Counted from the stretch's first letter, positions 1 through 55,838 are shown. The stretch: 55,838 nt of DNA from Spirochaetales bacterium (GCA_037142615.1 JBAXAI010000024.1:1-55838), one strand, 5' to 3'. A program made the numbers and translations. The notes: generated by a model not told the origin, from the sequence alone.

Positions 1-74
1 CCGAGCTGACAGGACTTCAACCGCCCGAAGTGGAGAAACTCCAAAGCCAGAGGAATACCACCCAGAGGGGGTAG
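1..74 (+). CDS. 3' end of a gene entering from the left; probable Rpn/PD-(D/E)XK nuclease-family protein C-terminus
   Basis: Frame from position 3 reads ELTGLQPPEVEKLQSQRNTTQRG-stop (TAG 72-74). 'ELTGLxxxEVxxL' resembles the C-terminal helix motif of Rpn-type proteins. Only 23 residues are visible. Confidence 0.45.
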   Translation, partial: ELTGLQPPEVEKLQSQRNTTQRG

Positions 75-83
75 TGCAATAAC

Positions 84-116
84 AAAAGGCTGGCCCGCCA
101 AGGGTCGGCGTTTTTT
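84..116 (+). terminator. Probable intrinsic terminator
   Basis: AAAAG-GCTGGCCC-gccaa-GGGTCGGC-G-TTTTTT: a GC stem with G-U pairs followed by a T run, just after the stop at 74. Confidence 0.65.
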
Positions 117-211
117 ATGGAACGAGGGGCAGGCGCCCCTTTTGCAAGTGTCGAAGTCTGCGGCGAGGTGGGGAGTCGACTCGGACGAGGTTGTCGGGTA
201 TCGTCCTAGAC

Positions 212-1396
212 ATGTCTGTGTGGCCTTGGCTGAAGTTTCCGCTCGTTGCCCTGATCGTGCTGCCCTTGGCCGGGTGTGCCCGCGCGCCTCAGGTTGCTGG
301 CAATCTGACACTCTGGTCGGCGAGACCCGATTTTGCTCTTGTTGATGCAGCCTCCCGACAAGAGGGTCTCAAGTTGACCGAGGCTCCGCGAACTGCCTGG
401 GCAGAACAGATGGGTCAAGAAGGAGCCCCCGAGCTCTTGGTGGTCGAAGCTGGCACGGACGTCGACGAGGCGGTTAAGAGCGGAGTGCTGGCCGACCTTC
501 GCCCTTTACTTTCTGGGCTCACCGCTCCCGGACTTTTCGCACCCGCGCTGAAAGTTTGGGTTGCGGCGGCCTCCGTGTCGATTTTACCCGCGTCGACTTC
601 GCTGTGGGGCTTGTTTGCCAATCCTACGGTTCTCCAGAACAACGGGCTCAAGCCCCCCAAAGACTGGAAGGAGTTTGAAGCCGCTGCCGTGTCCCTCAAG
701 GCCAATGGCGTTACGCCCCTGGCTCTAGGCGCCTCGTTTGGTTTCCCGGCCTTGGCTTGGGTCTCTGTGCTCGACCTGCGCTTTAACGGCGAGGCAGCGC
801 ACCGTGACCTTCTGGAAGGACGCCGGAGCTTTGCCGACCCCAGTTTGTTGTTGGTGTGGAATACGCTGGCAGACTGGCGCTCGCGCGGCTGGTTTGACGC
901 GGGTGCCTCGACCAAGAACTGGCCCGAAGCCCTGGCCGATGTCAGTGCAGGACGCGCCGCCTTCGTCTTGCTCGGGAGTTTTGGGCTTTCGCGCATCACA
1001 GACAAGCAAACGCTTGAGTTTCTCCCGTTGCCCAGTGATCGAACTGTGGGTTCGAGAAGCGAGCTTGGTTCGGTGGTGGGCTTTGCCGTGTCGGCTCAGG
1101 CCCGCAATCCTAAAGTTGCCCTGGCGTTGGCCGACGCCTACATCCTGGCAGGCTCGCCTGGCCAACTCGAGGAAGGCTACCGGTCGCCAGCCCTGCCACG
1201 AACGGGAGTTGCCGGGTCTGTCGGCGAGCAAGACCAGTGGCTTGCCCACGCCGTCGCTGTGTTTCCGTTGCTTGATCGTGCCTTGCCGGCAGCTGCCGCC
1301 AAACGGGCCGACTTGTTGATCCAACAGTTTTTCACCGAGGGATCGACCCTCACCGCCACCGATTTGGCGCGGGCTTTCCAAACCCTGGAATCGTGA
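212..1396 (+). CDS. Extracellular solute-binding lipoprotein, ABC carbohydrate-binding family 1-like
   Basis: Lipobox LPLAG-C. Motifs 'G.LADL', 'GLFANPTVL..NGLKPPKDWKEF', 'GVTPLALG', 'GRAAF'. ATG 212 is preferred over TTG 191. Confidence 0.75.
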   Translation: MSVWPWLKFPLVALIVLPLAGCARAPQVAGNLTLWSARPDFALVDAASRQEGLKLTEAPRTAWAEQMGQEGAPELLVVEAGTDVDEAVKSGVLADLRPLLSGLTAPGLFAPALKVWVAAASVSILPASTSLWGLFANPTVLQNNGLKPPKDWKEFEAAAVSLKANGVTPLALGASFGFPALAWVSVLDLRFNGEAAHRDLLEGRRSFADPSLLLVWNTLADWRSRGWFDAGASTKNWPEALADVSAGRAAFVLLGSFGLSRITDKQTLEFLPLPSDRTVGSRSELGSVVGFAVSAQARNPKVALALADAYILAGSPGQLEEGYRSPALPRTGVAGSVGEQDQWLAHAVAVFPLLDRALPAAAAKRADLLIQQFFTEGSTLTATDLARAFQTLES

Positions 1397-1404
1397 GGTT
1401 GACC

Positions 1405-2421
1405 ATGAAACGCATCCTCTGGGCCGGTCTGTTGCTGGTTCTCGTTGTCGCGGGCGCCGCCTGGTGGTTTTGGGGACGGGGCCCCGAGGCTGTCACGCTC
1501 GCCTTTGAGCACCCGCTGGCCGAGGGCAAGGTGCTGCAGGCGCTTACCGAGCAACTGCGCGAGTTTGAAAGCCTCAACCCCGGATTGCGCGTTGTGCTGC
1601 AAAAGAACGGCCCGAGCGCCGACTTGGCGTTGCTGAACCGGTACCCGGCCGAGGATGCGTGGCGCTTCCCCCTGACGCCGTGGAGTGGCAGCCTATGGGT
1701 TTTGGCGGCAGGTCACCAGCAACTCGAGAGGCTGGCGGCCGTCGACCCCCAGGGTGTGGCCGACCTGCGAGCGGGCAAGCTCGACGCGCCTGGGTTCACC
1801 GCGCTCCTGGCCAAGGCGAAATCGCTGGGTTCCGCCCCGCTGACGCTGGGCAACAGCCACTTGTGGCCCTTCTTGCTTTGGTTGCAGGTATGGACGGCGG
1901 CAACGCTGGGCCCCGATTCCGCCTCGCGTCTGCCCGGTACGCTGGCCCCGCCGTACCCACCCTTCACCGAGGCCATGGCCGAGTTGAAGCGCTGGCGTGA
2001 GTCCGGCTGGTTCGACGCCCAAGCCTGGCCCTTGGGCTGGGCCCAAGGGGTAGGGCCGCTCGACAAGGGCACGGCGACGTTCGCGCTGCTCAGCGAGTCG
2101 CTGCTTTCCGCGCTCTCACCGGCGACGCGGGCCACGCTGGAGTTCTTGCCGTTGCCGCACCGGGCCGGCGATCCGACTTGGAACCTCGGGAGCGCGCAGT
2201 TTCTGGCGGTTTCGAAGACCAGCGCCCACAGCGCCGAGGCCGAGCGGTTGGTTCACTTCTTGACGAGCCCCGGTGTCACGACTCGCCTGACGCAGGCCAC
2301 CGGCCTACCGTTCTTTGCCTGGAATACCGACAACGGGCACTCGCCGCTGGTGCTGCCCGATTGGAGCACCCTGATCAACCAGCCCGATGTTCAGGCGCTC
2401 GCCCAGGCGCTCGCCAACTAG
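1405..2421 (+). CDS. Membrane-anchored solute-binding protein, family 1-like and divergent
   Basis: N-terminal TM helix; 'FESLNPGLRV', 'PLTLGNSHLWPF', 'AVSKTSAH..EAERLVHFLTS'. GAGG lies upstream of ATG 1405; GTG 1393 is an alternative start overlapping the previous stop. Confidence 0.7.
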   Translation: MKRILWAGLLLVLVVAGAAWWFWGRGPEAVTLAFEHPLAEGKVLQALTEQLREFESLNPGLRVVLQKNGPSADLALLNRYPAEDAWRFPLTPWSGSLWVLAAGHQQLERLAAVDPQGVADLRAGKLDAPGFTALLAKAKSLGSAPLTLGNSHLWPFLLWLQVWTAATLGPDSASRLPGTLAPPYPPFTEAMAELKRWRESGWFDAQAWPLGWAQGVGPLDKGTATFALLSESLLSALSPATRATLEFLPLPHRAGDPTWNLGSAQFLAVSKTSAHSAEAERLVHFLTSPGVTTRLTQATGLPFFAWNTDNGHSPLVLPDWSTLINQPDVQALAQALAN

Positions 2422-5400
2422 TTGTTGGGTTGCAGCTTGGCGTATTCGGGCTTGGTCCCGACCCAGCCGACCACCGGCAGCGTGCTGCTGGAGTACTTGC
2501 CCAGTTGGACCTTGTTGAACTTCTCTTCGCCGCCGATCGGGTTGGTGACTGCTTGGATGGTCATCACTTCCCAGTCTCCCGTGTAGTTGTCACTGCCGTC
2601 CACGCCGGCCGAGAGCGTGGCCACGCCGGTCGCGTCGAACCGAGGGATGGCAAGCCGGATCGAGTTCTTGGTTCCGCCGAAACTGTCGGCATAATAGGCG
2701 ATCACCGGTTGGCTTCCCGAAGCTCCCGTCACCGTGGGCATCGGCATCATGCTGATGTTGGTCCAAGCGCCGACCGTCGTGGTCGCCGAGGGTTGGCCGT
2801 CTACCACCACAACGCTCACTGAGCCCTGGGACGGAGCGCCCGTACCGGCCCACGGCACGCGGGCGAACTTCAGCTGCCCGTTTGACAGGTCCTTGTAGGC
2901 CATGTAGAGGTTGGTGCCGTCGGATACCAGCGAGACGTCGGAGCCCACCGTGGTACCGGAGTCGATGGTGATGGTGCTCCAGTTGGTCAGGCCCGCCGTC
3001 GCCACCGTCAGCGTGATATTGCCCGCTCCCACGGTGCCGACGGAGGGAGCCGTCGCCGGAGCGTAGTCGATCGCCGTGATCCCGAAGGTGGCCGTCGCGT
3101 TGATGGCCGTGTCGCGGAAGGCCAACGAGGCTCGCAGCGCGATGTTGAGCGCATTGCCTATGTTGGCGGCCGTTGCCAAGCCGGTGATGTTGACCTTGAT
3201 GCCGTTGGTTATCCCGGCGCTGACCGCTCCAGCCGGGAGGGTCCCCGTCTGGCCGGCGGACGCGTCGAAGTAGACCGCGTAGGGCGTCGCCATGTCGTTG
3301 ATCACGAAGTACTTGCCGTCGTAGTTGGCTGAGGTTCCGTTGGCAATGGTCACCGTCGTCACCGGCCGCACGTTGGCGGTCATGTTGGTCTTGTTGTCCG
3401 TGCCCGCCGCTCCCGCTGTGCCCAGGTAGTTGAACGCAGCCGCCGAAGTGGCCAGCTTCAGCGTTCCCGCCGCAGCATCGTAGTAGGCTACCGCGATGCC
3501 GGAGTTGCCGACGCGGGCCATGCCGAAGAACGGACTGCTGCTTCCGAGTTGGGTGCCTGGAACCGGCAACACGAAGGCGTTGCGGGAAGGGCCAATCGTG
3601 GTGGCTGTGATGTTGCCCGTCGCAGCAGCACCGCCGGCGGCTGTCTGCTGGTAGGCGAACGACACGTAGTTGATCGACTGGGCATACGGACTGGCGTCGT
3701 AGTACGAGAGCCAGATGTTCGCCCAGTTGGCGTTGACGGTCGACGCGGCTGCCAACAGCTTGGGATGGGGGAAGCGGCTCATGTACCGGTAATTGCCGCC
3801 CGTGGTGGAGTAGCTGGTCGAGTAGTAGTCGTTGCCTTGCAGTGCCATCCAGTTGGTTCCGCCGTTGGCCGGCACCGACGGGTTGTAGTTCTGACCGAAC
3901 GAATCCACCGTCTGCAGGTAGGCGTTCCAGCCGAGCACTTCCAAGAGGCCCGTATTGTCGACGTTGCCCACCATGGAGTCGAAGGCCGAAACGAAGAAGC
4001 GCTGGTAGACGCCGCCGATGGTGGCTGTGGCGAAGCCGGCCTGGCCCATCTTGCGGTAGCCCGACTTGCGAGTGGCCGCCGTGTCGCTGGTGTTGTAGAC
4101 CAGGATGCCGCCGTTGTCGTCGTCGAAGGCGAACTCGGGCTGGTCGTTGGTCGGGTTCACGATCATCTCGGCGTTGGAGTAGGTCATGAGCGCCGGGTTG
4201 ACCGCCGTCGTCGTCAAGCTGGTGACGGCCACCTGCTTGGTGTTCCACACCCACAGGAAACGGTTGTCATTCCACTTGGCCGCCGTCACCGCGCCTGTCG
4301 CTTCGCTGTTGTTGGCGTTGGCGTTGTTGTCGAGGTTGTTGCCGCTGGGCACCGAGTTCACCACCAGGGTCAGGTAGCCCGATCGCGTCCAGTTTTTGGT
4401 GACCTGGACGGTGTTGGTCGGGTAGGTCGCGTCGAGGGTCAGCGCGCCGCTGTTGGCCGTGTTGGCGTTGGGAACGCCCGTGGCGTACGCGGCGACCGTG
4501 CTGCCACTCCAGGCGGTGGCCTGGAAGCTGGTGCGACCCAGGTTGTAGCCGTAGGCCGTGAGCTTGTTCGTCGCCGAGCTCGTGATGGAGTAACCGCCGT
4601 TCGAGCCTCGCAGGATGGTGGCCGGCAGGCCGGTCGGATCCGTGATCGAGGTGATGTAAGGAACCACGTCGACCGTACCCGCCGTGCCGAGGTCGGCATT
4701 GGTCGCGTTGCCGGCAAGGTCGACTGCGTTGACCTTGAGGGTAACGTTGGCTGCGGCCACCGTCGCAATGCGCGACGAGTCCCAGACCAACGACCAGGTG
4801 TAGCTGTAGCCGGTGGTCACGCTGCCGCCCGGTTGCTGCACGGCCACGGCCTGCAGCCAGAACTGAACGGAGGTACCGCCCGTGGTCGGCGTGATGGCCG
4901 TGCCGTTCACCGTCGTAGAGACAGCGAAGCTATTGGTCGCCGCCGAGACCACATAGTAGGTTGTGCCGGCCGTCAGACCCGCGGGCATGGCGCTAGCCGT
5001 GAAGTAGATTGGTGTGCCGTTGGTCAGCCCGTTGGCCGTGGCCGCGAGAGTCGACGAGCCGCCGGTAACTGTCAGGCTGGCGCCGACGCCGTTGATCTGC
5101 ACGCCGACGGCCTTCACGTCGGTGTCGTCCGCGGCCGTACCCGACAGGCGCAGCCCACCGGACACGTCGGCGTCGGCGGTCGTCTGGTCGTAGGCGCTGT
5201 CGGCCTTGGCTTCGACGTGCCCTCCCGAAACCAAGGTGTAGTTGGTCGCCGTGGCGACCGAGGTGACCGCGATGGCCGCGCCGCCGTTGGTGGCCGACAG
5301 TTGGAACGGATTGGCGTTCGAGATCACATAGTAAACGGTGCCGGGCGAGAACCCGCCGGGGGCGTTGCCGTTGGCCCACATGACCTTGGTTCCTGCCGTG

Positions 5401-8400
5401 ATCCAGCCCGGCAGCGCCGCCGAGATGTTGGCGCTCGCGGCCGTGAGCGCCGCCGTCGGCACGTCGAGGCTCAACGGTGTCTTGGCGGTCCAGTCGGCCA
5501 CGGCAGTCTGGCTCAGTTCGGGGAACGTCACCGTGGGCGCCGTGTTGTCGCTGTTGTTGATCTTGAGGAAGAAGTCCTGCGTCGCGATGTTGCCGTCGGC
5601 ATCGGTGGCTGTGCCACGCAGCAGATACCAATAACCGTTGGTGAAGCTCGATTCCTGGCCCGTGCCGCCACCGTTGACGTAAATCGAGACTGTCGCTGTG
5701 ACGGGCAAGGTAGAGCCTGAGCCCTTGGCGCTGAAGTCGCGCACGCCGCTGGTTCCGTAGTACCAGCCGGAGTAGGTGGTGTCGGCGCTGGCACTCACGT
5801 CGGCGCCGTTACCGTAGCGGCCGACCACATCAAGGCGCCAGCCGGTCGAGGCAATGTTGGCCGAGGCACCGGTGTCGTTGGCCGTCAGCACGACGGTCAT
5901 GGGCGACGAAGCTGCCGCGCCGGTCTTCACCTTCCAGGGCGAGCCGCTGAGGTTGGAGCCGTTGACCGTCACCACGGGCAGGCTTGGAGGATAGTTGGTC
6001 ACCTGACCCGCTACCGTTCCGAAGCGCTTGTTGCCGGCTTGGTCGTAGGCCACGAAGTACACCGTCAGCGGCCCGTCAGGCAGTACCGTGGTGTCGAAAT
6101 AGCTGTACCACTCGTCGTAGGCGCCATTGCTCCCGCTCTTGGCCTTGAGCGATTCCTGGAAGCCATCGCCGTCGCCGAGGCTGGTGTTGGCGTCGAACTG
6201 TCCCAGTTCAGTGCGCTTGTCGATGGTAATGGCGTAGTTAGGGTCCTCGGTGAAGGGAATGCCCGTCGCCAGCGTGCCGGCTTGGTTATACAGCTCGGTG
6301 CCTGAAGTCGAAAGGTACGAGGCCGTCGCCAGTGTGCCGCCGGGCGTCGAGGGTCGCACGAAGTTAGTGCCCTTCACGAAGTAGACATTGATGTGGTCGA
6401 TGCCCGAGATCGTGCCCGCGTCGGACGCCTGGCCCAGAACCTCGTTGGCAGTGCCGTTGTTGGCCGGGACGCTCACCGAGTTGGTACCGCCGTAGAACGA
6501 GTAGGTTTCGGCCGGTGGGGTGCCCTGGTAGCTCAGGCCCGCACCGAAGACGGAGTTGGCCGTATTGAACGCCAGACTGGGCAACGTGTTGTCCACGTGG
6601 TAGGTCAGCGAGCTGGTGGTCTGTTTGAAGGTCTGGTCGGTGAGTTTGAGGCTGACCTGCAGGTCACCGTTGCCACCGGTCACGGCTGTTTTTGTATCGA
6701 TAGGGATGGCGATGCGGTAGGTGTACGGGTTGCCGCTGCCCACGTCGGCGCTGATGGTAGCACCCGAGATACTGGTGATGTCGGAGAAGTTGTTGCCGCC
6801 GTCGAGGCTGACCTGCATCGAGGTGTTCGGAATCGACTGGTCGTCCTTGAACAGCGCCCGGATCGTGAGCGTGCCGCGCTGAAGCGAGCCCGTGGCCGGG
6901 GTCGGGTTGGCGCTCGGTGTGACGCCATCGGTGGCAGGGCCCAGAATTGTCGGCTCCGTTGAGTCGATGTACAGGCGGATGGTCTGAGGCGAACCCTGAA
7001 GCCCGTTGATGTCGACAGGCGTGACCTTGAGGCGCAGGAAGCCGTTGGCCGAGGCGAAACCGCGCGCGATGAGGTTGGTCTTGTTGAGTTCGGACAGTTG
7101 GTTCAGCAAGATCGACCAGGCGCCGTTGGTGACGCTGATGGTCTTGGCCACTGCTTCGCTTTCGAAGTCATCGGCCTTGTCGCCGTCATTGTTGAGGTCG
7201 AGGCCCGTGCCTGCTGGCAGCCCCACGTTGGCGTACAGGCCGTCGTCGTTGAAGTCGATTTGGAGCAGAGCGCTCTGGGCACCGTCGTCGTCGGTCACCG
7301 AGCCGCTGACGAGGAAGCTTCCGGACACGCTGGCGTAGGTGGCCGGCGCGCTGAAGGACGGCGCGGCCAGGGTGACAATCGGCTTGTCGCTGTCGGGGTC
7401 GATGTCGAGGTAACCGGTCGAGTTGGCCGCCTGGCTCTTGTTGCCCGCGATGTCGGTGGCGATGGCCTCCAGCGGGAAGCGCCAGATGTTGGAGCCCTGG
7501 CTGGTCGAGTCGGTCGCGTTGGCGTAGGTGCCGCTGGCGAAGGTGACCTTCCAGCTCAGCAGGTTCACGCCGGGGTTCATCGAGACGCGGGTCAAGCCGC
7601 CCGAGGCGACCAGCGACGAGACCGCGCTGCTGTCGGTCACCGAACCCAGCACGTTGACCGTGCCATTCACGTTGGGCGCGTCGGCGCCGATCGTCGTGGT
7701 GAGCACGGGGCTGGTGAAACTGATCACCGGTTCGACGGTGTCGACGATGAGGGTCACGAGGCCCGTGGTCGTCTTGCCGTGGCCATCGGTGGCGAGGTAC
7801 TGAATGTTGCGGGTGCCGTCGAGGCTGTGGCCGGCCAGGTCGAGGGCCAGCGCGAAGTCGTACTTGCCGGTCACGCCGTTGAGGGTCGCCGCGGCGTAGG
7901 CCTCGCCGGCGTCGGCGAAGTCGCCATCACCGTTGCGGTCCACCTGCACCTGAACCGAGGTGATGCCTGCGGCATCGGTCGCCGTCAGTTGCAGGGTCAG
8001 GTCATTGTTGACGTAGCTGCCGTTGAAGTTGCTGGTGATGAGGCGGTCCGCCGCGACGGCATACCGGTCGGGTACCGTGATTTGGCTCAGTGTCAGGGTC
8101 GGAGGCGCCGTGTCGATGCTGAACGACAGCACGGCGGTGCTGGCCTCGTTGAAGGGCGTGGCACCGGTACTGGTGAACAGCGAGTCGGTGGCGTGAATCT
8201 GCAACTTGTAGTCGCCGTCGGCCAGGGTCGACAGCACATGTTCCAGGTTGATCGACTTGCCCGAGATCGAGGCCGGCAGCGAGACGGGCACGTAGCCTTC
8301 GTTGGCGTCAGCGAAGTCACCATCGTTGTTGCGGTCGATGCGGACCTCAACCGTCGTCAGGCCATCGTCGTCGGTGACGGTTCCCAAAGCTTTGGCGCTG

Positions 8401-11400
8401 ACGTCGAACACCTGTGCCGCCGTGGGGGCCGACAGGGTGATGACGGGCTTGTCCGAACCTTGGTTGATGGTGAAGCTCAGGCTTTGCCGCGTCGACACGT
8501 TGCCGGCACCGTCCACCGAGACCACCCACAGCTTGTGGGCCTGGTCCACGACGGTATTGTTCACCGTGGCCGTGTCGAGAGCGGCCGTCCAGCTGTAGGT
8601 GCCGGCGGCGAGGGTCCAGCCCGCGAACGAGGCATTGGGAGCACCGGGGTCGGCTGCTGCGAACTTGGTGTAGACCTTGCTGATCAGCACGTTGTCGGCC
8701 GCGCCACCCCGGAAGGTGACCGTGCCGTTGTAGGTGCCCGTCGAGGTGTCGGGATTGAGCGCGGCGCTGTCGAAGCTGGTACTCGGCAGCGTCGTGTCGA
8801 TGAGGAGCGTGTACGACTGCACGGTCTGCCGTCCATTGACGTCAGTCACGCGCACTTCGAGGTTGACGCTGGAACCCGAAAGGCTCAGGCCCGTCTGGGC
8901 CCACGACCACGTTGAGTAGTTGGTGCCCGTATTCGTAACGGCCGCGAACGCGCCGACACCCACCAGGCGGGCCTCGACCGTGGACACGCCCACGCCGTCG
9001 CTGGCGGTGCCAGTGAGGGTGACTTGGCTGCTGATGTAGGCGCCCTGCAGGGTCGCCACGGCGCCCAGGCCGTTGTCGAGCGTGCTCACGGCGCCGCTGG
9101 GTGCCGAGTCGTCCTTTTTGATCTGGATTGAGCTCGATGTCGTCGTGACGGCGGCGATGTTTTGCGACGTGTCGACAAAGGTTTCGCCCAGGTCGGACAC
9201 GCGGACCACGACACCGTAGGCCGCCGCCCGTTCGGTCAGGCCCGCACCGGCCGCCACCGCGTGGCTAAAGCTGACGTTCAGGCCGTTGGCGCCCGGGTTG
9301 GACACCGCCCTCCAGGTCGAGCCGCTGTCGAAGCTGATCTGGAGCGTCGAGGTATCCACCCCGTCGTCGTCGGTGATGGTGCCGGTGACCGCGCCGGTAT
9401 TGTCGAGGAGCGCGTTGTTGGCCGTGGTCAAAGTGATCACAGGAAGGTTGGTCGCTTGGTCGACCGTGAGAGCCAGTTGGTTGGCCGCCAGCGTCGGGTC
9501 ACTGCGGTTCCCGGCCGCGTCGATGGCCAGCAAATACACCTTGGCCGCACCGTCGGCAAGCGTGGTGCTCTTGAAGCGCTGCGTCCAGTTGTAGGTGCCG
9601 CTGAGCAAGGTCCAGCCGTTGGCCGTCGGAACGCCCGTCGCCCAGGTGCCCGGCCCGGTGTTGTTGTTGACCTTGTAGTACACGCCGGCCATCTGGTTGG
9701 TGTCGCTGGAGTTGCCCCGCACCTCGACCGACCCGTTGACGGTTGCACCCGAGGCGGGAACGAGGAACGAGTTGGTCGGAGCGGTGGTATCGACAGTGAA
9801 GTACTGCTCGTAGGTCCGTACCTTGTCGAAGGCGTCGGTGATCGTGACGCGGTAGAAGGTTTGGCCGTCGTTGGAGCCCGTCACGAGGTAGGTGTCGTTC
9901 CAAGCCACCGGTGTGGCGTAACCGTCGGCCGCGTTGGTATCGCTGAACAGGACTTTCTCGGCGCCGTACCCCGAGCCCGTGTCGTACGCAATGGTGACCT
10001 TCTTGACACCGCTCGCATCGGTTGCCGAGCCGCTGATGGCTACGTCGGCGTTTTTGGCCGCGCCTTGCGCCGGGGCCGCGATGGTGCCCGCCGGGAGGTT
10101 GAGGTCGACCGCAAACTTGATGGTGGCCGAGGTGCCGGTGCTGAAGGTTCGCCAACCCACGGTGCCTGTGCCCGTGCCGGGCCCGGTGGCGGTGAAGGTG
10201 GTCCCGACATTGCTGTCGGCCGCCCCGACGAGCGTAAAATTGGTGGTTCCGGCGGTGAGGATGGTGTAGGTCGCGCCGTTTTGCAGGGCTGTGACGGCCA
10301 GCGTGTCGTTGGTGTCGGCCGCCCGCAGTTGCACCTCGTACTGCCCGTCGGTGAAGCCGGTGAACGTGTGGCTGAAGGTGGCCAGCGAGACGTTGGCGGC
10401 AGGGGGGCCGCTCACCGAACTCCACGCGCCGAAGGAACCCGCCGGCAGCACGCGGGTGCGCACCTGGAGCTTGGTCTTATCGACGCTGTCGTCGTCGGCG
10501 ACCGTGCCACTGATCTGCAGCGAGGCTGGCAACAGGTTCTCTACCGCAGAGCCGGCCTCACTGAGGGTCAGCACATGCAGAACCGGCCGGTCGCTGGTCT
10601 GGTCGACCGTGACATGGACTAGCGCGGGCGAGGCCGACGAGTCGTTCCCGGCCGTGTCGGTGGCCACCACGCGAAGGGTGTACGCGCCGTCGGCCAGCGC
10701 CGTCGTGTCGTAGGTGAAGTTCCACGAGTACGACTGATTGAGCGCGCTGTAGCCGGCCGGGAAGGCGGGAGCGGCTGCTGCGGCCGGGCTGAGCGCGTAG
10801 TAGACATTGGTGAGCTGGTAATTGTCGCTGGCGAGGCCCGAAACAAACAGGTTGCCGTTCACTGTCGCCGTGTCGGTCGGGGTGTTGACGGTCGCGGTGG
10901 GCGCGGTCGGGTCGTACACGATGCTCAGGTCACGGGTGGTGCTGGCCCCCGAGATGTCGTAGCTGGTCACCTGCACGGCCTTGACCGATTTCGTGGCGTT
11001 GCTGAACGATGTGATTGTCGCCGTGATCGGGTACGAGGTCTCGTCGTAGGTCAGCGGCGAGTCCTGAAGCACGCCGTTGCCCAAGCCAGGGCCGGTGGCC
11101 ACAAAGGTGGTGCCGACGTTGTTGTTGGGGGCCCCGTAGAGCGTGAAATCCGTGGTTCCGACGGTCTTGATGGTGTAGGTGTAGCTGTTGAGCATGGCGG
11201 TCGCCGCGACGTTGGGACCAGTCAGCCAGGTTTCCTCGCCCGCGTCCCGGGTCTGGTTGTCGTTGTCGTCGACCCATACGTTCACCTTCTGGATGCCGTT
11301 GGTGTCGTTGGTGTCGCCGCTGAGCGTGAACTGGCCGGTCTTGAACTTCTGGCCGATGGTTGGCGAAGCGAGGTTGAGGGTTGGGGGTCCATTGTCGATG

Positions 11401-14400
11401 AAGAACGCGATCGAGTCGCTTTCGCTCCAGCCGTAGCCCGAAGTGTAGTCGGGGGCGGGGTAGTTCGCCTGGGAACTCACGTCTTTGACCCGCACTTGCA
11501 CGTGGCGGTTGCCTTGGCTGGTCATGTCGGTGATTTCGTGGCTCCACGAAACGACGACCGAGTCCGAAGGTGGCGGGTTGCTGATGTTGACCCAGCCTTC
11601 GCCCGTGTCGAGGTAGTCGCCGTCACCATTGCGGTCGAGGCGGATTTGAATCGTCGAATGCGCCACCGCGTCATCGTCGGAAACGGTGCCGATGATGGTG
11701 ACGTTGCCGGCGGGCAGGCGACTCGAGCTCGAAGTGTTGAGGTTGCTGAAGCCGACCACCGGCTTGTCGGAGTTCTGATCGACAGTGACCAGGCGCTCGA
11801 GGGGCGTCCCCACGTTGCCGATGGCATCGACCGCGACAACCCGGATTCGGTAGCCGTTGGCTCCCGACTGATAGACGGCGGTCGTGTCGATGGTCGTGTT
11901 CCAGATGCCGGTGCCCACGAGCAGGGTGTAGCCACCCGCCGAGTACAAACCGTTGGGGTTGGCCACGCTCGGGATGCTGGTCTGGGCCGGGAGGGCTGGA
12001 TCGGGCGCCGTGACCAGGCCGTGCCACAGGAACACCGCGCCAACCTTGCGGTTGTCGGAAGCCTCGCCGCTGACCTTCACCGCAAGGCCGTTGAGCGTTT
12101 CGGAGGCGCCCGGCTGCAGGTAGCTGACACTCGGGGTATCCTTGTCGATCGTAATGGGAACCTGCTGGGTGGCGTCGGAGCCTCCCACGTCGGTCGAGAC
12201 GACTTGCAGCGTGTATTCGCCAGTGCCGAGCGCCGAGATGTCGACGGTGCCCGAGAAGGGAATATCGACCGACGGGTCGATAATGGCCAACCCGGTGCCC
12301 GTTCCCGCGCCGGTTGCGGCGAAACTGGTGCCCACGGACGGCGAAACGCCGGCCCCGAGGGCGGTCCAATTGGTATTGCCCAGCGCGGTGATCTTGTAGG
12401 TCAAACCGGTCACCAACGCCGTCGGAGAGATTGCCGGAATGGGGTTGGAGTTGCTGTACACCACCGTGTAGTTGACGCCGTCAAACGAGTACTTGACCCG
12501 CACTACGCCCAACAGGTCCTTGGTGGTGCCGCTGAGGCTCAGGTTGCTTCGGTAGGTGCCCGACAGCGGCGCGGTCACCTTGATACTGGGAGGACCAAAG
12601 TCGACCGAGAAGAGGACAGAGCCCGACTGCTGCCAGGAGTAGTTCGAAGTCACACCGTAAATCGTGGACCACGAGCCGGCGTCCTGATTGTCGCGGGCGC
12701 GCACCTGCAGGCCAAAAACGCCCTGCGGGAAGCCGGTGAGTTGAATCTTTGCCTGAACCAGCGAGCCGTCCGAGGCCGGTTTGACCTCGACGGGGTACCA
12801 GGTGGCCTCGTTTTCCCACTTGTCCGTCGTGACGCCGTTGGGAACATCGTTGTCGGCGCCGAGCACGGCGTTTCCGCTCCAGAAGTCGCGCTGCAGGTCG
12901 TAATTGCCATCATTGTTGAGGTCGATGCGGTATTCGAGGTCCGACACCTTCACTTTGTCATCGTCCTGAATGGTCAGCAGGATGGTCGGGTTTTTGCCCA
13001 GGCCGTTGTCGAAGTTGGCCGAAGCCGCGACGTTGAGGTTGTCAAAACCGATGAGGGGCCGATCCGAGTTTTGGTTGATCACCAGGGCCGGCGTGACTTT
13101 CAGCGACTTCGTGTTCGGCGTTGAGCCGGGCACGGCGTCGCGAATGGCCAAGTACAGGTCGTAGGTGCCGTCTGCCAGCGTCGTGGTGTCGAAGTTGAAC
13201 GAGAACACCGAGCTGGCCGAGGTGACCGAGGTCCAGGTGACCACGTCGGCCGCGCTCGAAGCTGGCACCACGCCCGACGCGACGATCTTGTAGTACCCTT
13301 GGTAGTTGCTGCCCGACTTTTCGAGGCCGACTCCGGCGTCATCGCCGCTGAACCGGAAGGTCATCAGGCCGTTGACCTGACTGGTCGTGACGTTCAGCCC
13401 CGCTAAGATACCATCCACCGTCAAAGTGGGCTTGGTGGTGTCGATCACGACATTCCGGGTCAAGGTCGTCGGCTTGCCCACCACATCGGTGGCGGTCACG
13501 GTAAACGAAAGGTTCCCGTCCTGGCTTCCGTCGGTGGCGACGGTGAAGGGGTAGCTCCAGGTGCCACCGACCACGGTCACTTTGTACGGCGTCGCGTTAT
13601 AGGTGACCTCGACGTAAGGAACCGCTGGCGTGCCCGAATTGCTGTCGTCATCCCAGGTCTGCAAACCGTTGGTGTCGCCTGCGGCACCCGTCAGCGTGAA
13701 GCTGGCGTTGACGCGCGCGGTGGCGGCTCCCACGCCGGTCTCTGTCAGCGAGGGCGGCGACTGGTCGAGGTTGAAGGCGACCGAAACCGGCGTGCTCACC
13801 AGTCCGACACCGTCGGAAGCCCGCACGTACAGGGTCTTGGCCCCTTCGGATCCGAGCGAGATGGCCTTGTTCCAGTTGGTGCCGCCGTTGAGGGCAAACC
13901 AGTTGGTATTGTCGAGGGAGTATTCGACCGAGGCGACCCCAGAGCCCGTTCCGTCGCTCGCGGTGCCGGCAACGGTGATGTTCGAGGTCGACACGACGTC
14001 TCCGGGCGCAGGGCTGCTGATCACGACCGTGGGCGCAGTGGTGTCGATGATGACTGTCCGCGAAAGGGTCGCTGTGCGTCCCACCGAGTCCGTCGAGACC
14101 ACGGTATACACATACGTCCCATCGCCCGCCGCCACGGGCACCGAGATCGACCAGGAAGTGGTGCCCGTCACGGTCGGCGCGCTCTGGGCAACGCCGTTCT
14201 TGAGCAAAGTGGCCGTCACCGACGCCAAACCGTTCGCGTCGGAGCTTGTGCCGGTCAGCGTGGAGTTCACTTTGATGCTCTGGGTGGAGGCCGCAGCAGA
14301 GGCAACCAGGGGGTCAAAGCGGTCCACCACAAAGGTCTGCGCGGCTTCGGCAGAGAGGTTGCCAGCGCGGTCGGTGGCCCACACCGTCACGGTGTGACTT

Positions 14401-17400
14401 CCTTCGGCGAGTCCACTGACATCGACGGTGCCAAACCAATTGTCGGTGCCGGTCAGCGTCCCCGTTGCCACTCCGAGAGCGACGCCATCGAGGCGGTAAC
14501 TCATGGTCTGAACACCACTTCCGCTTCCATCACCCGTCGTGCCGGCAACAGAAAGTGAGCTGGTGACATACGCGCCGGGAGTGGTGCTGAACACCGGGAG
14601 CGTTGGCACGGTGGTGTCGATGAGCACGTTTCGTGTCACCGTCGCCGTCCGCCCTGCCGCGTCGGTAGCGATGAACTGGAGGGCGAAGGTGCCGTCGGTT
14701 GTCGCGGGCAGGCTGTAGCTCCAGGCCGAGGTTCCCGTCACGGCCACGGCAGCGGCGCCATTGAGACTCACTTTCACGGTGGCTAACGCGTTGGTGTCGC
14801 TCGCGGTGCCGCCGAAGTTCACCGCCGTTTTTCGGTTCACCAGCGAAGTCGTCAGACCCGAGGTGGTTTCGCCCAGCAGAGGATCTTCGGTGTCGTAGTT
14901 GAACGTCCGGGTGACCGTAGCGTAGCCGTTGAGCCCGTCGGTAGCCCGGAAGTACACGGTTCGTGCTCCCTGCGCGGTCTCAGCGCCGACGGGGGAACTG
15001 AAGTCGAGGCCCAGGGTGCTCCAGTTGAGTCCGGCCAGCGTGATCGCGGTCCAGGTGCTGTTGTTGCGGCTGTACTCCAGGCTTGCAACACCCTTGCCGC
15101 CGTTGTCGGTCACCTGACCCCGAAGCACGTACGAAGTCGTAGCTACCAACTCGCTCGCCACCGGGTTGGTCACGGTCAAGTCGGGGGCCGAAGTATCGAC
15201 GACAACATTTCGCGTGAAACTCGTGGTCCGCCCCGGGGGGCCCGACTTGTCCGTGGCCGTAAACGTGAGCTCGTACGACCCGTCGCCCGCCGAGACCGGC
15301 AACGTCGCCGTCCACGTGCCGTTCGCCGGGTTGGTCGAGTTGAGAAGGCTCGTGGCGGCAGCGCCGTTTTTCGAGGCCGTGACGACCACCGACGCGAGCA
15401 GGTTTCCGTCACTCGCATTGCCGCCAAAGACGACGTTCGCATTCTTGTAGACCACCGAGGCGCTGGGAATCGTCGAGGTGCTTTCGGTGAAGGTTGGGTC
15501 GGCCAGGTCGACCTGGAACGGAATGCTGAACGGCGTCGAGACGTTGCCCGCCTTGTCGGTGGCCCGGAACTCGATGGCGCTGCTCAGGTTGTTGCCAAGC
15601 CCAGTCAGACTGACCGACCAGGTATTGGTCCCCGTAGCGGTCAACCAGTTCGTGCCGCCGTCAACCGAATACTCCACCTTCTGGATGCCGCTCAGCGGGT
15701 CGGTGGCTACCCCCAAAATAAGAAGGTTCGCGGGAGTCGCTTCGCTCGTCGACTTCACCACGTCGCCCGCCGCGAGGTTCGACACATCGCTGGCGGTGAA
15801 GACCGGCGCGACTCGGTCAATGGTAAAGGTCACGCTTTGCGTGGACGTTTTTCCTACCGAGTCGGTGGCCGTCACGCTCCAGGTGTGCGCCGCGTTGGCG
15901 TAGGTTCCCGAAGGCAAAGCGATCGATGCGGTTGCCCAAGTGCCGGCGCTGGCGGAAATTGTGCTTTTGGTGGTACCAAACTCATCCTTCACGACCATCG
16001 AAACCGGCGTTGCCGAAGCGCTGTCGTTGTCGTCGCTGGCGGTGCCGGTCAGCGTGATGGCATTGTTGGACCAACCCGTTGTCGCGTCAATGCCAAGTTG
16101 AGGCGGGCTTTTGTCGATGACGAAGCTGAGCGCCGGGAGGGTGGACAGGAGCCCGTTCACGTCGTTGACCCGCAAGGCGGTCGTGTGCACCCCCGACGCC
16201 AGCGCCGAAACATCGTGGCTGAAGGTGACACTGCGGCTGTTCGAAGCAGGCTTGGTGGTGACAGCAACCCACGAGCCACCATCGACTTGCGCCTGCAGGG
16301 TACTGACATTGACACCATCGTCGTCGGTCACGGTTGCCAGCACTTTGGCTCCGTTCTCGAGCAGATTCGACTTGGCAACACTGTAGGTTTGGCTGGTCAC
16401 CGACGCGTCGAGCGTCGTCAGGGCAAAACTGGCCAAATCGGAGGACTGGTCGACCAGGAAATCGAACTTGCCGAAACCGGTGTTGTTGGCCTTGTCCTGG
16501 GCTTGAACCCAAACGGTGTAGGCCGTGTTGTCGGTGAGGGCCAACGTGTCGATGGTTCCGCCGTACGGCGTGGAGGTGAACGTGCCCGTCGGTGTCGAGC
16601 TGTAGGCCGGTTGGGCGGTGGCCGTGGGCTGGATCCAATAGCGGACTCCTCCCAGTCCGTTGCCGTCCGACGCGATGGCCGTGAAGTTTACGCTGCCGTT
16701 CACCTTGTTGGCTCCCACCAAAGGCGTCAGGCTGGTGATTTCGACTCCCGGTGCCGTCCGGTCAAACACCAGGGTTCTGTACACGGTCGTGGTCTTGCTG
16801 GCGGTGGAAAGGACAAGGCGGTAAGAATACGTTCCGTCGGTCAGTGAACCGCCCACAGGGAGACTGGAGCTTGTCCATTGTGAGTTCGGGAAGCTTCCTC
16901 CTGAGGCTGAAATTGTCGGAGCGTCAACCTTGGGGTTCCCATCGCGGCTTTCTTCGATGGCGATCCCGACCAAGGGCAGGCCGCTGAAAGCGGTTCCGGT
17001 CAGCTGGAAGGGAGCGTTGACGTACTTTGTCGTGTTCCCCACAAAGGTCTCGGTCAGGGTGGGCGCCTCGCTGTCGATGGTAAACACCGACACCTGGGTT
17101 CCGGTCTGGCTGCCCGACGACTTGGCGGCCACGGTGATGTAGTACGTTCCTGGAGGAATGGTTGCCCCCCCGGAAGCGTTGGTACCATCCTTGAGGGCCA
17201 CGCTGAACCCTAGGCTTTCGCCCAGCGAGGTCAGCTTGAGGTTGGCGGCGTAGCCCGCTGCGGCCGCGTCGGTGAAGTCATTGAGCACGGTGTTGGGGTA
17301 CCCCGCCTGCGTGTACACCTTGACGCGCAGACTCGTCAAATCAACGGCGCCCGTGTTGGACGGCGGGATGATGTTGCCGGTGATGATCGAACCCGGACTC

Positions 17401-18350
17401 AGCACGTTCGTCGAGGCCGTACCCACAGCGTCCATGTTCGAAAACTGCACGTTCGGCACCGAAACGGCCAAAAACTTGAAGTCGCCAAATTGGGCACCCG
17501 AGCCGGTGGCCAGCCGCTTGGTCGCCAAAGCGCTGTATTGAATGCCCGAGGCCGATTGACCCGCCCCCGCCGCGTCGAGCTTGCCTAGCTCGGTGACCGT
17601 CGGGAAGGGCGTGTTCGCGGGGAGCAGTCCGTAAATGTCGTTGCTGGAGTAATACCAGGCGTTGGTGAGGCGCGCCGCATCGGTGGTTTGAACCTGATAG
17701 TAATAGGTGGTGCCGTCAGCGAGTGGCAGGGCATTCAGCAGCGCAAAGCGGACCGACCAGGTGTTGGTGCCATCGGCGGTCTTGCTCTCCAAGGTGGTTC
17801 CCGCGCCGTCGAGGAGCGTGACCGTTACCGCCGAGATGGGTGACTGGTCGTAGACTTCGCCCTTGAGGTCGATGGTGTCGGTAAAGCGGGGCAGCAGGCT
17901 GTCATCGGGACCATGGCTCAGCGGATAGGTGACCAACACGGTGGGAGGAACATTGTCCATGTAGACCAACCGGGAGTCGGTGGCCGTTTTGCCAGAGGCA
18001 TCGCTGGCCACAACGGTGAGGATGTTTTGGCCCTCCTCAAGGGCTTTGGCTGTGCTTGTCGAAAGGTCCACCGACCAGTCGGATCCGGTCAAGGTGGCAG
18101 GAACCGAGAGCTCACCCGACGAGCCGACCCAGCTGACCACCACCGAGGTGACGCCGAGGTCATCGGTGGCGGTTCCTGTGATGGTCAGGACTCCGCTGTG
18201 GTATTCGCCGGTCTTGGCTGGGCTGGTAATGGCCACTTTGGGCGCGGTGACGTCGACCTTGGACCCGAGTCCAGCCTCACAAGCTGCCAAGAGCAACAAG
18301 GAAGCCATAGCGCTGAGAAGTAGCCATGCCCTCACCCCGGGAAACCTCAT
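2418..18350 (-). CDS. Giant (~5,310 aa) surface lipoprotein with dozens of tandem bacterial Ig-like domains; probable adhesin
   Basis: Uninterrupted 16-kb ORF. Lipobox LLLLAA-C-EAGLG. Recurrent 'D.T.P...I..P....V.G...V.G.A.D..G...V' and 'A.D.AGN' Ig repeats; T/S/G/A-rich. ATG 18350 has GAGGGG upstream (the ORF track begins at 18404). Confidence 0.9.
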   Translation of the reverse strand: MRFPGVRAWLLLSAMASLLLLAACEAGLGSKVDVTAPKVAITSPAKTGEYHSGVLTITGTATDDLGVTSVVVSWVGSSGELSVPATLTGSDWSVDLSTSTAKALEEGQNILTVVASDASGKTATDSRLVYMDNVPPTVLVTYPLSHGPDDSLLPRFTDTIDLKGEVYDQSPISAVTVTLLDGAGTTLESKTADGTNTWSVRFALLNALPLADGTTYYYQVQTTDAARLTNAWYYSSNDIYGLLPANTPFPTVTELGKLDAAGAGQSASGIQYSALATKRLATGSGAQFGDFKFLAVSVPNVQFSNMDAVGTASTNVLSPGSIITGNIIPPSNTGAVDLTSLRVKVYTQAGYPNTVLNDFTDAAAAGYAANLKLTSLGESLGFSVALKDGTNASGGATIPPGTYYITVAAKSSGSQTGTQVSVFTIDSEAPTLTETFVGNTTKYVNAPFQLTGTAFSGLPLVGIAIEESRDGNPKVDAPTISASGGSFPNSQWTSSSLPVGGSLTDGTYSYRLVLSTASKTTTVYRTLVFDRTAPGVEITSLTPLVGANKVNGSVNFTAIASDGNGLGGVRYWIQPTATAQPAYSSTPTGTFTSTPYGGTIDTLALTDNTAYTVWVQAQDKANNTGFGKFDFLVDQSSDLASFALTTLDASVTSQTYSVAKSNLLENGAKVLATVTDDDGVNVSTLQAQVDGGSWVAVTTKPASNSRSVTFSHDVSALASGVHTTALRVNDVNGLLSTLPALSFVIDKSPPQLGIDATTGWSNNAITLTGTASDDNDSASATPVSMVVKDEFGTTKSTISASAGTWATASIALPSGTYANAAHTWSVTATDSVGKTSTQSVTFTIDRVAPVFTASDVSNLAAGDVVKSTSEATPANLLILGVATDPLSGIQKVEYSVDGGTNWLTATGTNTWSVSLTGLGNNLSSAIEFRATDKAGNVSTPFSIPFQVDLADPTFTESTSTIPSASVVYKNANVVFGGNASDGNLLASVVVTASKNGAAATSLLNSTNPANGTWTATLPVSAGDGSYELTFTATDKSGPPGRTTSFTRNVVVDTSAPDLTVTNPVASELVATTSYVLRGQVTDNGGKGVASLEYSRNNSTWTAITLAGLNWSTLGLDFSSPVGAETAQGARTVYFRATDGLNGYATVTRTFNYDTEDPLLGETTSGLTTSLVNRKTAVNFGGTASDTNALATVKVSLNGAAAVAVTGTSAWSYSLPATTDGTFALQFIATDAAGRTATVTRNVLIDTTVPTLPVFSTTPGAYVTSSLSVAGTTGDGSGSGVQTMSYRLDGVALGVATGTLTGTDNWFGTVDVSGLAEGSHTVTVWATDRAGNLSAEAAQTFVVDRFDPLVASAAASTQSIKVNSTLTGTSSDANGLASVTATLLKNGVAQSAPTVTGTTSWSISVPVAAGDGTYVYTVVSTDSVGRTATLSRTVIIDTTAPTVVISSPAPGDVVSTSNITVAGTASDGTGSGVASVEYSLDNTNWFALNGGTNWNKAISLGSEGAKTLYVRASDGVGLVSTPVSVAFNLDQSPPSLTETGVGAATARVNASFTLTGAAGDTNGLQTWDDDSNSGTPAVPYVEVTYNATPYKVTVVGGTWSYPFTVATDGSQDGNLSFTVTATDVVGKPTTLTRNVVIDTTKPTLTVDGILAGLNVTTSQVNGLMTFRFSGDDAGVGLEKSGSNYQGYYKIVASGVVPASSAADVVTWTSVTSASSVFSFNFDTTTLADGTYDLYLAIRDAVPGSTPNTKSLKVTPALVINQNSDRPLIGFDNLNVAASANFDNGLGKNPTILLTIQDDDKVKVSDLEYRIDLNNDGNYDLQRDFWSGNAVLGADNDVPNGVTTDKWENEATWYPVEVKPASDGSLVQAKIQLTGFPQGVFGLQVRARDNQDAGSWSTIYGVTSNYSWQQSGSVLFSVDFGPPSIKVTAPLSGTYRSNLSLSGTTKDLLGVVRVKYSFDGVNYTVVYSNSNPIPAISPTALVTGLTYKITALGNTNWTALGAGVSPSVGTSFAATGAGTGTGLAIIDPSVDIPFSGTVDISALGTGEYTLQVVSTDVGGSDATQQVPITIDKDTPSVSYLQPGASETLNGLAVKVSGEASDNRKVGAVFLWHGLVTAPDPALPAQTSIPSVANPNGLYSAGGYTLLVGTGIWNTTIDTTAVYQSGANGYRIRVVAVDAIGNVGTPLERLVTVDQNSDKPVVGFSNLNTSSSSRLPAGNVTIIGTVSDDDAVAHSTIQIRLDRNGDGDYLDTGEGWVNISNPPPSDSVVVSWSHEITDMTSQGNRHVQVRVKDVSSQANYPAPDYTSGYGWSESDSIAFFIDNGPPTLNLASPTIGQKFKTGQFTLSGDTNDTNGIQKVNVWVDDNDNQTRDAGEETWLTGPNVAATAMLNSYTYTIKTVGTTDFTLYGAPNNNVGTTFVATGPGLGNGVLQDSPLTYDETSYPITATITSFSNATKSVKAVQVTSYDISGASTTRDLSIVYDPTAPTATVNTPTDTATVNGNLFVSGLASDNYQLTNVYYALSPAAAAAPAFPAGYSALNQSYSWNFTYDTTALADGAYTLRVVATDTAGNDSSASPALVHVTVDQTSDRPVLHVLTLSEAGSAVENLLPASLQISGTVADDDSVDKTKLQVRTRVLPAGSFGAWSSVSGPPAANVSLATFSHTFTGFTDGQYEVQLRAADTNDTLAVTALQNGATYTILTAGTTNFTLVGAADSNVGTTFTATGPGTGTGTVGWRTFSTGTSATIKFAVDLNLPAGTIAAPAQGAAKNADVAISGSATDASGVKKVTIAYDTGSGYGAEKVLFSDTNAADGYATPVAWNDTYLVTGSNDGQTFYRVTITDAFDKVRTYEQYFTVDTTAPTNSFLVPASGATVNGSVEVRGNSSDTNQMAGVYYKVNNNTGPGTWATGVPTANGWTLLSGTYNWTQRFKSTTLADGAAKVYLLAIDAAGNRSDPTLAANQLALTVDQATNLPVITLTTANNALLDNTGAVTGTITDDDGVDTSTLQISFDSGSTWRAVSNPGANGLNVSFSHAVAAGAGLTERAAAYGVVVRVSDLGETFVDTSQNIAAVTTTSSSIQIKKDDSAPSGAVSTLDNGLGAVATLQGAYISSQVTLTGTASDGVGVSTVEARLVGVGAFAAVTNTGTNYSTWSWAQTGLSLSGSSVNLEVRVTDVNGRQTVQSYTLLIDTTLPSTSFDSAALNPDTSTGTYNGTVTFRGGAADNVLISKVYTKFAAADPGAPNASFAGWTLAAGTYSWTAALDTATVNNTVVDQAHKLWVVSVDGAGNVSTRQSLSFTINQGSDKPVITLSAPTAAQVFDVSAKALGTVTDDDGLTTVEVRIDRNNDGDFADANEGYVPVSLPASISGKSINLEHVLSTLADGDYKLQIHATDSLFTSTGATPFNEASTAVLSFSIDTAPPTLTLSQITVPDRYAVAADRLITSNFNGSYVNNDLTLQLTATDAAGITSVQVQVDRNGDGDFADAGEAYAAATLNGVTGKYDFALALDLAGHSLDGTRNIQYLATDGHGKTTTGLVTLIVDTVEPVISFTSPVLTTTIGADAPNVNGTVNVLGSVTDSSAVSSLVASGGLTRVSMNPGVNLLSWKVTFASGTYANATDSTSQGSNIWRFPLEAIATDIAGNKSQAANSTGYLDIDPDSDKPIVTLAAPSFSAPATYASVSGSFLVSGSVTDDDGAQSALLQIDFNDDGLYANVGLPAGTGLDLNNDGDKADDFESEAVAKTISVTNGAWSILLNQLSELNKTNLIARGFASANGFLRLKVTPVDINGLQGSPQTIRLYIDSTEPTILGPATDGVTPSANPTPATGSLQRGTLTIRALFKDDQSIPNTSMQVSLDGGNNFSDITSISGATISADVGSGNPYTYRIAIPIDTKTAVTGGNGDLQVSLKLTDQTFKQTTSSLTYHVDNTLPSLAFNTANSVFGAGLSYQGTPPAETYSFYGGTNSVSVPANNGTANEVLGQASDAGTISGIDHINVYFVKGTNFVRPSTPGGTLATASYLSTSGTELYNQAGTLATGIPFTEDPNYAITIDKRTELGQFDANTSLGDGDGFQESLKAKSGSNGAYDEWYSYFDTTVLPDGPLTVYFVAYDQAGNKRFGTVAGQVTNYPPSLPVVTVNGSNLSGSPWKVKTGAAASSPMTVVLTANDTGASANIASTGWRLDVVGRYGNGADVSASADTTYSGWYYGTSGVRDFSAKGSGSTLPVTATVSIYVNGGGTGQESSFTNGYWYLLRGTATDADGNIATQDFFLKINNSDNTAPTVTFPELSQTAVADWTAKTPLSLDVPTAALTAASANISAALPGWITAGTKVMWANGNAPGGFSPGTVYYVISNANPFQLSATNGGAAIAVTSVATATNYTLVSGGHVEAKADSAYDQTTADADVSGGLRLSGTAADDTDVKAVGVQINGVGASLTVTGGSSTLAATANGLTNGTPIYFTASAMPAGLTAGTTYYVVSAATNSFAVSTTVNGTAITPTTGGTSVQFWLQAVAVQQPGGSVTTGYSYTWSLVWDSSRIATVAAANVTLKVNAVDLAGNATNADLGTAGTVDVVPYITSITDPTGLPATILRGSNGGYSITSSATNKLTAYGYNLGRTSFQATAWSGSTVAAYATGVPNANTANSGALTLDATYPTNTVQVTKNWTRSGYLTLVVNSVPSGNNLDNNANANNSEATGAVTAAKWNDNRFLWVWNTKQVAVTSLTTTAVNPALMTYSNAEMIVNPTNDQPEFAFDDDNGGILVYNTSDTAATRKSGYRKMGQAGFATATIGGVYQRFFVSAFDSMVGNVDNTGLLEVLGWNAYLQTVDSFGQNYNPSVPANGGTNWMALQGNDYYSTSYSTTGGNYRYMSRFPHPKLLAAASTVNANWANIWLSYYDASPYAQSINYVSFAYQQTAAGGAAATGNITATTIGPSRNAFVLPVPGTQLGSSSPFFGMARVGNSGIAVAYYDAAAGTLKLATSAAAFNYLGTAGAAGTDNKTNMTANVRPVTTVTIANGTSANYDGKYFVINDMATPYAVYFDASAGQTGTLPAGAVSAGITNGIKVNITGLATAANIGNALNIALRASLAFRDTAINATATFGITAIDYAPATAPSVGTVGAGNITLTVATAGLTNWSTITIDSGTTVGSDVSLVSDGTNLYMAYKDLSNGQLKFARVPWAGTGAPSQGSVSVVVVDGQPSATTTVGAWTNISMMPMPTVTGASGSQPVIAYYADSFGGTKNSIRLAIPRFDATGVATLSAGVDGSDNYTGDWEVMTIQAVTNPIGGEEKFNKVQLGKYSSSTLPVVGWVGTKPEYAKLQPNN

Positions 18351-18461
18351 TCCTTTGTAACCCCTCGCTCCTTGAGACCAACTGCCGAGATCAACATACC
18401 GCAAATGGAGATAATTGACAACTTCCCCTATCTTGTTCTATCGGCATTTGGAGCTCTTTGC

Positions 18462-18490
18462 TTGAAATAACCCCGTGAATTGCCTATTCT
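18462..18490 (+). promoter_or_regulatory. sigma70-type promoter of the murC operon
   Basis: TTGAAA (18462-67), 17 nt, TATTCT (18485-90). The ATG follows 9 nt later with no Shine-Dalgarno. Confidence 0.6.
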
Positions 18491-18499
18491 GGCCCCATC

Positions 18500-19948
18500 A
18501 TGGCACAGACGATCCATCCGGGGCAAAAGATTCATCTGGTCGGTATCAAGGGCACCGGAATGACGGCTCTGGCCGAGTTGCTCCAGGCCCGGGGTGATGC
18601 GCTCACGGGCAGCGACGGCCCTGACAAGTTCTTCACTGATGAGATTCTGGACGCCGTGGGCATTGCCTACCACGAGTCGTTTGACGCCGCGCACGTGCCC
18701 ATCGACGCCTCGCTGGTCGTCCATTCGGCCGCCTACAGCCCCGACACCAACCCGGAACTTCGGGAAGCCAAGCGCCTGGGGTTGCGGGTTCAGGTGTACC
18801 CCGAAGCGCTGGGCGAGTTTTCGGGCAGCTTTGCGCTCGCCGCCGGGGTGGCCGGAGTTCACGGCAAGACGACCACCACGGCCATGGCCGGGGTCGTGGC
18901 CCGCGCTCTGGGTCTGCCGGCTTCGGTGCTGGTGGGCTCGCTGGTGCCCGATTTCGGCGACCGCGCCACGCTTCACCTGGGGCAGGGCATCTTCATCGCC
19001 GAAACCTGCGAGTACAAGCGGCACTTTTTGCACTTTCACCCTTCGCTCATTCTGCTGACCAGCATCGAGCTCGACCACACCGACTACTTTACCGACTACC
19101 AGGACATTTTCTCGGCCTTCCTGGAATACGCCGGCAAGTTGCCCGAGTTCGGCGCGCTGGTGTACTGCGCCGACGAAGAGGGCGCCTCCGACCTGGCGAG
19201 AGCCTTGCACAAAGAGCGTCCCGACGTGCGGCTGATTCCTTATGGGCTCAAGGCCGAAGGCCGTTTTGCCGTCGTGGACCGCAGGTTTTCGCCAGGGACG
19301 ATCAGCTTCCGCCTGGCCGGCTGGCCCTCACCGCTCGGACTGTCGATTCCCGGCACGCACAACGTGCTCAACGCCGCCGGGGCGCTGGCGCTGGTGGTCA
19401 CCCTGGCCGAGCAGACCCGAGGCGGCTTTCTGGAACCCCGCGAGCTCGAGCTCGCCGGCGAAGCTCTGAAAACCTTCCGGGGAACCCGTCGCCGCAGCCA
19501 ACTTGTCGGCGAAACAAACGGCGTGCTGGTCTTGGACGACTACGGGCACCACCCTACGGCCATCGACCTGACGCTGCGCGGCCTGAAGGACTTCTACCCA
19601 GGTCGTCGGCTGGTGCTCGACTTCATGAGTCACACCTACAGCCGCACCAAGGCCCTGCTCGACGAGTTTGCCGCCAGTCTGGCCGCCGCCGATGTCGTGG
19701 TGTTGCATAAAATCTACTCGTCGGCTCGCGAAACCGACACTTTGGGCATTTCGGGCCGAACGCTGTTCGAGGCCGCCTCGCGCCTGCGCGCCAACGTCCA
19801 CTACTTTGAGGAACCGGCCGACGCGCTGGGGTTTTACCAGCAGCACCTGAAACCCGGAGACCTGCTGGTCACCATGGGCGCCGGCGACAACTGGAAAGTG
19901 GGAAAGGCCTACCTCGAGGCGGGCAACACCCCGCCGGAGGCCCCCTGA
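18500..19948 (+). CDS. murC: UDP-N-acetylmuramate--L-alanine ligase
   Basis: HLVGIKGTGM, GSD, AGVHGKTTTT P-loop, ETCEY, ELDHTDYF, RR, DDYGHHPT, HTYSRT, MGAGD. Confidence 0.97.
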   Translation: MAQTIHPGQKIHLVGIKGTGMTALAELLQARGDALTGSDGPDKFFTDEILDAVGIAYHESFDAAHVPIDASLVVHSAAYSPDTNPELREAKRLGLRVQVYPEALGEFSGSFALAAGVAGVHGKTTTTAMAGVVARALGLPASVLVGSLVPDFGDRATLHLGQGIFIAETCEYKRHFLHFHPSLILLTSIELDHTDYFTDYQDIFSAFLEYAGKLPEFGALVYCADEEGASDLARALHKERPDVRLIPYGLKAEGRFAVVDRRFSPGTISFRLAGWPSPLGLSIPGTHNVLNAAGALALVVTLAEQTRGGFLEPRELELAGEALKTFRGTRRRSQLVGETNGVLVLDDYGHHPTAIDLTLRGLKDFYPGRRLVLDFMSHTYSRTKALLDEFAASLAAADVVVLHKIYSSARETDTLGISGRTLFEAASRLRANVHYFEEPADALGFYQQHLKPGDLLVTMGAGDNWKVGKAYLEAGNTPPEAP

Positions 19949-20817
19949 TGCCGCTGGTCAGCATGACCGGCTTCGCCTTTGGCGAGGCCAGCGCGGGTTC
20001 GGTCCGCCTCACGGGCGAGCTCAAGAGCTACAACAACCGCTACCTCGACCTGTTTGTCACCCTGCCGCCCCCACTGGCCTCGTGGGAACCCGCGGTGAGG
20101 GAAGCCCTGGGGGCGGCCTTGGCCCGAGGGCGGGTCGAGTTTGCCCTGAGGCTCAAGGACGGCAGTGAGGGCGCCCGGATCGAAGTCAACGAGGTGCTGG
20201 CTCTGCAGTACAAAACGGCGCTCGACACCTTGCGGCGCGTTACCGGCGCCAAGGGCGGCGTGCGGGCCGAGTTTTTGGCTTCGTTCCCGGGGGTACTCGG
20301 GTCTGCCAAAGCAACAGATCCTGCCGAGTTGCGTCACGCGGCCGAGGCGCTGCTGGCGACGCTTACCGCGGAGTTCCAGACCGCCCGCCGCAACGAGGGT
20401 GCGCGCCTCGAGGCCGACATCCGGCGCCAGTTGGGCGTCATCGAAGCGGGGAGGGCGTTTATCGCCGCGCAGTCCGCTGGGCTCGAAGCCACTTTTCAGG
20501 CCAACCTTCGCCGCAAGTTTGATGAGCTGAAGGCCGAAGTGGACGAAAACCGCCTGCTCGCCGAGACGGCTTTGTTGCTCATCCGCTACGGCATCAACGA
20601 GGAGCTCGTGCGGTTGGGCAGCCATCAGGCCGCGTTCGAGGCCCTTTTGGCCGAAACTGCCCCGGCCGGCAAAAAGCTCGACTTCCTGTGCCAGGAGTTT
20701 GGGCGCGAAATCAACACCATCGGGTCGAAAACCACCTCGGCCGAAGTGCAACAACAGGTCGTCCAAATGAAGGACGCCCTCGAAAACATCCGGGAGCAAC
20801 TGCGCAATGTCGAATAA
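19948..20817 (+). CDS. yicC: YicC/YloC family endoribonuclease
   Basis: SMTGF, ELKSYNNRYLDL, RGRVE, EELVRLGSH, GKKLDFLCQEFGREINTIGSK, REQLRNVE. Confidence 0.95.
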   Translation: MPLVSMTGFAFGEASAGSVRLTGELKSYNNRYLDLFVTLPPPLASWEPAVREALGAALARGRVEFALRLKDGSEGARIEVNEVLALQYKTALDTLRRVTGAKGGVRAEFLASFPGVLGSAKATDPAELRHAAEALLATLTAEFQTARRNEGARLEADIRRQLGVIEAGRAFIAAQSAGLEATFQANLRRKFDELKAEVDENRLLAETALLLIRYGINEELVRLGSHQAAFEALLAETAPAGKKLDFLCQEFGREINTIGSKTTSAEVQQQVVQMKDALENIREQLRNVE

Positions 20818-21349
20818 CGTGTCGGGAATCGCCGTCTCGGGCAAGAGTGGCTGCGGAAACACCACCACCAGCGCCCTGTTGGCCCACAAACTGGGCTTCA
20901 CCCTCGTCAACTACACCTTCCGCACGTTGGCCGTCGACGAGGGCCTGGAGTTCGAACAGTTGCGCGTGCTGGCCGAGCAGGACGAAAAGTGGGACAAGCT
21001 CGTGGATCGACGGCAGGTCGAACTGGCGCGGGCTCATCCGAGCGTGTTGGCCAGTCGTTTGGCCCTTTGGATGTGGCAGGAGGCCTACCTCAAAGTGTAC
21101 TTGGACGCGCCGCTGGAGGTGAGGGCCCAGCGCATCTGGAAGCGGGAAGGCGGCCGCCTCGAAGCCGTACGCGAGGCGACCCGTCTGCGCGACGAGGCCG
21201 ACCACGCCCGCTACCTCAAGCTTTACGGCATCGACAACGACGACTGGGCCTTTGCCGGGCTCGTGATCGATGTTTCGACCCTCACTCCCGACGAAATCGT
21301 GGCCAAGATTCTGGCCCATCTGGAAGTCACTTCCGGGTACCTTCCGTGA
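20807..21349 (+). CDS. cmk: Cytidylate kinase, short archaeal/spirochaete type
   Basis: IAVSGKSGCGNTT P-loop, 'LASRLA', 'VYLDAPLEVRAQRI..REG', 'RD..D..RY.KLYGID'. Confidence 0.85.
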   Translation: MSNNVSGIAVSGKSGCGNTTTSALLAHKLGFTLVNYTFRTLAVDEGLEFEQLRVLAEQDEKWDKLVDRRQVELARAHPSVLASRLALWMWQEAYLKVYLDAPLEVRAQRIWKREGGRLEAVREATRLRDEADHARYLKLYGIDNDDWAFAGLVIDVSTLTPDEIVAKILAHLEVTSGYLP

Positions 21350-21549
21350 AAAGCCTGTTTGATGATCTGCCCCGTTTCTGCCCGGTCTGCGGACAGCCGC
21401 AGGACTTTGACGCGGTGCGCCGCACCGCCTACCTGAACGGCTACGCCCAGTACTGTTCAGGCTGCCGCAACAAATATCAGTACGTCGAGCGCCACGTCAC
21501 CGAGGAAAAGCTCTTCGACCAGCTCGACCCTGTTTACACCGCGCCGTGA
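21346..21549 (+). CDS. Small (67 aa) CxxC...CxxC zinc-ribbon protein
   Basis: GTG 21346 overlaps the cmk stop (GTGA), and its own TGA overlaps the next GTG. Sequence: VKSLFDDLPRFCPVCGQ...YCSGCRNKYQY. Confidence 0.7.
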   Translation: MKSLFDDLPRFCPVCGQPQDFDAVRRTAYLNGYAQYCSGCRNKYQYVERHVTEEKLFDQLDPVYTAP

Positions 21550-24500
21550 GGTTTGCCATGCCCCGAGTCCTTTTCGCTCTCACCCTGCTGCTGGCCGCCT
21601 GCTCGGCCCCGGTGCAGGAATCGTATACCGCCAAAAAAGCGCCTGCCGGGCCCCCGCCGGTGATTCAGGCGCAGCTCAACACCGACCTGTCGCAGTTCAG
21701 CATCCGGTACTTCACTCCCGTGACCCGGGAGGCCGAGGCGCCTCAGTTGGCTGATGACGGCACGCCGTTCACGCTGGTAGAGGTTTCGCCCGAAGGCGAG
21801 GTGCCCGACGACGCCAAACGCCCCTCGGTGGTGCTGAGTTTCAGCCAGAGCGTCGTTCCGCTGGCGCAAGTGGGCGGTGCGTCGCCAGAAGGCTTTGCCA
21901 CGGTCGAGCCTCCGTTGCCAGGAACCTGGCGCTGGCTAGGAACCCGGGTGCTCGCGTTTGAGCCTTCGGCCGATCTGGCCGACCAAACCGACTACCAGGT
22001 GAAGGTCAAGGGAGGACTCAAATCTTTGCAGGGAAAGGCGTTGACGGGACGAGACACGTTCCGCTTCCATGGCGTGGCGTTGCGCCTGACGGGGCTTGCC
22101 GTACCCTCGGCGACAGACCTCGACGAAGTTCCTCCCACGGCCGCCCAGACCGTCACGCTGACGTTCAATACCGCCGTCGAGGCGGCGGTGGGGGGCGCCT
22201 TGCAAGTGCTCGTCGCCGGCAAACCAGCCGTCGCCACCTCTCGCCGGGGTGCCGAGGCCAACCAGTTGGTGCTCCAACTGGCCTCCCTCCCTCCCGAAGA
22301 CGCCGAGGTCGAGGTCGTGCTCCCGGCCGGGACCCGTCCCCAGGCTGGTGCCCCGGCCACCGAACAGCCTAGCAGCCGCAGTTTTCACACCCTCACGCCG
22401 TTTGTGGCCTACACCGAGGAACTCGACGAAAGCTGGTCGCTGGAGTTTTCGCATCCGATTGACCCTGCGACCGCACTGACGGCGTTGCACGTGGTTCCCG
22501 ATATTGGCCTCAAGGCCGACAACGTGCGGGTCTACGGCAGTACCCTCCGCCTGGTGGGTCTGAATGTCCGGGCCGACAGCGATTACACCGTGCTCGTCGA
22601 CCCATCATTGCAAGACAAGTTCGGCCGCGCCCTCGGCCAGCGGCTGAAGTTCACGCTGCGGGCGGGGCCCCCCGAACGCTACGCGGTGTTTCCGGACCAA
22701 GAGGCCCACATGCTCGAAAAGGGCAGCCCCTCCAAAGTCGTGTGGGAGGGCCAGAACCTCGACGAGGGCACCCAGTTTGTGCAGGTCAGCACCGAGCCTT
22801 ATGCTCCACCGAACGGCTTCCGGTCGCCCCTGGACGTGTCGGGTTTCCTTCCCAACGTTCGCCACCTTTCGACCGTGCCGTTTGGCAACCTGCTCAATCC
22901 CAACGGCACCGGCTGGGTCGAAATGGGCTGGAGCATCAATCTGCACGAACGCTCGGGCGAGTCGCAGCGTACCTGGCTGAGTGTGCAGGTGACCGACCTG
23001 GGCCTGACGCTCCGCTACGGGTCGAACCGCATCGTGGCCTGGGTCACCTCGCTTTCCACCGGCCAGAGCGTCGCCGGCGCCAAAGTGACCCTTCAGACTT
23101 GGGACGCCCAGGCCTCCCGGGCCGAGAACCGCAAAGCCCAGACCACCGATGCGCAGGGCCTGGCCGTTTTTGAGCTGAACAGGGGCGACTACACCCGCTG
23201 GTTTGGCCTGCAGCGCGACGGCTGGGTGGCCGATGGTTTGCGCGTGGCCGTCGAGGCCCCGGGCGACCGCATCGTGTTCGTGCCCAACTGGTCGCACAAC
23301 GCCTGGACGGCCGGGGTGCAGGTGGGCGAGGGCCCGCTGCAGGCCGAGGTACGCCAGCCGCGCACTTTTGTGTTCACCGACCGCCAGCTGTACCGCCCCG
23401 GCGAGACCGTCACCTGGCGTGCCCTCGACAAGGACCTCGAAACGGGAACCTATCGAAGTTGGCAAGGCGCCTGGCGCATGCTGCTCACTGGCGACGACGA
23501 AAAGGCGATCGCCACCGCCACGGGCAAGTCTACTTCGTCGGGCGGCTCCTCGGGGTCCTTGGCTATACCGGCCGACCTCAAACCCGGCGACTACTCCCTG
23601 GCGTACCAGCGGCCCTCCACGGCCAAGGGTTCCGGCGGCTGGGAGACGACCACGACCGAAGCCGTCGTCGTCAACAATTTCCGCAAGCTGCTGTTCACCG
23701 TGACGGCCACCACCCCGTCGGTACCCCTGGTCCTGGGTGACCAGCTCAAGGTCAAACTCGCTGCGGACTACCTGTCGGGCGGGGTCGTTGCCGCGGGCGC
23801 CCTCGAGGACTATTGGACGCGCGAACCGGCCTCCTTCCGCGCGGTCGGTTCCTTGTACGAGGGCTGGGCCTTCGGTCCGCCACCGCTGGATTCGCGCACC
23901 ACGCTCAGCGAGGGCAAAGCCACGCTCTCGGGCGGCGGAACCTACGAAGTGAAGCACGCCTCGCTGGCCGAGGGAGTCCTCGGACTGCCCTACGTCTACC
24001 AGTACCAAGCCACCGTCACCGACCCGGCCAGCCACCAATCCGCCGCCACGTCGGCCCGCCTGCTGGTTCACCCGGCCGACTTCTACCTGGGGATCAAGCT
24101 CGGCGGACAGAATCTCGACGCCGACTCGGGCTGGTTGGCCTTTCTTCCGCAAGGGCAAGAGGCCAAACTCGACGTGGTCGTTGTCAAACCCGACGGAACG
24201 CCGTTTTCGGCAGCCGGGTTCACTCCGGCCGTCACCGCCGAGTTTGTCCGCCACGATTGGGCCCAGGTCGACCAGCAGGCCACCGGCGGTAACCTCGAAA
24301 CCCGCTGGGTGGAAACCCTGGTGACCGTGGCCACTCAGCCTTTGACGCTCACCGGCGCCACCGCAAGCCTGAGTTGGAAGCCCGACCGGGCCGGCGAATA
24401 CTCGGTCGAGGTGCGTTCCCACGACAAGGTCGGCCGCGCCGTCGTCACTCGCAAGGACGTGTACGTCACCGGTGCCGAGTGGGTGAACTGGGCCAACGAC

Positions 24501-27290
24501 AGTGCCGACTCGCTGGCCCTGACGCCCGAGCGGGCCCTGTACCAACCGGGCCAGACGGCGCGTGTGATCGTCCGTTCGCCGCTGCCCAAAGGCAAGTACC
24601 TCGTCACCGTAGAACGCGAAGGCGTGTTCGACCAAAGGGTCGTCGAGCTCACTTCGGCCTCGTCGGTGATCGAAGTTCCCATCAAGCCCGAGTATCTGCC
24701 GGTGGTGTATGTGTCGGTGGCCAGCTTTACCCAGCGCGCGGGCAAATTGACCCACGCCTATGGCAGTCCCGACCTCGACAAACCCCACGCGCTTTACGGT
24801 GTGGCCGCCCTCAAAATCGACAGCGAAAGCCGTCGCATCGACCTCGAAATCGTCAGCGATCAGGCCGTGTACGCGCCCGCTGCCAAGGCCACCGTCACCA
24901 TCAAGGCCACGCACCAGGGCAAACCGCTGGCCGACGCCGAGGTGACCTTTTTGGCCGTGGACCGCGGTGTCGTCGACCTGATTGACTACCACGTGCCCGA
25001 CCCGTTGGCGTACTTCTACGACCCTTCGTTCTTCCCGCTGATGGTGCGCGGAGCCGACTCGCGGTCGCTGCTCATCGACCCCGTCAACTACGTGCTGCGC
25101 GACCAGCCGGGCGGAGCCGGTGACGATGGCAAGTTGAGCGAGCGCAAAGACTTCCAGCCCACTGCGGTGTTCGAGCCTGCGCTGAAGACCAACGCGCAGG
25201 GCGTCGCCACCGTGGCCTTCAAGCTGCCCGACAGTCTGACCACTTACCGGACGACGGCCTTTGCTGTGAAAGACGACCTGTACGGCCTTTCCGAAGGCAA
25301 CCTCGCCGTCCGCCAGGCCCTCAACGTCAAGGCCGTTCTGCCCCGCAAGCTTCGCGAGCGCGACACCACCTTCAGCGGGGTGATGGTGACCAACCTCGAT
25401 TCGGCGGCTCAAAAAGTGACCATCGACGCGCAGTCGGACCTGCTGACCGTTGACAAAGAGGCCAGCAAGACCGTCACCGTGGCCGGGGGCCAAACCGTCG
25501 AGGTGGCTTTCCAACTCGCGGCCCCCCGCGCCGGCGCTGGAAAAGTGACCTTCACAGTGCATTCGGCGCTGGTCAACGAAAAGCTCACCGAAGCCGTGCT
25601 GGTCGAGCGGCCCGTCGTGTACGAGGCCGTGGCCACTTTGGGCAAGCTCACCACGGGCAAGACGGGGACCGACATCACCGAAGAAGCGCTGGTGATCCCC
25701 TCGGCGGCGCCCGACGGCTTGGGCACGCTCACGCTCACGCTCGATGCCACCCGCATCGCGTCGCTGGGTTCTTCGATGCGCTATTTGTTCGACTACCCCT
25801 ACGGCTGCTTGGAGCAACGTAGCTCGAAGCTGCTGCCTATCGTGTTGTTCGGCAAGTACTTGCCTGGCTACGCGGCCGGTTGGGGCCTTCCGGGTCTCGA
25901 TCCCCAGGCGGTGCTCGACGGCGAGCTCAAGGTGTTCGCGACCAGCCAGTTGCCCGACGGAGGCTTTCCCCTGTGGCCCAACGGACGGCGGGAACAGCCG
26001 TACGTGACTCTGCGCATCGCGCACATCCTGCTGCTGGCCCGCCAGGCTTCGCTCGAGGTCGGCACTTCGATCAAACTTGACGCCTTGCTGGCCCGGGTGC
26101 GGCTGCTCACGGCCGCCACGAAGAGCGACGAACTGCTGGCCTACGGACTGTACCTGCAGTCGCTGGCCGCCGGTGCGGGGTTGGCCGGTGTGGGCAAGGC
26201 CGAAGTGGCCCTCAGGCTCGACGAAGCCTTCCACCGCTGGAACAGCGCCACGTCCACGCCCGCAGCGGCCGGGACCTTTGCGCTGGGGGGGCTGGCCTAC
26301 CAGGCGCTCGGGAATACCAGCCGGGCCCAGCAAGTGCTTGACCGGCTGAAAGGCTTCCTCAAGCCCGATGCGCGCTCGGTCGAAATCGACGTTCGCCGCT
26401 TGCGGACAAGGGGTGAGGACCCGGACACCTTCACCGGTTCGACGGTAGAAACCTACGCTTTGGTCCTCCTGCTGTTCCATCAGCTCACCCCGGAAAGCGA
26501 TATGAACCAGCGGCTGCTCAATGCCCTCGTGGACCGGCAGACGAACGGCGTGTGGGGCAGCACGGTCGACAACTACTGGGCGTTGCAGGCTTTCGGGCAG
26601 GTGTTGGCCGCCGAAGAAACTCAGGCCCCCGCCTATGATGCGCAGGTCAGTGTGGGCACTGGCGCTGGATCCTCGCCAGCCGTTCTGTTCACGCACAGGT
26701 TCGAAGGGGTCAGAGCCGACACGCAGACCGTGGCGCTGGGCTTCCTCAGCGATACGCTCAAGGACCTTCCCCGCGACAAGAGTCTGCCCCTGCGCCTCGA
26801 GAAGACCGGCCCCGGCACGCTGTTTTATACGGCCGAACTTCGCTACGCCCTGCCTTCCGAACTGGCCCGGCCCATCGACCGGGGCCTCGAGGTCGTGACG
26901 CAGGTTACGGACATCGACGGCACGCCGGTGTTCGGCAACACGCTCACCGTGGGCAAGGTGTACCGCATGAGGGCGCTGGTGAGCACGGGCAAAACCCGCA
27001 CGCAAGTCGGCTTGCGGCTGGCGGTTCCCTCGGGGGCCGAAATCCTCGACGCGCGGTTCACCCCCAGCGTGCACGATGCCGACAACGGCGACGTGGAGAC
27101 CTTCTTGTTCGACAACGAGGTGCAGTACGTGTTTCCTGTGTTTCAGGCCGGCAACAGGCAGGTCGAGTTCCTGTTCCGCGCGGTGAACCAGGGCGTTTAC
27201 CCCACGCCGGGAGCCAGCACCGAGGCAATGTACACCCCCGAGGTGTTCGGCCGCGATCTTGGTCGCCTCTACTTGCTCAAGACACCATGA
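21546..27290 (+). CDS. Bacterial alpha-2-macroglobulin lipoprotein
   Basis: Lipobox LLAA-C; 'VQVTDLGL', 'FTDRQLYRPGETV', 'AVDRGV', 'KLPDSLTTYR', thioester motif YPYGCLEQ, 'AMYTPEVFGR'. ATG 21558 is an alternative start. Confidence 0.95.
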   Translation: MRFAMPRVLFALTLLLAACSAPVQESYTAKKAPAGPPPVIQAQLNTDLSQFSIRYFTPVTREAEAPQLADDGTPFTLVEVSPEGEVPDDAKRPSVVLSFSQSVVPLAQVGGASPEGFATVEPPLPGTWRWLGTRVLAFEPSADLADQTDYQVKVKGGLKSLQGKALTGRDTFRFHGVALRLTGLAVPSATDLDEVPPTAAQTVTLTFNTAVEAAVGGALQVLVAGKPAVATSRRGAEANQLVLQLASLPPEDAEVEVVLPAGTRPQAGAPATEQPSSRSFHTLTPFVAYTEELDESWSLEFSHPIDPATALTALHVVPDIGLKADNVRVYGSTLRLVGLNVRADSDYTVLVDPSLQDKFGRALGQRLKFTLRAGPPERYAVFPDQEAHMLEKGSPSKVVWEGQNLDEGTQFVQVSTEPYAPPNGFRSPLDVSGFLPNVRHLSTVPFGNLLNPNGTGWVEMGWSINLHERSGESQRTWLSVQVTDLGLTLRYGSNRIVAWVTSLSTGQSVAGAKVTLQTWDAQASRAENRKAQTTDAQGLAVFELNRGDYTRWFGLQRDGWVADGLRVAVEAPGDRIVFVPNWSHNAWTAGVQVGEGPLQAEVRQPRTFVFTDRQLYRPGETVTWRALDKDLETGTYRSWQGAWRMLLTGDDEKAIATATGKSTSSGGSSGSLAIPADLKPGDYSLAYQRPSTAKGSGGWETTTTEAVVVNNFRKLLFTVTATTPSVPLVLGDQLKVKLAADYLSGGVVAAGALEDYWTREPASFRAVGSLYEGWAFGPPPLDSRTTLSEGKATLSGGGTYEVKHASLAEGVLGLPYVYQYQATVTDPASHQSAATSARLLVHPADFYLGIKLGGQNLDADSGWLAFLPQGQEAKLDVVVVKPDGTPFSAAGFTPAVTAEFVRHDWAQVDQQATGGNLETRWVETLVTVATQPLTLTGATASLSWKPDRAGEYSVEVRSHDKVGRAVVTRKDVYVTGAEWVNWANDSADSLALTPERALYQPGQTARVIVRSPLPKGKYLVTVEREGVFDQRVVELTSASSVIEVPIKPEYLPVVYVSVASFTQRAGKLTHAYGSPDLDKPHALYGVAALKIDSESRRIDLEIVSDQAVYAPAAKATVTIKATHQGKPLADAEVTFLAVDRGVVDLIDYHVPDPLAYFYDPSFFPLMVRGADSRSLLIDPVNYVLRDQPGGAGDDGKLSERKDFQPTAVFEPALKTNAQGVATVAFKLPDSLTTYRTTAFAVKDDLYGLSEGNLAVRQALNVKAVLPRKLRERDTTFSGVMVTNLDSAAQKVTIDAQSDLLTVDKEASKTVTVAGGQTVEVAFQLAAPRAGAGKVTFTVHSALVNEKLTEAVLVERPVVYEAVATLGKLTTGKTGTDITEEALVIPSAAPDGLGTLTLTLDATRIASLGSSMRYLFDYPYGCLEQRSSKLLPIVLFGKYLPGYAAGWGLPGLDPQAVLDGELKVFATSQLPDGGFPLWPNGRREQPYVTLRIAHILLLARQASLEVGTSIKLDALLARVRLLTAATKSDELLAYGLYLQSLAAGAGLAGVGKAEVALRLDEAFHRWNSATSTPAAAGTFALGGLAYQALGNTSRAQQVLDRLKGFLKPDARSVEIDVRRLRTRGEDPDTFTGSTVETYALVLLLFHQLTPESDMNQRLLNALVDRQTNGVWGSTVDNYWALQAFGQVLAAEETQAPAYDAQVSVGTGAGSSPAVLFTHRFEGVRADTQTVALGFLSDTLKDLPRDKSLPLRLEKTGPGTLFYTAELRYALPSELARPIDRGLEVVTQVTDIDGTPVFGNTLTVGKVYRMRALVSTGKTRTQVGLRLAVPSGAEILDARFTPSVHDADNGDVETFLFDNEVQYVFPVFQAGNRQVEFLFRAVNQGVYPTPGASTEAMYTPEVFGRDLGRLYLLKTP

Positions 27291-29497
27291 GGCTCCGGCG
27301 GGTGGCGCGGTTAACTCCGGGTGCCGTGGCCTTTTTTTTGGTGACAGACCTCGCTCTGCGTTGGGTTCTTCTCCTGGCACCGTACCCCGAACTCGACGCC
27401 TTCGTGGCCCAGCCAGCCAGCGCCGTGGTCACCGACCGGGCAGGCCGTTTGCTGCAGGTGACCGCGCTCGAGGGAGGGTTGAGGCGTCTCGACACGCCCC
27501 TGAGCCAGATTCCTGCCTCGGTGAAACAGATCTTTTTGCGGGCCGAGGACCGGCGCTTCTACCTCCACGACGGCTTGGATCTCTGGGCTCTGGCCCGCAG
27601 TGCAGCCGACAACCTGGTCGCGGGCCGCGTGGTCAGCGGGGCGTCGACGATCTCGATGCAGTTGGCGCGCCTGGTGCACCCGCGGGGATCGGGCTGGGTC
27701 GCGAAGGCCCTGGAAGCGCTCGACGCGGCCCGCCTCGAGGCCCGCTTGAACAAGGACCGAATCCTGGAACTCTGGCTGGACCATCTGCCTTTTTCATCGC
27801 GGTTGGCGGGGGTAGAGGCTGCCGCCCGAGGGGTCTTTGGTATTGCACTGACCGAACTCACGGTGGAGCAAACCACGTTGTTGGCCGTCATTCCGCGGCG
27901 ACCCGCGCTGTACGATCCTCGCGTGGACCCCGGTTCCAGCGCGGCAGCTGCCCTGCGTCTCTTTGGTCCTGAGGCCTCAGAGGGCGCACTGGAGTCGCTG
28001 GTCTCTGCCGCCCGGGCCTCGGCCTCGACACCGCCGTTCCCGAAGGAGGCACCTCACTACGTGCGCTTGCTGGAAGCTTCGACTCCTGGCGGACTCCACG
28101 GCCGCGTTGTCACGTCGCTCGACCTCGAGTTGCAGCAGCGGCTCGAGGCGGCGATCCGCAAGAATCTCAAACCATGGTACGCCAACCGTTTGCGCAACGG
28201 GGCCGGCCTGGTGCTCGACAACGTCAGCGGCAACGTTCTGGCGTGGGTGGGTTCCGCCGACTTTGACGACGCCGCTGAGCTCGGGCAAAACGATGGCGTG
28301 TTGGCCACCAGTCAGCCCGGCTCAGCGCTAAAACCCTTCTTGTACGCGCTGGCGCTCGAGCGGGGTCTGTCCCCGGCCACGGTGCTGCCCGACCTGCCCA
28401 CCGACTTCGGGAGCGCTGAAGTCTATAGCCCCTCGAACTTTAACGGTCGTTTCAACGGACCGGTACGCTTGCGGGTGGCGCTGGCCTCCAGCCTCAACGT
28501 TCCTGCCGTCGAAGTTTTGCAACGCGTTGGCGTGCGCCCCTTCGAGAACTGGCTGCGCGACCTCGGCTTCGCGTCGCTTGAGCGGCAGCGGGGAACCCTC
28601 GGCGTCGGGCTGGCGCTGGGCAACGCCGAGGTGAGTCTGCGCGAGATGGTGAGTGCGTTCGCCGTTTTTCCGCGCGGCGGCCTCGACCTTGCCGGCAAAC
28701 AGGTGATGAGCGCCACCACGGCGGCCCAGATCCGCGACATTCTGAGCGACCAACCCAGCCGCTTCCTGGGCTTCGGCAGCAGTCGCACGCTGCAACGCGA
28801 CTACGACGCCATGTTCAAAACCGGTACCGCCAACCAATACCAGCAGGTGTGGGCCCTGGGGGCGACGGCGCAGGTCACCATCGGCGTCTGGATGGGCAAC
28901 TTCCGCGGGCAGACCGTCATCGGCCGCACCGGCAGCGGCATTCCGGCCAAAGCGCTGGTCGAGGTGCTCGACACCCTGGCCACGCCCGCCGACCCTGAGT
29001 CCGCAAACTGGTGGAGGTCTGTCCCCGCCAGTCACACCCTGCGCATCTGCACGCTCTCGGGTCTGGCGGCAACCGACAATTGCCCCACCATGCTCGAAAG
29101 CTTTGCCGACGCCCGGGGTTCTGGGGGCGCTGCTTCCGATCCGCCGCCCTGTACCTGGCATCATCCGGGGGGCCGCGTGACCTACCCGGCCGAGTACGCT
29201 TCCTGGGTGACCGGTGGCGGGCGGGCGGGTCTGGGGGCGAGCCAGGAAACGGTGCCCGGCACTGATCCCGAAATCCTGTCGCCGGCCAACGGTGCGGTGT
29301 ACTACCTCAACCCCCAGAAGCCTTTGGCGAGCCAGGCCGTCCCGGTGAGGGTGGCCGGGGCTCCTGGGGCCCTCGTCACCGTCGATGGCCGTTCGGTCGC
29401 CTACCTCGATAGTACCGGCACGGCCGCCTTGCCCCTGACCGCTGGTGTGCACCGGTTGCAGGTTGGGGGTGCCACCGCGAGCTACGAGGTGCGCTGA
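27287..29497 (+). CDS. pbpC: Penicillin-binding protein 1C (transglycosylase/transpeptidase)
   Basis: EDRRFY.HDG.D, SGASTISMQLAR, QPGSALKPF (SxxK), SLNVPAV (SxN), KTGT. It lies directly downstream of the alpha-2-macroglobulin, the canonical pairing. Confidence 0.93.
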   Translation: MRLRRVARLTPGAVAFFLVTDLALRWVLLLAPYPELDAFVAQPASAVVTDRAGRLLQVTALEGGLRRLDTPLSQIPASVKQIFLRAEDRRFYLHDGLDLWALARSAADNLVAGRVVSGASTISMQLARLVHPRGSGWVAKALEALDAARLEARLNKDRILELWLDHLPFSSRLAGVEAAARGVFGIALTELTVEQTTLLAVIPRRPALYDPRVDPGSSAAAALRLFGPEASEGALESLVSAARASASTPPFPKEAPHYVRLLEASTPGGLHGRVVTSLDLELQQRLEAAIRKNLKPWYANRLRNGAGLVLDNVSGNVLAWVGSADFDDAAELGQNDGVLATSQPGSALKPFLYALALERGLSPATVLPDLPTDFGSAEVYSPSNFNGRFNGPVRLRVALASSLNVPAVEVLQRVGVRPFENWLRDLGFASLERQRGTLGVGLALGNAEVSLREMVSAFAVFPRGGLDLAGKQVMSATTAAQIRDILSDQPSRFLGFGSSRTLQRDYDAMFKTGTANQYQQVWALGATAQVTIGVWMGNFRGQTVIGRTGSGIPAKALVEVLDTLATPADPESANWWRSVPASHTLRICTLSGLAATDNCPTMLESFADARGSGGAASDPPPCTWHHPGGRVTYPAEYASWVTGGGRAGLGASQETVPGTDPEILSPANGAVYYLNPQKPLASQAVPVRVAGAPGALVTVDGRSVAYLDSTGTAALPLTAGVHRLQVGGATASYEVR

Positions 29498-29564
29498 CCT
29501 CGGGGCCGAAGCGTCTGCTTGACACTTTGGCTCTGTTGGTCGAAAACCTGAGCATGAGGTCCTC

Positions 29565-30005
29565 ATGAAACTTCGTCCTTTGGCCCTATTGCTTCCTATG
29601 CTTCTTCTGGCTGGTTGTTACACGACCCCGTCCGCTCTCAAGAATCTTGACACGGTGGCCTTTGGTCAGGAGTTTGCCGTCACGGGAAAGGTGAAGCCCC
29701 TTTTGCAGGTTCCCCTGACCGACATCAACCTCTACCTTCTGTCAGACGATGGGGCGAGCTTTCCCCTCGTTTCCAAAAAGAAGTTCTCCAACGGACAAAC
29801 GGTCGATCTCCACGTTTCGGTGGTAGGAACCAAGGGGCAACTCCCCAACGAGCTGGTGGACTCCATCAAAAACCTGGCCGACCTTCTGCTTCGCAAGGGC
29901 CTGGTTCCCAAGGAAACGGCTGAGCTGGTGAGCACGGCCATTGTTACTACCGTGAAAGGCGCTGCCGCATTGGTGGGAAACGTGTTGATTCTGGTGCAGG
30001 GGTAG
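29565..30005 (+). CDS. Hypothetical lipoprotein
   Basis: Lipobox LLLAG-C; GAGG upstream of the ATG. Confidence 0.7.
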   Translation: MKLRPLALLLPMLLLAGCYTTPSALKNLDTVAFGQEFAVTGKVKPLLQVPLTDINLYLLSDDGASFPLVSKKKFSNGQTVDLHVSVVGTKGQLPNELVDSIKNLADLLLRKGLVPKETAELVSTAIVTTVKGAAALVGNVLILVQG

Positions 30006-30009
30006 AGCC

Positions 30010-30630
30010 ATGAGACGCTTCCTTGCCTTGGGTTTGGCTCTCTGTTCTCTGGCCGTCGTTCCCTTGGCAGCCGATGTCGCCGGCGAAAACAACGTCTTGG
30101 CTGCAGAGTTTGACCTCTGGGGGATGGCCCTCAATACGTGGGGGGCCACCGGCGAGTTTGCCCTGGGTCCCGACGTCGCCCTCGAAGGGAGTTTCACTTT
30201 TTCCCCGAACCTGCTCTGGCTGACCGGGCTTTCGACGCTCGACTCGAAGTTGTTGTTTCGCGCCTACTTTGGGCGTTACGCCCCCTGGCAGCTCGATCCC
30301 GCGTGGAGCTTCTTGAAAGGAACCGGCTTGACTGGTTTGTCTTTCGCCCTGGGACCCACGTTTCATTGGTGGAGCGGTACTTCGACCGTCTCGGGGGTCA
30401 AAGGCCAGTGGACCTACCTGACCGCGGGGCTCGAGGCCCAGTTTGGCACCAAGTACTTCCTAACAGAACACTGGTTCACCGGGGTCAAACTCGGGATGGA
30501 AGCTCAGTTCCCGAGCTCGTGGGGGCTTACGGCCAACGGGGTAGCCGTTGCCGACCGAACCACCTGGACGACCCCCGGCTTGGTTCCCCTCCCGCTCACG
30601 TGCGCCGTGGGGTTGGGTTACGCCTGGTAG
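30010..30630 (+). CDS. Putative outer-membrane beta-barrel protein
   Basis: Signal peptide, alternating amphipathic aromatic-rich strands, and C-terminal beta-signal-like VGLGYAW. Confidence 0.65.
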   Translation: MRRFLALGLALCSLAVVPLAADVAGENNVLAAEFDLWGMALNTWGATGEFALGPDVALEGSFTFSPNLLWLTGLSTLDSKLLFRAYFGRYAPWQLDPAWSFLKGTGLTGLSFALGPTFHWWSGTSTVSGVKGQWTYLTAGLEAQFGTKYFLTEHWFTGVKLGMEAQFPSSWGLTANGVAVADRTTWTTPGLVPLPLTCAVGLGYAW

Positions 30631-30642
30631 GGCCGACGTCCG

Positions 30643-31095
30643 TTATTTGAGCTCCTGGATTGCCTTGATAAACTCATCGACGTTGCCAAAGCGCTTGTAG
30701 ACGCTGGCAAACCGCACGTACGCCACCTTGTCGACGCGCTCGAGCTTGCCCAGCACCAGGTCGCCAAGCTGTCGGCTGGTCACTTCGTGGTTGGCCTTGC
30801 CTTCCATGGCCGCTTCGTCTTCCAGCTGGTTGAGCAGCTCCTCGATATCGACCTGGCTGATGGGCCGCTTTTCGAGCGCGCGCACCAGGCCCCGCTCGAT
30901 CTTCTTGACGTCAAAGGGTTCCCGCCGGCCGTCGCTCTTGACCACCATGAGCGGAATCTCTTCGATCCGCTCGTAGCTGGTGAATCGATAGCCGCATTTG
31001 AGGCATTCCCGGCGCCGGCGGAGCGAGGTTCCCGAGATGTTCTGGCGACTCTCGATCACCTTGTCTTCCAGATCACCGCAAAGAGGGCATTTCAT
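30643..31095 (-). CDS. nrdR: Transcriptional repressor NrdR
   Basis: MKCPLCG..EDKVIESR...RRRRECLKCGYRFTSYE zinc ribbon, ATP cone, DKVAYVRFASVY. Confidence 0.97.
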   Translation of the reverse strand: MKCPLCGDLEDKVIESRQNISGTSLRRRRECLKCGYRFTSYERIEEIPLMVVKSDGRREPFDVKKIERGLVRALEKRPISQVDIEELLNQLEDEAAMEGKANHEVTSRQLGDLVLGKLERVDKVAYVRFASVYKRFGNVDEFIKAIQELK

Positions 31096-31145
31096 GCGTC
31101 CATTCTACACCGTGCAGGCCCTGTTTGGGGTATGATGGTGCCATC

Positions 31146-32657
31146 ATGAAGTACGTGTTTGTCGCTCTTGGCTGGCTGGCCCTCGTGGCCGCCGTTCCTG
31201 CAGTGATGCATTGGCCCTTGGGGGCCCACGCAGGCTTTCTCTATAACCTCCTTTTGTGGACGGCGGTGGCCGGGTACTCGCTCAAGCTGCTGGGCAAAGA
31301 CCGCAACGGTTCGGGCACGACCGGGCTGGTGCTTCTCATCGGCGCTCCGCTCGCCATGGCCGCACTGTGGCTGCTCAGCGCCGTGCCGTTGCGCGCTGGC
31401 GACTACCACCGGCTGGCGGGTGGGGTTTCGCCCCACGAGGCGCAGCTCGAATCGCTGACGCGTCCCGAGAACCTTTTGCGCGTGTCGACCCGGGCGATGG
31501 CCTGGCAAATGGCGAACAAGGCGCTGGGCGGCGAAATCACGCTCGACGGACGCACCGTGCAGCTCACGAGCCAGTTCGAGATCTCGGCCGAGCGGGGCAC
31601 CCTGTTGAGGCTCGACGACAAGGCCCATCAAGGGCTGTACTGGATTTTCGTGCTCGACTATTCGGGCCTGTTCGCCTCGCTCGATCTGCCGTGGGTTCCC
31701 GGCTACGTGCTGCTTTCGGCCACCGACCCGCAGGCCAGGGCCGAACTGGTCACCGACCGGCAGTTCCGTTACACGCCCAACGCCTTTTTTGACCGCTCGC
31801 TGGACTTCCAGACCTACTGGCGGCACGTGGGTGAGCAGGTGGAAGAAACCCACCTCGAGCTCGACGACGCGGGCAACCCCTGGTGGGTCACCTCGTACAG
31901 CATGCCGGGGGTGGGCCTCGACGGCTACGTTCTTTCGTCAGTGTCGGTGCTGAATCCCGAAACCGGCGACGAGACGGCGATGACCTGGGACCAATGGTTG
32001 GCGCGCAAGGGCGAGTTTGCCTGGCTCGACCGGGTGGTTCCCGAGGCGGTGGCCGCCCGAAGGCTCGACCAGTGGTGGTCGCTGGGCAACGGCTGGCTCA
32101 ACGCCCTGGGTTTCCCCGGGGCCAACGTGCTCCAGCGCACGCCGTACAGCGGCAACGAGCTCTGGTTCTTGCCGCTGGCCAAGAGCAACGTGTGGTTGTC
32201 GGGCATCACCAGCATGAACAACAAAGACTACAGCCTGGTCAACTTCAGTCTGATCGATACCCGTACCGGCGACTTGAGCTACATCAAAGTGAAGGGAACC
32301 GAGGAAGACGGTGCGGTCAAGATGGCCCAGGGAGCCCTGGGAGCCGACTCGTCGATCTGGAAGCCGGTGTTGCCTACGCCCATCGTTTTTGAGGGCAAGC
32401 CGTGGTGGAGCCTGATGATCGTCGACAGCCAGGACCTGTTTCGTGCGGTAGCCCTGTTGCCGCTGGATTCCACCAACGAAGTGTATTTTGGAAACAGTCT
32501 GGCCGACGCGATGGTCAAGGCTGGGCTTGGCGAACCTCAAGCGGCGGGTCCGAGCCCTGCTGCCGAGGCCAGCGTCACGCTCACCTTGACCGCCACCGAG
32601 GCGGCCCTGCTCAAACAGTTGCTTAGGCGTCTGAACGACGCCACGGGGGGACGATGA
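31146..32657 (+). CDS. Hypothetical membrane protein (three N-terminal TM helices plus a large extracytoplasmic domain)
   Basis: Hydrophobic N-terminus; 'VPGYVLLSAT', 'HLELDDAGNPWW', 'WLDRVVP'. Its stop overlaps the next start (ATGA). Confidence 0.75.
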   Translation: MKYVFVALGWLALVAAVPAVMHWPLGAHAGFLYNLLLWTAVAGYSLKLLGKDRNGSGTTGLVLLIGAPLAMAALWLLSAVPLRAGDYHRLAGGVSPHEAQLESLTRPENLLRVSTRAMAWQMANKALGGEITLDGRTVQLTSQFEISAERGTLLRLDDKAHQGLYWIFVLDYSGLFASLDLPWVPGYVLLSATDPQARAELVTDRQFRYTPNAFFDRSLDFQTYWRHVGEQVEETHLELDDAGNPWWVTSYSMPGVGLDGYVLSSVSVLNPETGDETAMTWDQWLARKGEFAWLDRVVPEAVAARRLDQWWSLGNGWLNALGFPGANVLQRTPYSGNELWFLPLAKSNVWLSGITSMNNKDYSLVNFSLIDTRTGDLSYIKVKGTEEDGAVKMAQGALGADSSIWKPVLPTPIVFEGKPWWSLMIVDSQDLFRAVALLPLDSTNEVYFGNSLADAMVKAGLGEPQAAGPSPAAEASVTLTLTATEAALLKQLLRRLNDATGGR

Positions 32658-33643
32658 ACATTCTCATGATCGGAGGCACGGGCATTATCAGCTCGGCCGT
32701 TTCTGACTTGCTGGTCCAAAAAGGGCACCACCTCACCCTGCTCAACCGGGGGGCTTCGATCCGCCAAGTCTCTGCGGGGGCCGAAGTGCTCAAGGCCGAC
32801 ATCCGCGACCCGGCTTCGGTGCGGGCGGTGCTCGGGGCACGGAAGTTCGACTCCGTTGTCGACTGGCTGAGCTTTGTGCCCGAGCACGTGGCCGCTTCGC
32901 TCGACCTGTTCGAGGGCCGCACCGGCCAATACGTTTACATCAGCTCTGCCTCGGTGTACCGAAAGCCGACCGTTGCCCTTCCGGTGGTCGAATCCAACCT
33001 GCTGCACAACCCGTTTTGGGAATACAGCCGCAACAAAACGGCCTGCGAGGAGTTTTTGACCGACCGCTACCGCACCAAGGGTACCCCCATCACCATCGTG
33101 CGTCCGAGCCACACCTACGACAAAACGCTCTTGCCCATGGACGGGGGTTGGACCGTGGTCGACCGCATGCTGCGGGGGCTGCCGGTGATCGTGCACGGCG
33201 ACGGCACCTCGTTGTGGACTCTCACCCATCACCGGGATTTTGCCCGTGGGTTCGTTGGTCTGCTCGGGCACCCCTACGCGCTGGGCGAGGCCTTTCACAT
33301 CACCGGCGACGAGTGGCTGTCCTGGAACGAGATTTTCCGGTTGGTGGCGCTCGCCGCCGGCGTCGAGGCAAAAATTGTTCACGTGCCCAGCGACCTGGTT
33401 GCCCTCGAAGACCCCGCGTGGGCAGATGGGCTGCTGGGCGACAAGTCGCATTCCATGATGTTCGACAACAGCAAGATCCGCCGCCTGGTGCCCGACTTCA
33501 CCTGCCCCATCCCGTTCTCCCAGGGCGTGAGGGAGGTGATGGCTTGGTATCAGGAAGACAAAAAACGCCAGGTCGTCAACGCCGATTTCACCGCAAAGTA
33601 TGAACGTATCCTCGCCCGGATGAACCGGGCTTGGGCCAACTAA
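32654..33643 (+). CDS. NAD-dependent epimerase/dehydratase (extended SDR)
   Basis: IGGTGIIS, YISSASVY, YSRNK (YxxxK), IVRPSHTY, HGDG. Confidence 0.9.
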   Translation: MNILMIGGTGIISSAVSDLLVQKGHHLTLLNRGASIRQVSAGAEVLKADIRDPASVRAVLGARKFDSVVDWLSFVPEHVAASLDLFEGRTGQYVYISSASVYRKPTVALPVVESNLLHNPFWEYSRNKTACEEFLTDRYRTKGTPITIVRPSHTYDKTLLPMDGGWTVVDRMLRGLPVIVHGDGTSLWTLTHHRDFARGFVGLLGHPYALGEAFHITGDEWLSWNEIFRLVALAAGVEAKIVHVPSDLVALEDPAWADGLLGDKSHSMMFDNSKIRRLVPDFTCPIPFSQGVREVMAWYQEDKKRQVVNADFTAKYERILARMNRAWAN

Positions 33644-33652
33644 GGAGCATCT

Positions 33653-34855
33653 ATGGACAATTTCACGTACCAGAACGCCACCAAAATCCTCTTCGGACGA
33701 GGCATGGAAACGCAGGTCGGCACCGAGACCAAAAAGCACAGTTCGCGCGTCCTGTTGCACACCGGCATGGGCTCGGTGAAGCGCTCGGGCCTGTTCGACA
33801 CGGTGGTGCACTCGCTCGAGGCCGCCGGCGTCACTTGGATTGAGCTCGCCGGGGTGCAACCCAACCCACGTCTTTCGCTGGTGCAAGAGGGTATCAAACT
33901 CTGCCGCGAAAACAAGTTAGACTTCATTCTTGCCGTGGGCGGCGGCAGCGTCATCGACTCGGCCAAGGCCATCGCGGCCGGCGTTCCCTACAGTGGCAAC
34001 GTGTGGGACTTCTACGAAGGCACCGCCCAGCCCCAGGGCGCGCTCAAGGTGGCCACGGTGCTCACCATTCCTGCGGCCGGCAGCGAAACCAGCGGCAGCA
34101 CCGTCATCACCAACGAGGACGGCGGCTACAAGAAGGGCCTGACGAGCAACGACTGGCTGCGCCCGGTGTTCAGCATCCTCAACCCCGAACTCACCAAAAC
34201 CCTGCCCGCCTACGAAACCGCCGTCGGAGCCGCCGACATCATGAGCCATGTGTTTGAGCGGTACTTCACCAACACGACCAACGTGGACTACTCCGACCGC
34301 CTGTGCGAGGCCACGCTCAAGGGCGTGATCCGCAACCTGCCGCTGGTGCTCGCCAAACTCCAGGACTACGACGCCCGCGCCGAACTCATGTGGTTGGGCA
34401 CTCAGGCCCACAGCGACCTGATCGGCATGGGCCGCGAGGGCGATTGGGCCACCCACGGCATCGAGCACGAGCTGAGCGGCATCTACGACGTGCCGCACGG
34501 TGCCGGCCTGGCCGTCATGTTCCCCGCGTGGATGAAGTACAACCTGGCCCACGATGTGGAGCGCTTCTGTCAGCTCGCCGTGCGGGTTTGGAATGTCGAA
34601 ATGGACCACAAGAACCCGCGCAAGACCGCCCTCGAGGGCATCGCCAAGCTGCAAGGCTTCTGGGCCAGTTGCGGCTTGCACACGAGCCTGGAAGGCTTGG
34701 GCATCACCGACAACCGCTACGCCGAAATGGCGGCCAAGGCCACCAACAAGGGCCAGTGGAAGCTCGGCAACTTCGTCAAGCTGGAACAAAAGGATGTCGT
34801 GGCCATTTATGAACTCGCCAGCACCAAGGCCCCCAGCGAGAAGGGTGGCAAGTGA
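33653..34855 (+). CDS. Iron-containing alcohol dehydrogenase (BdhA/YqhD-like)
   Basis: GVQPNP, AVGGGSVIDSAK, LTIPAAGSE, DIMSHVFERY, HGIEHELS, HGAGLA. Confidence 0.93.
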   Translation: MDNFTYQNATKILFGRGMETQVGTETKKHSSRVLLHTGMGSVKRSGLFDTVVHSLEAAGVTWIELAGVQPNPRLSLVQEGIKLCRENKLDFILAVGGGSVIDSAKAIAAGVPYSGNVWDFYEGTAQPQGALKVATVLTIPAAGSETSGSTVITNEDGGYKKGLTSNDWLRPVFSILNPELTKTLPAYETAVGAADIMSHVFERYFTNTTNVDYSDRLCEATLKGVIRNLPLVLAKLQDYDARAELMWLGTQAHSDLIGMGREGDWATHGIEHELSGIYDVPHGAGLAVMFPAWMKYNLAHDVERFCQLAVRVWNVEMDHKNPRKTALEGIAKLQGFWASCGLHTSLEGLGITDNRYAEMAAKATNKGQWKLGNFVKLEQKDVVAIYELASTKAPSEKGGK

Positions 34856-35442
34856 CGCCTGAGCGGCAACGCCTGCTCCAGCAACTGAACTTCCTCCGCG
34901 AGATCGACAAGGTGAAGGCCATCGTCCGCAAGACCAGCCTGTTCGATGGTTCGCGCCGGGAGAACGACGCCGAGCACTCGTGGACGCTGGCCGTGATGGT
35001 GTCGCTGCTGCGTGAGTACGCCGACGTCGAGGTGAAGCTCGAGCGGACGCTGCTCATGGTGCTGTTGCACGACGTGGTCGAAGTCGACGCCGGCGATGTG
35101 TTCATTTACGATCCCGCGCGGGCGCACGTGGCGGCCAAGGAAGAAGCGGCGGCCCAGCGCATCTATGGCCTGCTCCCTGCCGACCAGGCGCAACCGTGGC
35201 TCGAGCTGTGGCGCGAGTTCGAAGCCCGCCAGACTCCCGAGGCCAAGTTCGCGGCCGCCTTTGACCGGCTCGAGCCTGTGCTGCAAAACTACTATAACGG
35301 CGGGGGCACCTGGCGCGAGTTCGGCATCACCAAGGCCCAGGTCGTGGCCAAGAACCAGCCCATTGCCGACGCATCGCAGCGGTTGTGGGCCTTTGTGCAG
35401 GAACTGATCGAGGAATGCGACCAGCGCGGTGACTTTGCGTGA
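34852..35442 (+). CDS. HD-domain hydrolase (HD_3 type)
   Basis: ENDAEHSW, LLHDVVE.DAGD, EAKFAAAFDRLEP. Confidence 0.9.
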   Translation: MTPERQRLLQQLNFLREIDKVKAIVRKTSLFDGSRRENDAEHSWTLAVMVSLLREYADVEVKLERTLLMVLLHDVVEVDAGDVFIYDPARAHVAAKEEAAAQRIYGLLPADQAQPWLELWREFEARQTPEAKFAAAFDRLEPVLQNYYNGGGTWREFGITKAQVVAKNQPIADASQRLWAFVQELIEECDQRGDFA

Positions 35443-35993
35443 CCGTGGTCGCGGGCGAAGACTACAGTGAGCAAGACCTTTCGGGGCAGGTGTTTGAGGA
35501 GCTGCACTTCAACGGGTGCGACTTTACCCGGGCCAATCTGAGCCGGGCCACCTTCGAAGCGTGCCTTTTTGAGGACTGCAACTTCACCAGCCCGCTGATC
35601 TCCAAGACCAAGCTCATCGACGCGCGGTTTGTCCGTTGCAAACTCCTGGGGCTCAACTTTTATCACTTTGACCAGTTTGCCCTGAGCTTCGCCTTCGACG
35701 AGTGCGTGCTGCGCCTGTGCGTGTTCAGCAATCTCAAACTCAGAAAGCTCAAGATCAGCGGTTGCCAAATCGTCGAATGTGACTTCAAGGAGAGCGACCT
35801 CACCGAGGCGAACTTCTCGAAGAGCGTGTTCCGCGACACCCTGTTCCACCAGGTGAACCTCGAAAAGGCCGACTTTCGCGACGCACAAAACTACAGCCTG
35901 GACCCCCGCGCCAACAACCTGACCAAGGCCCGCTTCAGCCAGCCCGACGTGCTGAACCTGCTGGCACCGTTTGGGATTGTGGTGGAGGGGTAG
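35439..35993 (+). CDS. Pentapeptide repeat protein
   Basis: Tandem [AC]-[DN]-[FL]-x-x repeats (CDFTR ANLSR ATFEA CLFED CNFTS ... ADFRD). Confidence 0.9.
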   Translation: MTVVAGEDYSEQDLSGQVFEELHFNGCDFTRANLSRATFEACLFEDCNFTSPLISKTKLIDARFVRCKLLGLNFYHFDQFALSFAFDECVLRLCVFSNLKLRKLKISGCQIVECDFKESDLTEANFSKSVFRDTLFHQVNLEKADFRDAQNYSLDPRANNLTKARFSQPDVLNLLAPFGIVVEG

Positions 35994-36038
35994 GGAAGTT
36001 TCTTGCTTCTTGACCCCCTCCCGTGGCACGATAGGTGA

Positions 36039-36941
36039 ATGAGCAACCCCTCGGACATGGAAGTCTCCAGACAGTTTGAATTGAAGATGTACATCGATTC
36101 AACTTCAGCGATGTACGAGAATGCGCTCCTCCAAAACGGCGAAATCTACGACACTGCGAGCCGGTTCACGAGGGAGTTTGCTGACATTTCTGCCCAAGCA
36201 ATCCTTGCCGACTCCCGAATCATCAAGATCCTCCGATACCTGGTGACTCCATCGATAAGTCAAATGAAGTTCGGCCAACTCTTTGAGTTTCAGTCCATCG
36301 GCAAGTTCGAGGACGCGCGGGTGCTTCCCGATTCCAACAAATACAGGGAACTAGAGCGGATCGCACCTAAAATTGCTGACTTCGTTGGCGAACGTCTTGA
36401 TCGGCGGCGTTTTCTTTGGCTTTCGTCAAAAGACCATGATTTCCCGATATCGCGGGAGTACGCCAAGAACTGGACTTGTTCCCTCGTTGCTGACCAGAAT
36501 GCACAGACCAATTACAGAAACTGGAGAAAAGACCAGCAGGAGCATGCGGTGACATCTCATCTGATACAGTTGGGCTACACCAAGACCAAGTTCAACGGGG
36601 TTATCAACAGGGCAACCGACTTGAGAATTGGCGAGTTTTCGCGCGAAATCAAGGTAAGGGGTCGCACCATCCAGAAGGCCGACATGGCGTTTCGGAGCAG
36701 AAGATCGAAGAAGCTCATTCTCATCGAGGCAAAGGCGGTCGGTGTTGAGCTCGACGCCACAAAGCGAATCAAGGAGTGTAGCGACAAGGCGGGTGATTGG
36801 CGGGCCTCAGCAGAACTGGAGGAACCGACCGTTGTAGCGGTAATCGCTGGTTTCTTTTCTCAAGGCAATCTTGAGAACCTTTCATCCTCCGGGGTGTCGA
36901 TTGTATGGGAACATCATCTCGAAGGTTTGGATGCATTCTAA
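36039..36941 (+). CDS. Type II restriction endonuclease, XamI-like PD-(D/E)XK
   Basis: 'LRYLVTPSIS', 'LDRRRFLWL', 'QTNYRNWRKDQQE', catalytic 'KADMAF...LIEAK', 'VIAGFF'. Coupled to a DNA methyltransferase; visibly lower GC than the flanks. Confidence 0.75.
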   Translation: MSNPSDMEVSRQFELKMYIDSTSAMYENALLQNGEIYDTASRFTREFADISAQAILADSRIIKILRYLVTPSISQMKFGQLFEFQSIGKFEDARVLPDSNKYRELERIAPKIADFVGERLDRRRFLWLSSKDHDFPISREYAKNWTCSLVADQNAQTNYRNWRKDQQEHAVTSHLIQLGYTKTKFNGVINRATDLRIGEFSREIKVRGRTIQKADMAFRSRRSKKLILIEAKAVGVELDATKRIKECSDKAGDWRASAELEEPTVVAVIAGFFSQGNLENLSSSGVSIVWEHHLEGLDAF

Positions 36942-38110
36942 TGAGTTTCCGATATGTGAGCGTCTTCAGTGGTGCGGGCGGGCTTGATATTGGCCTGGAG
37001 CGGGCGGGGTTGCGTGCAGCTTCTTTGTGTGAAATTGAGAGGGTGTTTTGTGAAACACTAGAAGCGAACAAAGGTTGGCGGCATGAAGATAACCACGAAT
37101 ACCACGTTGATTCCAGAATCCTGAACGCCGACATTCGTGAAGTCTCCGGTTCTGACCTGTTCTCTGAAGGCGAACTCGACCTCGTCGTTGGCGGGCCGCC
37201 CTGTCAGGCATTCTCAAGTTCGGGGAAGCAATTGAGTGTTCTTGACCCCCGGGGCGCGCTCGTCTCGGAATACTATCGAATTATCGATGAACTTCGGCCT
37301 AAAATGTTTCTGTTTGAGAATGTAAGGGGGCTCGTGACCGCACGGGACGCTCAAGGCAGACCCGGAGGTGTTATCACCGAGCTGATCCGGATCTTGGAAG
37401 ACCTCGGCTACAGCGTAAGGTCCGCACTTCTCAATTCCGCTGACTTCGGGTCCAGCCAGCGGCGAGTCCGCTGCTTCCTGCTTGGATCACGCGAGGGCAC
37501 GGCTCCACTTTTTCCGGCCCCAACACACAGCAAAGACGGGGGTCTACTTACCCTTCCGTGGAACTCGCTCGCTTCGCTACTGAAGGTCTATGCCGAAGCG
37601 GACGAAACGCAGTTCGTCTTTCCAACTCGAGTGCTGGCAAAGCAGTTCGAAAGTATTCCCAATGGAAGTGGACTCAAGAGCCCCGGAAAGGCGGAGGCTA
37701 CCCGGCCCAACGGGCACTGGGGCTATCGACAGGGAACATTCATCTCAGATTTGGAATTACCCGCCAGAACAGTAACCGGCTCGCAGTCGCAGGATTGGGT
37801 GCGTTGGGGAGGGGCGCTCCGTCGACTGACCTTCAGCGAGATCCGGCAGCTTCAAGGCTTTCCTCGGGATTGGACTTTCAAGGGAACAAAGGCGCAAGTC
37901 TACAAGCAAGTCGGAAACGCGGTGCCTTCGGTTTTCGGAGAAGTTTTGGGGGAGGTCATCGTGAAGCACCTTATGGCCAACAACGGTGGACCCACACAAA
38001 AGATCCCGATGCCTCATTCGTTCCAATCTTACATCGACTACACCGTCAAAGACCATAATCGGAACGCCGCCTCAAGGCAGATTCACAAGCGGTTTGCCCC
38101 TGCTGAGTAG
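36941..38110 (+). CDS. DNA (cytosine-5)-methyltransferase
   Basis: Motif I FSGAGG, IV GGPPCQAFS, VI FENV, VIII QRRVR, IX RRLT..E..LQGFP, X YKQVGNAVP. ATG 36941 overlaps the nuclease TAA. Confidence 0.95.
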   Translation: MSFRYVSVFSGAGGLDIGLERAGLRAASLCEIERVFCETLEANKGWRHEDNHEYHVDSRILNADIREVSGSDLFSEGELDLVVGGPPCQAFSSSGKQLSVLDPRGALVSEYYRIIDELRPKMFLFENVRGLVTARDAQGRPGGVITELIRILEDLGYSVRSALLNSADFGSSQRRVRCFLLGSREGTAPLFPAPTHSKDGGLLTLPWNSLASLLKVYAEADETQFVFPTRVLAKQFESIPNGSGLKSPGKAEATRPNGHWGYRQGTFISDLELPARTVTGSQSQDWVRWGGALRRLTFSEIRQLQGFPRDWTFKGTKAQVYKQVGNAVPSVFGEVLGEVIVKHLMANNGGPTQKIPMPHSFQSYIDYTVKDHNRNAASRQIHKRFAPAE

Positions 38111-38122
38111 TCGTGACAGATG

Positions 38123-39562
38123 CTACTCCTTGATTTGCGCCAGAATCTCGGGCAGGTACTTCAGCACGTAGTTCAGGCCGTCGCGGTTGGTGTTGAGGCC
38201 CAGGCTGAAGCGGATCGTGCCGTAACCGGGCCTATCGGCACCGATGGCTGACAGCACGTGGCTGGTCTTGATTTTGCCTGAACTGCACGCCGAACCGGCC
38301 GACACGCTCACGCCGATGTTGTTCAGCGACAACAACATGCTCCCGGTATCGATGCCCGGAAAGGCTACGCTCAGGTTGGCGTCGCTGCGGTGCTCTAGGC
38401 TTCCGTTGACCCGCAAGCCAGGCTCGATTCGCCGCAGCTCGGCAAGGAACCAGTCGCGCAGGGTGCGCAGCCGCAGCCCCTCGCGCTCCATTTCGTTGTA
38501 GGCCAACTCGGCGGCCGTCGTCAGCGCCAGCAGGTAGCCGACGTTTTCGGTGCCGCTACGGTGGCCGTTTTCCTGCCCGCCGCCCTGAAGCAACGGCGCT
38601 ACCGTGTGTTCCTTCGCCTGCCACAACAGGCCCACGCCCTTGGGGGCATAGATTTTGTGCCCCGAAACCGCCAGAAAGCTGACGCCCCATTCGCGGGGGC
38701 GCAGCGGCATTTTGCCAAAGGCCTGCACCGCATCGACAAACAGCGGAACTCCGTGGGCGCGGCAAACCGCGCCAAGTTCGGGAATCGGGTTGATGGTGCC
38801 GATTTCGTTGTTGACCATCATGGCGCTCACGAGCACGGTCTCGGGCCGAAGCGCGGCTTCGACGGTTGCCGGCTCGAGCAGGCCCTCGGCGTTCGGATTC
38901 ACCCAGGTGACGGCAAAACCCAGCGATTCCAGCCATTTGTGCGGCTCAAGCACGCAACTGTGCTCGACGGTGCTGCACACAAAATGGGGGGCAGGCGTGC
39001 GGCCCAGCCCGGCGCGAAAGGCCACACCTTTAATGACGGTGTTGGCGCTCTCGGTACCGCAGCTGGTGAAGGTCAGCTCAGGGGCGCTCACGCCCAACAG
39101 GCCGGCGAGCGTTTCTCGGCACCGGTCAATCTGGTTGAAGGCGGCTTGGCCCTGCAAGGTGCCCGAACTCGGGTTGGCAAAGCCGAGGCGGCCTTCGTGA
39201 AAGTCGTGCAGCACTTGCCCCACCTCGCGCCGGATGTAGGTGGTGGCGTTGTGGTCGAGGTACACCTCGCGGAAGTCGGCCACCTCGAGCTTGGCCGGTG
39301 GTTTGCAGGTGTTGTCGGCCGTCTGGATAGGAATGCCCACCCACGTGTAAAGGCTGTTCAGTCCGTGGGGAAACAGGCGGTCGAGCTCGGCCTTGTCGAG
39401 GGCCAAGGCCTTTTTCAGCGTCAAAAACAGCGGGCCGACGCGGTTTTTTTCGTAGTAGCGCCACGCGAACTCGAGCACCGCCAAGTGGCGGTCGGTGAGC
39501 TCGGTGTGCGTCAGCACCGACATCCGCCCAATCTGCGTCAGCACATAATTACTTAAGGCCAT
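38123..39562 (-). CDS. Group I cysteine desulfurase (NifS/IscS-like) with an N-terminal DsrC/TusE-like domain
   Basis: YLDHNATT, ANPSS, FTSCGTES, EHSCV, DAVQ, SGHKIYAPKG (PLP Lys), RSGTEN, SAGSACSS (catalytic Cys). The first ~90 aa read LTDRHLAVLEFAWRYY...P...LFPHG...GIP....C. ATG 39562 overlaps the upstream TAA. Confidence 0.9.
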   Translation of the reverse strand: MALSNYVLTQIGRMSVLTHTELTDRHLAVLEFAWRYYEKNRVGPLFLTLKKALALDKAELDRLFPHGLNSLYTWVGIPIQTADNTCKPPAKLEVADFREVYLDHNATTYIRREVGQVLHDFHEGRLGFANPSSGTLQGQAAFNQIDRCRETLAGLLGVSAPELTFTSCGTESANTVIKGVAFRAGLGRTPAPHFVCSTVEHSCVLEPHKWLESLGFAVTWVNPNAEGLLEPATVEAALRPETVLVSAMMVNNEIGTINPIPELGAVCRAHGVPLFVDAVQAFGKMPLRPREWGVSFLAVSGHKIYAPKGVGLLWQAKEHTVAPLLQGGGQENGHRSGTENVGYLLALTTAAELAYNEMEREGLRLRTLRDWFLAELRRIEPGLRVNGSLEHRSDANLSVAFPGIDTGSMLLSLNNIGVSVSAGSACSSGKIKTSHVLSAIGADRPGYGTIRFSLGLNTNRDGLNYVLKYLPEILAQIKE

Positions 39563-40431
39563 TAGCTTTGCTTTGCTCCAGGGTACTGTGGGAACGGGTA
39601 CCCGAACCGGCTGTCTTTCATACCCTGCACCATCACTTCGAAGGCCTTCCATGGAATGCCCAGCCCCAGCCGGTCGGCCTCGTATTGCGCAATCAGGCGC
39701 GCCCCGACGCAGTAGCTCGAAAAGTTGATTTTGCCTGTGAGGTAGGGGCGCACGATCAGGTCGCTGTTCACCACTCGCACCGGCCCCATGCTTCCCTCGA
39801 CGCGCTCGCCGGTGTTGTACGCGTAAGCCTGGCCCAAGCGCGTCAGCTCGACCGGGCGCACGTTCATGGTGACCACATCGGGAACCAGGTCGAGCTCGTC
39901 GAACTCGTAGTTGTAAAAGAAGATGCCCTCGATGTTGGGCGGCTGGATGGCCAGCATGTCGGCCATGGCCTTGCGGGCGATTTCGGGGGTAGCAAACCGG
40001 CCCGAGTCCTTTTCGCCGAACAGACAGAACTCTTTGCGCCCAGCGGCCGGGGCGGCGTACACCGTGCCGTCCGAAAAGTCGGCCGGGGTCGGAGGGGCAA
40101 AGTCGGCCTTGCCCGACTGGCTGCGCATGATTTCGGTGTACACCCGGGGGCCTTCCATGGGCAGTTTGCGGTGTCGGTCGACCAACCCCAGCGTAATGGC
40201 GGCGGCGATGCACCCGATGTTCTGCCGGGTCAAGAAGACCGCGTCGCCCAGACCCGCCTGGCGGTTGGCCTGACAGCTGGTCAGGCTCACCCCATCGGTT
40301 TCGAAGGCCTTCACCTCGTCAGGGATAGTCTCGCCGAGGCGGAAGAACTTGACCCCCGCCGTCGGGATCTTGAGGTCCCAGTCGGCCATGTTGGCCAAAA
40401 GCTCGCCCGTCAGTCGCTGGAAGGTGGTCAT
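39562..40431 (-). CDS. DUF169 (COG2043)-like protein
   Basis: 'GVKF', 'SCQANRQA..G', 'NIGCIAAAITLG', 'PDVV....P', 'SSYCVGAR', 'LGIP'. GGAGG lies upstream of ATG 40431. Confidence 0.8.
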   Translation of the reverse strand: MTTFQRLTGELLANMADWDLKIPTAGVKFFRLGETIPDEVKAFETDGVSLTSCQANRQAGLGDAVFLTRQNIGCIAAAITLGLVDRHRKLPMEGPRVYTEIMRSQSGKADFAPPTPADFSDGTVYAAPAAGRKEFCLFGEKDSGRFATPEIARKAMADMLAIQPPNIEGIFFYNYEFDELDLVPDVVTMNVRPVELTRLGQAYAYNTGERVEGSMGPVRVVNSDLIVRPYLTGKINFSSYCVGARLIAQYEADRLGLGIPWKAFEVMVQGMKDSRFGYPFPQYPGAKQS

Positions 40432-40442
40432 GCGTGCCTCCG

Positions 40443-41351
40443 CTACTTCAGGAACCGGCTGTCGTAGAACTTCTCGAGGTCGATTTTGCCCGACAGCGCC
40501 GAAATCTTGGTCGTCAGGTAGGTCTGCATGGTGTCGAGTTCGGCCAGATTGGGCTTGAGCGCCTTGTAGCTCACCTTGGTGCCGCTCATCAGCACGCGGC
40601 TCATCACCTCTTCGGTTTGGCCGAGGAAGGCGGCGGCCACCTTGACGGCGCTTTCGGGTTTTTCGTGGATGAGCTGGCCCGATTTGACGAAGCTGGTCAC
40701 GAGTTCCTGGATGGCTTCGGGGTACTTTTGACAGATTTCTTCTTTGGCGACGACCACGCAGCAGGGATGGTCGGGCCAGATTTCCTGGCTGAGCTTGAAC
40801 TGGTCGCCCATGCCCTTGGCGATCACCACCGAACCGAAGGGTTCGGCAACGATGTAACCACCGATGTCGCCGGCTTCGTCCCACTCGATGAACTGGGGAA
40901 TCTGGCCGGGTGCTACGACTTCGAACACCACGTCCTTGCCTGGCCCGACGGTCATGCCGGCTTCCTTGAGCAGTTTGTCGAACAGCATGTGGTGAACGCT
41001 CAGATGGTAGGGGATCAGAACGGTCTTGCCCTTGAAGTCTTCGAGCTTGGTGATGTTGGCTTTCTTGTTGGTGACGATGATGCTGCCGTCACGGTGAGCC
41101 AGCATGATCAGCTTGAGAGGAACCTGGGAATGGAACAGCTCCATGGCGTACGGGGCCAGCATGAAGGCAATGTCGATTTCGCCGGCCGTCATGGCGTCGC
41201 CGACGTCGTTCCAGCCCGCCATCGAAATCGTCTCGAAACTGCAGTGTTCGAGTTTCTCGACGTCCTTGGCAACTTTGGCTTTGGTGACCCCCAGAACCAG
41301 GTGGTCGGTAATGGGCAAGTGTCCGATTTTGAAGACGGGTTTCGCGCTCAT
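40443..41351 (-). CDS. NrtA/CmpA/SsuA-like substrate-binding-fold protein lacking a signal peptide
   Basis: KIGHLPITDHL, GEIDIAFMLAP, AHRDGS, IPYHLSVHHML, VAEPFGS, WPDHPCCVVV. The N-terminus MSAKPVFKIG has no hydrophobic stretch; GAGG RBS upstream. Confidence 0.85.
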   Translation of the reverse strand: MSAKPVFKIGHLPITDHLVLGVTKAKVAKDVEKLEHCSFETISMAGWNDVGDAMTAGEIDIAFMLAPYAMELFHSQVPLKLIMLAHRDGSIIVTNKKANITKLEDFKGKTVLIPYHLSVHHMLFDKLLKEAGMTVGPGKDVVFEVVAPGQIPQFIEWDEAGDIGGYIVAEPFGSVVIAKGMGDQFKLSQEIWPDHPCCVVVAKEEICQKYPEAIQELVTSFVKSGQLIHEKPESAVKVAAAFLGQTEEVMSRVLMSGTKVSYKALKPNLAELDTMQTYLTTKISALSGKIDLEKFYDSRFLK

Positions 41352-41370
41352 GGGCTTCCTCTCTGCAACA

Positions 41371-41415
41371 GTTCTAGTACAACGATTTGCCAAAGGCAAG
41401 GATTGGCCCTACAGT
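41371..41415. promoter_or_regulatory. Back-to-back divergent sigma70-like promoters
   Basis: Plus strand: TTGCCA (41387-92), 17 nt, TACAGT (41410-15). Minus strand: TTGCCT (41399-94), 17 nt, TAGAAC (41376-71). The two -35 boxes form the palindrome TTGCC-AAA-GGCAA. Confidence 0.5.
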
Positions 41416-41421
41416 GAACGG

Positions 41422-42933
41422 ATGTTCCCGACGGTCCTGTTTCTCGGCTCTTTGCTCACGTTGCTGATGTTGCTGCTGGTTGTCCGGCGGATCGACAGCC
41501 CAGGGGCCACGCCTTTCGTCGGGTTGCTCGCCGGGTCGACGCTGTACAGTTTCGGCTACGCGCTTGAGTTGATGACGCCCCCCGGTTTCATGAGCTATTT
41601 CTGGACCCAGTTTCAGTACTGGGGCATTGTTTCCATCCCATCGTGCTGGCTCTGGATGTCGCTCGAAACGCCGCTGCAGGTCAAACTGCGCAGTCCGTGG
41701 CTCTACCTGGTCCTTTTTACGATCCCGGCCATCAGCCTGACGCTCACCCTGACCAATGACTGGCACCACCTGTTTTTCGCCAGTCTCGACTACGTGCGCG
41801 TCGGCGACCTGACCCTCGCGATCTCGGTCAAAGGCCCCGGCTACCTTTTGCACCTGTTATACTGCGGTGCCGTGTTCCTCCTGAGCCCGGTGTTCTTCTT
41901 GCTGCGCTGGCGCAAGCTCGGCCACGGCTACGGGTCGATGGCCATCCGGTTGCTTCTGGGCTCGCTGTTTGCTTGGGCGGGCCTCGCGGTCTATCTGCTG
42001 GGTTGGACTCCCGAGGGGCTCGACAGCACCCCCTTGGGCCTTACGCTGGCGGCGCTGGTGTACTACCGCGTGCTGCGTCCGGCCCGACTGTTCGAAATGG
42101 TTCCTTTATCGCGAGAACTGGTGTTTCGGCTCATTTCGCAGCCGGTGCTCGTGCTGGACCGCCGCTTCCGTCTGGTCGACTGGAACCCCGCGCTCGAGTC
42201 GCTTTGGCCCGGGATGACAAGCGCTCACGTCGGAGCCAAGCTCGGCAAACTTCTGAACAACCGGGTCTGGCTGGACAAATTGATGGATCCCCGCTTCCTC
42301 AGCCCCGCGACGCTGGCCTGGCAAGGCGAACAGATGACCTACTGGTCGGTCGAGCCCACCCCGGTCACCGACGATGGGGGCAAGCTTCAGGGCAGGATCT
42401 TCCTGTTCCGCAATGTGAGCGACATTGTGGCGAGGGACGAGTTGCTGGAGCGCCTGGACCTCACCGATCCGGTGACCGGGCTGTACAACGCCGAGACCTT
42501 CCGCAGCAAGGGACTTGAACTGACGAACGGGCTCGAGAACGATGGCGCCGTTTCGCTGGTGCTGCTCGAGTTGGCGGCTACCGAGGCCAACCTCAAGGGC
42601 GTGGTGACCTTGTGGGTCGGGCTGCTGCGGGGCTCGCACGTCTTTGCTCGGCTGGGGCCTTCCCGGTTCGGGCTCCTTTTGCCAGGCATGATCCCCGCCC
42701 GGGCGCTGAGCGTGGCCGAGTCGCTTTGCTCGCGTTTGGACCCGGCGGTTGCGACGGCCCGGTTTGGTGTTGCCGGCGCGCAGCGGGTCGCTGACCCATG
42801 GGATACGCTGTGCGCCCGGGCCGAGGCGGCGCTCAACGAAGCACTGAACGGGGGCCGTATCGGGGTGGCCGGGTGCGTGGCCGATGCCGATGGCACGGTA
42901 AGCACGTGTCTGGAAGTGGAAGGGGTTTCGTGA
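41422..42933 (+). CDS. HisKA_7TM-type membrane sensor with PAS and degenerate GGDEF domains
   Basis: 7TM region (GYALEL, QYWGI, LTNDWHHLFF, DSTP); PAS 'PVLVLD...LVDWNPA'; 'TDPVTGLYN' retained but the GGDEF site reads RLGPSRF. Confidence 0.8.
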   Translation: MFPTVLFLGSLLTLLMLLLVVRRIDSPGATPFVGLLAGSTLYSFGYALELMTPPGFMSYFWTQFQYWGIVSIPSCWLWMSLETPLQVKLRSPWLYLVLFTIPAISLTLTLTNDWHHLFFASLDYVRVGDLTLAISVKGPGYLLHLLYCGAVFLLSPVFFLLRWRKLGHGYGSMAIRLLLGSLFAWAGLAVYLLGWTPEGLDSTPLGLTLAALVYYRVLRPARLFEMVPLSRELVFRLISQPVLVLDRRFRLVDWNPALESLWPGMTSAHVGAKLGKLLNNRVWLDKLMDPRFLSPATLAWQGEQMTYWSVEPTPVTDDGGKLQGRIFLFRNVSDIVARDELLERLDLTDPVTGLYNAETFRSKGLELTNGLENDGAVSLVLLELAATEANLKGVVTLWVGLLRGSHVFARLGPSRFGLLLPGMIPARALSVAESLCSRLDPAVATARFGVAGAQRVADPWDTLCARAEAALNEALNGGRIGVAGCVADADGTVSTCLEVEGVS

Positions 42934-43433
42934 TGCACGTGAGTTTTGTCCCGATGCGCGACGACGATTTGGAAGTGATGTTGCCGCTGTACAACCATTA
43001 CGTGCGCGAAAGCACGGCCACCTTCCACACGCAGGAAGTGGATCTCGCCACGTTGCAGGGCCTCTTGATGCCCGGCTACCCGCGCTTCGGCAGCTGGAGA
43101 ATCGACGCCGATGGCGTCCCCGCAGGCTACCTCGTGCTAGGCCGCTACAAGCCGCGCGAAGCCTACGATGGTTGCGCCGAGGTGACGCTCTACCTCAGCC
43201 CGGCCCACGCAGGCCAAGGCTTGGGCTCGCAGACTCTGGAGTTCGCCGAGCAGCAGGCCCGCGAGCGCGACTTCCACTCGCTGTTGGCCATCATCTGTGG
43301 CGAGAACACGGCCAGCATTCGGCTGTTCCAAAAGCACGGCTACACCGAGTGCGCGCACTACCGCGAGGTGGGCCGCAAGTTCGGCCGCTGGCTCGACGTG
43401 GTAAGCTACGAAAAGCTGCTGGAGCCGGGTTGA
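42933..43433 (+). CDS. GNAT N-acetyltransferase (phosphinothricin acetyltransferase/YncA-like)
   Basis: YNHYVRESTATF, EVTLYL, GQGLGS, ENTASIRLFQKHGY, VGRKFGRWLDV. TGATG overlap with the upstream gene. Confidence 0.9.
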   Translation: MHVSFVPMRDDDLEVMLPLYNHYVRESTATFHTQEVDLATLQGLLMPGYPRFGSWRIDADGVPAGYLVLGRYKPREAYDGCAEVTLYLSPAHAGQGLGSQTLEFAEQQARERDFHSLLAIICGENTASIRLFQKHGYTECAHYREVGRKFGRWLDVVSYEKLLEPG

Positions 43434-43586
43434 TCGGCTCGATCTCGCCACTGTGGCTGCGCCTCGGCCTCGTTTCCGTACTCACGTGTCAAAGACACGC
43501 TCCGTGCGTCACCTCGGCCTCGGCATTGCCACAGCGTCGATCTCGGTCCGCTGAACCCGGCTGCTGGAGCCGGGTTGATCGGCTCG
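43415..43586. repeat. ~136-bp nested palindromic (ERIC-like/MITE-like) element with a 27-bp direct repeat
   Basis: GCTGCTGGAGCCGGGTTGATCGGCTCG occurs at 43415-41 and 43560-86. Terminal IR AGCCGGGTT/AACCCGGCT; inner IRs CTGTGGC/GCCACAG and GTGTC-AAA-GACAC. Confidence 0.75.
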
Positions 43587-43591
43587 GCCTG

Positions 43592-46378
43592 CTAGGGTTG
43601 CGCCGGGTTGAGAATGACGGTCAGCGCCTTGTCAGGGTTGAGCATGGCTTTGGCCAGAGCCACCACCGCGTCTTTTTTGAGCGCCGTGTAGAAGTCGGTC
43701 AGGCCTGGCAGGAGCTTCAGGTCGTTGCCTAAGTAGGCGCTGCTGCTCACGGCGTTGGCCCACCAGCTGTTGGTCTTCTGGTTGGTCTCGAGCGCGCGCT
43801 TGCGGATCTCGACGGCCTTGCTGAACACGTCATCGCTGATTGTTCCCTTTGACAGCGCCTTCAGTTCGGCAAGGGCGGCCGCCAGCAACTCGTCTTGACG
43901 AGCCCGGTCGCAAGTGAAATTGATGGTGGTGGTGCCATGCGCGTACGGGAAGGGGCTGAGCGACACATCGACGCTGGCGCCGTAGGTGCCTTCTTTGTCT
44001 TGGCGCAACACCTCGCGCATGCGGATGGTGAGCACTTCGCGCAGCGCCGAGGCTGTGAAACTCTGGGCGGCAGAGTAGGGGATGGCCACCGGCAAGGTGA
44101 GCGTGACGACCGCCTTGTTGTCGATTCCTTTTTCGAGCACCGAGTTCACGGGACCAGCGGCGGGCCGCACCTTGGTGTCGAGGGCTCCGGGGGCTTTCAC
44201 CGCGGGCAGCGACGCCAGCCAGGTTTCGACCAGCGGCTTCAGCATGGCCTCGTCAAAATCGCCGGTGATGGTGAGCACAAAGCCCGGCGCCCCGGCCAGC
44301 AGCTGCTTGTACAACACCGCTGCTTTGTCGGGCACGATTTCGGTCATACGCTCGGCGCGCAACGGTTTGCTTCGGAAGTTGCCGCCCGACAGCAGGCGGT
44401 GGAGCTCGTCCTGATACAGCTGCTCGGGAATGTCCTGGTTGTTCTTCAGCGATTCGGCCAGCTGTTGCAAAAACGACGCTTCGGCCCCGGCATCGCGCCT
44501 CGGTGCCCCGAGTTTGAGGGCCACCATGGGGAGCAGCGAGTCCAAGTCGGCAGTGACCGACGAACCATTGAGGCTCGCACTGGTATCATCGAAGGCGACA
44601 TTCACCGACACCTGTTTTCCGCTCAGGGTGTCCTGGAGTTCCGACAGGTTCAGGTCGCCCAAACCGGTATTGCTGAACAGGTAGGGGGCGAGCATCGCGC
44701 TCAGGTAGTCTTTTTCGGCAACGGGAGCCAACCCCCCCCGGGACAGACCCCGGATGATCACTTCGTTCTTGGTCAGTTGGTTCTTGTACACGAGCACCTG
44801 CAGGCCGTTCGAGAGCGTCCAGCGGGTCAGCGGAGTTCCCGCAACGGCCTCGGTTTTGGTGATCTTGCCGGGTTTTGGGGTTTGGGCCACCAGCGGCTTG
44901 ACGACCCGCTCAGCCTTCTGCTGCACTTCGGAAGCCTTCACCTGCGCTGCCACGGCTGCCAAAGTCGCCTCGGACGGCACTTCGGCTCCCGGTTTGGCGA
45001 TGGTCAGCACCAGCGCCTTGGCGGCAGCGGTGTTGAGCCAGTCGCCCAGCAACGAGTTCACAGCCTCGAGGGTGATGTTCTGCCCGAGTTCCTTGCCCAG
45101 ATCGTAGCTTGCCTGGTCCGACACCAACGGATTCCCGGTTTCGGCGTATTCGGCCAGTGCATCGGCGCGGGCACTGTTCCTGGTGTTGTCGCGGTCGGCA
45201 AATTGCTGTTCCACCTGCGAAAGGTACTCGGAGCGCGCCAGTTGCAGGTCGCCCGGAGTCAGGCCGTTCACAGCGGTGCGCTTGAGCTCGGTCAAATAGG
45301 TCGACAGCGAGCGCTCGTGCTGGCCGTCGCGAAGCACCACTTGAAACTGCCGGAACCAGCTGTCGGACACGAACGGACTCACGCTCACGTCGGCCCCCAG
45401 AAACGGCGGGTCCTCCGACTGGGTCAGTTCCTGAAAACGGCGGCCGAGCGTGTAGCCGACCAGAAAGTTGGCCAGCTCGTAGGTCTTGGCCGCGCGTGCG
45501 TCTTTCACGGGCACCTTGTCGATCTTGTTCCAAAGGATCACGTTGGCGCCCATTTCGGCGTCTTGGAAGTACGAAACCGACGCGTTGGTGTAGGCAGGAA
45601 TCGCCGGCGCGGGAGGTGGAAGGGGGTTCTTGACGTTGGCAAACGTCGAGGTAAAGCTAGCCCTCAGCTGACTTTCCATCTTGGCCAGATCGAACGAGCC
45701 GACGATGATCACGCTCAGGGCGGCGGGGGTGTACCATTGGTCCACAAAGTGCCGCACGTCGGCCGGGGTCACCTTGGCCAGCACGTCCATCTTGCCGATG
45801 GGCAGTCGCAGGGCGTACGGGGCCCCTTCGGTCAGGAGGGGCATGTAGAAGTCACTGAGCCGACCACCGACGTTCTCGAGGCGCACGCGCTGTTCCTCGG
45901 CGATGATCTTCTTTTCTTTTTCGAGCAGGTCAGGCTGCACTTTCGGGCCGTGCGCCCAGTCTTCGAGCACCTGCAGGCCCTTGGCCAGAACGTCGGGCTT
46001 GTCAGCAGGCAGATCGAGGTAATATTGCGTGCTGCTGAACCCTGTTTGCGCGTTCAGGTCGGCGCCGAACTTCATCCCGTTGGTTTCGAGGAAGTTCACA
46101 ATCTCCTGCGGACCAAAGCGGTCGGTGCCCTCAAACTGAAGGTGCTCGAGCAGGTGGGCGAGGCCCTGTTCCTTGTCGGTTTCCTGAAGGCTGCCGGCCC
46201 GGACCACGAGGCGCAGTTCCACACGGTTCTCGGGCTTGGGGTTGGTCATCAAAAAGTAGCGGACGCCGTTGGGCAGGGTGCCGGTCTTGACGGCCGGGTC
46301 GAGGTTGGGGGCTTGGGCGGCGAGGCTGGAGGCGAACAGGACGAAGGCGAAGAGTCCGAAGAGGGCGTTGCGGAACAT
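43592..46378 (-). CDS. M16 family zinc metallopeptidase (PqqL-like), exported
   Basis: Signal peptide; GTLPNGVRY, GLAHLLEHLQF (HxxEH), FGADLNAQT, RLPIG, second half 'LSNGLQV', 'LRQDKEGTYG'. AGGAG lies upstream of ATG 46378. Confidence 0.92.
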   Translation of the reverse strand: MFRNALFGLFAFVLFASSLAAQAPNLDPAVKTGTLPNGVRYFLMTNPKPENRVELRLVVRAGSLQETDKEQGLAHLLEHLQFEGTDRFGPQEIVNFLETNGMKFGADLNAQTGFSSTQYYLDLPADKPDVLAKGLQVLEDWAHGPKVQPDLLEKEKKIIAEEQRVRLENVGGRLSDFYMPLLTEGAPYALRLPIGKMDVLAKVTPADVRHFVDQWYTPAALSVIIVGSFDLAKMESQLRASFTSTFANVKNPLPPPAPAIPAYTNASVSYFQDAEMGANVILWNKIDKVPVKDARAAKTYELANFLVGYTLGRRFQELTQSEDPPFLGADVSVSPFVSDSWFRQFQVVLRDGQHERSLSTYLTELKRTAVNGLTPGDLQLARSEYLSQVEQQFADRDNTRNSARADALAEYAETGNPLVSDQASYDLGKELGQNITLEAVNSLLGDWLNTAAAKALVLTIAKPGAEVPSEATLAAVAAQVKASEVQQKAERVVKPLVAQTPKPGKITKTEAVAGTPLTRWTLSNGLQVLVYKNQLTKNEVIIRGLSRGGLAPVAEKDYLSAMLAPYLFSNTGLGDLNLSELQDTLSGKQVSVNVAFDDTSASLNGSSVTADLDSLLPMVALKLGAPRRDAGAEASFLQQLAESLKNNQDIPEQLYQDELHRLLSGGNFRSKPLRAERMTEIVPDKAAVLYKQLLAGAPGFVLTITGDFDEAMLKPLVETWLASLPAVKAPGALDTKVRPAAGPVNSVLEKGIDNKAVVTLTLPVAIPYSAAQSFTASALREVLTIRMREVLRQDKEGTYGASVDVSLSPFPYAHGTTTINFTCDRARQDELLAAALAELKALSKGTISDDVFSKAVEIRKRALETNQKTNSWWANAVSSSAYLGNDLKLLPGLTDFYTALKKDAVVALAKAMLNPDKALTVILNPAQP

Positions 46379-46500
46379 GCGGGGCTCCTGGGGCGAAGAT
46401 GCCGCAGTGTTGCGTGCAATCCGAGGTTCTCTCAAGCAGAACACACCTTACTCTGGTTAGGGAGTTAGGAGTGTCACATGCACAGATCGTCCCTTGACCC

Positions 46501-46863
46501 ATGAGGATCAAGGGGTATTCTGACCTGTTTATTCGCTGGCTGTTCGGAGCCACAGAGAACAATGACTCCCTTTTGTCGTTCTTGAACGCGCTGCAGGAAT
46601 GCGAAGGTTTGCCGCGACTGAGTTCCGTGGAGGTTCGCAACCCCTTCTTGCTTCAGCGGGCCTACGACGACAAGTTGGCCGTGCTCGACGTTCTCGCTGT
46701 TTCAGAAACTGGGCAGCAGTTCAACGTCGAAGTGCAGGACAGCAACCAACCCGGGTTTGAAGAACGGAAGCTAGAGCGGTGGATGGCCTTCTTGAAGCAC
46801 GAGGGCGAAGCGAAGGTTTGGAGGAAGGCCGCCTCAGCGGCCGGCCTTCCTCCTCAACGGTAG
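46501..46863 (+). pseudogene. Internally deleted Rpn/PD-(D/E)XK nuclease-family transposase-like gene
   Basis: N-terminus 'SDLFIRWLFG...LLSFLNA...NPF...DDKLAVLDVLA....GQQFNVEVQ' jumps directly to 'LERWMAFLK'. An EGLEEGR-type C-terminal repeat survives in another frame at ~46812-46832. Confidence 0.7.
46820..46853. terminator. Perfect 12-bp hairpin near the junction of convergent genes
   Basis: GGAGGAAGGCCG, 10-nt loop, CGGCCTTCCTCC. It lacks a clear U tract. Confidence 0.4.
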
Positions 46864-46874
46864 TCGCGGGCCGC

Positions 46875-48557
46875 TTACCGCCCCGTGTTCACCATGTTGA
46901 TCCGGTTGTCTTCGTAGGTCGCCGGGTCGAGAGTTCCTTTGCGCACCATCCACGAGATCATCGCATCGCGCAGGAACGCGCTGGTCTCATACTTGCCGGG
47001 CAGAGCGGCCAGCATGGCGTAACCGTCGCCGCCGGTCATCATAAAGTTCTGCGAGGCCACCAGGTACACCTTGGCCAGATCGAGGGGTGCACCACCTACG
47101 GTGACGTCGGCAATGGTCTTGGCCGTGAGGTCCAGCGTGAAGGTCATACCCGACACCTGCAGGTAGGCTCCGCTGGGGCCGTCCCAGCCTGTGGTGTAGT
47201 TGGCGATGGCCACGGGGAGCGCCCGGTTGGTCAGCACGTCCAGCAGTTGCGCACCGGTCATGCTGACGGTTTGGATGGTGTTGTCAAACGGCAGCACCGT
47301 ATAAATGGTCTTTTTCGAGATGGGTCCGGCCGGAATCGTGGCCCGGATGCTGCCACCGGACTGCATGAACACATCGACCTTCTGGTTGACGATGCGGCTG
47401 GTTTCTTCCCTCAGGCCGTCGTTGATCATGTTGCTCAACGCACTGTCGTCGCGGCGCGGATAGCGGCTCAGGCCCTTGATGGTGTCGGGAAAGGCCGCCG
47501 TTGCGGTGCCGATCACGGTGTCGAGGTCCTTGGCAACCTTGTCGGCGAACGGCTGCAACAGGCTCGTCACGGCGGCGTCAGGAGCCAGGTAGCCCCCCAC
47601 GTAGTCGTACTTTTTGCCGGCCACTTCGCGCACCACACCCTTCACCGGGTCGCCGTCCTTGTAGTTGATGGCGAGGTTGATGGGCACGGGGACGGAATTG
47701 ACCGACACCAGGCGGTTCTTTTCGACCACAATGTCGGTGCGGCCTACAAACAAGCCCCACTGGTAGGCCTGGAAGATCGGCACGTCGTTGACCACTTCGG
47801 CCTTGGCCATGTAGGTGTGCGAGTGGCCGCCAATGATCAGGTCGACTCCCAGCACCCGTTCGGCAAGAGCGCGGTCGTCGGCCAAGCCCAGGTGGCTGAG
47901 CACGATCACAAAGTCGGCCTGCTTGCGAACTTCACGAGCCAGCGCATTCACCTCGTCGGCCCCATCGCGGAACTCGAGGCCCGCCACGTTTTCGGGCAAC
48001 GTGACAATGGGAGTTTCAGGGGTGGCAAGGCCGATCACCGCAACCTTGAAATCCTTGAACGGAACAATCAAGTACGGTTGGAACTGCCGCTTGCCGGTGG
48101 CCTTGTCGTACACGTTGGCCGCAAGGAAGGGGAACTTCGCGTCGGCCTGGCGAGCCGCAAGGGCCGCGCGGTCGTTGTCGAACTCGTGGTTGCCCGCGGT
48201 GAGGGCCTGATAGCCGGCCAGGTTCATCCCCAGTACATCGGGCTGAGCCTTGAACAGGTTCGACATCACCAAGCCCGTGGTCAGGTCGCCAGCGTCGAGC
48301 ACCAGGGTGTTGGGTTGTGCCGCCTTGACCGAATCGATGTAGGTTTTGCGGGCGGGAATACCTCCGGCCGCCGGGGAGTTGTAGGCCACACCGTCCACTG
48401 TGTCGCTCCAAGCGAACTCCATCGGATGCCCGTGGGTGTCGTTGGTGGAAAGCACCGTCAAGGTGTAGGACTTTTCGGGCTGGCCCATCGCCGTCAGGGG
48501 CGACAGACCGACTAGGGCCAAAGCGGCCAAAATCAGAAGCCGTGCGAACATATTCAT
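46875..48557 (-). CDS. Bifunctional 5'-nucleotidase/UDP-sugar hydrolase (UshA-like)
   Basis: Signal peptide; TNDTHGH, LDAGD, GNHEFD, FPFLAANV, LSHLG, GGHSHT; C-terminal GGSIRA, VLPFDN, GGDGY. Confidence 0.93.
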   Translation of the reverse strand: MNMFARLLILAALALVGLSPLTAMGQPEKSYTLTVLSTNDTHGHPMEFAWSDTVDGVAYNSPAAGGIPARKTYIDSVKAAQPNTLVLDAGDLTTGLVMSNLFKAQPDVLGMNLAGYQALTAGNHEFDNDRAALAARQADAKFPFLAANVYDKATGKRQFQPYLIVPFKDFKVAVIGLATPETPIVTLPENVAGLEFRDGADEVNALAREVRKQADFVIVLSHLGLADDRALAERVLGVDLIIGGHSHTYMAKAEVVNDVPIFQAYQWGLFVGRTDIVVEKNRLVSVNSVPVPINLAINYKDGDPVKGVVREVAGKKYDYVGGYLAPDAAVTSLLQPFADKVAKDLDTVIGTATAAFPDTIKGLSRYPRRDDSALSNMINDGLREETSRIVNQKVDVFMQSGGSIRATIPAGPISKKTIYTVLPFDNTIQTVSMTGAQLLDVLTNRALPVAIANYTTGWDGPSGAYLQVSGMTFTLDLTAKTIADVTVGGAPLDLAKVYLVASQNFMMTGGDGYAMLAALPGKYETSAFLRDAMISWMVRKGTLDPATYEDNRINMVNTGR

Positions 48558-48625
48558 GAGAACCTCTACCCCCAACCCTATACCCAAACGGTGAGAGTTG
48601 CATGGGGGTGAAGTGAGTTTTTGGT

Positions 48626-49072
48626 TCAGGCCTTCTTCTTCGGCTTGAACAAAACGTTGAACAGCGCGTAGGCGAACAGCGTGCCGAAGCCCATCTGGCT
48701 GAGCGTGCCCAGCAGGTCGGTGCTCTGCCACTCCTGCGCCACCTTGCCGCCCACGATCTTGCGAACAAAAATGCCCTCAATGTGCAGGTCTTTGTTGGTG
48801 GCGGGGGCTCCCATGAAGTTGCCGGTGTGCTTGCAAGTGGTGATAAAGCGGATCGACACCTGATCGTCTTGCTCCAGCGTATGCGTGAACTCCATGTTCA
48901 TGTTGCTCATGGCGTTCTTCATGCCCTGCATAAACTCGACGTAGCCCTTTTTGTCGAGAAGCATGCCGTCGCCGGTGTAGGTGAAGGTGTCGGCCAGCAT
49001 GCCGTCGAGGGCCTGCCATTCCCCGTTCAAAATGGCCTTGGAAACGCCCAGGGCGATGTCTTTGTTGCTCAT
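48626..49072 (-). CDS. SnoaL-like ester cyclase/NTF2-fold protein
   Basis: 'HTGNFMGAPATNK.....G.......GGKVAQEW...D.LG.L.QMG'. GGAGG upstream. Confidence 0.85.
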   Translation of the reverse strand: MSNKDIALGVSKAILNGEWQALDGMLADTFTYTGDGMLLDKKGYVEFMQGMKNAMSNMNMEFTHTLEQDDQVSIRFITTCKHTGNFMGAPATNKDLHIEGIFVRKIVGGKVAQEWQSTDLLGTLSQMGFGTLFAYALFNVLFKPKKKA

Positions 49073-49217
49073 ATGTTCCTCCGAACTTGTTGTGGTTTCA
49101 CCTTACCGGGGAACCGACGTGGCAGGGGCACGACCGGTTTCAGCTTGTCAGACGCGATAGTCAGGTTTTCAGCCATACACGGCAAAAGGGTGGTAACATC
49201 GTCGCAGGAGGCCGCCT

Positions 49218-49985
49218 GTGCTTGACCTTTCGTTGGTGACCGGAGAGAGGGACTACCGCGCGCTGCTCGACCTGCCGGGCTTTCGCCAGCGGTTGCTGAT
49301 CTTCCGCGAAGGCAGCGTGACGCTCAGCCGCCAGGGGGCGATCTCGATCCGAGGTCCCGCCGTGGTGAACCATTCGCCGTTGGCGGGCCTGGCCCTCGAG
49401 GGTGCGAACTTTCGGGCCGCCTGGGTGCTGAGTTTCGACGGCGTGGCGCTCGACCAGTTGGTAGCCAGCGCCTTCCTGCTGCTTTGCCCCATGACGGGGG
49501 TGTTTCATATGTCTTTGTCCGAAAAGGAGTTCGACACGCTGGCCAGCATCCTCGCCCTGATGGACGACCCGTCGCTGGGCGCCGACATTCTGCAAGTTCA
49601 GGCCCAATTGCTGGTGAAGTACCTCGCCAAGTTCCACACCGACGACAACAGCCAGCGTTTTGCCGAAAACGACCTGGTGAAGCGCTACGTGGCCCGGGTC
49701 GACCGCGACCACGGTGACCACCACGAGGTGGCCCACTACGCCGCCCAGTTGGGGGTCAGCACCCGCACGCTCAACCGCGTGTTCCAGGAGCACACGGGCA
49801 TCACACCCAAGGCCAGCCTCAACTACCGGCTCAACCTGGCTGCCAAAAGCCGCCTGCAGGAGCGACGCGCCAGCGTGAAAGAAATCGGCTATCAGCTGGG
49901 GTTCAGCTCGACCACGTACTTTCACGAGTTCTTCCGCAAGAGCAACGGCCTCACGCCCGGCGAGTACGCGCGGTTGTCGGGGTAG
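49218..49985 (+). CDS. AraC family transcriptional regulator
   Basis: 'VAHYAAQLGVSTRTLNR', 'SVKEIGYQLGFSSTTYFHEFFRKSNGLTPGEY'. Divergent from the SnoaL gene. Confidence 0.92.
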   Translation: MLDLSLVTGERDYRALLDLPGFRQRLLIFREGSVTLSRQGAISIRGPAVVNHSPLAGLALEGANFRAAWVLSFDGVALDQLVASAFLLLCPMTGVFHMSLSEKEFDTLASILALMDDPSLGADILQVQAQLLVKYLAKFHTDDNSQRFAENDLVKRYVARVDRDHGDHHEVAHYAAQLGVSTRTLNRVFQEHTGITPKASLNYRLNLAAKSRLQERRASVKEIGYQLGFSSTTYFHEFFRKSNGLTPGEYARLSG

Positions 49986-50089
49986 GGCGAAGGGTCAAGC
50001 CCTGCCGAGCCGCCGGGAGCGCCCGTCTTCAGTCATCTATACCAGAAGAATACCTTGTAATTCAAATATCCTTCTGGTATACATGAAGG

Positions 50090-51304
50090 ATGCAGAGCAA
50101 ATGGCAAAACCGTCCGGAATACCTGAACCGCATTCGGCCTTTCTACCAGACCGACCTGATCAAGGTGCTGCTGGGGCAGCGGCGGGTGGGCAAGAGCGGT
50201 CTGCTTCACCTGATTCGGGGGGAACTGGAAAGCCAGTTTCCCGGGCTGCCGATACTGCATATCGAAAAGGAAAAACTCGAGTGGTCTTACCTACGGAGCG
50301 GCGCTGACTTGGCCGTTTTGGTGGCAAAAACCTGGCCAGCGTCACCGACCGGACCCGCCCGGTCGGCGCTTCTTATCGACGAGGTGCAGGAACTCGAGGA
50401 CTTCGCGCCGACGCTCCGCAGTCTGGCAGCGTCGGGTTTGTACGACCTGTACCTCACGGGGAGCAACTCGCAACTCCTTTCGGGCGAAATGGCGACGCAC
50501 TTCGCGGGGCGTTCGGTCAACTTCGTGATTCACAGCCTGTCGTACCGGGAGTTTCTGGACTTTCACCACCGGATGGACGCCGACGATTCGTTGGCGTTGT
50601 ACCTGCGCTTCGGTGGGATGCCGTACTTGTGCCAGCTTGGACTGAAGGCCGAGGTGGTGCACGAATACCTGCAGAGTCTTGTCGATACCATCGTGTTGCG
50701 CGACGTGGTGGCGCGGTTCCGCCCCCGCAATGTGGGGTTTCTGCGCCGCCTGCTTGACTTTGTTGCCGATACCACGGGGTCGATCCTCAGCGCCAAAAGC
50801 ATCGCTGACTTCCTGAAATCGCAACGCCTCAAGGCCACTCCCCAGTTGGTTCTGGATTATCTGGAGTTCCTCCAAGCGGCCTTCCTGATTCAAAAAACCA
50901 ACCGCTACGACCTCGTGGGCAAAAAGCTGTTTGTGATCGGCGAAAAGTACTATTTCGAGGACTGGGGAATCCGCAACACGCTGCGGGGTTATCAGCAATC
51001 CAGCCTGGGGCAGATTCTGGAAAACGCCGTTTGGCATCATCTGGCGCAGCAGGGCTGGCGGGTCCACACGGGCCGGTGGGCCGAACGCGAGATTGACTTC
51101 GTGGCCGAAAAGGGAGACGACCGGGTGTACGTGCAAGTGACGCTCACGGTGGCCGACCCTGCCACCCGGCAAAGGGAGTTCGGCAACCTGCGGGCCATCG
51201 ACGACAACTACGAAAAGTACGTTGTCAGCCTCGACACCGTGCGCGCCAACGAGGCGGGAATCAAACACCTGGCCGCCCGGGAGTTCCTGTTGCTGAGGCT
51301 GTGA
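50090..51304 (+). CDS. AAA_14 ATPase with C-terminal DUF4143 (PD-(D/E)XK-like) domain
   Basis: GQRRVGKS, LLIDEVQ, LTGSNS, FGGMP, KYYFEDWGIRN, LENAV, EIDFVA...YVQV. Confidence 0.9.
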   Translation: MQSKWQNRPEYLNRIRPFYQTDLIKVLLGQRRVGKSGLLHLIRGELESQFPGLPILHIEKEKLEWSYLRSGADLAVLVAKTWPASPTGPARSALLIDEVQELEDFAPTLRSLAASGLYDLYLTGSNSQLLSGEMATHFAGRSVNFVIHSLSYREFLDFHHRMDADDSLALYLRFGGMPYLCQLGLKAEVVHEYLQSLVDTIVLRDVVARFRPRNVGFLRRLLDFVADTTGSILSAKSIADFLKSQRLKATPQLVLDYLEFLQAAFLIQKTNRYDLVGKKLFVIGEKYYFEDWGIRNTLRGYQQSSLGQILENAVWHHLAQQGWRVHTGRWAEREIDFVAEKGDDRVYVQVTLTVADPATRQREFGNLRAIDDNYEKYVVSLDTVRANEAGIKHLAAREFLLLRL

Positions 51305-51323
51305 AGGGGGGTATGACCACGCC

Positions 51324-53114
51324 CTACCGGACAACCTTTGCCGTACGCGGAATAAACACCTGGCAGTTCGTCCCCTTTCCGGGGGACGACTCGATGTCGA
51401 CGCGGAAGCCCTGAGCCTCGGCCAGCGCGCGCACGATGCGCAGACCAAACCCCTTGGCCTGAAGGTCGTCCGAGGACGGCACAGCCCACCCGGCACCGTT
51501 GTCGAGTATGGCCAGTTTGACGTACTCCGAGTCCAAGGTGGCTTCGAGCGTCACCGAGCCACCGCTACGGGTATACTTGACGGCATTGGCCACCAGATTG
51601 CGCAGCAACGTCGTTGTCATGTCGAGGTCGCACAACACCACCGTCTCCGGGTCAGCGACAACGTTGAGCTCGACGCCGCCCGACTGCGCCAACGCGCGGA
51701 ACTCGGCCGCCACCGCCTTCAACAGATCCTCGGCCACCACGGGTGCAATCTGGGGTTTCAGGATTCCCAGGCGCACCTGAGACCACTCCAAAAGGCTTTC
51801 CAACTGCTGGCCGGTCAGGCGAGCCGACTCGTGCATCAGGTCGACCAGCGGCACGAGCCGAGCGTCGGCCGCGGTGACCTCAGGCTCGGTTCGGACCAGC
51901 GCGGCGGTTTCTTTTCCCAGCCGCGCCAACCCGTGCACCTGCCCCCGCAGGTCGTGGGCCAGCACCGAAATGAAAAACTGCAGGTTCTGGTTGGCGTTGG
52001 CGAGTTCTTTGGTACGCGACTGCACCCGACTTTCCAGGGTGACGCTCAGGTTCTGCAACTGTTCGGCCCGCCGCACGGCCTGAGCGTGGCGATGGTTCAG
52101 CTGGTAGGCGAGCAACCACAGAAAACCCAAGTTGGCCAGGAAGTTGGTGTAAGGCGCCAACATGACGTTGGGTTTGTAGTGCAGCGTGAACAGCGGAATG
52201 GTGTCGGCCAGCGTCGCAAACAGGGCGATCGTATACAACGCGACCAACACGGTGGCCTGCCAGTCCCGATGGCGCAACATCAGCACGGTCGAGCGGACGA
52301 GAGCAAAAAGGAGGAACAGCCCGATCACCGGCAACCCGAAGGCGAAGTGGACAAAGCTGGAGTTTTGGACCGTGGGCGCGGCCAATTGGAGGAGGGTGGG
52401 AAGCAACGCCAAGACGGCGCCCGAGCGAACCAGCCACCGTCGGTCGGGCCTGGGATGCAAAAAGATCAAGTTGGCGACCGCCACCAGGTACAGCCACCAG
52501 TACATTCCCACTTTCGAGAGCTTTTCGACCAGAAGGGTTGGCGCGAGATCCCAGGAAAAGATGTTGTTCGAGTACGAGAGAACAAAGGCGACGTTGACGA
52601 AGAAATACACCAGGTGGAGCGAGCGGTCGACGGATGAGAGCGACCGCCCCAGGAGGTAGACCAACAGCGACAGAATCCCGACCACCAACGAGGCCCAAGC
52701 CAAGGCGGTCAGCGCCTGGGGACCCCAAAAATTGCGCCAGAACACCCAGTTGAGCGCCTCGGCGCGAGGCAACAGTCGCACGGGGCCCAGAGCAGGGGTT
52801 TCGCCGTATTGGGGCAAGAGCTGGATCTCGACTGTCACGTTGCCTTGGTCTGGCGACTTCCAGGCGTCGAGCGACAGTGAGGTCGTCCAGTGAAGGCGGC
52901 TGGAATAGGTTTTTCCCAAATTGCCATGCTGACTGATCACGACACCGTTCACGGCGACGGTCATCGGCACTTCGAGGGGCAAAAAGACGAGCGTCGGGCC
53001 TTCCAGCTCGGCGAGTTCGGTCTGGGTGAGAACGGTCACCCCGGCCCCGAGGGTACTTTGGGCGCTCAGGGCCGAGGCGAACCACAACAACGTGACCAAA
53101 AAACAATTGCGCAT
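51324..53114 (-). CDS. Multi-pass membrane sensor histidine kinase
   Basis: Signal peptide, extracellular domain and ~7 TM helices. H-box AHDLRG, N-box NLVANAVKYT, DNGAG, GFGL. AAGGA lies upstream of ATG 53114. Confidence 0.9.
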   Translation of the reverse strand: MRNCFLVTLLWFASALSAQSTLGAGVTVLTQTELAELEGPTLVFLPLEVPMTVAVNGVVISQHGNLGKTYSSRLHWTTSLSLDAWKSPDQGNVTVEIQLLPQYGETPALGPVRLLPRAEALNWVFWRNFWGPQALTALAWASLVVGILSLLVYLLGRSLSSVDRSLHLVYFFVNVAFVLSYSNNIFSWDLAPTLLVEKLSKVGMYWWLYLVAVANLIFLHPRPDRRWLVRSGAVLALLPTLLQLAAPTVQNSSFVHFAFGLPVIGLFLLFALVRSTVLMLRHRDWQATVLVALYTIALFATLADTIPLFTLHYKPNVMLAPYTNFLANLGFLWLLAYQLNHRHAQAVRRAEQLQNLSVTLESRVQSRTKELANANQNLQFFISVLAHDLRGQVHGLARLGKETAALVRTEPEVTAADARLVPLVDLMHESARLTGQQLESLLEWSQVRLGILKPQIAPVVAEDLLKAVAAEFRALAQSGGVELNVVADPETVVLCDLDMTTTLLRNLVANAVKYTRSGGSVTLEATLDSEYVKLAILDNGAGWAVPSSDDLQAKGFGLRIVRALAEAQGFRVDIESSPGKGTNCQVFIPRTAKVVR

Positions 53115-53129
53115 GATGTTCCTTGTTCG

Positions 53130-53137
53130 ACTATAAT
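53130..53137. promoter_or_regulatory. Overlapping bidirectional -10 elements
   Basis: ACTATAAT gives TATAAT on the plus strand (53132-37) and TATAGT on the minus strand (53135-30), between the divergent kinase and regulator genes. Confidence 0.5.
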
Positions 53138-53783
53138 GCAAACCGTGCTACGCGCCATTCTTGTCGACGACCACAAAGCGACCCTCGAGGGTCTCAAACT
53201 CATGCTTGCCCGCCTGGGTCTGGTCGTCGTCGGCACCAACCTGACCGGTCAAAACCTCGAGCTCGACGTCGAGACCCTCAAGCCCGACGTGCTGTTCCTC
53301 GACCTGGCCCTGGGGTCACAGGACGGCATTCCCATCGCCGCGCGCCTCAAACGCTCGTTTCCCCAGCTCAAGATCATCGGCTTCTCGTTCCGCCAAGACC
53401 TCACCTCGGTGCGCGATTTCATGGCTACCGGCGCCGAAGGTTACGTGCTCAAAACTGCCGAAGAGGACGAAATCAAGCTCGCACTCGAAACCGTTTTTCG
53501 CGGAAAGCCGTTCTTGAGCCCGCAACTCTCCGACGTCCTGCTGCCCGATTACCTCAACCTGGTGCAGGGCAGAACGCCCGTGCAGACTCTCACCCCCCAG
53601 GAAACCACCATCGTGCGCTTGCTGGGGGTGGGCAAGACCAGCAAGGAAATCGCCTCCGAACTCGACCTTTCACCGCGCAGCGTCGAAAAATACCGTGCCA
53701 CAATTCTCGAAAAGCTCCAGCTGACCACCCTGGCCGACCTCCTCAAGTGGGGGATCAAGGCCGGGGTGATCGTGCTGGATTAG
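53136..53783 (+). CDS. NarL/LuxR family response regulator
   Basis: ILVDDH, PDVLFLD, DGI, GAEGYVLK; HTH 'LTPQE..IVRLLGVGKTSKEIASELDLSPRSVEKYR'. The start may be GTG 53145. Confidence 0.92.
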   Translation: MQTVLRAILVDDHKATLEGLKLMLARLGLVVVGTNLTGQNLELDVETLKPDVLFLDLALGSQDGIPIAARLKRSFPQLKIIGFSFRQDLTSVRDFMATGAEGYVLKTAEEDEIKLALETVFRGKPFLSPQLSDVLLPDYLNLVQGRTPVQTLTPQETTIVRLLGVGKTSKEIASELDLSPRSVEKYRATILEKLQLTTLADLLKWGIKAGVIVLD

Positions 53784-53786
53784 GGG

Positions 53787-55838
53787 CTAGGGAAGCGTGA
53801 TCTTGCGGATCGTGCTGTAGCCGGAATCAGCAACGTACATTGCCCCCGAACTGATCACCATTCCAACGGGGTTGCTGAAGGTTGCCTCGGTGGCAAGGCC
53901 ATCGTGGTAGCCGCTGTTGTCGACCCCGGCGAGTTTTGTCACGACGCCGGCGGAGGTGATCTTTCGGATGTACCTCTGTTCGCTGACGTAGAGATTCCCC
54001 GAAGTGTCGGCCGTGATTCCTGCTGGCCGATAAAAGGTGGCCGCCAAACCGGTGCCATCCAAACTCGACTCGGTTCCACTTCCGGCGAAGTGGGTGACAA
54101 CGCCCGCGGACGTCACCTTCCGGATCACGTTGTAGTTTTGCCCTTGAACCACAAAAAGGTCTGTGCCGACAAAACAGAGCCCTTGGGGGGCCTTGATATG
54201 GGCCGAGGCACCCGTGCCGTCGGCGTCCGCCGCCAGGGTCCCATCGCCAATGAAGGTTGTCACAACCCCGGCCAGCGTCACTTTCCGGATGCTGTGGTTG
54301 TAGGTGTCACTCACGTAGAGGGCCCCATCAGGACCGAAGGCGAGGGCCGAGGGCGAACTGAAGCGGGCATTCGTGCCGGTTCCATCGGCAAAGAGCCCTG
54401 GCGTGGAACTATTGGTTGGGGCCCAACCGGCCAAAGTCGTCACCACGCCGGCGGGGGTGACTTTGCGGATGCGGTTTCCCGTGTAGTCGGCTACATAGAG
54501 GTTGTCGCTGCTGTCGATGGCAATACCCCGAGGATTTGCGAACGTGGCACTTGCACCGGTCCCATCCACGTTGGATGAGCTGTTTCCCCCTCCGGCAAGG
54601 GTCGTAACAACCCCGGCTGTCGTGATCTTGCGGATTCTGTTGTTGGTTGTGTCAGCGACAAAAAGGTTTCCGGCGGAGTCTTTGACGATGTCCCAGGGCG
54701 CATCGAAGCGGGCGGTAGTCCCGGTCGCGTCGTAGTAGCCAGAGGACAGGTATGCGCCAGCAAACGTCGACACCTGGGAAGCTGGCAGGGCTTCCTTCAC
54801 GGTAACGACGAGTTCCTTGGTCACCGAGGTGCCACCCGAGATCGCGATGGTCGCGGTGAGGGTAACCGAAGCGTCGCCGCTGCCGTTCGAGGGCCGGGTG
54901 ACGGTGCCTGACGCGCTGATCACCGTGGGATTGCTCGACGCCCAGCTGATGGTCGTTCCGCTGGCTCCGATGGTCGGCAGGGTGAGATCGCCTGTGACAT
55001 TGGAAGCGGCTGTGTTGCCGCCTAGTACCGACGCCACCGTCAGGCTCGCCTTGTCGTCGGCGATAGCCGTGGTCGGATCGCTCGACAATGGCTGGACCAC
55101 CACCGTGAAAGTCTTGGTCTCGGTGGTGCCCCCGGATTTCGTGATGGTCGCGGTCAGTGTGACCGTGACGGCATTGGCACCCACGGGGGGCCGAGTCAGG
55201 GCACCCGTGCTGCTCACGGCGGCGTTGTTGCTGCTCCAACTGATGGTCGTCCCGCTGGATCCCGTGGTCGGCAAGGAGAGCGTGGCCTTGGCCTGATCGA
55301 GGCCAGGGCTGGCGCCCTTGAGAACGTTGTCGGTGAGGGTCGCCTTGTCTTCAGCGATGGCTTGGGTCGGATCGCTGGGAACCGGCTGGAGGACCACCGT
55401 GAACGTCTTGGTTGTTGTTGTTGTGCCGTTGGTGATGGTGGCTGTCAGAACCACGGTCTTGGCCGCTTCGCCGGCGGCGGGACGGGTGATGACCCCCGCC
55501 TCGGTGATCGTGGCGGCATCGGCCGAGCTCCAGCTGATGGTCGAGCCGCCGGGGCCGGTCGTCGGCAGGACCAGCGGACCCTTCACGGTGTTCAGGTCGG
55601 GGCTTCCCCCGGCCAGAAGCGCCGTGGTGAGGCCCGCCTTGTCTTCGGCCGCGGCCGTCGCGGAATCGCTCGACAAGGGTTGCACAACCACCGTGAAGTT
55701 CTGGGTCTCCTGCGTGCCGCCCGACTTGGTGATCGTCGCGGTCAGCACGACGGTCTTGGCGGCCTGGCCGGCGGCAGGCCTGATGACGTTGCCCGACGAC
55801 GAGAGGGTACCGGCCGTGTCACTGGCCCAGCTGATCGT
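53787..55838 (-). CDS. Surface protein with tandem ~98-aa Ig-like repeats and a C-terminal NHL beta-propeller (5' end beyond the window)
   Basis: Repeats of 'L.LPT.G..G.TISW.S.......G..TRP......V.LTATI'; NHL repeats 'DGTG..A.F..P.GI..D..GNLYVAD..N.RIRKIT.AGVVTTLAG'. The frame stays open to the window edge. Confidence 0.88.
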   Translation of the reverse strand, partial: TISWASDTAGTLSSSGNVIRPAAGQAAKTVVLTATITKSGGTQETQNFTVVVQPLSSDSATAAAEDKAGLTTALLAGGSPDLNTVKGPLVLPTTGPGGSTISWSSADAATITEAGVITRPAAGEAAKTVVLTATITNGTTTTTKTFTVVLQPVPSDPTQAIAEDKATLTDNVLKGASPGLDQAKATLSLPTTGSSGTTISWSSNNAAVSSTGALTRPPVGANAVTVTLTATITKSGGTTETKTFTVVVQPLSSDPTTAIADDKASLTVASVLGGNTAASNVTGDLTLPTIGASGTTISWASSNPTVISASGTVTRPSNGSGDASVTLTATIAISGGTSVTKELVVTVKEALPASQVSTFAGAYLSSGYYDATGTTARFDAPWDIVKDSAGNLFVADTTNNRIRKITTAGVVTTLAGGGNSSSNVDGTGASATFANPRGIAIDSSDNLYVADYTGNRIRKVTPAGVVTTLAGWAPTNSSTPGLFADGTGTNARFSSPSALAFGPDGALYVSDTYNHSIRKVTLAGVVTTFIGDGTLAADADGTGASAHIKAPQGLCFVGTDLFVVQGQNYNVIRKVTSAGVVTHFAGSGTESSLDGTGLAATFYRPAGITADTSGNLYVSEQRYIRKITSAGVVTKLAGVDNSGYHDGLATEATFSNPVGMVISSGAMYVADSGYSTIRKITLP

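Follow-up and report, generated by a model that had tools for sequence, protein, structure and literature searches.

Three adjoining minus-strand genes (A, B and C) of a freshwater spirochaete look like an undescribed sulfur-transfer module that is tied to cell signalling. They lie in the window, the whole 55,838-nt stretch of DNA that was analysed (Table 1). No description of such a module was found in literature searches. The conserved core is the pair of a DUF169 protein (gene B) and a fusion of a carrier domain with a cysteine desulfurase (gene C), with the NMT1_2 protein (gene A) as an optional third component. The genome has a housekeeping SUF system, whose SufS (535 bits, cut-off 475) and SufD were present on another contig, C17; the module supplements it as an accessory with a patchy distribution.

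Table 1. Coordinates of the module, its key residues and its divergent neighbour in the window.
Feature	Position	Strand	Basis
Divergent 7TM sensor-type membrane protein (context only)	41422-42933	+	PF16927 HisKA_7TM, 145.9 bits
Gene A, signal-less NMT1_2/SsuA-like binding-fold protein, 302 aa	40443-41351	-	PF13379, 111 bits
HPCC motif of gene A (residues 195-198)	40758-40769	-	translation
A-B spacer, 11 nt, cggaggcacgc, holds GGAGG	40432-40442	-	sequence read
Gene B, DUF169 protein, 289 aa, proposed sulfur acceptor	39562-40431	-	PF02596, 105 bits (cut-off 27)
Gene B, C53 codon	40273-40275	-	translation
Gene B, C74 codon	40210-40212	-	translation
Gene B, C241 codon	39709-39711	-	translation
Gene C, whole, carrier domain and desulfurase fusion, 479 aa	38123-39562	-	translation
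Gene C, residues 1-98, truncated DsrC/TusE-like carrier domain	39269-39562	-	profile and fold
Gene C, Cys86 codon	39305-39307	-	translation
Gene C, residues 99-479, NifS/IscS-type (group I) cysteine desulfurase domain	38123-39268	-	PF00266, 209 bits (cut-off 21.5)
Gene C, PLP lysine K303	38654-38656	-	
Gene C, catalytic C426 in AGSACSS loop	38285-38287	-	

The arrangement of three co-directional genes with an 11-nt gap and a TAATG overlap, as given in the initial annotation, was borne out by ORF listing, translation and reading of the junctions. The TAG stop of gene A is followed by the spacer and then the ATG of gene B, and the TAA of gene B overlaps the ATG of gene C. An AGGAAG-type ribosome site is located 7 nt 5' of the gene A ATG. 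The single putative promoter of that annotation was not recovered: a consensus scan of 37900-41700 gave no minus-strand sigma-70-like site and one plus-strand site against 0.7 expected. Three metatranscriptome libraries, from two studies, contained identical contigs that covered parts of genes A, B and C. The A-B junction was bridged by two RNA-library contigs, one per study, and the B-C junction was covered by none; such contigs may hold DNA and give neither strand nor single-transcript proof. The divergent 7TM protein probably starts at the methionine of MFPTVLF, about 70 nt from gene A, and no output domain was recognised in it with Pfam. Pfam searches of the 31 greedy ORFs of 90 aa or more across the window identified no IscU/NifU/Suf scaffold, no MnmA/ThiI and no ABC permease or ATPase, in agreement with the earlier reading that none adjoins the genes.

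The N-terminal domain of gene C proved to be DsrC/TusE-like, as initially read, both by profile and by fold. The carrier domain of the window protein alone scored 20.4-23.7 bits against PF04358 DsrC, just under the cut-off of 24.9, and all 33 carrier-domain homologues matched this model at E values up to 0.01. A profile of these homologues found DsrC among PDB sequences (2xsj_C, E 3.3e-9; 2v4j_C, 6.4e-8). The seven best Foldseek hits of the AF2 model were all DsrC/TusE, six at TM 0.62-0.67 with an rmsd of 1.5-2.3 Å and 1sau at TM 0.46 and 2.8 Å. Profile and fold agree on the helix-turn-helix core of the DsrC fold, of which positions ~40-87 of 105 aligned; the N-terminal part of the full-length fold is missing. 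Cys86 was invariant in 120/120 sequences and in 33/33 of the profile set. It is positioned in an arm of low confidence after the last helix (pLDDT 55-61), which runs on into the PLP domain. Since the alignment stops at the LFP-G motif and the arm continues into the PLP domain, the equivalence of Cys86 to the penultimate cysteine of the DsrC arm is positional only. Cys86 is the sole cysteine in residues 1-98. Without a second cysteine some ten residues upstream, the carrier is TusE-like rather than DsrC proper.

The remainder of gene C encodes a group I desulfurase of the class-V aminotransferase fold, with the PLP lysine K303 in SGHK and C426 in a SxGSAC(S/T) loop. Residues H201, D277, Q280, K303, R451 and C426 were invariant in 30 homologues. 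The domain scored below the equivalog cut-offs for NifS (TIGR03402, 352.8 vs 530.75), DndA (TIGR03235, 292 vs 480) and IscS (283 vs 643); it constitutes a distinct subfamily.

Gene B covers profile positions 13-208 of 209 of the DUF169 family (PF02596, COG2043). Its clade is distinct, with proteins of ~290 aa and ~60 more residues between the positions of C74 and C241 than in typical DUF169. As the initial annotation required, the three cysteines are conserved: C53, C74 and C241 were invariant in 121/121 close relatives. Of 62 clade members, 57 have a fourth cysteine at position 127, where the window protein has Ala127. In the AF2 model (pLDDT 93.5), the three cysteines are at or just before the starts of helices H52-60, H75-80 and H242-248. 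No solved relative of DUF169 was found by sequence or by fold. All cysteines that had attracted attention initially (HPCC, C53/C74/C241, C86 and the C426 loop) were located where indicated and were invariant in relatives.

The pair of genes B and C was found as a conserved unit across many bacterial phyla. Metagenome loci were taken as gene B-like DUF169 genes with at least 300 nt downstream, and in 51 of these 59 a fused desulfurase followed in the same orientation at a distance of no more than 400 nt, with a median gap of ~13 nt. In the clade of the window's DUF169 (FastTree; 62 tips, support 0.86), all 53 testable tips had the fused desulfurase directly downstream. The pair also adjoined in Desulfoluna limicola and five other spirochaete genomes. 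As an indirect sign of co-location, 27 of the 119 fusion homologues listed agreed with a listed DUF169 homologue in longest-contig size. The initial annotation presented the three genes as one operon. This held for the pair, but not for the trio as a unit, with all three genes adjoining in 12/80 loci.

Unfused desulfurases kept other company. At 78 unfused NifS loci, the 150 immediate-neighbour ORFs included NifU_N (32), MnmA-type (6) and Rrf2 (27) domains. Gene calls at all loci outside the window were crude (greedy longest ORFs), and these control loci were neither dereplicated nor taxon-matched. The module had none of the three domains among its annotated neighbours, and tblastn gave no DUF169 at the 78 loci or at one further unfused locus. 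Two sister clades of DUF169 comprised 11 loci without fused desulfurase, including 3/4 Desulfobacterota genomes; four of these loci had only 300-464 nt downstream. DUF169 thus needs no such donor in general.

Structure prediction of the complex, suggested in the initial annotation as a check, placed the carrier domain on the three-cysteine face of DUF169. The score was 0.67 (median of three runs) against 0.00 for the best of three controls. The score mark was reached by 116/157 solved complexes and 2/215 mismatched pairs, counts that hold only roughly because our own alignments were used. At least 93% of contacts were common to the runs and the pLDDT of the partners was at least 90. The predicted interface comprises residues 40-48, 51, 57, 66, 68-69, 72 and 79-81 of the fusion and residues 42-49, 54, 57-58, 61-65, 73, 95-101, 173-177 and 248-249 of DUF169. 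Residues 79-81 were among the confident contacts and Cys86 itself was not. As DUF169 has no solved relative, the prediction is not a recall of a similar complex. The top DUF169 contacts Q58, G62 and D63 were kept in 61-62 of 62 members of the fusion-linked clade. In the sister clades, position 58 was A/T/S (clade I) or H in 9/9 (clade II). Position 63 was Q/H/E in clade II, and D63 was retained in 5/7 of clade I; G62 persisted in 6/9 and 3/7 of clades II and I, respectively.

Gene A shows an NMT1-type binding fold. Besides its match to PF13379, residues 5-253 aligned with 35-275 of PDB 3un6_A (E 2.6e-25), and the protein also aligned with the cytoplasmic C-terminal domains of NrtC and CmpC. 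No signal peptide was found: residue 5 pairs with residue 35 of 3un6_A, a secreted homologue, and a start at the TTG further upstream would add no more than 16 polar residues. The protein was also considered as the periplasmic binding protein of a NitT/TauT-type ABC importer and rejected as such: it has no leader, no ABC genes are nearby, and scores were under the cut-offs for TIGR01728 SsuA_fam (99.8 vs 163.5 bits) and the taurine model (35.5 vs 304). HPCC was kept in 19/19 relatives and H11, H17, H86 and H120 in at least 18/19. In the window, gene A encodes a single domain, NMT1_2, without REC or CheW in the same protein. Elsewhere the HPCC-bearing domain occurs beside CheY-like receivers or inside three-domain REC-NMT1_2-CheW proteins (loci L145, L108, L126, L147, L156, L133, L175 and L161). 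Gene A is likely a cytoplasmic sensor or signalling component of chemotaxis-type signalling. Of the roles initially offered, substrate carrier or sensor, this context and the CheY-like neighbours favour the sensor and not the substrate carrier.

Signalling genes are common around the module. Of 35 dereplicated module loci, 21 had an NMT1_2 or signalling domain in at least one immediate neighbour, against 2/78 unfused NifS loci; REC, CheW, MCP, HATPase_c and cNMP-binding domains were included. The module had been described as self-contained, which is no longer tenable because its binding-protein domain is shared with REC-NMT1_2-CheW and CheY-like chemotaxis-type signalling. The five other module-bearing spirochaetes all encoded a gene A orthologue (51-76% identity) elsewhere in the genome, and in Desulfoluna the orthologue was likewise unlinked to the pair. 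In 5/5 close relatives without DUF169, neither a gene A orthologue nor a fused desulfurase was found. However, of 10 spirochaete genomes with a gene A orthologue, 7 (77-95% complete) gave no match to DUF169, so the binding protein does not depend on the module.

We consider it somewhat probable that the module is a dedicated cytoplasmic persulfide relay from Cys426 via Cys86 to the DUF169 cysteines as terminal acceptor, with a signalling partner. Judging by family membership and the conserved catalytic residues, the NifS-type domain, with PLP on K303, would take sulfur from L-cysteine and form a persulfide on Cys426. The invariance and position of Cys86 suggest that the persulfide would then move to this residue on the flexible arm of the fused carrier. 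Through the invariant loop V42-G43-P44-L45 and residues 66-81, the carrier is predicted to dock on the C53/C74/C241 face, where it would pass the sulfur to DUF169. We infer both this direction of flow and the chemistry of DUF169, which may keep a persulfide or polysulfide, sulfurate a small molecule or assemble a metal-sulfur centre. The synthesis of a thio-cofactor or another sulfur-containing metabolite, and an Fe-S centre in DUF169, both proposed in the initial annotation, are purely hypothetical. The NMT1_2 protein, with its HPCC- and His-lined binding domain, most likely reads the product or state of the module or depends on the module for a cofactor of its own.

The same pair might instead be a minimal assembly system for Fe-S or other metal-sulfur centres, in which DUF169 would be a cluster protein or a scaffold in place of IscU/NifU, the fusion its maturase, and the sulfur would end as cluster sulfide. 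DUF169 does occupy the neighbour position held by NifU_N at unfused NifS loci. Its three invariant cysteines at or near helix starts, together with the fourth of most clade members, could suit a cluster. Fusions of DUF169 to 4Fe-4S ferredoxin domains in three Atlas clusters (58, 188 and 61 members) are a lead only, and one sister clade is found beside Hdr-like Fe-S/CCG proteins. However, the fourth cysteine is missing from the window protein, and among 24 wider DUF169 members the position of C74 was kept in 23, C53 in 18 and C241 in 13, which suits a dithiol or persulfide site at least equally. SUF is already present in the genome, and no iron donor or chaperone genes adjoined the module among the window ORFs. 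TusE/DsrC-type carriers are known to hand over persulfide and are not known to serve Fe-S scaffolds. We regard cluster assembly as unlikely. A chance association of gene A, with a two-gene pair as the real unit and the NMT1_2 protein in an unrelated chemotaxis-type pathway, appears less likely still. It would account for the rarity of the linked trio, for the unlinked orthologues in five spirochaetes and Desulfoluna, for the orthologues in genomes without a DUF169 match and for the lower G+C of gene A (0.576 vs 0.632 in B and C). Yet the adjacency recurs in far-apart parts of the DUF169 tree, now on one side of the pair and now on the other, in the stand-alone or the REC-NMT1_2-CheW form, and a sister DUF169 clade without desulfurase is still found beside REC-NMT1_2-CheW. 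Close relatives have all three genes or none, and RNA-library contigs bridge A and B.

A role in nucleic-acid thiolation, as an SspA/DndA-type enzyme of DNA phosphorothioation or as a feed for tRNA thiolation like that from TusE to MnmA, seems very improbable. TusE carries the sulfur in the tRNA 2-thiouridine relay, the desulfurase domain scored 370.6 bits against PADLOC SspA and 359.8 against DndA, with 292 for TIGR03235, and a type II restriction-modification pair follows the module directly downstream. Nevertheless, these scores equal that for NifS and fall under the curated cut-offs, and genes A and B matched no PADLOC model. DndB-E, SspB-D and MnmA/ThiI-type domains were absent from the window ORFs and from annotated module neighbours elsewhere. 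The restriction-modification pair is peculiar to the window and lower in G+C (0.536 vs 0.63). There is hardly a chance that the module traffics selenium, with the PLP domain as a selenocysteine lyase. NifS-type enzymes also use selenocysteine, and SelB is located directly downstream of the module at locus L093, but this adjacency occurred in 1/35 dereplicated loci and the SclA model scored 96 bits against a cut-off of 525. No SelD match was obtained in the window's genome (96.7% complete), in a search that matched 14/14 control genomes, two of them above the cut-off. The YedE section of one study tables a DUF169 gene, Shel_07530, among genes associated with candidate selenium-metabolism genes (PMC5322559).

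The persulfide relay favoured here has its closest counterparts in known sulfur-trafficking systems. The Tus relay of Escherichia coli, which serves tRNA 2-thiouridine formation, consists of IscS, TusA, TusBCD, TusE and MnmA. In common with it, the module has a group I desulfurase and a TusE/DsrC-fold carrier with one conserved cysteine on a flexible arm, which is predicted to dock on the final acceptor. In contrast to Tus, the donor is fused to its carrier, the first third of the DsrC fold is missing from the carrier, and the carrier's cysteine is internal rather than penultimate. TusA, TusBCD and MnmA do not adjoin the module, and DUF169, the proposed acceptor, has no PP-loop. DsrC, the gamma subunit of dissimilatory sulfite reductase (2v4j_C, 2xsj_C, 3or1_C, 1yx3_A), gave the best profile and fold matches and shares the LFP-G motif and the cysteine-bearing arm; unlike DsrC, the carrier is fused to a PLP enzyme and neither DsrAB nor DsrMK is near. 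NifS-NifU and IscS-IscU (with IscR) likewise pair a type I desulfurase with an acceptor encoded by an adjoining, translationally coupled gene. There, however, unfused loci have NifU_N, MnmA-type and Rrf2 neighbours, whereas the neighbour in the module is DUF169 without an Rrf2 regulator.

For gene A, the regulatory domains of NrtC and CmpC (8wm7_C, 9u9z_C; E 3.3e-11) and the Staphylococcus aureus NMT1-family protein 3un6_A (E 2.6e-25) have the same binding fold. The cytoplasmic domains of NrtC and CmpC indicate that an NrtA-like fold serves intracellular ligand sensing, and 3un6 shares the vicinal CC and several histidines with gene A. Gene A differs from NrtC and CmpC in being free-standing and in having relatives that are linked to CheY-like receivers and CheW instead of an ABC ATPase; NrtC has no HPCC at the corresponding place. 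The PLP domain also resembles SspA and DndA, at 360-371 bits against their PADLOC models. Other Ssp and Dnd components were not found among the window ORFs, and the module differs from both by its extra carrier domain and by DUF169 as its constant partner.

The span 38123-41351 of the window was occupied by three genes on the minus strand, coding for an NMT1_2 binding-fold protein (gene A), a DUF169 protein (gene B) and a fusion of a truncated DsrC/TusE-like carrier domain with a NifS/IscS-type cysteine desulfurase (gene C). Reading of the sequence confirmed the gene junctions described in the initial annotation: 11 nt separated the TAG of gene A from the ATG of gene B, and genes B and C shared a TAATG overlap. 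The A-B spacer contained GGAGG. The cysteine motifs were likewise found in all three proteins at the residues it had named. Gene A resembled SsuA-type binders with scores under their curated cut-offs. It lacked a leader, as had been claimed, its residue 5 corresponding in the alignment to residue 35 of 3un6_A, a secreted homologue. The top model for gene C was NifS with 352.8 bits, under the equivalog cut-off, and its N-terminus showed a weak DsrC match. The postulated promoter for the trio was not recovered, as the scan gave no minus-strand signal above chance; a terminator scan of this strand likewise gave none. Pfam searches agreed with the reported absence of Fe-S scaffold, MnmA/ThiI and ABC transporter components near the trio, and the 31 larger ORFs of the window contained none except an unrelated SBP_bac_1 gene (191-1396).

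Coordinates of the three genes, their neighbours and the proteins combining receiver (REC), NMT1_2 and CheW domains at other loci
Feature	Sequence	Position	Strand	Remarks
Gene A	window	40443-41351	-	302 aa; PF13379 NMT1_2, 111 bits
Gene B	window	39562-40431	-	289 aa; PF02596 DUF169, 105 bits
Gene C	window	38123-39562	-	479 aa; class-V PLP enzyme, PF00266, 209 bits
7TM sensor-type gene	window	41422-42933	+	PF16927, HisKA_7TM N-terminal region; divergent upstream neighbour of gene A
XamI-like type II restriction endonuclease and C5 cytosine methyltransferase	window	36039-38110	+	overlapping genes; downstream, convergent
REC-NMT1_2-CheW protein	L145	5026-6972		about 650 aa
REC-NMT1_2-CheW protein	L108	4091-6055		about 650 aa
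REC-NMT1_2-CheW protein	L126	7931-9838		about 650 aa
REC-NMT1_2-CheW protein	L147	3046-4959		about 650 aa
REC-NMT1_2-CheW protein	L156	1582-3558		about 650 aa
REC-NMT1_2-CheW protein	L133	4889-6916		about 650 aa
REC-NMT1_2-CheW protein	L175	4036-5985		about 650 aa

Only 12 nt separated the stop codons of the desulfurase gene and the restriction-modification pair, which looks like an inserted island and had a G+C content of 0.536 versus 0.63 for the window. About 270 C-terminal residues of the 7TM sensor-type protein had no Pfam match at 1e-4. Ten studies of freshwater and lake metagenomes contained DNA near-identical to the window. Contigs identical to the window in three RNA libraries from two studies covered parts of all three genes, and the occurrence of the trio in these lake-water libraries indicates that the module is probably used in nature. 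Two of the contigs bridged the A-B junction, by which strand and a single transcript are not proven. The B-C junction and the stretches 38000-38584 and 41042-41500 were uncovered, and such contigs cannot show absence, strand or level. Farther away, a frame of 5,328 aa (2418-18404, minus strand) with the bacterial Ig-like domains Big_13, Big_7 and Big_3 represented a giant surface-type repeat protein and took up more than a quarter of the window. A bacterial alpha-2-macroglobulin gene (21546-27290, plus strand, 1,914 aa) overlapped the start of the next gene (27287-29497, plus strand), whose product combines transglycosylase, transpeptidase and PBP C-terminal domains; this is a known pairing. 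The nrdR gene was located at 30643-31095, some 9 kb away from gene A; the sister genus has a gene A orthologue that overlaps the start of nrdR (L211 5021-6420, genome G005).

In gene C, K303 (the PLP lysine), C426 (the cysteine of the loop), H201, D277, Q280 and R451 were invariant among 30 homologues. The assignment of its N-terminal domain as DsrC/TusE-like held by profile and by fold. PF04358 was matched by 33 of 33 homologous carrier domains, and the carrier-domain profile retrieved DsrC from the PDB chains (2xsj_C at 3.3e-9). The modelled domain, residues 1-98, comprised five helices and then a low-confidence arm. Its top seven Foldseek matches were all DsrC/TusE, six with TM 0.62-0.67 and an rmsd of 1.5-2.3 Å and 1sau with TM 0.46. 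The alignment extended only over DsrC positions 40-87, approximately, and Cys86, invariant among relatives, was the sole cysteine of the domain. The domain is therefore regarded as a truncated, TusE-like carrier with the arm continuing into the enzyme. Among 1.84 billion representatives, the carrier profile found 83 matches, 17 of them at E up to 1e-10, and the strong matches were fragments or full-length fusions of 481-483 aa. At locus L090 (934-1170), whose fusion was 83% identical, around 20 carrier-domain residues were absent from the alignment, owing to a true deletion or else to a fault of the assembly. A genome of the same genus held a NifS-like frame (G002:C6:149573-150676) with 36% identity to gene C; interrupted by one TGA and one TAG, the gene may be broken.

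The conserved unit is the pair of DUF169 gene and fusion gene. Each of the best 119 relatives of gene C had a length of 448-516 aa, and thus all carry the N-terminal extension. The source names of fusion and DUF169 relatives included Chloroflexi, Planctomycetes (Scalindua), Gemmatimonadetes, Ignavibacteriales, Desulfobacterales and Gammaproteobacteria. A metagenome scan with the DUF169 alignment yielded 80 loci, 59 of which were testable, having the DUF169 3' end and at least 300 nt beyond. A fused desulfurase was present on the same strand within 400 nt in 51 of these 59, mostly with gaps below 40 nt. The proposed synteny of the trio stood for genes B and C and was infrequent for gene A, all three genes occurring together in just 12 of the 80 loci; gene A-like genes were present in 18, on either side of the pair. 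In a FastTree tree rooted on ordinary DUF169 proteins, the relatives of the gene B product (P0002) formed three clades. The window's clade (62 tips, support 0.86) comprised every one of the 53 fusion-positive tips without any negative tip. The 11 fusion-negative tips, four with just 300-464 nt of downstream sequence, belonged to the two other clades (supports 0.93 and 0.99). They comprised the eight metagenome exceptions, which were thus not scattered, and three Desulfobacterota genome loci. Among genomes, the pair was adjacent in Desulfoluna limicola, three members of the sister genus and two of another spirochaete family. Of four Desulfobacterota genomes with a closely related DUF169, three had no adjacent fusion, in agreement with the sister clades. 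In the opposite direction, the fusion relatives provided an indirect check: 27 of the 119 listed had a longest contig identical in size to that of a listed DUF169 relative. Among longer DUF169 forms with a fused partner, for example a DUF169-desulfurase Rosetta stone, none scored, which is weak evidence.

Further recurrent neighbours of the module were also recorded. BshC of bacillithiol synthesis was directly downstream of the pair in L134 and L164 (about 9353-11017) and SelB in one locus, L093 (9457-11385). Genes for a polysulfide-reductase-like NrfD, 4Fe-4S and molybdopterin proteins were located on the opposite strand in L117 and L159 (about 9700-14100), beside or near the pair and adjacent to it in L159.

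Unfused desulfurases showed a different gene neighbourhood. In a scan of genome contigs with the fusion alignment, the patterns landed in the PLP domain, and 79 of the 80 listed loci were unfused NifS/IscS, L010 alone, from the cultured Desulfoluna limicola ASN36, being fused. The 79 loci were reused as controls, and none had a DUF169 gene or a relative of gene A (P0001) in tblastn. The 150 immediate-neighbour ORFs of 78 unfused loci included 32 NifU_N, 6 MnmA-type and 27 Rrf2 proteins. It follows that DUF169 occupies the usual position of a sulfur acceptor.

The cysteines of the DUF169 protein proved conserved, with C53, C74 and C241 invariant among 121 close relatives. Position 127, where relatives commonly have a fourth cysteine, was Ala in the window protein. 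In the wider family, represented by 23 ordinary DUF169 proteins of the phylum and the window's own, the C74 position was kept in 23 of 24 proteins, C53 in 18 and C241 in 13. The AF2 model was confident (pLDDT 93.5). Sequence searches found no solved relative even at E 10. The best Foldseek match had E 0.042 and TM 0.15, and the best VIA-align match among 48,161 chains had Z 4.7, with numerous thiolase and ketosynthase rows at Z 3-4.4; none of these suffices to assign a fold. Atlas provided leads only: feature look-alikes GGGtGRT, HDC and AA_synth (0.87-0.90), and clusters with DUF169 fused to ferredoxin, URO-D and CoaE domains. DUF169 was also present in the control genomes Methanocaldococcus jannaschii, Methanosarcina acetivorans and Bacteroides thetaiotaomicron. 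Neighbours of the sister-clade DUF169 genes without desulfurase (L141 5330-10116, L109 720-3752, L152 11174-12500) were related to sulfur. Among them were a YeeE-type sulfur transporter, an HdrB-like CCG protein and HdrA-like flavoproteins, one of which has a receiver domain inserted. TusA was found a few kb from a sister-clade DUF169 near the transporter gene.

The suggested interaction of fusion and DUF169 was supported by complex prediction, with a score of 0.67 (median of three runs) for the whole fusion versus 0.00 for the best of three controls. Among solved complexes, 116 of 157 attained this mark, among mismatched pairs 2 of 215, counts that are only approximate here because own alignments were used. 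The score expresses the confidence of a model rather than a measurement; as DUF169 has no solved relative, it cannot stem from recall of a similar complex. The runs shared at least 93% of contacts, with a partner pLDDT of at least 90. The carrier domain was predicted to dock on the cysteine-bearing face of DUF169. All confident contacts of the fusion were in the carrier domain (40-48, 51, 57, 66, 68-69, 72, 79-81), and those of DUF169 surrounded its three cysteines (42-49, 54, 57-58, 61-65, 73, 95-101, 173-177, 248-249). Q58, G62 and D63, the leading contact residues, were present in 61-62 of 62 proteins of the fusion-linked clade. Throughout the clades without fusion, position 58 differed, being H in clade II and A/T/S in clade I; clade II also differed at position 63, and G62 was kept only partly.

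Gene A was connected with chemotaxis-type signalling. In eight loci, Pfam placed NMT1_2 between a receiver and CheW in one protein, and some of these loci belonged to the desulfurase-less sister clade. At least one immediate neighbour bearing NMT1_2 or a signalling domain was found in 21 of 35 dereplicated module loci versus 2 of 78 controls, a set neither dereplicated nor matched by taxon. The start of DUF169 in the sister genus was overlapped by a cytoplasmic MCP that bears zinc-binding and hemerythrin domains. The HPCC motif was invariant in 19 of 19 gene A relatives, several histidines being kept in at least 18; the CC pair is common to 3un6 and lacking in NrtC. All five other spirochaete genomes with the pair had a gene A orthologue on another contig (51-76% identity), and in five of five close relatives without DUF169 neither this orthologue nor the fused desulfurase was found. 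In a 201-genome sample of the phylum, 10 genomes had the orthologue and only 3 of these any DUF169. The phyletic link is one-sided. A single-domain receiver adjoined unlinked orthologues in five of eight loci, and in one of these five the orthologue was inside a CheD/CheX operon.

A persulfide relay from Cys426 via Cys86 to the DUF169 cysteines, with the NMT1_2 protein as a signalling partner, is the mechanism with the best support. We consider it probable, if only just. Computation shows the gene order and how far it is conserved, the conserved residues, the family and fold of each part and a predicted interface; all chemical steps, the direction of sulfur flow and the role of gene A are what we infer. 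A function as Fe-S maturation pair would also suit a desulfurase beside a cysteine-bearing partner in the acceptor position; with SufS and SufD encoded elsewhere in the same genome, it is considered unlikely. That gene A is a bystander, in keeping with its occurrence beside the pair in few loci, is rather doubtful. Nucleic-acid thiolation appears improbable here, no MnmA or ThiI being found near the trio. Least to be expected is selenium trafficking, as SelD was without a match in the window's own genome.

A bolder reading, held only tentatively and as unlikely, treats the module as a cytoplasmic sensory input instead of a biosynthetic pathway, by which sulfur status would steer motility or second-messenger signalling. 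The fused desulfurase would turn the supply of cysteine, and hence sulfur, into a persulfide or metal-sulfur state of DUF169. The HPCC-bearing NMT1-like domain would sense this state and might signal to CheY/CheW-type proteins, here perhaps the divergent 7TM sensor. If true, this would be the first function for DUF169, a family spanning methanogens to Bacteroides, and would define a novel class of intracellular chemoreceptor input.

The DUF169 family (COG2043), old and widespread, is without function or solved structure, and the locus supplies it with a concrete partner and a predicted interface. If confirmed, the persulfide relay would add a new terminal acceptor to the known sulfur-relay repertoire, account for the fusion of a DsrC-like domain to NifS across many phyla and tie sulfur trafficking to chemotaxis-type signalling via a cytoplasmic binding-protein domain. 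Database names of the module proteins were generic only. In the openly accessible literature on DUF169, COG2043 and PF02596, no function was reported. Within the same scope, no description was found of the fused architecture, of DUF169 as an acceptor, of the tie to chemotaxis-type signalling or of the three-domain REC-NMT1_2-CheW protein. The latter proteins resemble CheV but carry a cytoplasmic binding-protein insert. The kind of system, consisting of a desulfurase, a TusE/DsrC-type carrier and an acceptor, is already known.
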